In this document: in pieces, positions 1-45,612 of the stretch
Layout of the letters: each line of letters begins with the position of its first letter
Numbering within the stretch: the first letter of the stretch is position 1
DNA from: a virus
Taxonomy: Duplodnaviria; Caudoviricetes
DNA length: 45,612 bases
Strand: one strand, 5' to 3'
Virus record (IMG/VR): IMGVR_UViG_3300031519_009791
Coordinates: 1-45,612 of that record
The notes under the pieces: model-generated
The model's input: only the letters and a program-made list of their open reading frames with translations
The model's database searches: none
Told to the model about the DNA's origin: nothing
Translations under genes and position numbers: made by a program

Positions 1-943
1 ATGTGCCTTCCTTGGTAAACATCTTCATTGCCTGCAATAATTTCTGCTCAGGCATAAACTCTAAAGCTTTCAGAAATGATATTCGATCCCCCGTTTTTGG
101 CATTGACATGGGAAGATTTTTATCATAACTAAAAGCCGAATAATTAGGAACGAATCCTGAATTTGCCATATTTGGATCAACCTTTAAATGCTTTCCTTGA
201 GATACGACACTTTGAATTTTATCGAGATGCAGTCTTCTGTATCCCCCAGCCCCTTTACCAGCTGAAGCTGCATGCACTACCCTAGACTTTCCTAGGGGCG
301 AATTTTTATCAAAATCAGCCCAAGACGAAAATCCCTTTGGAGCACTCGCTCCTTTTTTGTGAGCATGCACTCCATGTCTTGCTCCTGTAAATGTTAGATC
401 TTGAACACTTCCTGATTTAGGTTGGTATTTTATGGATTTAAATAAACCATTTGTTATGATTTTATCTAGAGCTCCCATTCCTATCGTATCATCGAACTTA
501 TTAGAATGTATTCTTCCTTTCTTAGATGCAGCTTTCGCAGCATTTATTCTTAAGCCATAATTAGGAATATGACCCTTGCTTTTCGACATATCCCAGGAGT
601 CTGGCTTGTTTATGTTTAAACTCCCCCTCATGTTTTTGGGGATAATCATTGACGGAAATAAATGAGGGGGAGTAGGCCTTCCTTGTTTCATGAAGCCATC
701 CTTCCAATACATCGACATTGCCTTATCGAACATGCCTGGACTTAAATCTCTAAATCTTTTCCCTGTTGTGTTATAAAAGTTGCCTCCCTTGTTGGTTTTT
801 GGAGTGTGATACTTCTTTACTTGCCCCGCCCATTTTGCTTGGCTTAGCATTTCATCAGAGCTTTGCATCATAGCTCTATCCGCCCCGCCCATTTGAGAGC
901 TATTCCCCCACCTACTCTTTGCAAAATTAGGAACATATCCTTT
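1..943. repeat. Long direct repeat, copy B (cassettes 9-11)
   Basis: Aligns to 3562-4492 with an offset of 3549-3561. Segment 574-940 is about 95% identical to 4123-4489 by eye. Confidence 0.93.
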
Positions 944-3900
944 GCTTAATCCTAAACCTTTCCTCATTGATTTAGTTATATAGCTACCTTCGTTAAAGTT
1001 TTTGTTGGAACCCTTCAAGGCATATTCTTTTAATTCTTTAGTCAACTCACTAACTCTTAACTTCCCAATGGATGTGCTCTGCATTCCTTTGCTCTTTAAG
1101 CTTATTAACTCTTGAGCCTTTTGTTGCATTATTCTTTTTTGCTCTTGCTCTGCTGACATTCTGCCTCCAGCCCTTACTGCTCCAGCTCCTAGTATGCCTG
1201 GAAGTAGCAATGTTGCTGCAGCTGGCGGAAGCATCGAATAGGCAGCTCCAATGCCTCCCATGGTGCCTAACCAGCCCCTAGGATCATCTAATAGAGTATC
1301 GTTGACTCCTTTCACTATTCCTTTTCCAGCTCCGTAAACCCCCTTTACAGCACCTCTTCCTAGTTTATAAGCTCCTTTGCCGAACCCCATTGCAATCTCT
1401 TTGCCCAGACCCAAAGCTCCAGTCAAGCCTTCTTTGCCCATCATTAATGCTTCTTTTCCTAAAACATAAGGAGCTAAGTTGTTTCTATTATCCCAAGCTT
1501 TTGACCCCATCCTTTTTGCAAAAGACCCAAATCCATAATTGGGAACATGCCCTTCGTTGAACCATCCTTTAGTAGCCCTGCCACCAGGCACTCTTTCTGA
1601 TTGGGGAGAACTAAATCCTGGTGATGCCCAAGTTAATTCGTGCTCTACGGAGCCCTTAGTGTTGATCTTTTTTTCTTTTAGTATTTTGTATATATCTTCG
1701 TGATACCTACCTAAAAAAGTTTGCCCGCCTGCTGTAGTAACTCCAGCTCTATAACTACCTCCGAATTTAACAGAGGAAAGAGGGTCCTTCTGCCATTTCT
1801 TGTTATGCTTAACTGTGCTAATATCAAATAATTGTGGCATGTTTGGAGATTCATAAGGCTTAGCTGCCGAATCCATTTGCCCTCTTTTTACTATAAATCT
1901 TTTTAATTTCGCAGCCTCTAGATTCTGCCTTGGGCTCATTTTACTTCTGGTGTTCATGGCCATACTTTCTGGCCTAAACATAGCATAATTGGGCACATGA
2001 CCTTTATTTGATATTTTATATGTGTAATTCTCCCCTCCCCACATTCCATTTTGTCCACCGACATCTTTGTGGAATTGAAGATCTTCAGCTTTTTCTACTT
2101 TAAATTTCTTCCCCTTAGCTATGCTATCAACAACCCTCATCGCAGAAATAGATGTGCCCATGTCTCCATATAATCCAGTGTATCCATTTTTCTTAGAGTA
2201 TTGAGCCATGTGTTCGTACAAATCTTTTCCGTAACCTTTTCCCCTTAAAGAAGGATTAGCGTCTGAAGTCATTATTACCTGCAATGCTCTTTTGTTTGGA
2301 TCTTTAAAGTCGGCGATATCTATAGCATGAGATGTTGCAAAATTTTTACCACCCACACTGGACTCAAAAAATACCTGCTTAGGAGGTCCGTCCATATCAT
2401 TTCTCGGCCCATCATCCCTAACCTTGGTTTTATATGTAGCTGGAATTCTTGCACTCGCATAATTAGGAATATGCCCACTTGCATCAAATGGATTTTTCCC
2501 GCCCATTCCTCTAAATCTTCTACTATAAATTAAACTTCTTAAATCTGGCAAGTTCTTTAAATTGTTATTTCCTCTTGCTCCTCTTGTTTTAAATTTTGAT
2601 CCCCCTAAGAACCCATCTAACTTATATGCTGGGTCTTTGTGAAGCCCTAGAGACCGAAAAGCTTGAACAGAAGTCATTCCTTCTTTTTCCATTAACCTCT
2701 CGATAGCTGCCATATCTCCTTTATTTTTCATTCCTGGAATAAGATCTCTCATTCTTTCTCCAGACGAAGTGTTTCTTGCAGCAGTATTATTTGTATTTAC
2801 AATTTGGTTAAGAACTCCAGAATCAACACCCCTACGCGTAATCGCATCGTCTCCCCTAAACCGCCCGCTTGTCGCTCCAAATTTATTATTTACAGTCTTA
2901 ATGTTGCCATCTTTGTCTATATATTGCGACCCAAGAGCAAGTCCTCCTGACCCCCTTGGAGCTCTTGAATTACCAGAACGGCCCATTCCTGACAAAGCAT
3001 CTAAGACGGCTGGGTTCGATCTAGAAAGGTGATGGAAAAGTCTTTTACGCTTATCTAAATTGCTTAAATTTTTATCTGGATCGAAAGGCAAGCCTAAAGT
3101 GCGAGGCGGAGCCATGGCTTGATTTTGAGCAAGCAGTTGATTGAAATTCTTACTACTTCTTGATTGCTTGAAAGCTTTTTCAATATAACCTCGAACAGAT
3201 CCAGATTTTTCTCCGTTAGAAGATCCAGCCATTAGAAAGTCTTCTCTTATTAAACTTAATCTATCTTTCTTTTTTTGTCCAGAATGAATTCCATCCTCAA
3301 TACTTTTCATTCTAGGAATCATTCCATATTTAGACATGAAATGTTTTTTCTCGTCCCCTGTTAATGCGGCTTCTATTCCTATGGAGGTAGATTTTCCAGT
3401 AAGATATTTGTAAAAAGATTTCATAACAGCAGGGTTTTGTAAAATTTCTCCCTGTCTTTTGTCGGAAAAGTGACCTAGTCCTAACATATTAGAGCTTCCT
3501 TGTGGGAAATTCTTCTGAAAGTCTTTTATTGACATTCCAGGATAAGACCCCTTAAAGTCAAGTGGGCCTTCCTTGGAGAACATCTTCATAGCCTGTAACA
3601 ACTTCGGCTCTGTCATGAACTCTAAAGCTTTTAGATGAGTTACTCTTTCTCCCGCTTTTGGTACTGAAAAAGGAAGATTTTTATCATGATGAAAAGCTGA
3701 ATAATTTGGAACGAATCCAGAATTCGCCATATTTGGATCAACTTTTAAATGTTTTCCTTGAGATACGAGACTACTTATTTTCTTTAATTTTAGTTTTCTA
3801 AATGCATCAGCTCCTTCTCCTGTTGATCCGATCCACATAGAGCGTGTCTCCGTGGCTTTATCCATCTCTCCATAAGAAACATAATTACCAGGAGGAGGCG

Positions 3901-6754
3901 CTCCTTTTTTGTATTTATTTACTCCCCATCTAGCATTTGTATAAGTTAAATCGTTACCAGCTTTAGATGTATAGTTTAAAGATTTAAATAAGCCAGTTGT
4001 TAGGATATTATCTAACTCCTTCATTCCTATAGTTCCATCAAACTTATCAGAATGTATTTTGCCTTGCCCTATACTTTTAATTTTATTAGCATTTATCTTT
4101 AAACCATAATTAGGAATATGCCCCTTGCTTTTCGACATATCCCAGGAGTCGGGCTTGTTTATGTTTAAACTCCCCCTCATGTTTTTGGGAATAATCATTG
4201 ACGGAAACAAATGAGGGGGAGCAGGGCTTCCTTGTTTCATGAAGCCATTCTTCCAATACATCATCATTGCCTTATCGAACATGCCTGGACTTAAATCTCT
4301 AAATCTTTTCCCTGTTGTGTTATAAAAATTGCCTCCTTTTTTGGTTTTTGGAGTGTGATACTTCTTTACTTGCCCCGCCCATTTTGCTTGGCTTAGCATT
4401 TCATCAGAGCTTTGCATCATAGCTCTATCTGCCCCGCCCATTTGAGAGCTATTTCCCCACCTACTCTTTGCAAAATTAGGAACAAAACCTTTTGAATATG
4501 GAAGTTCTAGTTTTCGGGAAGATTTCCTTGCTGAATTTAATTGTTCAACCATTCCATAAATTAAATCGTCTTGATTTGTTCCTGCCCCCCATTCTTTCGG
4601 AACATTACCTCCAAAATTCTTTAAAGATTTATTGATTTCTCCTCTAAAATCGCTTCCTTTATTTTGAATTAATTTTTTATAAATTTTTTCTCTTATAGAA
4701 TTCATTTCCGTACCTGTAGCCATTGCTGGCCCATAAGAATGCCAACTATCAGCGAATTTTTTTCCGCCACCCATTTTTAGGTTCATAGCGGTAGATTTTC
4801 CATGAATTAATGCCCTTGCTATATTTACTGGACTCTCTGAATTATAACTCAACCTATTTCTTGCAAAATTAGGAACAAAACCTCTGCTTGCATATGGATT
4901 AAACCCATGTGTTTTCCCAAATGCTTTTTTGTAATTTTTACCAGCCTTACTTGTTCTGGGAGGCATAATTGCTGGCTGAACCATTCCTGGAAAGTTTTTT
5001 ACATTTTCTGCAGTATTATATACAACTCTTCCTTGACCTGGCATATCCATTGATTTTACTGCTCCTGGTGAATAACCGCCAGCTCTTGCTCCAGATTTTT
5101 CAAAGCTTTTTTCAACACTCGATGCATAATTAGGAATGTGACCAGAACTTCTTCTTCTTAGTTGTGCATTATATCCAGCCCTAGATATAGCAGGAGCAAT
5201 AGCAGATGCAGAAGCCGCTATCCTAGTTTGCTCTTTTGATTGAGCCTGCAGTATGGTTAGAATAGTTCTTTCTTGGGCGGCTCGATTACCCTCTTGTGAT
5301 AATATCTTTTTTTGCAATGCTGAATTTTCAGCTAGAACTCCAACAATGGATTTTTGAATATCTCTTTGATTTTTTGTTGTAGAAACGATGCCTAACAACT
5401 CTTTTACAGACCCCCCTAAAAATGAGAAAGTTTTAAATAATAATTTTCCTAATATTCCTATCGCTAAGACCATTCCAGGCCCAGCTATAACATTGCCAAA
5501 ACCTTTTATAAACCCTCTGGCTGTATCTGACCCAAATCCTTCTCCGTTCTTAAGTCCATCATTTACAAAATTTATAACAGACTGAAAAGAAGCTAGATAA
5601 TTTCTAAGATTATCCTCAAAAGCTAAATTCCCAACAGTTGCCGCAAACTCTTGAATTCCAGTAGCTGCTTGACTAGTTAATGCTGATAATGTTTGATTAA
5701 GGAGTTCGTTCTTTTTAATGGCTTCATCTGTTGCTTGATTAGATATTTTTGTTGCCCTAGCAAGAATACTATTTTGCTCTCCTAAATCTTTAATTGCGGC
5801 TTTTAATATGTTGATTTGGAAAACTCCACCTACTTGCTCTGCCACTGCAGCTTTAGTGGTGTCTGCTAAATGCTCATAAGTCTTAGATAAGTTTTCTAAA
5901 ACCCTAATAGCTGGCAATGTATTACCTCTAACATCTCTAACTGCTATTCCTAACTCCTCAAGTCTTTTAATTGTGCTAGATCTTTGGATCCTAGTAAATA
6001 TAGTTTTAAAACTATTACCTATTACCTTGCCCCCTCTAGCGGTCATTTGTTGAGCTGCTGTAACTGCACCCAATAACTCATCAAAGCTAACTCCTGCGTC
6101 TTGAGCGACAGCACCAGCTCTAGAAACAGCATCAATTAAATCTTCAGTACTAACTGCAAACTGAACATCAACAGCTGCCATTTTACTTAAAATTTTAGTT
6201 GAATCAAGTCCAGCTTTATTAAATGTATTTAATGCGGCAGTTAAACCACTCACCGCATTTGCTGCGTCAAGCCCAGTTAACCTAGTTAAGATAAGAGCAT
6301 CGTTAGTTCGCTTTAGAGTTTCCTCCATAGATAAGCCCTGCCTAGCAAGCTCAGTTGCGGCTATAGCAACAGTATTAAAACTTTGAGCTGTGTTTTTTGC
6401 GACTTTAAATAAACCATCTCCAAATGCGGCTAATTGTTTATTAGTTACTCCCATGACGACATTAATATCTGCCATCCTTTTTTCGACTTGTATGGTTTCT
6501 CTAATTAAAGCTGCAAATGATTTTTGTACAGCTTGAATAATACCAACAGAAGCTCCAAAAGCTAAAACACGAGCATTAGATGCTTCAAGAGATTTATTAA
6601 ATTCACTTACAGATCCTGTAATTTTGCCCAAAGGTCTAGTGAATTGCTTTTCATTAATGTTAACAGATAAACCGCCTGTTCTGTTAACTTTTTTTACGGC
6701 ATTCCTTATTGACCTTTCTAGTCCTGACTGAACTGTTTGTACTCTAATTGGCAT
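1..6754 (-). CDS. Giant tail tape-measure protein with C-terminal modular cassette array (3' end beyond window)
   Basis: ATG at 6754 (MPIRVQTVQSGLERS...). The frame appears open to the window edge: the 11 repeated motifs are all in this frame and the track lists no terminated minus ORF here. The N-terminal ~540 aa is Ala/Leu-rich and TP901-like (ELARQGLSMEETLKRTNDALILTRLTGLD...AGVSFDELLGAVTAAQQMTARGGKVIGNSFKTIFTRI). It lies directly downstream of the tail tube gene. Confidence 0.92.
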   Translation of the reverse strand, partial: MPIRVQTVQSGLERSIRNAVKKVNRTGGLSVNINEKQFTRPLGKITGSVSEFNKSLEASNARVLAFGASVGIIQAVQKSFAALIRETIQVEKRMADINVVMGVTNKQLAAFGDGLFKVAKNTAQSFNTVAIAATELARQGLSMEETLKRTNDALILTRLTGLDAANAVSGLTAALNTFNKAGLDSTKILSKMAAVDVQFAVSTEDLIDAVSRAGAVAQDAGVSFDELLGAVTAAQQMTARGGKVIGNSFKTIFTRIQRSSTIKRLEELGIAVRDVRGNTLPAIRVLENLSKTYEHLADTTKAAVAEQVGGVFQINILKAAIKDLGEQNSILARATKISNQATDEAIKKNELLNQTLSALTSQAATGIQEFAATVGNLAFEDNLRNYLASFQSVINFVNDGLKNGEGFGSDTARGFIKGFGNVIAGPGMVLAIGILGKLLFKTFSFLGGSVKELLGIVSTTKNQRDIQKSIVGVLAENSALQKKILSQEGNRAAQERTILTILQAQSKEQTRIAASASAIAPAISRAGYNAQLRRRSSGHIPNYASSVEKSFEKSGARAGGYSPGAVKSMDMPGQGRVVYNTAENVKNFPGMVQPAIMPPRTSKAGKNYKKAFGKTHGFNPYASRGFVPNFARNRLSYNSESPVNIARALIHGKSTAMNLKMGGGKKFADSWHSYGPAMATGTEMNSIREKIYKKLIQNKGSDFRGEINKSLKNFGGNVPKEWGAGTNQDDLIYGMVEQLNSARKSSRKLELPYSKGFVPNFAKSRWGNSSQMGGADRAMMQSSDEMLSQAKWAGQVKKYHTPKTKKGGNFYNTTGKRFRDLSPGMFDKAMMMYWKNGFMKQGSPAPPHLFPSMIIPKNMRGSLNINKPDSWDMSKSKGHIPNYGLKINANKIKSIGQGKIHSDKFDGTIGMKELDNILTTGLFKSLNYTSKAGNDLTYTNARWGVNKYKKGAPPPGNYVSYGEMDKATETRSMWIGSTGEGADAFRKLKLKKISSLVSQGKHLKVDPNMANSGFVPNYSAFHHDKNLPFSVPKAGERVTHLKALEFMTEPKLLQAMKMFSKEGPLDFKGSYPGMSIKDFQKNFPQGSSNMLGLGHFSDKRQGEILQNPAVMKSFYKYLTGKSTSIGIEAALTGDEKKHFMSKYGMIPRMKSIEDGIHSGQKKKDRLSLIREDFLMAGSSNGEKSGSVRGYIEKAFKQSRSSKNFNQLLAQNQAMAPPRTLGLPFDPDKNLSNLDKRKRLFHHLSRSNPAVLDALSGMGRSGNSRAPRGSGGLALGSQYIDKDGNIKTVNNKFGATSGRFRGDDAITRRGVDSGVLNQIVNTNNTAARNTSSGERMRDLIPGMKNKGDMAAIERLMEKEGMTSVQAFRSLGLHKDPAYKLDGFLGGSKFKTRGARGNNNLKNLPDLRSLIYSRRFRGMGGKNPFDASGHIPNYASARIPATYKTKVRDDGPRNDMDGPPKQVFFESSVGGKNFATSHAIDIADFKDPNKRALQVIMTSDANPSLRGKGYGKDLYEHMAQYSKKNGYTGLYGDMGTSISAMRVVDSIAKGKKFKVEKAEDLQFHKDVGGQNGMWGGENYTYKISNKGHVPNYAMFRPESMAMNTRSKMSPRQNLEAAKLKRFIVKRGQMDSAAKPYESPNMPQLFDISTVKHNKKWQKDPLSSVKFGGSYRAGVTTAGGQTFLGRYHEDIYKILKEKKINTKGSVEHELTWASPGFSSPQSERVPGGRATKGWFNEGHVPNYGFGSFAKRMGSKAWDNRNNLAPYVLGKEALMMGKEGLTGALGLGKEIAMGFGKGAYKLGRGAVKGVYGAGKGIVKGVNDTLLDDPRGWLGTMGGIGAAYSMLPPAAATLLLPGILGAGAVRAGGRMSAEQEQKRIMQQKAQELISLKSKGMQSTSIGKLRVSELTKELKEYALKGSNKNFNEGSYITKSMRKGLGLSKGYVPNFAKSRWGNSSQMGGADRAMMQSSDEMLSQAKWAGQVKKYHTPKTNKGGNFYNTTGKRFRDLSPGMFDKAMSMYWKDGFMKQGRPTPPHLFPSMIIPKNMRGSLNINKPDSWDMSKSKGHIPNYGLRINAAKAASKKGRIHSNKFDDTIGMGALDKIITNGLFKSIKYQPKSGSVQDLTFTGARHGVHAHKKGASAPKGFSSWADFDKNSPLGKSRVVHAASAGKGAGGYRRLHLDKIQSVVSQGKHLKVDPNMANSGFVPNYSAFSYDKNLPMSMPKTGDRISFLKALEFMPEQKLLQAMKMFTKEGT
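137..5143 (-). repeat. Eleven dispersed in-frame 21-nt repeats encoding G-[HFY]-[IV]-P-N-[YF]-[AGS]
   Basis: Copies at 5123-5143 GHIPNYA, 4862-4882 GFVPNFA, 4469-4489 GFVPNFA, 4103-4123 GHIPNYG, 3698-3718 GFVPNYS, 2456-2476 GHIPNYA, 1982-2002 GHVPNYA, 1532-1552 GHVPNYG, 920-940 GYVPNFA, 554-574 GHIPNYG and 137-157 GFVPNYS. Confidence 0.95.
3562..4492. repeat. Long direct repeat, copy A (cassettes 3, 4 and start of 5)
   Basis: Aligns to 1-943. Confidence 0.93.
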
Positions 6755-6779
6755 TTTTCCTTATTCCCTATTACTTAAT

Positions 6780-6784
6780 TACAC
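6780..6784 (-). promoter_or_regulatory. GTGTA late-promoter-like motif upstream of tape-measure gene
   Basis: GTGTAATTAAGTA lies 25 nt before the ATG and just after a terminator. The same motif precedes many structural genes. Confidence 0.55.
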
Positions 6785-6803
6785 CAAAAATTTGTCTATA
6801 GAC

Positions 6804-6832
6804 AAAAAAACCCCCCATTTTCATGGGAGGTT
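6804..6832 (-). terminator. Intrinsic terminator after tail tube gene
   Basis: Minus strand AACCTCCCATGAAAATGGGGGGTT hairpin followed by a T-run. Confidence 0.8.
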
Positions 6833-6857
6833 AATTTGATGGTGGATCGGCGGAAAA

Positions 6858-8462
6858 TTATTTTAGAGCAGGCATTCCGTAGTGACCAGTGATAATCGAT
6901 CTATTAGCTCCCGATATAAAAACACCGTGTGCTAAATCCTCTGGACCACCAATTTGAGTGGTAAAGGATAAGTCAACGGATTTATTACTTCCGATATCGG
7001 AACTAACTGACTCACTGTCAATTCGAGCTCCTTTGAAATCAATAATCATAGAGTCGGTAGCTTCTCCCGCTCCGCAAGATTGATTAGCTTTCATTCTAAT
7101 TCTAACGTCTCTCTCTTCGCAATCATCAATGATGGTTGCAAGGTTTCCTGTGGAAACCTCAGAGATTAAAGCACTGATGCTCATTGTTGCAACAACTGGG
7201 AAGTCAACAACACGCGAGAATGCGAACCTTGTTCCAAGCCTATCAATTGGGCTTCTGGAAAGAGGTAAGGAAAGGCTAAAGTTCTGAATGTGAACTCCTC
7301 CATCTCCGCTAACATCAGCAAAGATAGAAAGTCCTTGAGGAACTTCAAGGGTAATATCTCCAGGACGTAAAGCTGTGGCTCCAACATTTCCAGTAGATGG
7401 TGCGACTCCTTGAGAGTCTCCCCTCATACCCGTAGGTTGACCAAGCGAGAATTGAGTGCCTGTTATTGCTTTACCATCATCAAGGGTTACACCAGGAATA
7501 TCAATCCCTGTAGTTCCCTTGTCTGACTTCGCATTGAACAACTCAACTGTAGCAGAAGCTGTGGGAATAGATCCGACAGAAGCCTCAATTGAGTAGTCAC
7601 TAAGGTATCCATTACCAAGACCAATAACACTTCTATCGTCTATTGAACGAGTCGTATTGAAAGCATCAGTACCTTCTGGAGTTGTTAGGATGAAAAAGTT
7701 TCTACCAGCAGAGTCATCTTGAAGGTGTCCTTTAGCGGAAGAAAGTTGGCTCGCTCCCATTCCTTCTCCTTTGTTATCTGCACCTTGAACGTAGAAACCA
7801 AGATTTCTTTCATTAAATCCATCGGTTGGGTAATAAGTAAAATCAAGATTAACTGTAGGTGGCTCAAGAGCGATAGCGTCAATTCTTGCGAGCTGACCAA
7901 AAGTATTAACATCAGTACGATTAATCGTAAAGCTGTAGTTAGCGCTTTGTACTCTATGAAGCTGTTGAATTAAATTCGAATAAGTTCCACTTGCAGGCTG
8001 AAGATATACACCTGTTGTGAGGTCTTGAGCGGTAGCGGTGGAGGTGGCATTATAATTAGTTTGGAATTTTTCCCAATTCGCTAAATTAGTAAAATAAGAT
8101 ACTCCTCCTACTATAGCACTGGTATTGTTCCCGTGAGAAACAACACTTGCTGTTGAAAAAGGGCTCGTTGCGGCGACTTTTCCACTAATATTGAACAAAT
8201 CTTCATTGATGAGGTTGCTTTTGATTGCAACTTTAGCTGCTGATGCAGTACCTGCAGTAGCATCACGCTGCGCTAGTAAAGGATCGATCCTTAACCCTAC
8301 TGTTTGAATTGAATGAAGTTGGGGTTCAATACTTAACGCCGACGAAGCAGACCCTGTCATGCCTCCTCCAGTTAATACCGCCGAAACTGTAAAGTGTGCT
8401 CCCGTTGCATTGGGACTTGTAAATAACGCTTCGCTTTGATAAATTACTCTGTTTCTTGCCAT
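6858..8462 (-). CDS. Major tail (tube) protein, putative
   Basis: 534 aa, rich in Gly/Ser/Thr with beta-type composition. Sits between neck genes and the tape measure and is followed by a strong terminator, as expected for an abundant structural gene. Confidence 0.7.
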   Translation of the reverse strand: MARNRVIYQSEALFTSPNATGAHFTVSAVLTGGGMTGSASSALSIEPQLHSIQTVGLRIDPLLAQRDATAGTASAAKVAIKSNLINEDLFNISGKVAATSPFSTASVVSHGNNTSAIVGGVSYFTNLANWEKFQTNYNATSTATAQDLTTGVYLQPASGTYSNLIQQLHRVQSANYSFTINRTDVNTFGQLARIDAIALEPPTVNLDFTYYPTDGFNERNLGFYVQGADNKGEGMGASQLSSAKGHLQDDSAGRNFFILTTPEGTDAFNTTRSIDDRSVIGLGNGYLSDYSIEASVGSIPTASATVELFNAKSDKGTTGIDIPGVTLDDGKAITGTQFSLGQPTGMRGDSQGVAPSTGNVGATALRPGDITLEVPQGLSIFADVSGDGGVHIQNFSLSLPLSRSPIDRLGTRFAFSRVVDFPVVATMSISALISEVSTGNLATIIDDCEERDVRIRMKANQSCGAGEATDSMIIDFKGARIDSESVSSDIGSNKSVDLSFTTQIGGPEDLAHGVFISGANRSIITGHYGMPALK

Positions 8463-8559
8463 GACTTTGGTTTGTTATATTTTAATAAAAGGTATCTGTT
8501 TACTTTAAATTACAGATAAGTAAGTATAATGTGAATATTTTTTTAATATTTTTTTAAAT

Positions 8560-9423
8560 TCAACATGCCCTAGGGAATCTAGTCTTAGTAACTTCAAAAT
8601 CTAAAAAGCCCACATATAGTGACGGAGAGATGGAACTTCTTATACTTTCGCTTATCTTTGAGGTGTTGACTCTTTCTATATTAAATATCTCACTTTTGTA
8701 TTCTGTTGCTAGTTCGTCGTAAGAATATTTTCCTGTTTTAATGTCTCCGTATTCATTAATTGGATGAGCTCCGAAGTCTACAGAAGAAAATGCTACATTC
8801 CTAGTATCTGCAAATAAAGAAAGGACGCCGTCTAATTGATATAAATTTTCAGCAAAAACAACTGATTTAAAATTCATAACGGTTTTATCCTCACCACCAA
8901 ATGCAAAAGGTTCATTTTCTATATACTCATTGTTTATAAATATTGCAGGAGTAACAAAATCATATGGAGCTATACCGCTCTCAATAACTGTAAATCTGCT
9001 ATTTGTATCAAACTTCCCTTCTATAACTAAAGATTCTTCTGTGTGGTTTGTGTTATATATATTAAACTCTTTTAATGAAAAAGCTCCACTCCAATTCATG
9101 TTAGCTGAAGCTGCTGCTCCAGTAACCACTATGCCACCGTTATTAAAATCTATATAATATCCATTTGTTGGATCTTCTTTATCTACTGAAGTTCCAGCTC
9201 CAGATAAATCATTAGGAACAAATGCTCCATTCCCTACTCCACTTTCAGTTACCCATTGTTTATATGCACTACTATACCTTTCAAATCCAGCTGGTAATCT
9301 ATCATCATCTATATAAAAAAGATTACCCGTCATATTATTATACGCTTCACCATGCTCTAGAAGATGATGCTCAAACCATAATGTAAAACTCGTTGTTGCT
9401 TCGTGACCAAAAGATATCTTCAT
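8560..9423 (-). CDS. Putative tail terminator/completion protein
   Basis: 287 aa ORF immediately upstream of the tail tube; call from synteny only. Confidence 0.5.
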   Translation of the reverse strand: MKISFGHEATTSFTLWFEHHLLEHGEAYNNMTGNLFYIDDDRLPAGFERYSSAYKQWVTESGVGNGAFVPNDLSGAGTSVDKEDPTNGYYIDFNNGGIVVTGAAASANMNWSGAFSLKEFNIYNTNHTEESLVIEGKFDTNSRFTVIESGIAPYDFVTPAIFINNEYIENEPFAFGGEDKTVMNFKSVVFAENLYQLDGVLSLFADTRNVAFSSVDFGAHPINEYGDIKTGKYSYDELATEYKSEIFNIERVNTSKISESIRSSISPSLYVGFLDFEVTKTRFPRAC

Positions 9424-10088
9424 TATGCAATCTCTCTATTTAATTTTAAAATATCTATTTTAAACTCTTTTAGTATCTTAGACACGTAAGAAACCCTTGT
9501 ATATCTTGATCTTTGAGGTGCGGTAGCTCCACCTGTATCTCCCTCTCCAAATGCTGACTCCGATTTCTTGCCACTTTTTAACTGAATAGAAGGTCCCGAC
9601 CTCGATCCTTCGATATTTTTTCCTGCTCTATATAGGTAATAACCTAACCCAGATATTCCAGTTTCTATTCCATCTAGCCAACTCCTACTGCCCTCAAAAT
9701 CATTTCTAAAATTTGAAAATTTAGTCATTGAAAATAACTCTTCTCTCGTCGGCTCTGTAGTTAAGAATGAAGCTATACCCCTTTTGATATTTATTTTAGC
9801 CAATCTTGATTCTTGTAATCTTTCTCTTATGGGTAAAATTGGGTCGTGTCCAGAAGGAAACCCTATAAATGTAAAAAGATTTCCATATCCAGATAATGTA
9901 CCGCTAGTGTTTGAAGAGTTTGGTCCAGACTCTATTTCTTGAGTTACTGGATGAGATTCAAAAGCTTGCATCATTTTTTCTTTTAAAATTTCAAATCTTA
10001 CCATTGCAATCTTTTCTAATTTAATGCCAATTTCTTTACCTAACTGGGAGTTTATTGAATCTTGTACATCTTTAGGTAATAAAGCCAT
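9423..10088 (-). CDS. Putative neck/tail completion protein
   Basis: 221 aa, translationally coupled to both neighbours; call from synteny. Confidence 0.45.
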   Translation of the reverse strand: MALLPKDVQDSINSQLGKEIGIKLEKIAMVRFEILKEKMMQAFESHPVTQEIESGPNSSNTSGTLSGYGNLFTFIGFPSGHDPILPIRERLQESRLAKINIKRGIASFLTTEPTREELFSMTKFSNFRNDFEGSRSWLDGIETGISGLGYYLYRAGKNIEGSRSGPSIQLKSGKKSESAFGEGDTGGATAPQRSRYTRVSYVSKILKEFKIDILKLNREIA

Positions 10089-10546
10089 TACTCTTCGGTT
10101 GGTAGTAAGAAAAAAGTATAATGAGTGGGTTCGAATAATCCATGAGGTCTAACATCACTTTCTATTGTAAACTTCCTTCCGTCAAACTCCACTCTCTTTG
10201 CTTTTTTTAAATAATCATAACCATCTTTTGCGACTTTTATCCTAACATACCCATCAGGAAGTTTTAATTTCAATTGAGATCCTACCTCTGGGGCAGTTAA
10301 ATTATTTTGACTTCTATCAGTATCGTATGTTATTCTAGCTTTAAAAGAAGCAGAGATTACTTTTTTAGATACGGTTTTTGATTGAATGTTATTTTCCTGA
10401 TATATAGAATTATATGTTGGACTTGTTGAAATTATTGTCGATTCAGCTTCTCTATAAATATATATATCTCTAGCAAAAGTATCGTGCAAATCATTGATTG
10501 CACTTTGTAGAGCTGATTTCTCGGCGCTTGATAATAATGAAGCCAT
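10088..10546 (-). CDS. Putative head closure (stopper) protein
   Basis: 152 aa beta-rich protein ending in RVEFDGRKFTIESDVRPHG, typical of head-tail joining proteins; synteny. Confidence 0.55.
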   Translation of the reverse strand: MASLLSSAEKSALQSAINDLHDTFARDIYIYREAESTIISTSPTYNSIYQENNIQSKTVSKKVISASFKARITYDTDRSQNNLTAPEVGSQLKLKLPDGYVRIKVAKDGYDYLKKAKRVEFDGRKFTIESDVRPHGLFEPTHYTFFLLPTEE

Positions 10547-10555
10547 ACTTATGTA

Positions 10556-10590
10556 TACACTTTTTTTTGAAAAAAAATTTACTTAGTGTA
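10556..10590. promoter_or_regulatory. Divergent pair of GTGTA motifs
   Basis: Minus-strand GTGTA at 10556-10560, 9 nt before ATG 10546, and plus-strand GTGTA at 10586-10590, 14 nt before ATG 10605. Confidence 0.55.
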
Positions 10591-10604
10591 TTATATTTAA
10601 AGGT

Positions 10605-10892
10605 ATGGAAGACAAAGTTATTCTCCAGGAAAGGTACGAAAAACACATTAAAAATTTGTTTAAATCGTTTTTATTTATATTAGAAGATCTCAATGATGAT
10701 CATAGTATAAACTTTGCTAAATTAAAAAGAGCATTACCTAATCATAAAGACCTTATAGATCAAGCAAATTATTTTGATCAAGATAAAATGCAATTTTTAA
10801 GAAAAAGAGTTTTAGATCTTGGTAACGATTCTTTAAGAGGACAAAATGAAGATTTAGAAAAATTTACTGTAATTTTAAATTTTAAACGTTAA
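10605..10892 (+). CDS. Hypothetical protein
   Basis: 95 aa ORF with its own upstream motif, first gene of a plus-strand trio. Confidence 0.75.
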   Translation: MEDKVILQERYEKHIKNLFKSFLFILEDLNDDHSINFAKLKRALPNHKDLIDQANYFDQDKMQFLRKRVLDLGNDSLRGQNEDLEKFTVILNFKR

Positions 10893-10908
10893 CATAAGGT
10901 ATAAAAAT

Positions 10909-11670
10909 ATGAAAGAAATATATAGTTTTGATTTGGAGATAGAGAAAGAGGTTGAGAAAACCGTAGAAAAAAAACGCAAGAATAAGGAAACAGGAGAGCA
11001 GGAAACAGTTTCGACAACTAAAACTGTGAAGGAGCCTGTAGTTCATAGAATCATTCTCAAAGAGCCAAACAGAAGGCAACTTGAAGATGCCGACATGGAG
11101 TACAGTATAGAAATGAGCAAGTGTATTAAAAATGGCATTTTAACTAAAGCTATGCTTGCTAAGAAATACAGCGATACTGGGGGTCTTTTAAGCGAAGAAG
11201 ATGCTAGGTTCTTAACTAGGAAGTATAGTGAGCTTGGAGATTTGCAAAATAAATTTGGAAGGTTATCCGCTAAGCCAAAAAAAGAAAAGAAAGATGAAGA
11301 TAATTTATCCTCGATACTTGGCCAGATAGGCGAGAAAAGAAAAGAAATTGTGGACATGGAAACTAGCTACTCTTCGCTTTTTAATCATACCGCAGATAGT
11401 AAAGCTCAAAACAAGGTTTTACTTTGGTATTTAGTGAATCTTTCTTATTATAGAATATCTGAAGATGAAGAGTGTATTCCTTTCTTTAATGCAGAAGAAA
11501 CTGAAGAAAAAATTGATCAGTATTACGAGGTAGATGAAGAAGGTCATGAAATATTTGACATGATAAAAGATAAAATAACAACCATATTAAGCTTTTGGTA
11601 TTTTAGCCAAGGCGCCAACCTAGAAGATTTCGACCAACTCAATAAAGATATAGATTCAGGCGATGTCTAG
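10909..11670 (+). CDS. Hypothetical acidic protein, possible tail assembly chaperone
   Basis: 253 aa, charged and helical, located within the morphogenesis module. Confidence 0.45.
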   Translation: MKEIYSFDLEIEKEVEKTVEKKRKNKETGEQETVSTTKTVKEPVVHRIILKEPNRRQLEDADMEYSIEMSKCIKNGILTKAMLAKKYSDTGGLLSEEDARFLTRKYSELGDLQNKFGRLSAKPKKEKKDEDNLSSILGQIGEKRKEIVDMETSYSSLFNHTADSKAQNKVLLWYLVNLSYYRISEDEECIPFFNAEETEEKIDQYYEVDEEGHEIFDMIKDKITTILSFWYFSQGANLEDFDQLNKDIDSGDV

Positions 11671-12667
11671 TAAGGTTCATCCTTCTCAATGGAGAAGGAT
11701 GTTTAGGGATGTGGTAAAAGGTTTTACAAGAAAGGAAACGGAAACTTATGGAATTGTTTATATAAAGCACTTAACAACTCATGACCAGGTTGATCTTGAA
11801 GAAATAGAAGATACTTTTTTTGAGAAAGCTCAATCAAAAGGACTTAGCACAGAAAAAGAAAGGCTTGATTCGTTAATTAAAGAAGGTGGATGGACCAAGG
11901 AAGATAGTAAATTTTTAGAATCCCAGAAGGCTTTTATAGGAAATTTAAATAAAGCCAAATTTGACCTAATCTTAAAGTCTCAAATAGATGCTCAACAAAA
12001 AATCATAGAGTCTGAGCTTAAAAAATTAAATGAAAAACTTTTTGAAAAAGAATCCTTGATAGGAAATACTTGCGAAAAATACTCAAAACAAAGAGTTAAT
12101 GATTACTACATAAGCAGAAGTTTTTTTAAAGACGATACTTGCCTTGATCCTTTATTTACTGAAAAACAATATGAAGAATTAACATATAGTGAAGTCGGTT
12201 TTTTTGTAAAAACCCATAATTCGCAATTTTCTTTATTTGAAGAAGAGAATATACAAAGAATGATTCTTGAAGATTTTTATTTTCCATACATGCCTTTTTG
12301 CGAAGATACTATTCAATTTTTTGGAAAACCTGTTTGTGCATTAACTCACAATCAATTAAAATTAATTTTATTTACTAGAGTATTTAAAAATATTTTCGAT
12401 AATAATGAAAACATCCCTGATAAAATAAGGAAAGACCCTCAAGCTTTAATGGATTTCGCTTCCTCCTCAAGAAAGGGGAAAGAAGTTATGGATAAACATG
12501 CGGAAAAGGGTGGGCACAGCACTATAGTAGGCGCTACAAAAGAAGACTATGAATATATGGGAGTTAGTGCCAACGAATCAAAAGGCACACAAACTTTACA
12601 TCAAGCGGCAGAGAAAAAAGGGGGATCCCTAAATATGAATGACTTGATGGATCTTGCTGGTCAGTAA
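11663..12667 (+). CDS. Hypothetical protein, possible second tail assembly chaperone
   Basis: 334 aa with a coiled-coil-like centre; overlaps the upstream gene by 8 nt. Confidence 0.4.
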   Translation: MSSKVHPSQWRRMFRDVVKGFTRKETETYGIVYIKHLTTHDQVDLEEIEDTFFEKAQSKGLSTEKERLDSLIKEGGWTKEDSKFLESQKAFIGNLNKAKFDLILKSQIDAQQKIIESELKKLNEKLFEKESLIGNTCEKYSKQRVNDYYISRSFFKDDTCLDPLFTEKQYEELTYSEVGFFVKTHNSQFSLFEEENIQRMILEDFYFPYMPFCEDTIQFFGKPVCALTHNQLKLILFTRVFKNIFDNNENIPDKIRKDPQALMDFASSSRKGKEVMDKHAEKGGHSTIVGATKEDYEYMGVSANESKGTQTLHQAAEKKGGSLNMNDLMDLAGQ

Positions 12668-13192
12668 TCAAGCAGGAGCATCTTTACCTGCTACTTGCCT
12701 TGGACCACCCCTATAAGAAGTATATCTCTGAAGTAAATCTTTTAAATTGTATTCTGCACTTTCTGCAAAAGTAGAATAAGTTCTAGATGCAGTAATTTTA
12801 GTCGCTGGACTAGCAAGCATTGCCTGTCTCCTTATATAGCTGTCTCCATCCCTAAGTTCTGTCCAATCAGAAGTTACTATACCTCCAGACCCACTAGAAG
12901 AAGAGCTTGATGAACTTGTACTGACTCCCATTAAAGCTTGTCTTCCTAGTTTTGTATAATAATTCTTTAAAAAAACTTGTCTATATATGGCTTTTTCTTC
13001 GATTTGCATTCCTGGGCTACCACCACTGTAGCAAGCATGTATAAGTACATTTAACTCTCCAACATTATTATGAAGCCATCCAGAAATATATCCTACTGAG
13101 ATATCTCCAGTTCTAGAATCAAAATCAAACTGAAAGATTCCAGTTGCAAGATTCCCTATTTCGTTTAACGAACTGTCAAAATGGTAATTCAT
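12668..13192 (-). CDS. Putative head-tail adaptor
   Basis: 174 aa downstream of the capsid genes; contains a poly-Ser linker; synteny. Confidence 0.45.
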   Translation of the reverse strand: MNYHFDSSLNEIGNLATGIFQFDFDSRTGDISVGYISGWLHNNVGELNVLIHACYSGGSPGMQIEEKAIYRQVFLKNYYTKLGRQALMGVSTSSSSSSSSGSGGIVTSDWTELRDGDSYIRRQAMLASPATKITASRTYSTFAESAEYNLKDLLQRYTSYRGGPRQVAGKDAPA

Positions 13193-13635
13193 TTACCATT
13201 CAATATATCCATTATATCTTTCGCCAATGCTGAATCTGGATCTACTATAGGTTGTTCGGTAGGGTTATTGTATTTTTTACTTGAGTCCTTAGTTCCGAAC
13301 TTAGTATTGAATTCTTTTTTAATTTTGTTTTTTAAGGAAGTTTTATTCCCAGATGGAAAAACACTAGCTTTTACAGCTAACTCTTGCATTTGCCTTAAAT
13401 TCATGCCCGTAAGCTTTTCTTCTAGCTTGGATATGGATGATGTCCCGAAAGGGTTCTTAGGGGGGTTCAGCAACTCCTCAATGTCCATAGACAGATTGTG
13501 TTGCTCTTCAGCCTTTCCGTCTGTAAAATGCATTTCTTTTTCTTGAGCTTTTACTCTAGTTTTACCTTTTCTCGCAGTTTTTGCCTTAGACATTACTTCT
13601 ACTTTTGTTTTTGCTGTTATTTTTTTCCTTGCCAT
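13189..13635 (-). CDS. Basic protein with HeH/SAP/Rho-N-like helix-extension-helix motif
   Basis: Lys-rich N-terminus and LTGMNLRQMQELAVKASVFPSGNKTSLKNKI pattern. GTGTA motif upstream at 13666-13670. Confidence 0.5.
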   Translation of the reverse strand: MARKKITAKTKVEVMSKAKTARKGKTRVKAQEKEMHFTDGKAEEQHNLSMDIEELLNPPKNPFGTSSISKLEEKLTGMNLRQMQELAVKASVFPSGNKTSLKNKIKKEFNTKFGTKDSSKKYNNPTEQPIVDPDSALAKDIMDILNGK

Positions 13636-13692
13636 AGTTAGTTTTCTCCTTGTTTTATATTAATATACACTTTTATTGTAAATCCTAGAAAC

Positions 13693-13717
13693 AAAAAATC
13701 CACCCGTAGGTGGATTT
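13693..13717 (-). terminator. Intrinsic terminator after major capsid gene
   Basis: AAATCCACC-TACG-GGTGGATTT hairpin followed by a T-run on the minus strand. Confidence 0.85.
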
Positions 13718-13742
13718 CTTGAAAGAATTTGATGTAGATCTA

Positions 13743-14849
13743 TTAAACCTTCATCGCAAGAATTGCTCCGTCATTAATAACGGTACGACCTTCTTCAAGT
13801 TCAGCATAATAACCGATCTTCTTTGCTCGACCAACATATTGGTCATCAGCACCGACTGTAAGAGTCGTTCCCGACTCAGCGTCAACTGCTACCGCACGAA
13901 TCATCGATTCACGAGAGCGATCCAGTCCGATGACAATATCATCATTAGTTCCCGCTGGTATGTCACAAAGACCAAGCTTACTGGCAACCTTTGTGTATTT
14001 TTGCCCAGAACCAAGTTCATAGCACTCCATGATAGAGACACCATAGAACTCAGGAAGTCCAGCTTGATTGAACAATTGAGACCTAAGCGCATCAGGAGCA
14101 GTAATATTACCTGATTCTTGGTGGGTGTTGGTTCCGCTGTCAGTAACAGTAGCGCCACTTCCAGTAGTATTGATCGGGTTATAAGCCATCTCACGAAGAG
14201 ATTGGATAACCTCAGGAGAAACCATGATATCAGTCATACCACGATTCCTTTCAGGTGATCCACCACTCCAAGAAGGATTGTTCCTCTTCATCTTGGTGAG
14301 CATCTTATTAAAGTCAGCGAGCTTAAACTGTCCAGCAGTTGTAGCAGTCGAAAGCAGCTTTGAAGTATTGTCAGCAATCGTTCCGAAAAGAAGCGAAGCA
14401 GAAGAATTCTCTTGTTGAAGAAGAATTTCTTGAGCGAGTCTCGTCAAACTTTTACTTACAACATCAAGCCTCGAACGAGAAGCATAGCGCTTGTCGAAAT
14501 CAACTGCACTTTCAAGACGGTAAGTAGCAAGCTTCAACTCGCTATGAGTTGGAGTCACATGACTGGAGGGTAATCCACCAGGAGCGTTTGTGCTATAAAC
14601 CTTAATGTAGTCTTCGTCGGTGACGTCGTAATACAGGTCCAAAGGAATGCTGGGATTATCATCAGCAGCAAATTGGAAGGCGGTGAACAAGTTACTCAAA
14701 GTAGGGGCGTTATCAATTACTTCGGCGAGTACTGGTCCGATAAATTCAGCCAAAGCTTGCTGAGCTTCATAAGCAACATCTCTGTTGCGAGAAGCCATAG
14801 CTTTTACCAGTTCTACTTGCTCTTCAGTTCTTTTTAATGTAATATTCAT
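13743..14849 (-). CDS. Major capsid protein (HK97 fold expected)
   Basis: 368 aa. Position after portal, protease/scaffold and decoration genes; higher GC and biased codons; followed by a terminator. Confidence 0.82.
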   Translation of the reverse strand: MNITLKRTEEQVELVKAMASRNRDVAYEAQQALAEFIGPVLAEVIDNAPTLSNLFTAFQFAADDNPSIPLDLYYDVTDEDYIKVYSTNAPGGLPSSHVTPTHSELKLATYRLESAVDFDKRYASRSRLDVVSKSLTRLAQEILLQQENSSASLLFGTIADNTSKLLSTATTAGQFKLADFNKMLTKMKRNNPSWSGGSPERNRGMTDIMVSPEVIQSLREMAYNPINTTGSGATVTDSGTNTHQESGNITAPDALRSQLFNQAGLPEFYGVSIMECYELGSGQKYTKVASKLGLCDIPAGTNDDIVIGLDRSRESMIRAVAVDAESGTTLTVGADDQYVGRAKKIGYYAELEEGRTVINDGAILAMKV

Positions 14850-14884
14850 TGTGTTTAAAACTTTCTTTTTTTAGTGTTAATATT

Positions 14885-15553
14885 TTAGCAATCCAGCTTT
14901 ACGAGATAATACTTACCAGAAAGAGAATCATTACGAATTCCTCCGTAATTATTACCCTTATTGCCTCCTCTTGCTCCAGTAGCTAGTAGCTGTCCAACTT
15001 TAGCATCGGCTGAAAGCTTTACGCAAAACTTTCCGTCTCCGTCTTGAGCTAACTCATCACCAACTGCAAATACAGTGTCTGCACGACCATTCATTCCATT
15101 CTCGTGGACTGCAATAATTCCCTTTGTTAAAACAGGAACTGTTTGTCCAGAAAGAACAGCGTTCAGCTCGTCTTTCTTAACTGGGTTATAAAGTAAGCTC
15201 TCTCCATTTTCGTCAACACTAAGGGTTTGACAAAGTGTTACTCCAAGAGCGGCATTTCCAGAAGCGCCAGGTTTGACCTTCAATGAATTGGTGGGATAAG
15301 GATTCCTTCCAACTGGCGAGTTGTAAGAAGCCATGAAGCGATTATCTTCGGAAACGTCAACTACGTCTTCTCCTGCATTCCCTCCAAGGTTTCCTGCGGA
15401 TACTCCTACGAGAACACCGTCTGCGTTGATACTGTCAGTGCCAGGCTGAATAGCCTTGAGTCCTCCGCCGCTAGTAGAATCCGCATCAAGAGCGAATAAG
15501 TTAACTACGTCGTTTTCGTCGTACTGTCTAAAAGGTAATAATCTGTGTGCCAT
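14885..15553 (-). CDS. Capsid decoration/cement protein, putative
   Basis: 222 aa Gly-rich protein between scaffold and MCP, with a VLSGQTVPVLTKGIIAV...GDEL...GKF...VGQLL pattern. Confidence 0.6.
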   Translation of the reverse strand: MAHRLLPFRQYDENDVVNLFALDADSTSGGGLKAIQPGTDSINADGVLVGVSAGNLGGNAGEDVVDVSEDNRFMASYNSPVGRNPYPTNSLKVKPGASGNAALGVTLCQTLSVDENGESLLYNPVKKDELNAVLSGQTVPVLTKGIIAVHENGMNGRADTVFAVGDELAQDGDGKFCVKLSADAKVGQLLATGARGGNKGNNYGGIRNDSLSGKYYLVKLDC

Positions 15554-15559
15554 GATTTC

Positions 15560-17194
15560 TTAGTATTTAATTGTTAATGAGTCTTTTGTGAACGCTTGCT
15601 GGAACTTTTCCTTTAGCGAAATTTGGTTTTCTGTGGATTCTCCGTTATTGGAAGGTACTTCAGCTTCGGTAGCTTCAGCATTATCAAGAATTTCTTCTAC
15701 AACTTCTTCTTCCTTTTCCTCTACAACTTCTTCAGTTGATTCGGAAGCTTCTGAAGTTTCATTCGAAATCTTTGCTTTGACCGCTGCTTCAACTTTTTCT
15801 TGAAAAGCTTTTTCTTGGCTCGCTAGAAACTCCTTACTCTTATGTTTATAAATAACAGAAAGTCTTTCTTGGTAGTTGGCGAAAGATTCTTCTTTTTCAT
15901 CAATACTCTTAAGGTCTTCAGCCATGATCTTTCGATCTTCATCTGAAAGTTCATAAGATTCGTCAAGCGATTCCATTCTGCGATTAAATAAATCAAGAGC
16001 TTGTACAGCTTTTTGATCTGCCTCAAGACTAGCGATTTGCTCTTGAGAAGAAGCGAGTTGCTCTTCGATAGCTTTCAACTTTTCGTCAGAAGCTTCTTTC
16101 GCTTTTGTGATTTCTTGATTTTGTTTTTCGATTTCAGCTTTCTCTTGTGCGTATGCATCACTTCTTTCCTTAATGGCTTCAGTGACTACTTTAGCAACAT
16201 TAGCAACAGCTTCTTCTGAAAATTTACCAGAAGCCGAAGCTTCGATAGTTTCTTTAAGTTCTTGAATCAGGTCTTTCATATCCATAATGTTAATGTTTTG
16301 TTTTTCGTCTTTGTCAGAAATTACATGCGTTTTTTCCATATGTGAAGAATTTTTTTTAATATTTTTTATTTTTTTTAAAAAATCTTCTGTATTAACTTCT
16401 ATTTTTTCTATTTGTTCTTCTAGATTTTGAGCAGCTAATTCTTCTTTTTTTTTATCGTCTTCTTTCAAATATAAACCTTTAACATCTGCTGCTGGGTTTG
16501 AGGTAAAGCCTATCCCTAACGGATATACGTCTCCAGAAACTAATCTATATATTTCACTTCCATCTTTCATTTTTCCTTCACCGCCAAAAGCTCGAAGATA
16601 TTGCTTCATCTCTTCTATTTGATTTTCATCATCTATGATTTCAGCTTCTTCTAAATTTTTACTTCCAACTGCAATAAGAAAATCGTTAAACCCTATTTCC
16701 CAACTTGCAGAAATAATTTTATACATATTACTATCTTCTTGAGCGGAGTCTTCTACTAATCGAGCGAAGTCTTTATTTACATTCTTATATACTACTGCGG
16801 CTAAAGCTATATTAAAGGGTCCATCTTTTTGATGAGCTTCTTCTTTAGATATCATTTTGTTTGTTTGAAACTCGGAGAACCCAGATGATACTACATGACC
16901 AACTACCTTTTCTTTTTTATGCTCTATATTAGTTGGCTTATGAACAAAGTAATCTGAAACTGCCAAAGCGGTCTCTGTATTTATACCATCATGATTCTTA
17001 TTGAATCTATTTACTACTGCGGCATTGAAGGCCACTGCAAGTAAATCTACGTTTGCATCTAAATCAATGTTTTTTGGAACTAGAGATTCTAGTTCACTCA
17101 ATGACGCTTCCGATATTTCTTTTGAGTCTTTTAAATTCGACGATGCAATTATCTCACTAGAAAACGAAGCTTTATATTTAAAATTATCTTGCAT
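15560..17194 (-). CDS. Prohead protease fused to scaffolding domain, putative
   Basis: N-terminal globular domain (NKNHDGI, PTNIEH...VVGHV, SASWEIGF, IGFTSNPAA) and a highly acidic coiled-coil C-terminal half. Lies between portal and capsid genes. GTGTA at 17205-17209. Confidence 0.72.
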   Translation of the reverse strand: MQDNFKYKASFSSEIIASSNLKDSKEISEASLSELESLVPKNIDLDANVDLLAVAFNAAVVNRFNKNHDGINTETALAVSDYFVHKPTNIEHKKEKVVGHVVSSGFSEFQTNKMISKEEAHQKDGPFNIALAAVVYKNVNKDFARLVEDSAQEDSNMYKIISASWEIGFNDFLIAVGSKNLEEAEIIDDENQIEEMKQYLRAFGGEGKMKDGSEIYRLVSGDVYPLGIGFTSNPAADVKGLYLKEDDKKKEELAAQNLEEQIEKIEVNTEDFLKKIKNIKKNSSHMEKTHVISDKDEKQNINIMDMKDLIQELKETIEASASGKFSEEAVANVAKVVTEAIKERSDAYAQEKAEIEKQNQEITKAKEASDEKLKAIEEQLASSQEQIASLEADQKAVQALDLFNRRMESLDESYELSDEDRKIMAEDLKSIDEKEESFANYQERLSVIYKHKSKEFLASQEKAFQEKVEAAVKAKISNETSEASESTEEVVEEKEEEVVEEILDNAEATEAEVPSNNGESTENQISLKEKFQQAFTKDSLTIKY

Positions 17195-17218
17195 AACAAT
17201 AATTTACACAAAAAAAAA

Positions 17219-19237
17219 TTATTTTGAAGTTTTTTTACTGTGATATAATAATGCGGATGGATATGTCTCTAATTGATGAGACTCAGAGATTTCCACTATT
17301 TCTGGAATAATTGATATTTCTGAAATTTTTTCAAAATCCTTTATGCAAGCGGTACCAAACCTTTTCCATGATTTCGCATCTTTTCCTAAAACTAATGATC
17401 TGCATAAATCTGACATTAGGCTTTTTTGATTGTCGGTTAATTCTTTCTTCTTTACAGAGGCAAGCATCTTAACTTCTAGATGCGTCTGCAATTCTTCTAT
17501 TTTGTATACCATTGATTGAATTTCTTTTCTCGAATATAATTCTGATGCTGTTGATTGTTTTGGTATCCCTCTGGTTCCGTATGGGCGACCAGCTTTCTTT
17601 TGTCCAATTTTTTTTCCTCCTTGAGGTGACTGAGGGGGGGTTCCGTCTATAGCCCCGTCATCGTCTTGATTTACAAGAGGCACTCCTCCTACTAAAGGAT
17701 TATACATGCCATCTTTTCTTTGTTCTATATATTCTTTTTGCGCAGGGCCAATGTCTTCTGGATTAGGATATATACCAGTCTTGATAGCATTAATGCCTTG
17801 CTCTGGAGTTAATATTCCAACTTCAAGCAGCCTTGTTACTACTCTCTGCAGTGCAAGCTCGTCTTTAATATCTATCTCTTCGAATTTAGCTGTAGGATAA
17901 GTCTTAAATCCCATTTGCTTACATACCATCTTAATTTGCGGTTGCAAGAAATTATGGATAAAGGATTGCCTTGCTTCTTTTAATCTTTCTAAAAATATTT
18001 CAGCTTTAACTTGTGTATTTTTATATTTCTCGTCTCCTACAATTACATTTTGTAACCCTTGCCTAATATCTTCATTTACTATTTGGTATTTATCTGGGCC
18101 TATAATCTTTCCAATATCAGGAAGTATAAATTCAGCCTTAGTCGTGTAATCGGCAACTAAAACTCTTCCGACACTTTCGTTTTGAAATAACGATTGCATT
18201 GCTGCAAGATTATTTGGGTTTATGCCTCCTTTTTCAGGGTCAGTTCCCATTGTTATTAATAAAATAACATTTTCAATTGTCCTGCTTACCGCTTGATCTA
18301 CTTTTTTTAATTCCATTTTCCAGTTGATATCGTCAAGTACTGGAAACCCAAATGGTATTGCGAATGGCTCGTAATCTTGTTTTTTATAAAATGAATGCGA
18401 AAGTTTACTTGCATCCAAATTCATATTTATTCCATTTTTACCCCATCCACCCTGCTTTATTCTATCTCTAGTTTCTTTCGGTAGGCTTTTAAAGATCTCT
18501 TCATCTTCTTCGTTTTTTGGATTTTGCAATCTTTCCAACTCATATTCTGATAGTATCTTTTTATAAACATTTTTATTATAAGAAGTACTTCTTGACGCAG
18601 TTATGTCAAAGGGGTTTAAAAGTATATACCTTAATGGTATTTTTCCATCCTCTAAATACTTAGATCCATATATTTTATTTAACTTTGCAAAATCTTCTGC
18701 ATTAAACTTCCCGTCAATTCTATAAAAGAATACATTCCCAGATCTATAATACTCCCTAAAATACTGATCTTTTAAATTCCAAAAGTTTATTTTAGTAAAC
18801 CATTTCTTTATAAAATTCCTTGAAGCTTCATTTCCCTGCTCTACATATATTGGAGAGTTAGCAAGCTCTGCCATTATGTCAATTGAGTTTCTAAAGACTG
18901 GCACGTTAGCATAAGCCTTTTGGCATAATTCAATAGAGTCCCTGACATTAACTCCATCGGCAGATACTTGATAAGGGAGCATTCCTTGCCTGATGTTTGC
19001 AAATCTATTACTCTTTGTTCCTGACGATGCAGAGTTCCTCCTTCTGCTTGTACTTGTTCCGCTCCCCCCTCTTGAGTAACCTCCTTCAGAAGCTGCTGCT
19101 ACATAAAAACTTTCTCCTGCAGAGATAGGCTCTATGTTTTTTGCATCGCTATCATGCAGGGAAGCTGACATTTGATCTAATGGTTTATTAAATTTATCCC
19201 AATAAGGAGATTTCTTATTATACTTTCTTTTACTCAT
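17219..19237 (-). CDS. Portal protein
   Basis: 672 aa directly downstream of the terminase, with portal-like motifs (VFRNSIDIMAEL, EYYRSGNVFFY, PFAIPFGFPVL). GTGTA at 19249-19253. Confidence 0.8.
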   Translation of the reverse strand: MSKRKYNKKSPYWDKFNKPLDQMSASLHDSDAKNIEPISAGESFYVAAASEGGYSRGGSGTSTSRRRNSASSGTKSNRFANIRQGMLPYQVSADGVNVRDSIELCQKAYANVPVFRNSIDIMAELANSPIYVEQGNEASRNFIKKWFTKINFWNLKDQYFREYYRSGNVFFYRIDGKFNAEDFAKLNKIYGSKYLEDGKIPLRYILLNPFDITASRSTSYNKNVYKKILSEYELERLQNPKNEEDEEIFKSLPKETRDRIKQGGWGKNGINMNLDASKLSHSFYKKQDYEPFAIPFGFPVLDDINWKMELKKVDQAVSRTIENVILLITMGTDPEKGGINPNNLAAMQSLFQNESVGRVLVADYTTKAEFILPDIGKIIGPDKYQIVNEDIRQGLQNVIVGDEKYKNTQVKAEIFLERLKEARQSFIHNFLQPQIKMVCKQMGFKTYPTAKFEEIDIKDELALQRVVTRLLEVGILTPEQGINAIKTGIYPNPEDIGPAQKEYIEQRKDGMYNPLVGGVPLVNQDDDGAIDGTPPQSPQGGKKIGQKKAGRPYGTRGIPKQSTASELYSRKEIQSMVYKIEELQTHLEVKMLASVKKKELTDNQKSLMSDLCRSLVLGKDAKSWKRFGTACIKDFEKISEISIIPEIVEISESHQLETYPSALLYHSKKTSK

Positions 19238-19290
19238 CTAACATATTATACACGGAAGATAGTAAAAAGTCTAAAAGTTAACTTTCAACT

Positions 19291-21162
19291 TTACTTTATA
19301 AACATTGGAACGAATGAATTATCAACTTTTTTAATTTCAGCTGACATCATATCGTAGTATGTCTTTATCATCCAATTCCCTAATACTAATGCTGAATAAG
19401 AGTCCTTCCTGGCTTTATTAGCTCCAGTGGTTCTCCTGAGAGTATCGGGCAAATCAAAAGTTTGATTTCCTTGTGGGGATGTTTTTATTTGAATAAGTGC
19501 GCATTCAGCTTTTGCGAGATTTATCATATCTTGTTGATGCTCTAAAAAATCTATCATTTTAGCTCCAGCTGATTCTTTCTCTTCTATCTCTGCAAAATTT
19601 GAAAACTTTAATTTTTTAATTGGTATTTTTTTCTTTATCTGAGTGTGGTAATCATCATCTAATGCACGACAAGCAAACCATATTTTTTTATGATCAAAAT
19701 TAGCTTGCAATAATTCGTTCGCTCGCCTAATCCATTGGCTCGTTGGTTTCCTAAGAATGCAGTATTTTCGATCTACAATATTATAATTATTTTTAGCGGC
19801 TAAAAGGTCTTTCTTGTAATGCTCTGGGTTATCTAAATCTTGAGATAACATTTTTATATTTATATTAGACTTCTTAAAAAGTCCGCTTTCATTGCATGCA
19901 TTTATAAATTGAACTCCTCCGTTGTAATCGCCGACAATACCTACTATATTAAAACTTTTTAATAAATAGTGAAAATATTCAATATGATGCTTTAAACTTG
20001 TACCAGCAAGTGCATATCCATGAACCATCACGCCTTGCTTAGTTTCATCGTTTAATTTAAATACTTGGATTGCAAAATCATCAGAACTTTCGGACTCCGC
20101 CCAACTTGGGTCGAATGATATTATGTATTTAGAATCAGAATCTCCCACTAGTTCTACAGAGGGTTTATCTCCATCCGAAACCGTACAGGCAGCCATTCTA
20201 GAAGTCTTAAAATACCCAGAGCTATCATCAGTAAAAGTTGCGCCAAACTCTCTGTCGAATTGAGATTGACTCATTGTTGATTTTGATTGTTGTATTAAAT
20301 TTTCATCATATAATTTTTTAGGAGCGCAATCGTAACTAAACTGCATTATGCATCTCGTCGCATCTCCGCTTTCTTCTTTGACATTTCCTTGAATTAAAGC
20401 TTCAAATTTCTCATAAACTTTATATAAATATTCGAATTTATAAGATGCGGATGATAGAGCTATAAGTTTATTGTTAGGCCATTTATGCCTATCCTCCTCT
20501 TTCATCTTGCCTTGTTGTATTAGTTTAGTCTCTACATTATACATTTTTTCACGCTCTACTGGATTTTCCACAACCGACAAGAACGGTATTATGACCTCAT
20601 TAAAGATCCTTTCAGGCATCAAAAGAAACTCGTCTACTATGATTCTATGAAACCTGAAGCCTCTAAGTTTTGAGCCGTCCCCCAGTGGTAGAGCCCTTAT
20701 TCTGGAAGATCCTATTTCAAGCAACCATTCATCATTGCTTTTTGACTTATGTGTTATGCATTGGCTTAAAAATCTAGCTTCAGGCTTCGCCGCTATATCT
20801 TCTATCTTTTTAAATATCATCTTTGACTGCCTAAATGATTTAGATAATATTCCAATTTCAACTCCCTGATTTAATATCGCTTCTAAAAATGCATATATTC
20901 CAGTTGTGAAAGATTTAGACATCCCGCGCGACCAAATACCTAGAGTATAATCAGTTTCAAACATAGCCTTAATAGCCATATGCTGGAAAGGAAAAAGCTC
21001 TACTCCAGCTATTAAGTTTGTTGAAAAAGTAATGTTTTCTTTTAAAAACTTATATAGTAGAATTTGAGCTTCATCTTCTTCTATAAAACCTTTTAGCTCT
21101 AGAAGTTTTTTATTAAAATCTTCCTTATCGCTTCTTTTTTGAGCACCTATATCCCAAGTCAT
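19291..21162 (-). CDS. terL: Terminase large subunit
   Basis: Walker A-like SRGMSKS, Walker B IIVDE, motif III LSSA, and RNaseH-like nuclease residues SFDPS...DDFA...KDSYSAL. Confidence 0.9.
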   Translation of the reverse strand: MTWDIGAQKRSDKEDFNKKLLELKGFIEEDEAQILLYKFLKENITFSTNLIAGVELFPFQHMAIKAMFETDYTLGIWSRGMSKSFTTGIYAFLEAILNQGVEIGILSKSFRQSKMIFKKIEDIAAKPEARFLSQCITHKSKSNDEWLLEIGSSRIRALPLGDGSKLRGFRFHRIIVDEFLLMPERIFNEVIIPFLSVVENPVEREKMYNVETKLIQQGKMKEEDRHKWPNNKLIALSSASYKFEYLYKVYEKFEALIQGNVKEESGDATRCIMQFSYDCAPKKLYDENLIQQSKSTMSQSQFDREFGATFTDDSSGYFKTSRMAACTVSDGDKPSVELVGDSDSKYIISFDPSWAESESSDDFAIQVFKLNDETKQGVMVHGYALAGTSLKHHIEYFHYLLKSFNIVGIVGDYNGGVQFINACNESGLFKKSNINIKMLSQDLDNPEHYKKDLLAAKNNYNIVDRKYCILRKPTSQWIRRANELLQANFDHKKIWFACRALDDDYHTQIKKKIPIKKLKFSNFAEIEEKESAGAKMIDFLEHQQDMINLAKAECALIQIKTSPQGNQTFDLPDTLRRTTGANKARKDSYSALVLGNWMIKTYYDMMSAEIKKVDNSFVPMFIK

Positions 21163-21524
21163 TCTCTAAATATTTTTTGACAAATAAATTCATCGCTTTT
21201 GAAAAAATCTTTTATTACATCCAAAGCCTCGCTTGGTTTATAAGGATTGCAGCTATGAATATTGATATAGCCTTTTTTTGATTTTTCTATAAAATGAGCT
21301 GTGATTAAAGAGTTCTTATTTTCGTGAATAAGCCTCCACCCTTTCATGTCTTCATTGTGATCCCCAAAAGGATTAACAATACCTACTATTTCAGCTTCTG
21401 GATCAATGGTGTTTGAAATTTTCTTTCCAAACTTAATAATCGAATTTTGAGATATAGCATTTTCATCACAATCGTTAATCGTTACAGCTAGGTCTAACGA
21501 CCATAAAATTTTATTTTCTTTCAT
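21159..21524 (-). CDS. S-adenosylmethionine decarboxylase-like (SpeD/SpeH fold) protein, divergent
   Basis: 121 aa with a FG...GW....NSLITAHF...YINIHSCNPY pattern matching class I AdoMetDC (S-x-I-x-x-H...D-x-F-S/T-C). Confidence 0.65.
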   Translation of the reverse strand: MKENKILWSLDLAVTINDCDENAISQNSIIKFGKKISNTIDPEAEIVGIVNPFGDHNEDMKGWRLIHENKNSLITAHFIEKSKKGYINIHSCNPYKPSEALDVIKDFFKSDEFICQKIFRE

Positions 21525-22452
21525 TAATTTTTTTGTTTATAAAGTACTGGAGATCTACATTCCAAATGCTTTTCCCGTATAATAATACTTTAGGTATTAT
21601 TTTTTTCAAGCCAGCTCTATTTTCCGCAAATATAAACTGGCAGCAATCTTTGTAATCTTGCGATAATGTTTTTAAATTATGCCAAATATATGGAAGCTTA
21701 TGTTTGTGGGGTCCGAATTGATTATTTTTTTTAATTTTTTCTATACTGCTTTCTATTATTACAAAGACATAAGAATTAAATTCTCTCGCCCTATCTAATT
21801 CTTTCTTAAATCTTTCAAAATTTTCACCAGACAAAGTGCCTTTTAGGTCTTGCTCGCTTTTCCTGTCTATATATGTATAATCATAATACTTTCCCGCACT
21901 AGTATAATCTCCAAAATCTAATTTCATCATTTCTTGATTATTAAACTTTATAGGCTTTTGCTCTCTAGTATCAACAAATATTTTCATATCTTCAGGAGCA
22001 TTTTCTTTAAAAAAATCTTTAGGTATACTTTTTGAGAAAACATTTTCTAATCCCATATCTTTACACAACTTAGTATAACTTCCAAATATGTTTTTATAGG
22101 AGTCTATATTGGGAAAATTACATAGCTCTAATTCTATTTCACTTAATGAATATTTTAAATTTTTTTCACACTTTCTTTGATGTATTAGGTTTTTTATATA
22201 ATGAGATGTTTTTTCATTATTTTCCTTAAGGCACCATTCTATCAACTCTTCCCTGTTAATAAAATCTCTGCCCATGTAATCTTCTGGGTTTTTAAAAGGA
22301 ATTGTTTTTTCATAAAGCTTACTCTTCTTAGGGTAATATTTTTTATAATATTCCTCAAGTGTAGTTTTATGCCCCCTGACTACATGTATATGTAGCCCTG
22401 CATTTTTCTTAAATTCTTTTTCGCAAATTTTACATTTTAACGGCGTGTCCAT
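21511..22452 (-). CDS. C2H2 zinc finger plus ERCC4/XPF-type nuclease
   Basis: N-terminal CKIC...HVVRGH and C-terminal VDTREQ...GDY...DRKS..DL motif. Confidence 0.8.
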   Translation of the reverse strand: MDTPLKCKICEKEFKKNAGLHIHVVRGHKTTLEEYYKKYYPKKSKLYEKTIPFKNPEDYMGRDFINREELIEWCLKENNEKTSHYIKNLIHQRKCEKNLKYSLSEIELELCNFPNIDSYKNIFGSYTKLCKDMGLENVFSKSIPKDFFKENAPEDMKIFVDTREQKPIKFNNQEMMKLDFGDYTSAGKYYDYTYIDRKSEQDLKGTLSGENFERFKKELDRAREFNSYVFVIIESSIEKIKKNNQFGPHKHKLPYIWHNLKTLSQDYKDCCQFIFAENRAGLKKIIPKVLLYGKSIWNVDLQYFINKKINERK

Positions 22453-22789
22453 TATTTAATAAATAGTCATTTAATGATTCTTCCATACCATCGATTGTTA
22501 TAACTCCTAAAGACCTCCCGTACTTACCAATTCCCTTCGAATCTAATTTTATATTTTTTGCTTCATAAAGAATACGCTTTACTATTTCTTTAACCTCCAA
22601 TCCTCGTTTTTTTTCTTTATGCCTCTCCTCTACATTTGCAATACATTTTTGCAACCGCGTTTCTGGAGTATCTATTCCATAAAGCCTTACTCTGGTTTTT
22701 ATAAATGTCTTGAAGCCTAGGTCGATAATAAAATCTACTGTGTCTCCATCTACAACTTTTACTACTTCTTTTACTTTATATTGATACAT
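22430..22789 (-). CDS. Thermonuclease (SNase-like)
   Basis: VVDGDT, RVRLYGIDTPE and GKYGRSLG motifs. Confidence 0.9.
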   Translation of the reverse strand: MYQYKVKEVVKVVDGDTVDFIIDLGFKTFIKTRVRLYGIDTPETRLQKCIANVEERHKEKKRGLEVKEIVKRILYEAKNIKLDSKGIGKYGRSLGVITIDGMEESLNDYLLNNGHAVKM

Positions 22790-23838
22790 TATAATACATC
22801 TCCTTTTCTTAATCCTAAAACTCTAGACTTCCAGGCTTCCATATCCTCAAGTCTGTCAACCTCATCTTCTACTAATTGTTTTTGCATTTCTGCTATTTGA
22901 ATCATTCTATTCCTTTCTTCCTCCTCTTGGAATGATTGAACTAAATTCAAAATAGAACCAAACCTATCTTGCTTGTTTTTCATTCTTACCGAGCGGTCTC
23001 CATTTAATTTCTTAATTAAAGATTCTTGCCTTTGTTCGCATTGATGATATTCGGCACTTTTAGCTTTTAATATCTCTGCGAGTTTTACAGACATTTCTGT
23101 TTGATCTTCAACTTCATCAAACATCTGATTTATTTTTTCCATATTTTTTTGTATGGTTTTTAAATTCACATAATCAACACATACATTTATATATAAATTT
23201 ATCTCATCCGCAGTTAAGTCTGGTTTATCCCAAACCGCCCTAATGTATTCAGCTTTAAATAATTTTGAATCGTCGCAATTATAGGTATTCATAAGTTGAA
23301 CAAATCTGGGTGATGATATATACTTTTTAGTTGTCCCTAGGCAATCTTTCTCAAATCTTTTTAATTTATCCATCTCTATCTCTTCATGGGCGTATTCATT
23401 TATCATATTTAAGACTTCTTTTGTTGAAGTAGGAGGCGTATATTCATTTTTTTTCGTATCAGTCGGCTTAATAAATTCTGGATAATTTATTTTTAAAAAA
23501 TCAGCAACTACTCGCTGCTCCATGCTTAGATTTTTAACCTCCCTGTCCTGAAAAATCAACTGAGCTATTTGTAGGCTATTTAACTTATCTCTGGCGTACT
23601 CTTTTATTAAATTTTCTTGATTCTCACTTAGTTTTATTTTTTTCGCTTTTTTATGAACTCTAGTTTTATACCCATAACCTCTTTCTATCATATATTCAGC
23701 TACTAACTTACCTTCTTTATTCCTACCATCCAACTCTTCGTTTTCAAAAATTATCTTTGTTAACTGATCCACATCTGGTATCTGTAAATAATTCGAGTCT
23801 ATCATATTTTTTTGCTCTTTTGTAAGTTTTGTTATCAT
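22789..23838 (-). CDS. Hypothetical protein (candidate small terminase or DNA-binding protein)
   Basis: 349 aa with an HTH-like segment (LNSLQIAQLIF) and a coiled-coil C-terminus, upstream of terL. Confidence 0.4.
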   Translation of the reverse strand: MITKLTKEQKNMIDSNYLQIPDVDQLTKIIFENEELDGRNKEGKLVAEYMIERGYGYKTRVHKKAKKIKLSENQENLIKEYARDKLNSLQIAQLIFQDREVKNLSMEQRVVADFLKINYPEFIKPTDTKKNEYTPPTSTKEVLNMINEYAHEEIEMDKLKRFEKDCLGTTKKYISSPRFVQLMNTYNCDDSKLFKAEYIRAVWDKPDLTADEINLYINVCVDYVNLKTIQKNMEKINQMFDEVEDQTEMSVKLAEILKAKSAEYHQCEQRQESLIKKLNGDRSVRMKNKQDRFGSILNLVQSFQEEEERNRMIQIAEMQKQLVEDEVDRLEDMEAWKSRVLGLRKGDVL

Positions 23839-24533
23839 AAGAAAATGTCTCTTTTATTTATTAGTTTTTCTGCTATTAGTTTGTATTTTATTTTTAAATT
23901 TTTTATTTGTTTATATCCAGCCTTTCTATTTTTTTCATTAGTTTTATATCCCAACTTTAATGCCACCTCCTCTTCAGTCATTTTTGATATAAATAACATT
24001 TGATAGATTTTGTAATTTTTTTCATTCAATTCTTTTTTCATTAATTCATGAAATTTTTCTATATCACTATCAATACCCCTTGAGAAATAAAACTTACCTT
24101 TAACTTCTGGGTTGATCTCTTCCATCGAAACTGGCATCTTAACATTGCATGCATGTTTTTTTGATTTTTCCCATTTTTTATAAAGGGGGCAAGTTGCGTC
24201 CTGGATCCCACTTGTTGTGAAAGAGCATGTATTTTCACCGTCAAATGATGTATTTAGTGGGCAACCGACACAAGGCTTAACAAAACTATGATAATAATTC
24301 CTCAGTATATTCTTGAATTGATTTGTAATAATTTTATTAATCCACGGAAGCAATGAGCGACTTTGATCCCATTGATCCCATTTTTTAAATAAGTGGAACC
24401 TTATTATTTGAGAAACATCGTCGAAGTCTAGCCAATTCAAAGAAGCCAGTCTCCATTTAGGTCTTCGCTTCCTTATCTCATTGTCAACTTCTTCTATTCT
24501 GTCCTCGTAATATATTTTTCTTTTTCGACCCAC
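23835..24533 (-). CDS. Phage sigma70/ECF-like sigma factor
   Basis: Region-2-like DFDDVSQ...WINKIITNQFKNILR, a Cys-rich insert, and region-4 HTH MTEEEVALKLGY. GTG start. Confidence 0.75.
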   Translation of the reverse strand: MGRKRKIYYEDRIEEVDNEIRKRRPKWRLASLNWLDFDDVSQIIRFHLFKKWDQWDQSRSLLPWINKIITNQFKNILRNYYHSFVKPCVGCPLNTSFDGENTCSFTTSGIQDATCPLYKKWEKSKKHACNVKMPVSMEEINPEVKGKFYFSRGIDSDIEKFHELMKKELNEKNYKIYQMLFISKMTEEEVALKLGYKTNEKNRKAGYKQIKNLKIKYKLIAEKLINKRDIFL

Positions 24534-24877
24534 TACGCCTTTTTGTTTTTCTTTTTCGATCCACTACGACTTTTTGTTTTTCTTTTATTTATTTCACCGA
24601 AATCATTTTCATTTAACCCTAATAACTGACCGCCTTTAAATACCTGAAGTCCTCCTTGCGACACTTCGTATTGAAGTTCATTTATTTCAGGCACATAATC
24701 CATATCTGTTTCGTCATCTTCTAGTTCGACATGTTCTTCTTTATTTGCTATTGCCGAATTAGTCACTTTCTCCTTTACTCCTTTTTTTAAAGGGGCTGCA
24801 CACCCCCCGCAAAAATTAGGCACGTTTAGTGTGTATGAGTTTTTAAAGCCGCACTCAGGACAGTATATTACAGACAT
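24533..24877 (-). CDS. Zinc-ribbon protein
   Basis: CPECG...FCGGCA at the N-terminus. Confidence 0.75.
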   Translation of the reverse strand: MSVIYCPECGFKNSYTLNVPNFCGGCAAPLKKGVKEKVTNSAIANKEEHVELEDDETDMDYVPEINELQYEVSQGGLQVFKGGQLLGLNENDFGEINKRKTKSRSGSKKKNKKA

Positions 24878-24878
24878 T

Positions 24879-25205
24879 TCATCCTCCTCTTATTGTTTCG
24901 TTAAATGTTTTTAATGTGTTCATATTTTCAATGTTCAAATCTTTTTCTTGAAAGAATTCAGTTTGCATTATAATTGATTTATCTGAAATTATAAGAGTTT
25001 TATTTTCAGACGCTTCTGATATAGACTTAAAATATTCACTTTCTTCTTGCAGGAAAATCGTTATTTTCTTTACTTTTTTTTCTTTTATTAAACTCTCAAC
25101 ACCACTCAAAGATCTCATCTTTTTCTTTTTTGCAAAAAAAGAATTTAACCAAACAGCAAAAAGTGTTGCGATGGCTGTAATTGCAGCTGAAATAATTGAC
25201 TCCAT
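24879..25205 (-). CDS. Small membrane protein (holin/antiholin-like topology)
   Basis: N-terminal hydrophobic helix IISAAITAIATLFAVWL followed by KKKK. Confidence 0.5.
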   Translation of the reverse strand: MESIISAAITAIATLFAVWLNSFFAKKKKMRSLSGVESLIKEKKVKKITIFLQEESEYFKSISEASENKTLIISDKSIIMQTEFFQEKDLNIENMNTLKTFNETIRGG

Positions 25206-25246
25206 TTAGCTATGGTAATTTTAAAATTAAAAAAATAAATAAAAAA

Positions 25247-25429
25247 TTAGTGTACCAGTTTATTTAGCCAATCTTCTGGGATTATAATCGTTGAATTATA
25301 CATATTATATTGAGAGCCTTCTAGTACGGCAGAAATAAAAGATTCTCCGTCAATATTATGAATTTTTAATATTCTAATTCTTTTTTTAAGTCCATAGCAT
25401 TCTACTTCAATTACTTCCCCTTCCTTCAT
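25247..25429 (-). CDS. Hypothetical protein
   Basis: 60 aa overlapping the end of phoH, in the same operon. Confidence 0.6.
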   Translation of the reverse strand: MKEGEVIEVECYGLKKRIRILKIHNIDGESFISAVLEGSQYNMYNSTIIIPEDWLNKLVH

Positions 25430-26135
25430 CTTGTCTTTTTGTTAATTTTTTAATTATGTATTTTAAAATCTCACTTCTTTTAATATCTCTTTCAAAAAAT
25501 TCAAATGTATGAATTCCTTTTTCGACACTTCCTTGATCTGAAAAAGTTTTTATCATTTCTCTAAATCCGCTTTTTCCATTTATATCGCTTTGCATCATAT
25601 CTCCGCAAATAAATAATTTAGAATTTTCTCCAAGCCTTGTGATTAATGTAGTCAACTCTTTAAATGTAGCGTTTTGAGCTTCATCCATGATTACAATTTT
25701 ATTTTTCCAATCAACTCCTCTTAAAAAATTTATAGGCATAGCTTCTATTCTGCCTGACGCAAACAAATCTTTTTTAGTTGTGGTATTTTTTGGCAATATT
25801 TCATATAATTTTTCCTCCAAGGGTATCATATATGGGTTAAATTTATCGTTTAAATCGCCAGGAAGAGCTCCTAGACCTTTTTCTGCGCTTTCGATTATAG
25901 TTCTTACATATATTAAATCCAATTCTTGATGCTGCGATAATAGCCTCAGTGCGGAATATACTGATATGTATGTTTTAGAGCTACCCGCAGGGCCTGAAAC
26001 GAAAATTATTTGAGATTCTGCATCTAATGCTATTCCTAAAAGTTTTTTTTGTTTTGCTGTAAGTTCTAGACTATGAAGGGTGATTCTATCTTTGTGAAAC
26101 ATTTCACTATTTAATTTGCTTTTCTTTTTGCTCAT
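25407..26135 (-). CDS. phoH: PhoH-family ATPase
   Basis: GPAGSSKT Walker A, LGALPGDL..K, PINFLRG, IMDEAQN, LITRLGENSK, GDMMQSD. Confidence 0.95.
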   Translation of the reverse strand: MSKKKSKLNSEMFHKDRITLHSLELTAKQKKLLGIALDAESQIIFVSGPAGSSKTYISVYSALRLLSQHQELDLIYVRTIIESAEKGLGALPGDLNDKFNPYMIPLEEKLYEILPKNTTTKKDLFASGRIEAMPINFLRGVDWKNKIVIMDEAQNATFKELTTLITRLGENSKLFICGDMMQSDINGKSGFREMIKTFSDQGSVEKGIHTFEFFERDIKRSEILKYIIKKLTKRQDEGRGSN

Positions 26136-26661
26136 TTGTTATGATTATAATTAGATTGTTAATAATTAGATCTCTAGATCTATTGTCTTCATGGTACCAC
26201 CTCCAATGGGTGGAATTTATTATTTCAGATATGGATTTTTCTAGTTCATTTATTTCCTCCTCTATTTTTTCTATTTGTTCAATAGATATATTATCTATTT
26301 TTAATCTTACTTTTTTTGCATTGTCTAGTAGTTTATTTAAGCTATTGTTTTTCTTGGAATCTACTAGGTCTTTAAAAATATCATCTTCATTTTTATTTTT
26401 ATCTGGATGAGATCGGACAGCAACTTGTCTATATATTTTTTTAGTTTCTTCTTCTTCGAATATCTTCTTATCTTCTGTATCTTTTTTTTGATTCTCTAAG
26501 AACGGATCTTTTAATCCAAACTCTCTTACTCTAGACATTAAAGTTTCATGGAATTTTGCCATAGCCATCTGCTCTATAGGCTTAAGCTCTAAGAGTTCCT
26601 TACTTAGCTCTCTCCACTTATACCTTAATTTGTTATATTCAGTCTTTATTAAATACTCCAT
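26107..26661 (-). CDS. J-domain (DnaJ-like) protein
   Basis: KKIYRQVAVRSHPDKN, containing the HPD motif. Confidence 0.8.
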   Translation of the reverse strand: MEYLIKTEYNKLRYKWRELSKELLELKPIEQMAMAKFHETLMSRVREFGLKDPFLENQKKDTEDKKIFEEEETKKIYRQVAVRSHPDKNKNEDDIFKDLVDSKKNNSLNKLLDNAKKVRLKIDNISIEQIEKIEEEINELEKSISEIINSTHWRWYHEDNRSRDLIINNLIIIITNEQKEKQIK

Positions 26662-26929
26662 TCTTAGCCAAAGAAAATATTTTTGGAGACATAATCATAA
26701 ACCCAACGCTGCCTATTATTAAAAGCATTACTATTATAGGTTGTGTTGTGTCTTTATTTTCAACTTTGATTTCAGAAAACTCTTTCTTATCAATCGCTCC
26801 ATCATTATTGCTGTCGTAAGATTCGAAATTTGTAACCCCTGCATGACCATAGTCCTTTGAGTCTTCTGTAATTCTAGATAAAGAACAAGAAAAAGATAAA
26901 ATTAAAAATAATAGCGAGAAAGTCTTCAT
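26639..26929 (-). CDS. Lipoprotein with EF-hand and C-terminal transmembrane helix
   Basis: Signal peptide with SFSC lipobox-like site, EF-hand loop DSNNDGAIDKKE, and TM segment PIIVMLLIIGSVGFMIM. Confidence 0.65.
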   Translation of the reverse strand: MKTFSLLFLILSFSCSLSRITEDSKDYGHAGVTNFESYDSNNDGAIDKKEFSEIKVENKDTTQPIIVMLLIIGSVGFMIMSPKIFSLAKNGVFNKD

Positions 26930-27011
26930 TGTTTTTTATTTTTTGTGGGTATATTTATTAGAAATTTTAAAATATTAATTTACTATCTTCAACTAATATA
27001 TACACTTAGCT

Positions 27012-27185
27012 TTGAACAATTCATTAAAAAACATCTGCCTTGAGTACACAGAAAACGTTGAAGATTTCTCTTATACGAACGGAAATTATTGTGTTATAAT
27101 TCACCGAAGGTACTTTAAAGACTTGCGAGGAAGGATGGAGGCTAAAGGCTGTTTTTTGGAGTCTGTAAAAAAAAACATTTTTTAA
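27012..27185 (+). CDS. Possible small hypothetical protein (57 aa, TTG start)
   Basis: Open frame filling the intergenic gap (NNSLKNICLEYTENVEDFSY...); no other support. Confidence 0.3.
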   Translation: MNNSLKNICLEYTENVEDFSYTNGNYCVIIHRRYFKDLRGRMEAKGCFLESVKKNIF

Positions 27186-27217
27186 TTGCTTTAAGATTTA
27201 GCCCACTAATATAGCAA

Positions 27218-28813
27218 ATGAAAAAACCTAAACTTTTTTGTTTTTATACTCCCTCTCACAAGGCTTTCTTTGATAATTTCTTAAAACCTAGTGCAGAAAA
27301 AGAGTACGAAATAAACGAGGTCTTTTTTGAAAAACAACTTTCTGATTCGGGGGAGTATAGGTTAGAAGGTTGGAGAGAAACTCAATACAATAAAGTTCTT
27401 GCTTGGAAAAATGCAGTCGCTTCAAATATGGGAGAAGTTATAATTTGTTGCGATGTTGATATTCAATTCCTTAAGAAATCATTCTCTTATTTTGAGAGAG
27501 AAGTGCAAGACTATGATATAATTTATCAAGAAAACGATCTTAAGGGTAAAATATGCTCAGGATTTTTTGCATGCAAATGCTCCCCTAAGACAGAGTTCTT
27601 CTTCAGTTTGGTAGCTGAGAAATTAAAAGCCATAATGCACGAAAAAGGTGGAGGTGAGCAGTATGTAATGCAGGGTGTTCTTGATGATGGTGAAGTGAAT
27701 TTATTATGGAAGAAGTTCCCCAGAGACTTAGTTTGGAATCCTGGAGAAAAATACTCAGATGTTTCAGAACTTAAAGTCCCAGACAGCATTATTGTTCATC
27801 ACGCAAATTGGGTAGAAGGAAATGATAACAAAAAAGCTCAATTAGAATATGTAAAAAGCATTTTTGGGTATGATGAATCTGAAGCCGAGCCCGCCCAAGA
27901 GGAGTTTGGAGAACTTCAAGACCTCACTAAAGACCCTTCGTCTATCGCAATATGTCTATCTTCATTACTTAGATTCTTCGATAAAAGCTCCGAGTCTTTG
28001 ATAGGTAATGTGATCACAGAACTTCCTGAGCCTCCAGACTTTTTCGGACACTTTCCTACGAAAAGTTTAAATATTGAAAATATACGATTATTAAAAAATA
28101 TTTTAAAATATTGTAATAATTTTGATATTAAGTTTGAGGAAGATGTTGCGGATAGAAAGTATTTTTCTTATGATAAAAATTTAAATAGACATCAAAGAAA
28201 CGGAATGATGGGAAACATATACCAATGGGTTTCCATGAAAAAATCTAGAGACCTAAAGATTAATGCTGAAAATAAATTTGATAAAAAATATGACCATGTT
28301 ATTTGGACTAGACCTGATCTTTATTATTTTAATGAAATTCCAGATATCAATTCTCTAAAAGATTTTGATATATATTTTCCATCTCATGACAACCACTTTT
28401 GTGGAATCTTTGATAGATTCTGCATTGGTAAGTCTGAGGTTATGGATAAAAGAATGGATATTTTAAATTACTTTGTTAACGAGTGGTATCCTAAATATCA
28501 TTATGATGAAAGATATTTATATTACAATCCCCATGCAAATTCTTATCAATGGAATCCAGAACTTGTATTAAGCGATTATATGAATGTTTTTTTGAAAATC
28601 GACTATTCAAAAATAGATTTATGCACAGGTAAATTTAGGGGTCACAATAGATGCACTTCTCCATTTTGGCATATGGTTCAAGGATCGATATCTCATGAAA
28701 ATAATCCAGGATGTACTGAGGACGAGATAAATCTAAAAGTTCTTGAGGATATCTATACTAATTATGATATCGATTTAAATAGTAAAAATTATTGGTTTGA
28801 GGTTTTTGTATGA
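27218..28813 (+). CDS. Two-domain glycosyltransferase (nucleotide-diphospho-sugar transferase/GT77-like plus second GT-A-like domain)
   Basis: CCDVDI DxD motif, CSGFF, EQ and HHANW in the first domain; YDHVIWTRPDL...DRF in the second. Confidence 0.8.
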   Translation: MKKPKLFCFYTPSHKAFFDNFLKPSAEKEYEINEVFFEKQLSDSGEYRLEGWRETQYNKVLAWKNAVASNMGEVIICCDVDIQFLKKSFSYFEREVQDYDIIYQENDLKGKICSGFFACKCSPKTEFFFSLVAEKLKAIMHEKGGGEQYVMQGVLDDGEVNLLWKKFPRDLVWNPGEKYSDVSELKVPDSIIVHHANWVEGNDNKKAQLEYVKSIFGYDESEAEPAQEEFGELQDLTKDPSSIAICLSSLLRFFDKSSESLIGNVITELPEPPDFFGHFPTKSLNIENIRLLKNILKYCNNFDIKFEEDVADRKYFSYDKNLNRHQRNGMMGNIYQWVSMKKSRDLKINAENKFDKKYDHVIWTRPDLYYFNEIPDINSLKDFDIYFPSHDNHFCGIFDRFCIGKSEVMDKRMDILNYFVNEWYPKYHYDERYLYYNPHANSYQWNPELVLSDYMNVFLKIDYSKIDLCTGKFRGHNRCTSPFWHMVQGSISHENNPGCTEDEINLKVLEDIYTNYDIDLNSKNYWFEVFV

Positions 28814-29880
28814 AGATAGATTTCGAAATAAACTCTTTATCTAAATATTGCGAAAATAGGAATATTCCAATAAAATATTTTTATAAAAATAGCTCAGTTA
28901 AAAAATTTACAAACATTCCAAAAACATTAGATTTGGAAGTTCATTGGTCGCATAAAAAATATATATCTAAAATAAGAGAATACTCTATGGATGATCAATA
29001 TGTGTGTGAATTAGAAGATTGCAAAATTCTAGGATATAATCGATTGGGATCAATTAAATTGCTAACAAAAAATAATGAGCTTATAAAATCAGAATCAACT
29101 AATTACGAGCAAGACGAATTAAGTTTCAGAAAAAAAAATCAAGCTAAAGGTTTAAGTGTTCTTTTATGCTCTGATTCTGCTACTGTTTTTTTTCATTGGA
29201 TGTTTCAGCTTTTACCAAGAATAGATCTTTTGAATAAATATAATCTAAATTGGGATAATGTAGATAATATAATTTTACCAAATAATATCGGTCAAGAATT
29301 TCACACAAAAACTCTTAACCACTTAAATGTGCCAATTGATAAAATTTTGAGATTGAAAAGGGATGAAGTTATTGAATGTGAGAAATTAATCGTACCTTCT
29401 ATTCCAGTCAAAAATATTTTTTTCTCAAATTGGATTTATGATTTTTTAAAGAAAAATTTTTTAAAAAAAGAAAAAAAACATTATGAAAAAATTTATATAT
29501 CTAGAGAAAGGGCCAAATCAAGGAAGGTAGATAATGAGGAGGAGGTTTTTAATTTTTTGAAAAATAAAGGATTCACAAAAGTGTCTATGGAAGATTGTGA
29601 CGTTTTTGATCAGGCTGATATGTTTTATAATGCAAAAGAGATTGTCTGCCCCCATGGATCATGTTTAGCTAACCTAGCTTACTGTAAACCCAAAACAAAA
29701 ATTTTAGAATTTTTTAGCGCTAATTATGTGACTTTGCTTTATTGGTCTATGTCAAATGATTTAGATCTAGATTATTCTTATTTAATTGCTGAAGGAGAAA
29801 GACCTCCTGATGGCGAAGATCCTCATTTAGGTAAAGAAAATATGACTATAGATATAAAACAATTAAAGAAATTAATATAA
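28810..29880 (+). CDS. Glycosyltransferase family 61 (DUF563-like)
   Basis: FFHWMFQLLPR, KIYISR...RKVDNEEE, PHGSCLANL and LEFF. Confidence 0.88.
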   Translation: MKIDFEINSLSKYCENRNIPIKYFYKNSSVKKFTNIPKTLDLEVHWSHKKYISKIREYSMDDQYVCELEDCKILGYNRLGSIKLLTKNNELIKSESTNYEQDELSFRKKNQAKGLSVLLCSDSATVFFHWMFQLLPRIDLLNKYNLNWDNVDNIILPNNIGQEFHTKTLNHLNVPIDKILRLKRDEVIECEKLIVPSIPVKNIFFSNWIYDFLKKNFLKKEKKHYEKIYISRERAKSRKVDNEEEVFNFLKNKGFTKVSMEDCDVFDQADMFYNAKEIVCPHGSCLANLAYCKPKTKILEFFSANYVTLLYWSMSNDLDLDYSYLIAEGERPPDGEDPHLGKENMTIDIKQLKKLI

Positions 29881-29882
29881 AA

Positions 29883-30659
29883 ATGAATAGCATTAACATA
29901 TTAATTCCATATAGAAACAGAGAGGAAGATCTTAAAAAACTTTTACCAACCCTTAGGGAGTCTCTTGATTTTTTAAATTTAACTCCCTTTTTTATTGTAT
30001 CCGAACAAACAAACGATCAACCTTTTAATAAAGGAGCTGTTTTTAATGCTGGCTTTAAAGAAGGTTTAAAGTTTAAAAAAAGCAACTACTGGATATTGCA
30101 CGATGTTGATATTTTTGAAAAAACTCCTGGACTTTTAAATTATTGCCAAGCAGATGGAGTGTCATCTGTTTTTACTCATGATATTAACACATGCCCAGGT
30201 GGGGGTATTACATGTATTAATGAAGAATCTTTTAAAAAAATAAATGGCTTCACAAATGAATTCTGGCATTGGGGACTAGAAGACAACGACTTTAAGCAAA
30301 GAGTCGCTGCTGTTAAAATTCCGATCTTACACTCCGAAAAAGTTTTTTACAAAAGCCCAGGTTCTCAAAAAAGAAATCCAAATCAAAAAATATGGAGAGA
30401 GGTTGTCCTGCACTCCGCCACTCCTAAAACTGATAAAAGAGAGAAAAAAATTGATAAAAATCAAAATAATTTGTTTCGAAAATTTATTCAGGGGTATAAA
30501 AAAGATCCAAATTCAGTTATGAATGATGGATTAAATAATGTTAAGTATAAATTAATTAATAAAGAAATGATAGAAAGTGATATTGTAAAGTTTACAATTT
30601 ATATATCACCATCTGATCATAATATGCTCGAACAAATAGATAAAGAAAAAGATGAATAA
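29883..30659 (+). CDS. GT7-like (beta-1,4-galactosyltransferase family) glycosyltransferase
   Basis: IPYRNR, FNKG..FNAG, HDVD and NGFTNEFWHWGLEDNDF..R. Confidence 0.88.
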   Translation: MNSINILIPYRNREEDLKKLLPTLRESLDFLNLTPFFIVSEQTNDQPFNKGAVFNAGFKEGLKFKKSNYWILHDVDIFEKTPGLLNYCQADGVSSVFTHDINTCPGGGITCINEESFKKINGFTNEFWHWGLEDNDFKQRVAAVKIPILHSEKVFYKSPGSQKRNPNQKIWREVVLHSATPKTDKREKKIDKNQNNLFRKFIQGYKKDPNSVMNDGLNNVKYKLINKEMIESDIVKFTIYISPSDHNMLEQIDKEKDE

Positions 30660-31284
30660 CTTGTTTGACAAAATATACTGCATAAATCTAGATAAAAGAA
30701 AAGATAACTGGGAGGAGTGCAAAAAAGAATTTGAAAAATTTTCAATCGATTCCGTTTGCAGAATTTCTGCAGTAGATGGTGAAAAACTTTTTGAAACAGG
30801 GAAATACCCCTCTAAAGTTAAAGCATGCGAACGTGGTCTTGTTTTATCTAATATTAAAATCTTTGAAGAGGCTAAAAATAAAAATTTAGAAAATATATTA
30901 ATTATGGAAGACGATGTGTCTTTCAGTGATGATATTAATCAAATTTCTGAATTAATGACACTTGTTCCAGAAGATTGGGATTTAATTTATTTTGGAGCTA
31001 ATCATTGCACCCAAGAAGGTAAAGAGCCCCCTCATAAGATTAATGACAGAGTCGTGAAATGTCACTACTCCAAAGCAACTCATTGTATCGGTTTTAATTC
31101 TCGCACTTTTGATTTTATATTAGAAAATTTAAAAAAACATAATTTGCCACTTGATGTAATTTATATTAGATATCTACAATCAACATTTAATGTTTATTCT
31201 TTTTTTCCTGCCCTAGTTAGCCAGAGCCCAGGTTATAGTGATATCCAATCAAGGAATTGTAACTATAAAAAATTTATTAAATAA
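30652..31284 (+). CDS. Glycosyltransferase family 25
   Basis: YCINLDKRKD, RISAVDG, ILIMEDDV and WDLIYFG. Confidence 0.88.
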   Translation: MNNLFDKIYCINLDKRKDNWEECKKEFEKFSIDSVCRISAVDGEKLFETGKYPSKVKACERGLVLSNIKIFEEAKNKNLENILIMEDDVSFSDDINQISELMTLVPEDWDLIYFGANHCTQEGKEPPHKINDRVVKCHYSKATHCIGFNSRTFDFILENLKKHNLPLDVIYIRYLQSTFNVYSFFPALVSQSPGYSDIQSRNCNYKKFIK

Positions 31285-31285
31285 A

Positions 31286-32065
31286 ATGATTATAGTGAAA
31301 CTAAAAGGGGGCCTCGGTAATCAATTATTTCAATGGGCTTACGGGTATCAATTAAGCTTTGATAATGAAGTTTATTTTGATGATTCATTTTATGCAAACA
31401 AGAGTAACGGGAAAGGTGTTTTGGATGGACGGCGATTCGACCTAAACAAAATTTTATCGCAAAATGCACCTCTTTGTAATGAAGATATTAAAAAAAAGTT
31501 TTCAGAAAAACCTATTCGCAAGATTGGGGATAATTTTCATTTCAATAATTTCAAATTTGATGAAAAATATAATTATCTTCTAGATGGGCATTGGCAAAGC
31601 GAAAAGTATTTTAGAAAAACAAAAGAAGAAATTTATAATATAATAAAAAAAAAATCATTTGTAGGTTTTAATTTTTTAAATTCTTGCTCAATTCATGTAA
31701 GACGTGGAGATTATTTGAATATACCAGATATCCATCCAACTCAACCAATCGATTTTTACAAAAAGGCTCTTGACATAATTCAACCAAAAGGAAAAACTTT
31801 TATTTTTTCTAATGATATTAATTGGTGCAAAAAAAACTTTAAATTTAAAAACATGATTTTTGTTGAGGGGCATAGCAATATCGAAGATCTTTTATGCATG
31901 TCTTTATGCGAAAATAATATTATTGCAAATAGTACATTTAGTTGGTGGGGAGCTTATTTAAATCAAAACAAAAATAAAGTTGTAATTTATCCCAGTGCTT
32001 GGTTTGGTTCAGCCGTACATCATTCTACTAAAGATTTATTCCCATGTAGTTGGGTTAAGATTTGA
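31286..32065 (+). CDS. Alpha-1,2-fucosyltransferase-like (GT11)
   Basis: GGLGNQLFQ, GHWQSEKYF, IHVRRGDY and IIANSTFSWWGAYL. Start moved to ATG 31286 (MIIVKLKGG). Confidence 0.92.
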   Translation: MIIVKLKGGLGNQLFQWAYGYQLSFDNEVYFDDSFYANKSNGKGVLDGRRFDLNKILSQNAPLCNEDIKKKFSEKPIRKIGDNFHFNNFKFDEKYNYLLDGHWQSEKYFRKTKEEIYNIIKKKSFVGFNFLNSCSIHVRRGDYLNIPDIHPTQPIDFYKKALDIIQPKGKTFIFSNDINWCKKNFKFKNMIFVEGHSNIEDLLCMSLCENNIIANSTFSWWGAYLNQNKNKVVIYPSAWFGSAVHHSTKDLFPCSWVKI

Positions 32066-32089
32066 CAATGAAAAAAGTTTTTCTAAAAT
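32062..32089 (+). promoter_or_regulatory. Sigma70-type promoter with leaderless start
   Basis: TTGACA-16 nt-TAAAAT, with ATG 32097 exactly 29 nt after the -35 hexamer. Confidence 0.6.
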
Positions 32090-32096
32090 ATAAAAA

Positions 32097-32708
32097 ATGA
32101 TAAATCACAAATATAAATTTGCATATTTTGGAGCAGGAAAATGTGCAAGTAGTTCTATAATTGATGTTTTAAATAAAGTCCCAGGGGGTGAGGGAGGCCA
32201 ACATTGTACTATTATAGACTTATATCAAAAACGCAAACCATCTAAAATACCTAGTGATTATTTCACTTTTTCATTTTGTCGAAATCCATTTGATCGTCTT
32301 GTTTCTGCTTGGAATGAATTTAAGAAAAAAGATCAATTTTTATGGGCAAAAAATAGTAGATACTGGGAGAAGGAAATATTTAAATCATCTAAACTCTCAC
32401 TAGAAAATGTATCTGATAATTTTCCTGCATTTGCAAGGTATATAACAATTCAAGATCATATACACTGGTGCCAGTTTGATATACTTTCTAATATTGTTAG
32501 AATTGATTTTATTGGAAAAACTGAAAGTCTTCAGGAGGATTTTAATACTGTTTGTAATAAAATCGGCATATCGCAACAAACACTTTCACAAAAAAACAAA
32601 ACACAACACAAACACTACACCGAATACTATGATGACGAAACTCGTGAAATCGTTGCGGAAAAATACGCAAAAGACATCGAGCATTTCGGTTACAAATTTG
32701 GAAAATAG
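32097..32708 (+). CDS. Sulfotransferase family 2 protein
   Basis: KCASSSI 5'-PSB motif, RNPFDRLVSAW 3'-PB motif and DFIGKTESLQEDF. Confidence 0.88.
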   Translation: MINHKYKFAYFGAGKCASSSIIDVLNKVPGGEGGQHCTIIDLYQKRKPSKIPSDYFTFSFCRNPFDRLVSAWNEFKKKDQFLWAKNSRYWEKEIFKSSKLSLENVSDNFPAFARYITIQDHIHWCQFDILSNIVRIDFIGKTESLQEDFNTVCNKIGISQQTLSQKNKTQHKHYTEYYDDETREIVAEKYAKDIEHFGYKFGK

Positions 32709-32755
32709 AATAACCAGTTAATGAACTTCTATAGTCAAAACAATCAAGATAAATT

Positions 32756-33445
32756 ATGAAACTTAAATTTTTTTCAATTTTAAATTCTCTCGACAAAGAC
32801 TACCTTCCCCTGTATGAAAATTTTCTTTTTCATTTGAAAAATGTGGGCCTAGAAAAAGAGCACGAGTTAATAAAGTTAGATGTCGGCTCAGGGCAATGGC
32901 AAAGTAAAAACTTCAATAAAATTTGCATGGCAAAAGTAGATAATGCCAGAAAATTTTTAAAGGAGGGTTATACGGTTTTATATTCAGATCTAGATGTCGT
33001 TTTTTTAAAAGACCCACTTCCTTATTTACTTCCCATGCTCAAAGAAAAAGATATACTTTTTCAGTATTCTGCCAAAGGCAATCCTGCTTCCTATAATCCA
33101 TCCCCACCTACCAGGAAGGTTTGTATGGGATTCTTTGTAGCTAAGCCAACCCCCCTCAATATAGATTTATTTGATACTAGTGAAAATGTAGACCTCGACA
33201 CTCTCCCCCTCAATCATCCTTGCAGAAAGGATCAATCAGACCAGGGCTACACACAGGCAAAAATACGACAAATCAAAAAATATAAACAATTAAACCAAGG
33301 CATCCTTCCCCCTCCCCTCTTCCCTAATGGCATTAATTGGTTCAACAACCACAGGGATTTTGACCCTTATATAATCCACTATAATTATATAGTAAAACAA
33401 TCTGAAAAAATAGAGAGAATGAAGAAATTTGGTCACTGGAAATAA
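32756..33445 (+). CDS. Nucleotide-diphospho-sugar transferase (GT77-like)
   Basis: LYSDLDVVFLKDP, CMGFF, DQ, FPNG and IIHYNY. Confidence 0.85.
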   Translation: MKLKFFSILNSLDKDYLPLYENFLFHLKNVGLEKEHELIKLDVGSGQWQSKNFNKICMAKVDNARKFLKEGYTVLYSDLDVVFLKDPLPYLLPMLKEKDILFQYSAKGNPASYNPSPPTRKVCMGFFVAKPTPLNIDLFDTSENVDLDTLPLNHPCRKDQSDQGYTQAKIRQIKKYKQLNQGILPPPLFPNGINWFNNHRDFDPYIIHYNYIVKQSEKIERMKKFGHWK

Positions 33446-33451
33446 CATATC

Positions 33452-33979
33452 ATGAAAATTGGGAAAAATTTTAAAAATTTTGGGCAAAAAATAGAACCAA
33501 TGAATGGGCATCTTCTGGAAATTGGAGATGATTGCTTGGTGGGTGCTGAATCAAAAATTATTTTACATTGTCCAGTACGATGCTATAAGGAAGATCCTAG
33601 ACTAATAATAAATGATTTGACATGGATAGGGCTTAGGTGTCTAATTCTCCCCGCTACTAACATAGGAAGATGTTCCATAATTGGAGCGAATTCTGTGGTT
33701 TGTGGAGAGATTCCGCCTTATAGTATTTATGCAGGAAATAAAGTGATAAGGAAACGAGATATCGGAGAAATATTGAATTATTATATAATCAGAAAATTGG
33801 TAAAAACAGGTTTTCTTGGGGTAAAACCAACTGATTGGACAAAATTAAAAAGCGAACACATAAGGCATGCCCTAGGGTACAATACTGAATTTTGTTATGA
33901 TGAAGGTATTGACTTTAGTTTATCTGTTGAGGATTTTGTTGAAAAATATGCAAAGGGATGGGTAAAAAAAACTACATAA
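33452..33979 (+). CDS. Hexapeptide-repeat O-acyltransferase
   Basis: IGDDCLVG, WIGLRCLILP, IGRCSIIGANSVV and IPPYSIYAGN. Confidence 0.85.
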   Translation: MKIGKNFKNFGQKIEPMNGHLLEIGDDCLVGAESKIILHCPVRCYKEDPRLIINDLTWIGLRCLILPATNIGRCSIIGANSVVCGEIPPYSIYAGNKVIRKRDIGEILNYYIIRKLVKTGFLGVKPTDWTKLKSEHIRHALGYNTEFCYDEGIDFSLSVEDFVEKYAKGWVKKTT

Positions 33980-33988
33980 TAATTAATA

Positions 33989-34759
33989 ATGAAAAAGATT
34001 TTATTTCATTACAGCCCCTCATGTAAAGGTCTCCATAAGCTTCTTCCCATTATGACTCCAGGCAGTAAGCCTAAGTGGAAGAATATTTGCGAAGTAAATT
34101 CAAATCCAGACTACTTTGTCTCTATACAGGCCCCTAATTTTTCTAAACCAAATACAATTCACTTCAGAAGAGAGCCTGATATAATAAAAAAATGGCCTCA
34201 ATCAGTTAATGGCGATAATGTTTATGATTATTCAACTAAAGAAAAATTTCATGCTTGTACTTGGCAATTAACAAAATCATATGATGAACTAACAAGCTTA
34301 AAACATTTTTCAAAAGATTTAACGAGTGCAGTGTGCAGTCATAAATATGCTTGGCGGTATAAATATATACAAGAGGCTATAAAGCATAATCCCAAAATTA
34401 TTGGTGAAGGACGGCCCCTGAGCGGCAAACGTATAAGCATAGAAGAAAGAACTTCTTTATTTTTAAATTCTTCAATGAGTATATGTATTGAAAATTCATC
34501 TCAGTCCAACTATTTTACCGAAAAAATAATCGATGCATTACTTGCTTGGTGCATGCCACTTTACTGGGGCTGCCCAAATATTGGCGACTTCTTTCCTGAA
34601 GGCTCTTATAGGCTGATAGATATTGAGAATCCCGATTCTGTATCTGACTTAATAAACAAACCGATTACCCCATCAGAAATTGATGCAATGCATGAGGCTA
34701 GAAATTTAATTCTCAATAAATATAATATATGGGAATGTATATACAAAACATTAAATTAA
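33989..34759 (+). CDS. GT10 (alpha-1,3-fucosyltransferase-like) glycosyltransferase
   Basis: SICIENSSQSNYFTEKIIDAL...PLYWGCPNI. Confidence 0.85.
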   Translation: MKKILFHYSPSCKGLHKLLPIMTPGSKPKWKNICEVNSNPDYFVSIQAPNFSKPNTIHFRREPDIIKKWPQSVNGDNVYDYSTKEKFHACTWQLTKSYDELTSLKHFSKDLTSAVCSHKYAWRYKYIQEAIKHNPKIIGEGRPLSGKRISIEERTSLFLNSSMSICIENSSQSNYFTEKIIDALLAWCMPLYWGCPNIGDFFPEGSYRLIDIENPDSVSDLINKPITPSEIDAMHEARNLILNKYNIWECIYKTLN

Positions 34760-34760
34760 T

Positions 34761-35390
34761 ATGAAATTTTATAGTCAATGCGGGCAGGATAAATTTTGTT
34801 ACGAAAATTTTTTTAAAAATAAAAAGGAAGGCGTTTTTGTAGAAATTGGATGTTTAAATGGAATAAAATTTAGTAATACATTTGTATTTGAACAAATGGG
34901 GTGGACGGGAATTTGTGTTGAGGCAAGCCCTTCAAATTTTGAGTTATTAAAAAATAATAGAAATTGTATTTGCGAGAAGTATGCAGTATCTCCAATTTCA
35001 GGACAAAAAATGTCTTTCATGGATATACATGGGTACGGAGAAGGGCTTAGTGGTATAATTGAAAAATATGACCCCCGCCATAAACAAAGAATAAAAAGAG
35101 AATTAAAAAACAATGCAAACAAAGGGTGTAATATAGTCGAAGTTGAAACTATTAATTTTAATGATTTATTAAATGCTCATAATATACATAATATTGATTT
35201 ATGCTCAATTGACACCGAGGGTGGTGAGCTTGAAATTGTAGAGTCAATCGATTTCGTTAAAAATAAAATTGAAGTATTGCTTGTTGAAAACAATTATAAA
35301 GATGAAACATTTAAATCATATTTAAGAAAATTTGGATTTTCTTATGTAGAGACTATTGGAGTTGATGAGGTTTATAAATTAAATAAATGA
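34761..35390 (+). CDS. FkbM-family methyltransferase
   Basis: YSQCGQD, FVEIGC.NG..SNT, WTGICVEASP and IDLCSIDTEGGE. Confidence 0.9.
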   Translation: MKFYSQCGQDKFCYENFFKNKKEGVFVEIGCLNGIKFSNTFVFEQMGWTGICVEASPSNFELLKNNRNCICEKYAVSPISGQKMSFMDIHGYGEGLSGIIEKYDPRHKQRIKRELKNNANKGCNIVEVETINFNDLLNAHNIHNIDLCSIDTEGGELEIVESIDFVKNKIEVLLVENNYKDETFKSYLRKFGFSYVETIGVDEVYKLNK

Positions 35391-36007
35391 AATATATTGG
35401 ATTTTATAACAAAGAATATAATTTAGAATTTTACAACACCCCTAAAGCTGGAATGACAACAATGCTTAAGGTTATACCGTTTGAGCGGCAGCCTATTTCA
35501 GAGATTCCTGTAGATCGTAAAGTTTGTTGTATTCTTCGAGAACCTGTTTCTAGATTTATATCAGCTTTTGGAGATTTAGCTACACGTAAATCGACTAACT
35601 GCAGAATGAGGCCCTGGGATCAAGAGGGCATAATGGGAGAATCGTTTCACGAGCTTACTAAAAGCGATAAAAACAAAGCTCTTTTAAAGTATATTAAAGA
35701 AATAGAGTTAAATGGTTTTTTTGATCATCATCATTTACCTCAATACTATTTTTTAAATGGACTGCACCCGAATGCTCGTAATAACCATAGGCGCATCTCT
35801 TCTATAACTAACTTTTTATTCTTAAATAATCTCGAAGAAGATATATCTGAAATGTTAGGAAAAAAAATTAAAATCCCCCACTCGAACAAAAGGAAACATT
35901 CAAGTTTATTAGCAGATGAAGTAGCGGAAAGTATAAAAAAAATAATGCCTAGCATAAAAACTTTATATAAAGAAGATTTTGAGATTTATAAATTAAATAA
36001 AAAATGA
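35387..36007 (+). CDS. Sulfotransferase family 2 protein
   Basis: PKAGMTT, REPVSRFISAF, HHLPQ and LYKEDF. Confidence 0.82.
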   Translation: MKYIGFYNKEYNLEFYNTPKAGMTTMLKVIPFERQPISEIPVDRKVCCILREPVSRFISAFGDLATRKSTNCRMRPWDQEGIMGESFHELTKSDKNKALLKYIKEIELNGFFDHHHLPQYYFLNGLHPNARNNHRRISSITNFLFLNNLEEDISEMLGKKIKIPHSNKRKHSSLLADEVAESIKKIMPSIKTLYKEDFEIYKLNKK

Positions 36008-36140
36008 AAATATTAGTTTTAACTCCGCCGAATACACTTGATTTACAAGCATTTATCGCATAGCCTATTCTGGATAAACAATCCACAAACCCCCCTTGAG
36101 GCACTATTAATAAATATTTACTTCTTGACTTAGTAGTCAT
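36004..36140. pseudogene. Two colliding gene fragments
   Basis: Plus ATG 36004 overlaps the previous stop and gives only MKILVLTPPNTLDLQAFIA*. Minus ATG 36140 overlaps the sulfotransferase stop and gives KYLLIVPQGGFVDCLSRIGYAINAC before running antisense into the neighbour. Confidence 0.4.
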
Positions 36141-36726
36141 AGTTAAACATTTCTATATCTTTCTTATATATTTCCGCCACTCTGTCTATAGTTTCTTGAT
36201 CGTAGTATTCTTGATAAGGCTTTCTTTCTGTTCTATTTCTATGTGGTAGCTCTTTAGGCTCAATACCTATAATGTCGCAAATAGCCTCTAAATCCTCTTG
36301 CAGGTGCTCAAAACGGGCGATATGGTCGATTATAGGCTCTCCATCGTCGTCGCACACATGAACACATTGTGGCATGCTGTGCCACACCGTATCTCTAGCA
36401 TTATCTTCAAATGGGTATGCAAATACAAAATCTTTAAGCTCAGAGTACTTTTTGCCCCTGTTGCGCCAGGAAGAAACCATTCTGTCCCATGGATTCCTTA
36501 CGAATGCAAATTTAAAGTAGCCAGACCACTCTCTCTCACTATAAGCTCTCTTTAATCTTCTCGCCGCTCCAATTTTATATCTTCCTGTTTCATTATCACT
36601 AGATCCATCTTTTTCCTGATGAAGGCTCTTCATCGTAAATCCATTTGATTTTAAAAATGCATTTATTGAAGTTCCAGCACATTTAGGTACATGAATAAAT
36701 ATTGAATCAAATTCTTCGCTAACCAT
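36130..36726 (-). CDS. Sulfotransferase family 2 protein
   Basis: FIHVPKCAGTSI, FVRNPWDRMVSSW and RFEHLQEDL. Start placed at MVSEEF (36726). Confidence 0.9.
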   Translation of the reverse strand: MVSEEFDSIFIHVPKCAGTSINAFLKSNGFTMKSLHQEKDGSSDNETGRYKIGAARRLKRAYSEREWSGYFKFAFVRNPWDRMVSSWRNRGKKYSELKDFVFAYPFEDNARDTVWHSMPQCVHVCDDDGEPIIDHIARFEHLQEDLEAICDIIGIEPKELPHRNRTERKPYQEYYDQETIDRVAEIYKKDIEMFNYDY

Positions 36727-36926
36727 TATTATTATAGTAGTTTTTGAAAATTTTTTTTCTAGTCGCACATTTATTGTGTAAGTCCTTAATTTCCAACGGT
36801 TTGGGCCGGGTTTCGTATGGCTTTTTCGATTGCCCCTGCAATGTTTTTTTGTTTTTTAAATCAAATTCTCAAAATCCAAACTTAAAATAACTTGATTTTT
36901 TCAAGAAATATATTTATTATATATAA

Positions 36927-37006
36927 AATAAGAGGGGGCGTAGAGCTTAAGGATGTCTTAAGACGGGGTGTGTTGTATTACTCCTCCATTTATCACCTCT
37001 CTTATT
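36927..37006 (+). ncRNA. Candidate small structured RNA
   Basis: Preceded by TTGATT-17-TATTAT (36892-36920). An 11-bp closing stem AATAAGAGGGG/CCTCTCTTATT encloses two hairpins. No supported ORF. Confidence 0.35.
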
Positions 37007-37217
37007 AATTTTTTGGATAATACCATTGTTGTTGCAAGTATTGCAGGTATGATTTTTGGGTAGAAATTGCTTTGCTTTGATAGTCTATTACATCTTGAGC
37101 TTCATATAATAAATCTACAGCCTTTTCTTTTTCTGTATATATATCATATAAAGCTATGATTAATACAAAACATACAAACAGTAGAATATTAAAACTATTA
37201 TTATTATTCTCTACCAT
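37005..37217 (-). CDS. Small membrane protein
   Basis: One TM helix plus a coiled segment; GTGTA motif 10 nt upstream (37228-37232). Confidence 0.65.
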   Translation of the reverse strand: MVENNNNSFNILLFVCFVLIIALYDIYTEKEKAVDLLYEAQDVIDYQSKAISTQKSYLQYLQQQWYYPKN

Positions 37218-37241
37218 TACTATATGTTACACATAAAATAA

Positions 37242-37499
37242 ATGGACATAGGAAAAGCTAGTGTTAAATATGTAGAAAAGTGTTTAACTGAACATTTCTC
37301 TCATATATTCGGCGATCCATCTATAAAAGTAGAAGAACAAGAAATAACTCACATACTAGCAGATGTAGAGTGGTATGAATCTCATATAGACAGAACAGAA
37401 GTCTATCCTTTATTATTAATTGAGCCTTTATATAAAAAAGACCCAAATAATCTTGTTTGTTTATGCCCGCCTTTTAATAAAAGAATTTTTGAAGATTAA
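37242..37499 (+). CDS. Hypothetical protein
   Basis: 85 aa ORF filling the gap between two minus-strand genes. Confidence 0.6.
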   Translation: MDIGKASVKYVEKCLTEHFSHIFGDPSIKVEEQEITHILADVEWYESHIDRTEVYPLLLIEPLYKKDPNNLVCLCPPFNKRIFED

Positions 37500-38308
37500 G
37501 CTGGCTTTTTGTGAGAATATCCCATCTTCTTCATTCTGATGTGATCTTTTTCTTCTTTAGCCATATAACCTTTACCAGTTTTAGGATCATACATCATATG
37601 AGCTTCATATTCTGCTTTAGATTCTTTCTTATCTTCTTTTTTATCTTTATCTTGATTTTTAGGACTTTTTCCTTTTTTTTCAAGAATTTTCTTTTGTAAG
37701 GCAGGCGGAAGAGTTTTTTGTTCTTTTGTTAATTCTGCTTTAGCTTCTTTTTTCTTTTTTTGAGCTTGCTTTATTTGTTTTTCCGAAGGAGCTCCTTTGT
37801 CTCCTTTTTTTCTCATCTTTTCTCCTGATCCATCTTTTATTCTTTGTCTTTTTTTGTGGATGTTTTCCCAAAGCCCAGGCTTTGCTTGAGTTTCATCTAA
37901 TTCATCTAAAATAACATCTTCTTTTTCTTCCTCTGTCATTTCAATGTCAGATCCTTGTACTTTCGTTCCAGCTCGCCATTGTTTACAAGACCAATATCTA
38001 GCCATAGTTTTTGGACCTGGATTTGCACAATTATGTCTAGCCCTAAAAGATTTTCTTCTTTTTGGGTCGTCTCGTTTAATCTCCATGTTCGGGTCTCCGA
38101 AATTTACTTTAACTACATTACCCTTTTCGTTTTTAACGTAAACAGAAAACTTTTTTGGGCCTCCTGAAGTTCTGAAAGGCTTATTTAATTTCTTACCCTT
38201 GTTCTTTTCTGTAGCCCAAGATTCTTCAGCTACAATTTCTCCTAAGGTATCATCTTCACAATCGCAAAGTTGATATGCTTTAATTTCATTTGAGAAGTCT
38301 AGTTCCAT
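37496..38308 (-). CDS. Modular basic protein, probable virion-internal protein
   Basis: Domain VNFGDPNM...RRKSFRARHNC...ARYWSC, plus GLWENIHKKR...KGAPS and HMMYDPKTGKG modules of the kind seen in marine phage proteins. GTGTA motif at 38323-38327. Confidence 0.7.
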   Translation of the reverse strand: MELDFSNEIKAYQLCDCEDDTLGEIVAEESWATEKNKGKKLNKPFRTSGGPKKFSVYVKNEKGNVVKVNFGDPNMEIKRDDPKRRKSFRARHNCANPGPKTMARYWSCKQWRAGTKVQGSDIEMTEEEKEDVILDELDETQAKPGLWENIHKKRQRIKDGSGEKMRKKGDKGAPSEKQIKQAQKKKKEAKAELTKEQKTLPPALQKKILEKKGKSPKNQDKDKKEDKKESKAEYEAHMMYDPKTGKGYMAKEEKDHIRMKKMGYSHKKPA

Positions 38309-38367
38309 AATATATTATATATTACACGAGAAGATTGATTTTTATACAATTTTATGTATTATATAAT

Positions 38368-38505
38368 ATGAAGATTATTTTTAAATTGTTTTTTTTAAGT
38401 TTTTTATTATTTTCTGCTTGTTCGCATAATAAATGTAATAAGAAAACTTGTTGCCCAAAGGAAGGGCATGGTCCTTGCCCCATGTGCGTTCCATTTACTA
38501 AGTAA
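38368..38505 (+). CDS. Small Cys-rich lipoprotein (45 aa)
   Basis: MKIIFKLFFLSFLLFSAC-SHNKCNKKTCCPKEGHGPCPMCVPFTK with lipobox FSAC; below the ORF-track cutoff. Confidence 0.6.
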   Translation: MKIIFKLFFLSFLLFSACSHNKCNKKTCCPKEGHGPCPMCVPFTK

Positions 38506-38832
38506 TAAAATCGCGCGTTGTCGTATTCTTTCTTTTTTTTTCTTTTTGAAGAACAATCTTTATTGATTTTTACTTATTTCAATTTAAGGGCGCCGATTTT
38601 TTTTCGATCTTCAAATATTCTTATTTATTATGATGGCGCCGATTTTCCCATTAATGTACCCCCCTTCCCATAAGAAACCCTATGTTATAAATATATTATC
38701 TAATGTCTGATTCTTTTTTCGATATTGAAGAAAAGGCCCTGGCAGTAGAATGGTAGCAGTAGGATCGTGCAGTATTCTAGTTAATAGGGGGGGAGTAGTT
38801 CCATTAATACAAGGGGGAGTTGTCTAGACATG

Positions 38833-38861
38833 AAAAAGCCACGGATCCGAAGATCCGTGAC
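38833..38861 (-). terminator. Intrinsic terminator
   Basis: GTCACGGATC-TTCG-GATCCGTGGC plus TTTTT (UUCG tetraloop). Confidence 0.88.
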
Positions 38862-38884
38862 CTTGTGATTGTTTTAGCCTACTA

Positions 38885-39376
38885 CTAGCTAGAAAGCATT
38901 TCTTCGACTGACTTATGGCAAAGGTTGATTGCCATGTTGGAACAGGTTATAGCCGCGCTACGTTCTGAGCCGTTATGTCTTAGGCAATAGTCCTCAAGAG
39001 TTTGAAAGCTTTCAGGAGTTGCAAATAGATTGTTTACAAGCAAAGGATTTGAAGGAACAGGCTTGCCTGTAAAGAAGTTAAGATCAGTGCCTTTTGTCAT
39101 TACTTTTGTAGGCTTAAAGAGTTTGCCTGTTATAGCTTTCTTTGCGACGTTATTCATCTCGACCAAGTCTTCACCTAGTTGACTCAGTTCAGCATAAGTT
39201 TCTTTATATCCTGTGCAATCATCTGACAGAGTGAAGGTTTCAATCATTTTAGCATTTAGGCAATATAAGAAGCACTTGCCATTTTGTGTATCAGTATCAA
39301 GGAAGTCATTGATCCAAATGCCTTGATCCTGTTTCTGTACCATTTTAAGGAAGATAATAAGTGTTTTAATTTTCAT
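38885..39376 (-). CDS. Hypothetical protein
   Basis: 163 aa with TTGACG (39449-39454) upstream and a terminator downstream. Confidence 0.8.
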   Translation of the reverse strand: MKIKTLIIFLKMVQKQDQGIWINDFLDTDTQNGKCFLYCLNAKMIETFTLSDDCTGYKETYAELSQLGEDLVEMNNVAKKAITGKLFKPTKVMTKGTDLNFFTGKPVPSNPLLVNNLFATPESFQTLEDYCLRHNGSERSAAITCSNMAINLCHKSVEEMLSS

Positions 39377-39440
39377 AGTAGTATAGTAGTAGGTTAGTAG
39401 TAGGTTAGTAATATGTTACAAGTACAATAGAACGTAGTTT

Positions 39441-39578
39441 CTAGCTTACGTCAAACTCTCTTTGCATTTTATATACACAAAGAGCAGAGACGATCCAAGG
39501 CAGTAGTAAACTGACTCCATTGGTGAGACCTGCGAGCAGGAGGGAACAAGGTAAGACTAAGATGATGATTGTTTTCAT
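39441..39578 (-). CDS. Small hydrophobic protein (45 aa)
   Basis: MKTIIILVLPCSLLLAGLTNGVSLLLPWIVSALCVYKMQREFDVS; ATG 29 nt after TTGACA (39608-39613). Confidence 0.55.
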   Translation of the reverse strand: MKTIIILVLPCSLLLAGLTNGVSLLLPWIVSALCVYKMQREFDVS

Positions 39579-39642
39579 ACAAGTAACAAAGCACAGATAG
39601 ATTGCCTTGTCAAATCTTTCTTTTCATCACGTACTTTTGTGA

Positions 39643-39797
39643 TGCCTTAGCCTGTGCCTTGCCTTAGCCTGTGCCTTAGCCTGTGCCTTAGCCTTGCCTT
39701 AGCCTGTGCCTTAGCCTGTGCCTGTGCCTTAGCCTGTGCCTTAGCCTTGCCTGTGGTACTTATCTCTCTTGTCTCTTGTCTCTCTTGTCTCTCTTGT
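39643..39797. repeat. Tandem repeats (TGCCTTAGCCTG)n followed by (TCTCTCTTG)n
   Basis: About 8 full or near-full 11-12 nt units plus half units at 39643-39754, then about 4 CTCTTGT units at 39764-39797. Confidence 0.92.
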
Positions 39798-39870
39798 TAT
39801 TTTACTCTATTTAGTTTGTTTCCTATTTTGTTCTATTTAGGTTGTATTTCGTTTCTTTCTATTTAGGCAC

Positions 39871-39896
39871 AAAAAAGCCCTCCTTTCGGAGGGCTT
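39871..39896 (-). terminator. Intrinsic terminator
   Basis: AAGCCCTCC-GAAA-GGAGGGCTT plus T-run. Confidence 0.9.
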
Positions 39897-39953
39897 AGTC
39901 TTATGGCATTTGTAACGTTACCGCAAGGGCAAGGGCAATCAAGATAAGTAACA

Positions 39954-40892
39954 TCATACCGCAAGCACTTCAGTTATAGCATTGCGAACCTTAGTAGGAA
40001 AGGAGCTATCAGCTAACGAGCGAAAGCGGTTTTCTTCCCTAGTAGTTTGCTTGGTTTCTCTAGTGATTCGATCATGAGTTTGATAAGCGGTGAAAGCGTT
40101 GAATGTATCCCATGCGGTCTCACCGAAAGCACCTAGGCGCTCATTAGAGAATTGAGCCTTTACCGCTTCCCTTGCGGTTTCAGCTTGCTTGCTTTCGCCC
40201 TTGAAAACGATTTCGTTGATCATGTCGAATTCGTGAGGTGTAACTTCTCTAAGTGACAAGTCAGTGACGTCAGTCTTTAGATTGTGAATGATTTGCCTAA
40301 CTCCCGTTGCCTGCTCTAGGGCGGTTGCCATGATCGCCCTTTGATTGCGGGTATGCTTTACCTTAGCTATACGATTGCCCTTATCCCATGATGCCATGCC
40401 ATTATCGCACCATACTCTAAGGATTTCGATTTGAATGATAGTAGCAAGGGAGCCGTCAAAGCTTGTTCTTGCGGTCACTCTAATCTCTAGCACATCACCT
40501 TTCTTTCTATCGCCCTTGCTTGGTACTTCAATAGTCATGTCCATCTTACCGCTAATGAAAAGCTGACGCCCTTGATGAGTAAAGCCTGCGGTATCATACT
40601 CGAAACCTAACTCTTCTTTTAAAGCATCTAGAAAGGCAAATGCTTCAGTAGGTTGGAGTAAGTCATAAGTAGATGAAACGATAGTTAAAGGCTCACCTCT
40701 ATCGTCTTTGATTAGTTTGAAACCATTGCAAACGTGATTCAGTGATTCAGTTGAATAGTCACCAACGTCTAACTTAGTAAGTACATCATTAACGTTCTCG
40801 CTATCGCTTACATCTTCAATATTGAATGATCTAGGTGATCTGTTAATGCATTCAGCTATACTTGGCGGTGTTGAATTTAAGAAGTAACTCAT
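39954..40892 (-). CDS. DUF932-family protein
   Basis: VSSTYDLLQPTEAFAFLD, TAGFTHQGRQLF, SFDGS, RVWCDNG, HT and TAWDTFNAFTAY. Start placed at MSYFLN (40892), downstream of TTGACA at 40960-40965. Confidence 0.82.
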   Translation of the reverse strand: MSYFLNSTPPSIAECINRSPRSFNIEDVSDSENVNDVLTKLDVGDYSTESLNHVCNGFKLIKDDRGEPLTIVSSTYDLLQPTEAFAFLDALKEELGFEYDTAGFTHQGRQLFISGKMDMTIEVPSKGDRKKGDVLEIRVTARTSFDGSLATIIQIEILRVWCDNGMASWDKGNRIAKVKHTRNQRAIMATALEQATGVRQIIHNLKTDVTDLSLREVTPHEFDMINEIVFKGESKQAETAREAVKAQFSNERLGAFGETAWDTFNAFTAYQTHDRITRETKQTTREENRFRSLADSSFPTKVRNAITEVLAV

Positions 40893-41284
40893 TTTATAAT
40901 CTTTCTTTAGTGTTAATAATAGTAATGTGAAACCATAGATTCGCATACATAGATAGTTATGTCAAATCTTTTTTTAATTAGTTTAATATTAGTTTAATTA
41001 GATAGTTTTGCCTTTGTTCTATATAGATTGTTTTACCTAGTATGATACTCTAATCAAATAAGGGCTTAGAAAGGGCTTGCTTAGTCGATACGATACAAGG
41101 CTCATGTCTTACCTTGAAAAGGATTTGATAATGTTCTAATCAAAGCAATTCAATAATGTTCTAATTAGTTTGTTTGTATATCTTTCTTGTTCTCTATCTT
41201 TCTATCTATCTATTTTATTTATTACCTATTTATTTCTTTCTTATTTTGTTCTATTTACTTTATTATTGATTTCTATTTAAACAC

Positions 41285-41310
41285 AAAAAAAACCTTCTAT
41301 TGCTAGAAGG
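41285..41310 (-). terminator. Intrinsic terminator
   Basis: CCTTCTA-GCAA-TAGAAGG plus T8. Confidence 0.85.
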
Positions 41311-41341
41311 AAAGAATGATTTCTTTTTTATTGATTAACTA

Positions 41342-41851
41342 CTAATTTACTAAAACGTTTTCGCCTTGAATTCTCATTGAAAGAATGTTTTCAAGTTTAA
41401 TGTCACGTAAGATAATCTTTTTGGTTAATTCGTCTTGTGTTGAACTTTCGCTCTTTTTTGGCAAGAATTCTTCGATTGCACTTTTTTCAATTGGCGCGCC
41501 ATTTTCTAAGAAGTAATTAACTTCAAAGGTTTTTTCAACTTTGCACTCTAGGTAATGATTTCCTTTATGCTCTACTAAAGAAGAATTTTCTAAGCGCTTG
41601 CCCCAACGTCTCGCTTGAACTTGAAAGTCAATATTCTTGTTCTCACGTTTTGCTTGATTGTCTAAAGAATTTGAATAATGAAATCCAATGTTTGCCAATA
41701 ATCTAGTTTTCTTTAAGACTTTACCATAAGGATTATTCGTTTTCTTTAATCTTGCATCTGTCAAGATAGTTAATCCTATCAGAGAATGTCCAATGTAATT
41801 TTGAAAGAACGTTAATAATGTTTGAGTTAATGCTGTTGTAGTTTTTATCAT
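41342..41851 (-). CDS. Hypothetical phage protein
   Basis: Start corrected to ATG 41851 (MIKTTT), which follows TTGACG-17-GATAAT-6. Confidence 0.8.
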   Translation of the reverse strand: MIKTTTALTQTLLTFFQNYIGHSLIGLTILTDARLKKTNNPYGKVLKKTRLLANIGFHYSNSLDNQAKRENKNIDFQVQARRWGKRLENSSLVEHKGNHYLECKVEKTFEVNYFLENGAPIEKSAIEEFLPKKSESSTQDELTKKIILRDIKLENILSMRIQGENVLVN

Positions 41852-41955
41852 AAGTACATTATCGCATAGCAATTCCATTACGTCAAATAAAAAGAAAGTT
41901 TTTTTTCAAGGTAATAAAAAAGATATAAGAATACCACAAAATAGAATAATTAAAA

Positions 41956-42075
41956 TCATTTGTTTTCCTTTCTTTTTGGTATCGATTCAATTGCTTGTTT
42001 TCTTGTATAATTAAAACGTTTCATAATGTACTGAATCATTTGTTCGCCTTCTAATTGTTTTGTTTGTTCACTCAT
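41956..42075 (-). CDS. Small hypothetical protein (39 aa)
   Basis: MSEQTKQLEGEQMIQYIMKRFNYTRKQAIESIPKRKENK with AAAGGT SD-like sequence upstream. Confidence 0.5.
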   Translation of the reverse strand: MSEQTKQLEGEQMIQYIMKRFNYTRKQAIESIPKRKENK

Positions 42076-42081
42076 TACCTT

Positions 42082-42207
42082 TTAATTAGATTGTTTTATC
42101 ATAAAAGCAAATATCATTCTTTCTTGCCAATGATTAAAATAATGTGTCTTTATTACTTTTCCTTTTTCTGTTATCTCTAATATGTATTTGTTATTTATAT
42201 CTTTCAT
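42082..42207 (-). CDS. Small hypothetical protein (41 aa)
   Basis: MKDINNKYILEITEKGKVIKTHYFNHWQERMIFAFMIKQSN. Confidence 0.45.
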   Translation of the reverse strand: MKDINNKYILEITEKGKVIKTHYFNHWQERMIFAFMIKQSN

Positions 42208-42298
42208 TTTTATTTTTCGCTTGTTATTTTATTCTATTTAAAAAAGATCCTGTTTGTATTTGACGGAAAACAGGTAAAAACGTTTTTATTCTATTTAA

Positions 42299-42604
42299 TT
42301 ACTCTCTAATACCGTCAAAAGAAGATAATACGTGCCAATCGTACAAGTCAAGCACTTTAGCGCCGTTGTAATATTGTTCATGATCTTTTTGGTATACATC
42401 GACATTTAAAATTCCTCTTAAACGTTCTCTTGTTGTAGAAGATCCCCAACCCGCAAAGGTAAAAAGAATTACACCACTTGGATCTCTTTTAATTATCTCA
42501 TTGTTACGATAAAAAACTGATGTGCCATCAGTGAAATCATGATTAATCTTTTTTGTTTTCCGTGCAAAGAATGCTTCTTTAATTTTTTCTGTTACTTTAT
42601 TCAT
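42299..42604 (-). CDS. Hypothetical phage protein
   Basis: 101 aa with YRNNEII...AGWGSSTTRERL motif and AAGGAG SD. Confidence 0.8.
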   Translation of the reverse strand: MNKVTEKIKEAFFARKTKKINHDFTDGTSVFYRNNEIIKRDPSGVILFTFAGWGSSTTRERLRGILNVDVYQKDHEQYYNGAKVLDLYDWHVLSSFDGIRE

Positions 42605-42621
42605 TTTATTTTTTTCTCCTT

Positions 42622-42861
42622 TTAGTTGTTTGAATTTAATCTAATATTACGTCCATTTAATCGATTGTCAAATTCTTTTTCAGTAATAAAAAGATCTTCA
42701 TTAAAGCAATAATAACAATGAGATCTTTCCACTATGTTATAAATGTATATGTACCATCGCCCGCTAATTTCAGAGGGGATCTCATTGCCACCGCAAGCTA
42801 TTCTGTAAGGATGTTGCCATCCGCTTTTCCAATCGTAAGGACATTGTATTGTTTTAATCAT
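42622..42861 (-). CDS. Hypothetical protein
   Basis: Start corrected to ATG 42861, 29 nt after TTGACG (42891-42896). Confidence 0.75.
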   Translation of the reverse strand: MIKTIQCPYDWKSGWQHPYRIACGGNEIPSEISGRWYIYIYNIVERSHCYYCFNEDLFITEKEFDNRLNGRNIRLNSNN

Positions 42862-42921
42862 GTAAACAGATTGCCACAGATAAGATGCCACGTCAAACTT
42901 TTTTTAATCTTTTTTAAAATT

Positions 42922-42958
42922 AAAAAAAAAGAGATCCTGGGCTTTTCCTAGGATCTCT
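42922..42958 (-). terminator. Intrinsic terminator
   Basis: GAGATCCT...AGGATCTC plus T9. Confidence 0.85.
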
Positions 42959-43158
42959 TAATTGTTTTAATTAGATTGTTTTAATTTCTTTTTTGTGGTC
43001 TCCCATTGATCTTAAAAATTAAGTCTAAACAATCTGTAATATTAATTTGTTTTATTTCATTATTCATTATTATTTTATTTATTTCGGTTTTATTTACTTT
43101 TATTTACTGAGAAAAATTTAGCTTTTATTTAGGGAAAAGCTTAAAACCTTCTATTTAA

Positions 43159-43302
43159 TTAATCCTTACAACAATCTTTATGACGTTCCGAGTCTTCTTT
43201 GTCATTAATATAATATCCTTCTTTGCAAGACGAACACCATTTACGCAACAGATATTCATCCCATACTAAAGGTTTTTCTTCGGGCTTTTCGTTTTCTTCC
43301 AT
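43159..43302 (-). CDS. Small Cys-containing protein (47 aa)
   Basis: MEENEKPEEKPLVWDEYLLRKWCSSCKEGYYINDKEDSERHKDCCKD, preceded by TTGACA-17-TAGTCT-6-ATG. Confidence 0.6.
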   Translation of the reverse strand: MEENEKPEEKPLVWDEYLLRKWCSSCKEGYYINDKEDSERHKDCCKD

Positions 43303-43349
43303 ACAAACAGACTACTCTAATTAATTTAATTTGTCAAATTTTATTTTAA

Positions 43350-43502
43350 TTAATCTGTCAATAGTGTTTTAAATTTTTCTATGAAATGCCTTGATGCAAT
43401 CGCTTCATCTCCACTGATCTTTCCCTCGCTCCACATATCTGTAACTTCATCATCTAATTCTTTTGCTACTTTTTTGATTTTTTCTTTTAATTGTTCCTTC
43501 AT
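43350..43502 (-). CDS. Small hypothetical protein (50 aa)
   Basis: MKEQLKEKIKKVAKELDDEVTDMWSEGKISGDEAIASRHFIEKFKTLLTD with AAGGA SD. Confidence 0.6.
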   Translation of the reverse strand: MKEQLKEKIKKVAKELDDEVTDMWSEGKISGDEAIASRHFIEKFKTLLTD

Positions 43503-43596
43503 ATTATTTCCTTCTATTTAATTTATTTTTCGCTTGTTATTTAATATATAAAAAAATGACTTTTATTAAGGGAAAAGTCTAAAACCTTTTAATCAA

Positions 43597-43818
43597 TTAA
43601 ATGATTTGCCCGCCATTCTTATAAAAGTTTAACTCGAATTGGTCTAAAACCTTTTCTTTGTTTCCTTTGTATCCGAATAGCTTTTTAACTTGTGAGTAAC
43701 AAGATGGCGCTTTATTGGTTAATCTCATTCCGTTACCTTTGGCTTCTAACCTTAATCCAATTAGAAGATGTTTCATTTTGTAGGCTTGGATGCTTTCTTT
43801 GGTGTCTAATATAATCAT
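43597..43818 (-). CDS. Hypothetical protein
   Basis: 73 aa preceded by TCGACA-17-TACTCT-6-ATG; hairpin terminator at about 43551-43580. Confidence 0.75.
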   Translation of the reverse strand: MIILDTKESIQAYKMKHLLIGLRLEAKGNGMRLTNKAPSCYSQVKKLFGYKGNKEKVLDQFELNFYKNGGQII

Positions 43819-43832
43819 AAGTATAGAGTAGT

Positions 43833-43970
43833 CTATATAATTCTAAATGTCGAATCTTTTTTTAAGTTTTTTCTATTGTATTTCTTTTTGTCTTTATGTG
43901 GACGTGACTTAGTAAATAAAATCTTTAATCTTATCTTAATTACTTTATTCTTTTTCTTTTTCTTGCTCAT
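43833..43970 (-). CDS. Small highly basic protein (45 aa)
   Basis: The ATG overlaps the previous stop (ATGA); MSKKKKKNKVIKIRLKILFTKSRPHKDKKKYNRKNLKKDSTFRII. Confidence 0.5.
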   Translation of the reverse strand: MSKKKKKNKVIKIRLKILFTKSRPHKDKKKYNRKNLKKDSTFRII

Positions 43971-44164
43971 TTAAGATCAATTCCTGTTTCTTTTCTTGCC
44001 CAAGACATAATTGGCTTGATTGCCTTATCTCCAAAATGGCAGTAATAAGACTGATCTGCTTTAGAATGAGAAACAATATCTTTTCCATTCCGTTTATGAA
44101 TGATAAAACCAAGTTTACGCATTCGTTTCATTAATTTTTTTAATCCACTGCTTGTATGATTCAT
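43967..44164 (-). CDS. HicA-like small protein
   Basis: 65 aa with the HicA-type alpha-beta3-alpha pattern (LMKRMRKLGFIIHKRNG...SH...H...I...ETGI); leaderless promoter. Confidence 0.5.
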   Translation of the reverse strand: MNHTSSGLKKLMKRMRKLGFIIHKRNGKDIVSHSKADQSYYCHFGDKAIKPIMSWARKETGIDLK

Positions 44165-44205
44165 ATTTATACTTTCTTATATTTTTTAGTTTTTGTCAAA
44201 TTATT

Positions 44206-44466
44206 TTACCAAATTCTGTTTATGTATTTTGTGGCTTGCTTGTCATGCCCAAGTGTTACCTTTGAATTTAAGAAGGTTACAACCTTATTAATTTTCGTTC
44301 TTGCTTCGTTCTTGTCTTCGGCAATTACTTCAATTATGTTAGTAGTCGATACCGAGTCAATAAATGAATTAGTATTTGTATTCCACAAGGGAATTTTACT
44401 ATCATCATTTGAAAAGATGTGAACGTTACCTGTAAAACTTTTAAAACTATTCTTATTCTTTATCAT
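44206..44466 (-). CDS. Hypothetical protein
   Basis: 86 aa; ATG 29 nt after TTGCAA. Confidence 0.7.
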   Translation of the reverse strand: MIKNKNSFKSFTGNVHIFSNDDSKIPLWNTNTNSFIDSVSTTNIIEVIAEDKNEARTKINKVVTFLNSKVTLGHDKQATKYINRIW

Positions 44467-44527
44467 GTATACATATAACCATATAATTTAAACGATTGCA
44501 AATAAAAAATTAAAAAAGATTATTGGC

Positions 44528-44545
44528 ATTGATATCGATATCAAT
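44528..44545. other. Perfect 18-bp palindrome ATTGATATCGATATCAAT
   Basis: Self-complementary sequence in intergenic DNA just upstream of a promoter. Confidence 0.7.
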
Positions 44546-44709
44546 AAACTAATTAAAACATTCATTTGATTAATTTGGTAATTGGCACGTTATTAAAAAG
44601 GCTAAGAAGAAAACTCCTATTAATATCATATTCTTTATATATTTCTTTCTATTTATTTTGTTTACGTTTATTTTTTGATCTATTTAAAACAATAGCAAAA
44701 GACTTGGCT

Positions 44710-45420
44710 CTAATGAGCCAAGTATGCTATAGGTTTTTTGAAGTCTTTGATAAAACAATTGTTGCAATTGTTTCCTGCGCAAGTGTGATCGTCTTTGTTT
44801 GACGTTGCAGGACAAACTGAATGCCCATCTTCGATTGCCTTTTTGGCGCAACTATATACTGACGTTCCTGCATCCAATCCTGCTATACTTGGCGCTTTTT
44901 CATCGATATATAAAGCGCTTGGTTTAATTACAACGTTTGGCAAGCTTGCTAAATCTTTAAGCGCATCCATTTGGCTTTCTCTAATATACTCACGTGTTGG
45001 AAACCAAAATTTAATTTGAGGAAAATTTTCGCAAACTCTTTTCCATGCATTAATATACTTTACTGAAAACAAATCTCCTGAATCGTGGACTCTAAAAAGA
45101 CTTGTATCAATATTCTTTAATTTTTTCGCAACACCATTTTTGAAATACTTTTTTTCGATTTGCTTGGTTAATTCGTTGACGAACGTGTCGCCATTATCTT
45201 TTCTCAATGAATCGACAACAAAGTCGGCACGACCTTGCAAACTAGCTTTAACGTTTGAAAAAGTATAAAAACCTTTACAAGCATAGCAACTTGAACAAAT
45301 TAATTTGTCGAGTTTTTCTTTTACTTTAAATAAAAGTTTTGCGGCAGGACAATACTTTAATGCAGGAATGTTAAAACCTACACAAGGCATCTTAGATGGG
45401 TTGGATAATAAGTTAATCAT
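44710..45420 (-). CDS. Gp88-like Cys-rich protein
   Basis: SKMPC, CP...CSSCYA, FRVHDSGD, FWFPTR and C-terminal CPA...C..C..C motifs of the phage gp88 family; leaderless promoter. Confidence 0.75.
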   Translation of the reverse strand: MINLLSNPSKMPCVGFNIPALKYCPAAKLLFKVKEKLDKLICSSCYACKGFYTFSNVKASLQGRADFVVDSLRKDNGDTFVNELTKQIEKKYFKNGVAKKLKNIDTSLFRVHDSGDLFSVKYINAWKRVCENFPQIKFWFPTREYIRESQMDALKDLASLPNVVIKPSALYIDEKAPSIAGLDAGTSVYSCAKKAIEDGHSVCPATSNKDDHTCAGNNCNNCFIKDFKKPIAYLAH

Positions 45421-45465
45421 GTAAACAATATTCCATAGGTTTTCTTTAAAGTCAAATAAAAAGAT

Positions 45466-45502
45466 AAAAAAAAATCCAACTTGTATCTAAACAAATTGGA
45501 TT
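45466..45502 (-). terminator. Intrinsic terminator
   Basis: AATCCAA...TTGGATT plus T-run. Confidence 0.65.
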
Positions 45503-45612
45503 AAAAACTTTAATAGTTTTAAGGTTTTAAATTAAACAATACATTGCTCTTCAATTAAGACTTGCCAAAAAGGTTTTACTTCTTTTAATTCTTCCTTTTT
45601 ATACCAAGCAAA

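Follow-up and report, generated by a model that had tools for sequence, protein, structure and literature searches.

Tape-measure proteins of an uncultured marine phage and its relatives carry an internal, reshuffled array of motif-delimited modules

Here, we describe tape-measure proteins in which an internal array of cargo modules, each opening at the same short peptide motif, lies between an ordinary N-terminal core and a C-terminal ruler, and in which the number and order of the modules vary even among close relatives. This architecture is real, widespread and, as far as the literature was searched, unpublished: by titles and the beginnings of abstracts, with subscription journals mostly outside the scope, we found no report of a tape measure that carries an array delimited by a motif. 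The architecture and its shuffling are in our view nearly certain. As to function, we give an even chance to the reading that the internal array is a magazine of effectors that would be injected and cleaved at the joints; taken separately, delivery with the tail is probable, and cutting at the joint stands at somewhat better than even.

The window analysed here is the entire 45,612-nt contig of an uncultured marine phage, with a terminase gene and a minus-strand structural block. Its tape-measure ORF runs from 6754 to 2 on the minus strand and comprises 2251 aa, the 3' end being open at the contig edge. The initial annotation had placed about 537 aa of ordinary tape-measure sequence ahead of the array, and two family matches bear this out. 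The N-terminal core (aa 1-535; 5150..6754, minus strand) is that of a TP901-family tape measure (PF10145, aa 118-310, E 2.5e-26, 93.2 bits against a cut-off of 33.2; TIGR01760, E 1.4e-36, 126.2 bits against 28.8). It shows a hydrophobic stretch by hydropathy at aa 422-440 (nt 5491-5435) and is 70-90% identical across the clade. The gene directly upstream (6858..8462, minus strand), which matched nothing in Pfam, PHROG or NCBIfam, is likely from its position to encode the major tail (tube) protein. No gene separates it from the tape measure, so two genes of 253 and 334 aa at 10909-12667 (plus strand), which lie on the opposite strand within the minus-strand structural operon and recur in a complete 180-kb relative (G001), may be displaced tail-assembly chaperones; the pair gave no family matches.

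All 11 PN[YF] tripeptides of the ORF fall within G-[HFY]-[IV]-P-N-[YF], at exactly the positions first reported (aa 538, 625, 756, 878, 1013, 1427, 1585, 1735, 1939, 2061 and 2200). In 2000 shuffles of the ORF, one match arose in 13 and two matches in none. The module lengths were also as first given (87, 131, 122, 135, 414, 158, 150, 204, 122, 139 and >50 aa), and we name the modules, in order, A B C D E F G H C' D' E'. On the minus strand, cap module A (87 aa, 4889..5149, motif 1 at nt 5143) opens the array, as it does across the family, and is followed by module B (131 aa, 4496..4888, motif 2 at nt 4882), a predicted helical domain of unassigned function with 9 copies in the non-redundant set. 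The optional module C (122 aa, 4130..4495, motif 3 at nt 4489), module D (135 aa, 3725..4129, motif 4 at nt 4123), with a predicted WYL/Sm-like fold, and the length-variable module E (414 aa, 2483..3724, motif 5 at nt 3718; 18 copies in the non-redundant set, covered by alignment A4) come next. Module F (158 aa, 2009..2482, motif 6 at nt 2476) is the GNAT-type module, module G (150 aa, 1559..2008, motif 7 at nt 2002) has 6 copies, and module H (204 aa, 947..1558, motif 8 at nt 1552) is glycine-rich and hydrophobic. The second block consists of C' (122 aa, 581..946, motif 9 at nt 940), D' (139 aa, 164..580, motif 10 at nt 574) and the first 54 aa of E' (2..163, motif 11 at nt 157), which ends at the contig edge. 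The modules had been described as basic and globular-looking: they are basic (pI 9.2-10.4; net charge per 100 aa +8 in the array vs +3.6 in the core), but for H a globular nature is doubtful, as it is weakly similar to the core (E 0.002), with a hydropathy peak at aa 1842.

The three duplicated pairs noted at the outset were recovered, with identities of 95%, 56% and, over 53 aa, 77%, the last being that of E' to E. The copies C and C' are 92-100% identical in nucleotide sequence, beginning at the motif: identity rises from ~50% to this level at motif 3 and drops again at motif 4. D' is a distinct allele, 56% identical to D of the window and 82-89% identical to D of the relatives L001 and L011 (89% for L011). 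That D' is nearer to the D module of L011 than to that of the window points to an unequal crossover between strains, not to a simple duplication.

Is this architecture common? Our scans found 20, 27, 227, 16 and 266 relatives in overlapping sets, of which the best 80 were kept for each of the two largest, giving 204 examined loci (window and duplicates included) and 103 non-redundant ones; L064 duplicates the window and was excluded from all counts. At least two motifs occurred in a single ORF in 203/204 loci. The 103 non-redundant loci held 407 segments, which formed 73 clusters, 41 with a single member, and as the scans were queried mainly with cap A, these locus and segment counts describe A-bearing genes. 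The cap A profile matches 491 clusters at 50% identity, and 129 of 131 newly listed proteins carry at least two motifs, with a maximum of 13. Among the 74 full-length non-redundant relatives, cap A was found in 70 and a second cap, Z, in 69; one module lay between the caps in 49 of the 67 relatives with both, and two to seven modules in 18. The full-length layout is thus a core of ~535 aa, cap A, 1–7 cargo modules, cap Z, a helical ruler and a lambda gpH-type end. Because complete relatives go on past the array, that of the window is an internal insert shortened by the contig end. Two points of the initial annotation therefore changed: the first 87-aa module, taken there for variable cargo, is the conserved cap A, and the array, taken for a C-terminal continuation, is followed in relatives by cap Z and a ruler of ~2,000-2,200 aa.

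The C-terminal ruler domain is homologous to the lambda gpH C-terminus (HHalign 94%, E 1.5e-7), and the C-terminal GG...GE domain of relatives is also homologous to two repeats of the Douge tape measure. HHalign of caps A and Z against each other returned nothing but the motif. Compared as profiles with the C-terminal GG...GE domain and the ends of the T5 and lambda proteins, the caps again showed only the motif. When A and Z were modelled as a complex, the scores were 0.33, 0.00 and 0.00. By eye, both caps (alignments A6 and A7) share G-x-x-V-x-N-x(2,3)-E with near-invariant Asn and Glu, and on this pattern they may be distant paralogues or catalytic. Two unusual layouts were seen: a 3411-aa tape measure (L020) carries motif arrays at two sites, after the core and near the C-terminus, and a protein of 5198 aa (P0097) has a second cap A in mid-array, with WYL-like, ART-like and kinase-like modules by eye.

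The number and order of the modules vary among relatives whose cores are 70-90% identical, as the initial annotation had anticipated; a fixed order did not hold. The arrays read ABDEFxZ, AFEDIZ, AEDFZ, ADFEIZ, ABFHCDEZ, ACBEDF, ABHGEDFZ and others, and 5 of the 6 possible orders of D, E and F were seen at this level of core identity. Alignment ends in the arrays fell within 12 aa of a motif in 166/238 cases vs 14% at random, although the pairs are not independent. At 93 junctions (47 module pairs), positions -12 to -5, counted from the Pro, track the upstream module and positions from +2 onward the downstream module, while -4 to +1 track neither. As the motif core tracks neither neighbour, crossovers fall in the motif core. 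Thus, the modules are bounded by the motif as first stated, but the point of exchange lies inside the motif and not at its start. The junctions indicate that modules are gained, lost and reordered by crossover within motif-coding DNA.

Population data point in the same direction. We used contigs (not reads) of 8 of the 21 listed public seawater runs (X1-X8), some of which may share a campaign and of which X1 may be the window's own sample; one RNA run with 0.05 of the words lies outside these 8. In contigs from four of the eight runs (X2, X3, X4 and X6), an in-frame jump of net 366 nt from one motif to another leaves out module C, and the C-less contig of X3 had 5 differences from the window over 1,365 nt upstream. 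D' was joined to the GNAT motif in two (X5 and X7), and a D'-type allele stood ahead of E at motif 5 in X2, X3, X4, X6 and X8. Contigs of X4, X6, X7 and X8 diverge from the window where motif 9 ends, at 923, and by eye these loose ends resemble the start of cap Z, H running straight into Z-like sequence; X8 also diverges at 1561, just ahead of motif 8, and enters a different variant of the motif. Some joints lay elsewhere than at a motif, namely an in-frame replacement within E (2870/3073) in X2, X3, X4 and X5, a D/D' mosaic (489/4036) and two weak joints in X1.

Could the second block of the window be an artefact of assembly? A chimera of two strain haplotypes would concern C'-D'-E' alone, the array as such being real. 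In its favour, the contig terminates within the block, C and C' have an exact run of 89 nt in common, the X1 contigs of the block have about half the depth of the remainder, and H leads to Z in other runs. However, one X1 contig crosses the H-to-C' joint with zero differences and the first C-D-E block is at full depth (depth being a rough guide, and X1 maybe the window's own sample), so that some molecules should carry both blocks; we consider a chimera quite unlikely.

What is conserved at the joint? Over 426 distinct contexts, G is kept in 93%, [IV], P and N in 100% each and [FY] in 99%, the values for [IV], P, N and [FY] being partly set by the search pattern. The codons of the motif vary synonymously near background (176 motif rows) while G, P, N and [FY] are fixed, so selection acts on the peptide. 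The motif is, by this codon comparison, conserved as protein and not as DNA, and its DNA supplies microhomology for swapping. A DNA cassette site of the integron or shufflon kind was rejected on the same ground, and no recombinase matched among the 43 window ORFs scanned. Intein-like splicing, with A and Z as a bracket, was rejected too: such splicing expects a Cys, Ser or Thr nucleophile after the terminal Asn, and here F or Y follows the invariant Asn in 99%. The window's only other [IV]PN[YF], V-P-N-F-C-G in a 114-aa ORF at 24533-24877 (minus strand) that is kept in G001, is unlikely to have any relation to the joint.

The residue after [FY] is A, G, S or V in 81% of the 426 sites vs 32% in background, and L, F, W, Y, R or K in 15/426 vs 30% expected. 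The N-end rule links the N-terminal residue to protein stability, and the small-residue bias has the pattern that would be expected of a protease site and stable new N-termini. The joint is also predicted to be disordered (pLDDT <50 for residues 100-110 of the AF2 model of A and B), and the motif of some members shades into G-G-Y-I-P-G-Y-A-G-G, the ordinary tape-measure joint.

A cut at a joint of related appearance has been reported for T5, whose tape measure pb2 is cut into pb2* and pb2C, before A1128 (PMC10038345); the site is disputed in PMC11937520, as R1127 is also a trypsin site and earlier work gave V1148. The two sites, R1127 and V1148, correspond to masses of 121.8 and 124.0 kDa. With a motif profile built from the arrays only and one optional deletion, the reported cut before A1128 was the top site in the 1219-aa protein, at a score of just 6.4 bits and with the gap permitted post hoc, after the site was known. 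The short joint at the cut, F-V-P-R|A-E-G-G, resembles both the closing joint of the family, V-P-G-Y-A-E-G-G, and the array motif. T5 differs in that a single cut near the C-terminus frees a 92-aa piece, whereas the array here is internal, shuffled and capped, with up to 13 joints. In lambda gpH, the best array-profile site is at aa 112 and not near the C-terminal cut. This site, G-G-M-I-P-M-F at aa 104-112 (L051), lies near the N-terminus, just ahead of the favoured membrane helix at 116-140 (PMC12617516).

The modules might, alternatively, never be cut. They would then stay tethered as passengers to an ejected, membrane-anchored tape measure, and the motif would be a binding handle (for a chaperone, an unfoldase or the caps) as well as microhomology for swapping. 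There is a precedent in gp96 of the Thermus phage P23-45, the one tape measure whose large enzyme cargo has been characterised: it is fused to a virion RNA polymerase and is full-length in virions (PMC10770324). In L021 the array lies between hydrophobic stretches (aa 422 and ~2096) and could thus be a loop; the shuffling, selection and folding results fit equally well. However, a handle would have no need of small, non-degron residues behind [FY] or of a place at every boundary, and the likeness to the reported T5 cut also argues for cleavage. We regard uncut passengers as somewhat unlikely.

What does the array carry? AF2 models were made of A with B, of D and of E. The A-B model shows two confident domains (pTM 0.49; pLDDT 88-96 over model residues 21-90 for cap A, 69-94 for module B) and that of D a beta-rich domain over residues 28-134, while the model of E is unreliable. 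Independent folding, as the initial annotation proposed for the modules, is therefore predicted for A, B and D, with a disordered joint between A and B. For A or B no fold match was found (best Z 4.5; no Foldseek hit at E <= 0.001), B having filled the match list so that A was barely probed. Module D found stand-alone phage proteins of 85-116 aa by Foldseek (E 1e-4 to 9e-4, probability 1.0), one of them named WYL. The top four VIA rows were WYL regulators including PafBC, BrxR and CapW at Z 5.2-5.8, below the level for a clear match, with PafBC as the best (Z 5.8, rmsd 2.7, 70 residues aligned). The best ESM Atlas match, 0.82, was uninformative. No Pfam WYL match was found for D in the window or in the relatives scanned, and a sequence search among 1,320 candidates returned no stand-alone D homologue; only the fold search linked them. 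A WYL/Sm-like fold is thus predicted for D on structural models. WYL repressors control defence systems (PMC13622015), and we speculate that a WYL-type module could act as a decoy.

The initial annotation had called one module a clear GNAT. Module F is, as judged from its motif, a GNAT acetyltransferase, the acetyl-CoA motif A R-G-x-G-Y-G being invariant in 8/8, but "clear" was too strong: PF00583 scores 18.1 bits in the window against a cut-off of 20.7, and the sole match past the cut-off is that of L006 (23.9 bits). The commonest single cargo of the relatives, X, keeps E...D...(D/E)xK in 63/66 modules, which we take to be the PD-(D/E)XK nuclease signature. In the ESM Atlas, X matches viral clusters whose members are 158-208 aa long (0.90-0.91) and, at 0.86, a cluster of the Eco47II restriction enzyme, the latter likeness being a lead only. 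Other Pfam matches in relatives were DUF7178 (in 2) and PGDYG; ART-, kinase-, HAD-, ParB-, SNase- and methyltransferase-like modules were recognised by eye, with no profile support. Module G and most of the cargo have no family match, and PDB sequence searches with the D, X and GNAT profiles gave nothing significant. The mixed-module alignments A8 and A9, in which unrelated modules were stacked, were discarded.

The modules could in principle be neutral filler that lengthens the ruler, captured genes accumulating at a recombination-prone repeat. Most modules lack a recognisable family and H resembles tape-measure sequence, as filler might. Yet median dN/dS is 0.13-0.21 over nine module types (two pairs only for each of C, E and G), with 0.17 for module B and 0.13 for module F, and by these ratios the modules are under purifying selection. 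Catalytic-type residues are invariant and the motif is conserved as protein, not DNA, so that neutral filler is already largely refuted and we hold it to be very improbable.

How might an array of this kind reach the host? We propose that it would be threaded unfolded in the tail lumen and would leave with the tape measure, preceding the DNA. The GNAT, nuclease-type and WYL-type cargo need cytoplasmic substrates, so the modules would refold on the cytoplasmic side. A cut, most likely after P-N-[FY] and before the small residue, would free them as separate proteins, whose likely purpose would be early counter-defence or takeover.

A different course of events would be excision of the array during tail assembly in the producing cell, without injection; the caps would mark the excised stretch, the flanks would set tail length, and the cargo would act late or be packaged elsewhere. 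T5 and lambda tape measures are cut during tail morphogenesis, and PMC1796659 names the removal of an internal segment among known outcomes. In 12 complete clade members, the array varies from 680 to 1,525 aa next to near-constant flanks (core 535-541, C-part 2,007-2,195 aa) that do not compensate for array length (rho 0.20, p 0.53), the last motif of L073 having been missed by the pattern, which shifts its array and C-part lengths by ~84 aa. At ~0.16 nm per residue, the value given for the lambda and Douge tape measures in the literature, tail lengths of close relatives would differ by ~130 nm if the array counted. Against this, it is not clear what late-acting enzymes would gain from fusion to a virion protein, tails can be very long, as in P23-45, and a splice-junction nucleophile is absent. 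Excision is in our estimate distinctly improbable.

Which protease could cut an injected array? The one that cuts siphophage tape measures is called unidentified in PMC12617516. In G001, the tape measure precedes the tip genes in the tail operon, whereas in the window the contig ends before this region; behind the G001 tape measure and two unnamed genes follow gpM, gpL, JAB, gpI-like (called by position and by eye) and gpJ-like genes. The JAB protein is stand-alone, 127 aa long, with the metal ligands H-x-H-x7-S-x2-D intact, and of 80 loci in which the end of the gene is complete, a further 6 have a JAB homologue behind it; since JAB genes sit at least 5 kb downstream, where most flanks end or have already ended, their absence elsewhere carries little weight. 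The JAB protein of this lambda-like tail-tip operon is the best phage-encoded candidate for the cutter, with a host protease as the alternative. A head protease as the cutter found no support: the motif occurs in no head gene of the window, and no head protease was identified. A looser motif pattern matched 4 of 160 G001 ORFs, all of them outside the virion block. The JAB gene of L132, L134 and L192 has the reverse orientation and continues into a second region that resembles lambda gpK; in L033 (L077 was also considered), the genes just past the tape measure lie on the opposite strand.

The boldest reading is that the single maturation joint of lambda/T5-type tape measures was multiplied into a general cassette signal, yielding a reshufflable magazine of 1-10 captured genes between two caps. 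The magazine would be injected through the tail and cut into free effectors by the JAB protease of the tail operon, and one of the effectors would be a WYL decoy soaking up the single-stranded DNA signal of WYL-regulated defences. All of these elements holding together is unlikely.

Several known systems resemble the array in part. Lambda gpH shares with the relatives the homologous C-terminal GG...GE.V domain and a lambda-like tip operon with a JAB gene, but has no cargo array (PMC12617516), and caps A and Z are without detectable homology to its C-domain. P23-45 gp96 is likewise a giant tape measure bearing an enzyme active in the cytoplasm, but its cargo is single and fixed, and the available text of PMC10770324 describes no repeated joint. 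In polyvalent proteins, a single large virion-linked polypeptide encoded near virion genes combines many conflict-type domains that have no relation to one another (GNAT, ART, kinase, nuclease), and their release by proteolysis has been proposed (Iyer et al. 2017, PMC5512222). Unlike the array, they are built round HExxH metallopeptidases and MuF or portal fusions, such fusions being common though not universal, with no delimiting motif described in the available part of that paper; its main text contains the phrase 'tape measure' 0 times, and its supplements may hold such architectures. We found no HExxH peptidase in the 2251 aa of the window protein and one in 2/74 full-length relatives, and no MuF or portal Pfam match in the window protein or 13 long relatives. 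HExxH zincin-like modules were seen in two arrays (L125, aa 1200; L213, aa 1023). The mycobacteriophage tape measures TM4 gp17 (PMC1796659) and Douge gp16 (PDB 8ZDO) also hold host-related enzyme motifs within tape measures, and the two GG...GE domains of Douge gp16 are closed by a similar joint, L-P-x-F-[AD]-x-G. These enzymes, however, are wall hydrolases acting outside the cytoplasm, and a permuted array is absent.

If the joints are indeed cut, the tail would be a second route, beside head-packaged proteins, by which fast-evolving effectors enter before phage genes are read. As the motif marks domain borders exactly, the 73 segment clusters in 103 loci form a ready list of candidate counter-defence proteins, and the family is large, with cap A in the 491 clusters given above. 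The question of what cuts siphophage tape measures also becomes testable, 11 near-identical joints being a better substrate than one disputed site. A search for cultured relatives of the window phage found none, and two relatives' contigs lie in MAGs, each from a different phylum, which does not fix the host. At 27218-36768, the window also carries a twelve-gene block with glycosyltransferase, sulfotransferase, FkbM methyltransferase and hexapeptide genes, and G001 has more sugar-pathway genes.
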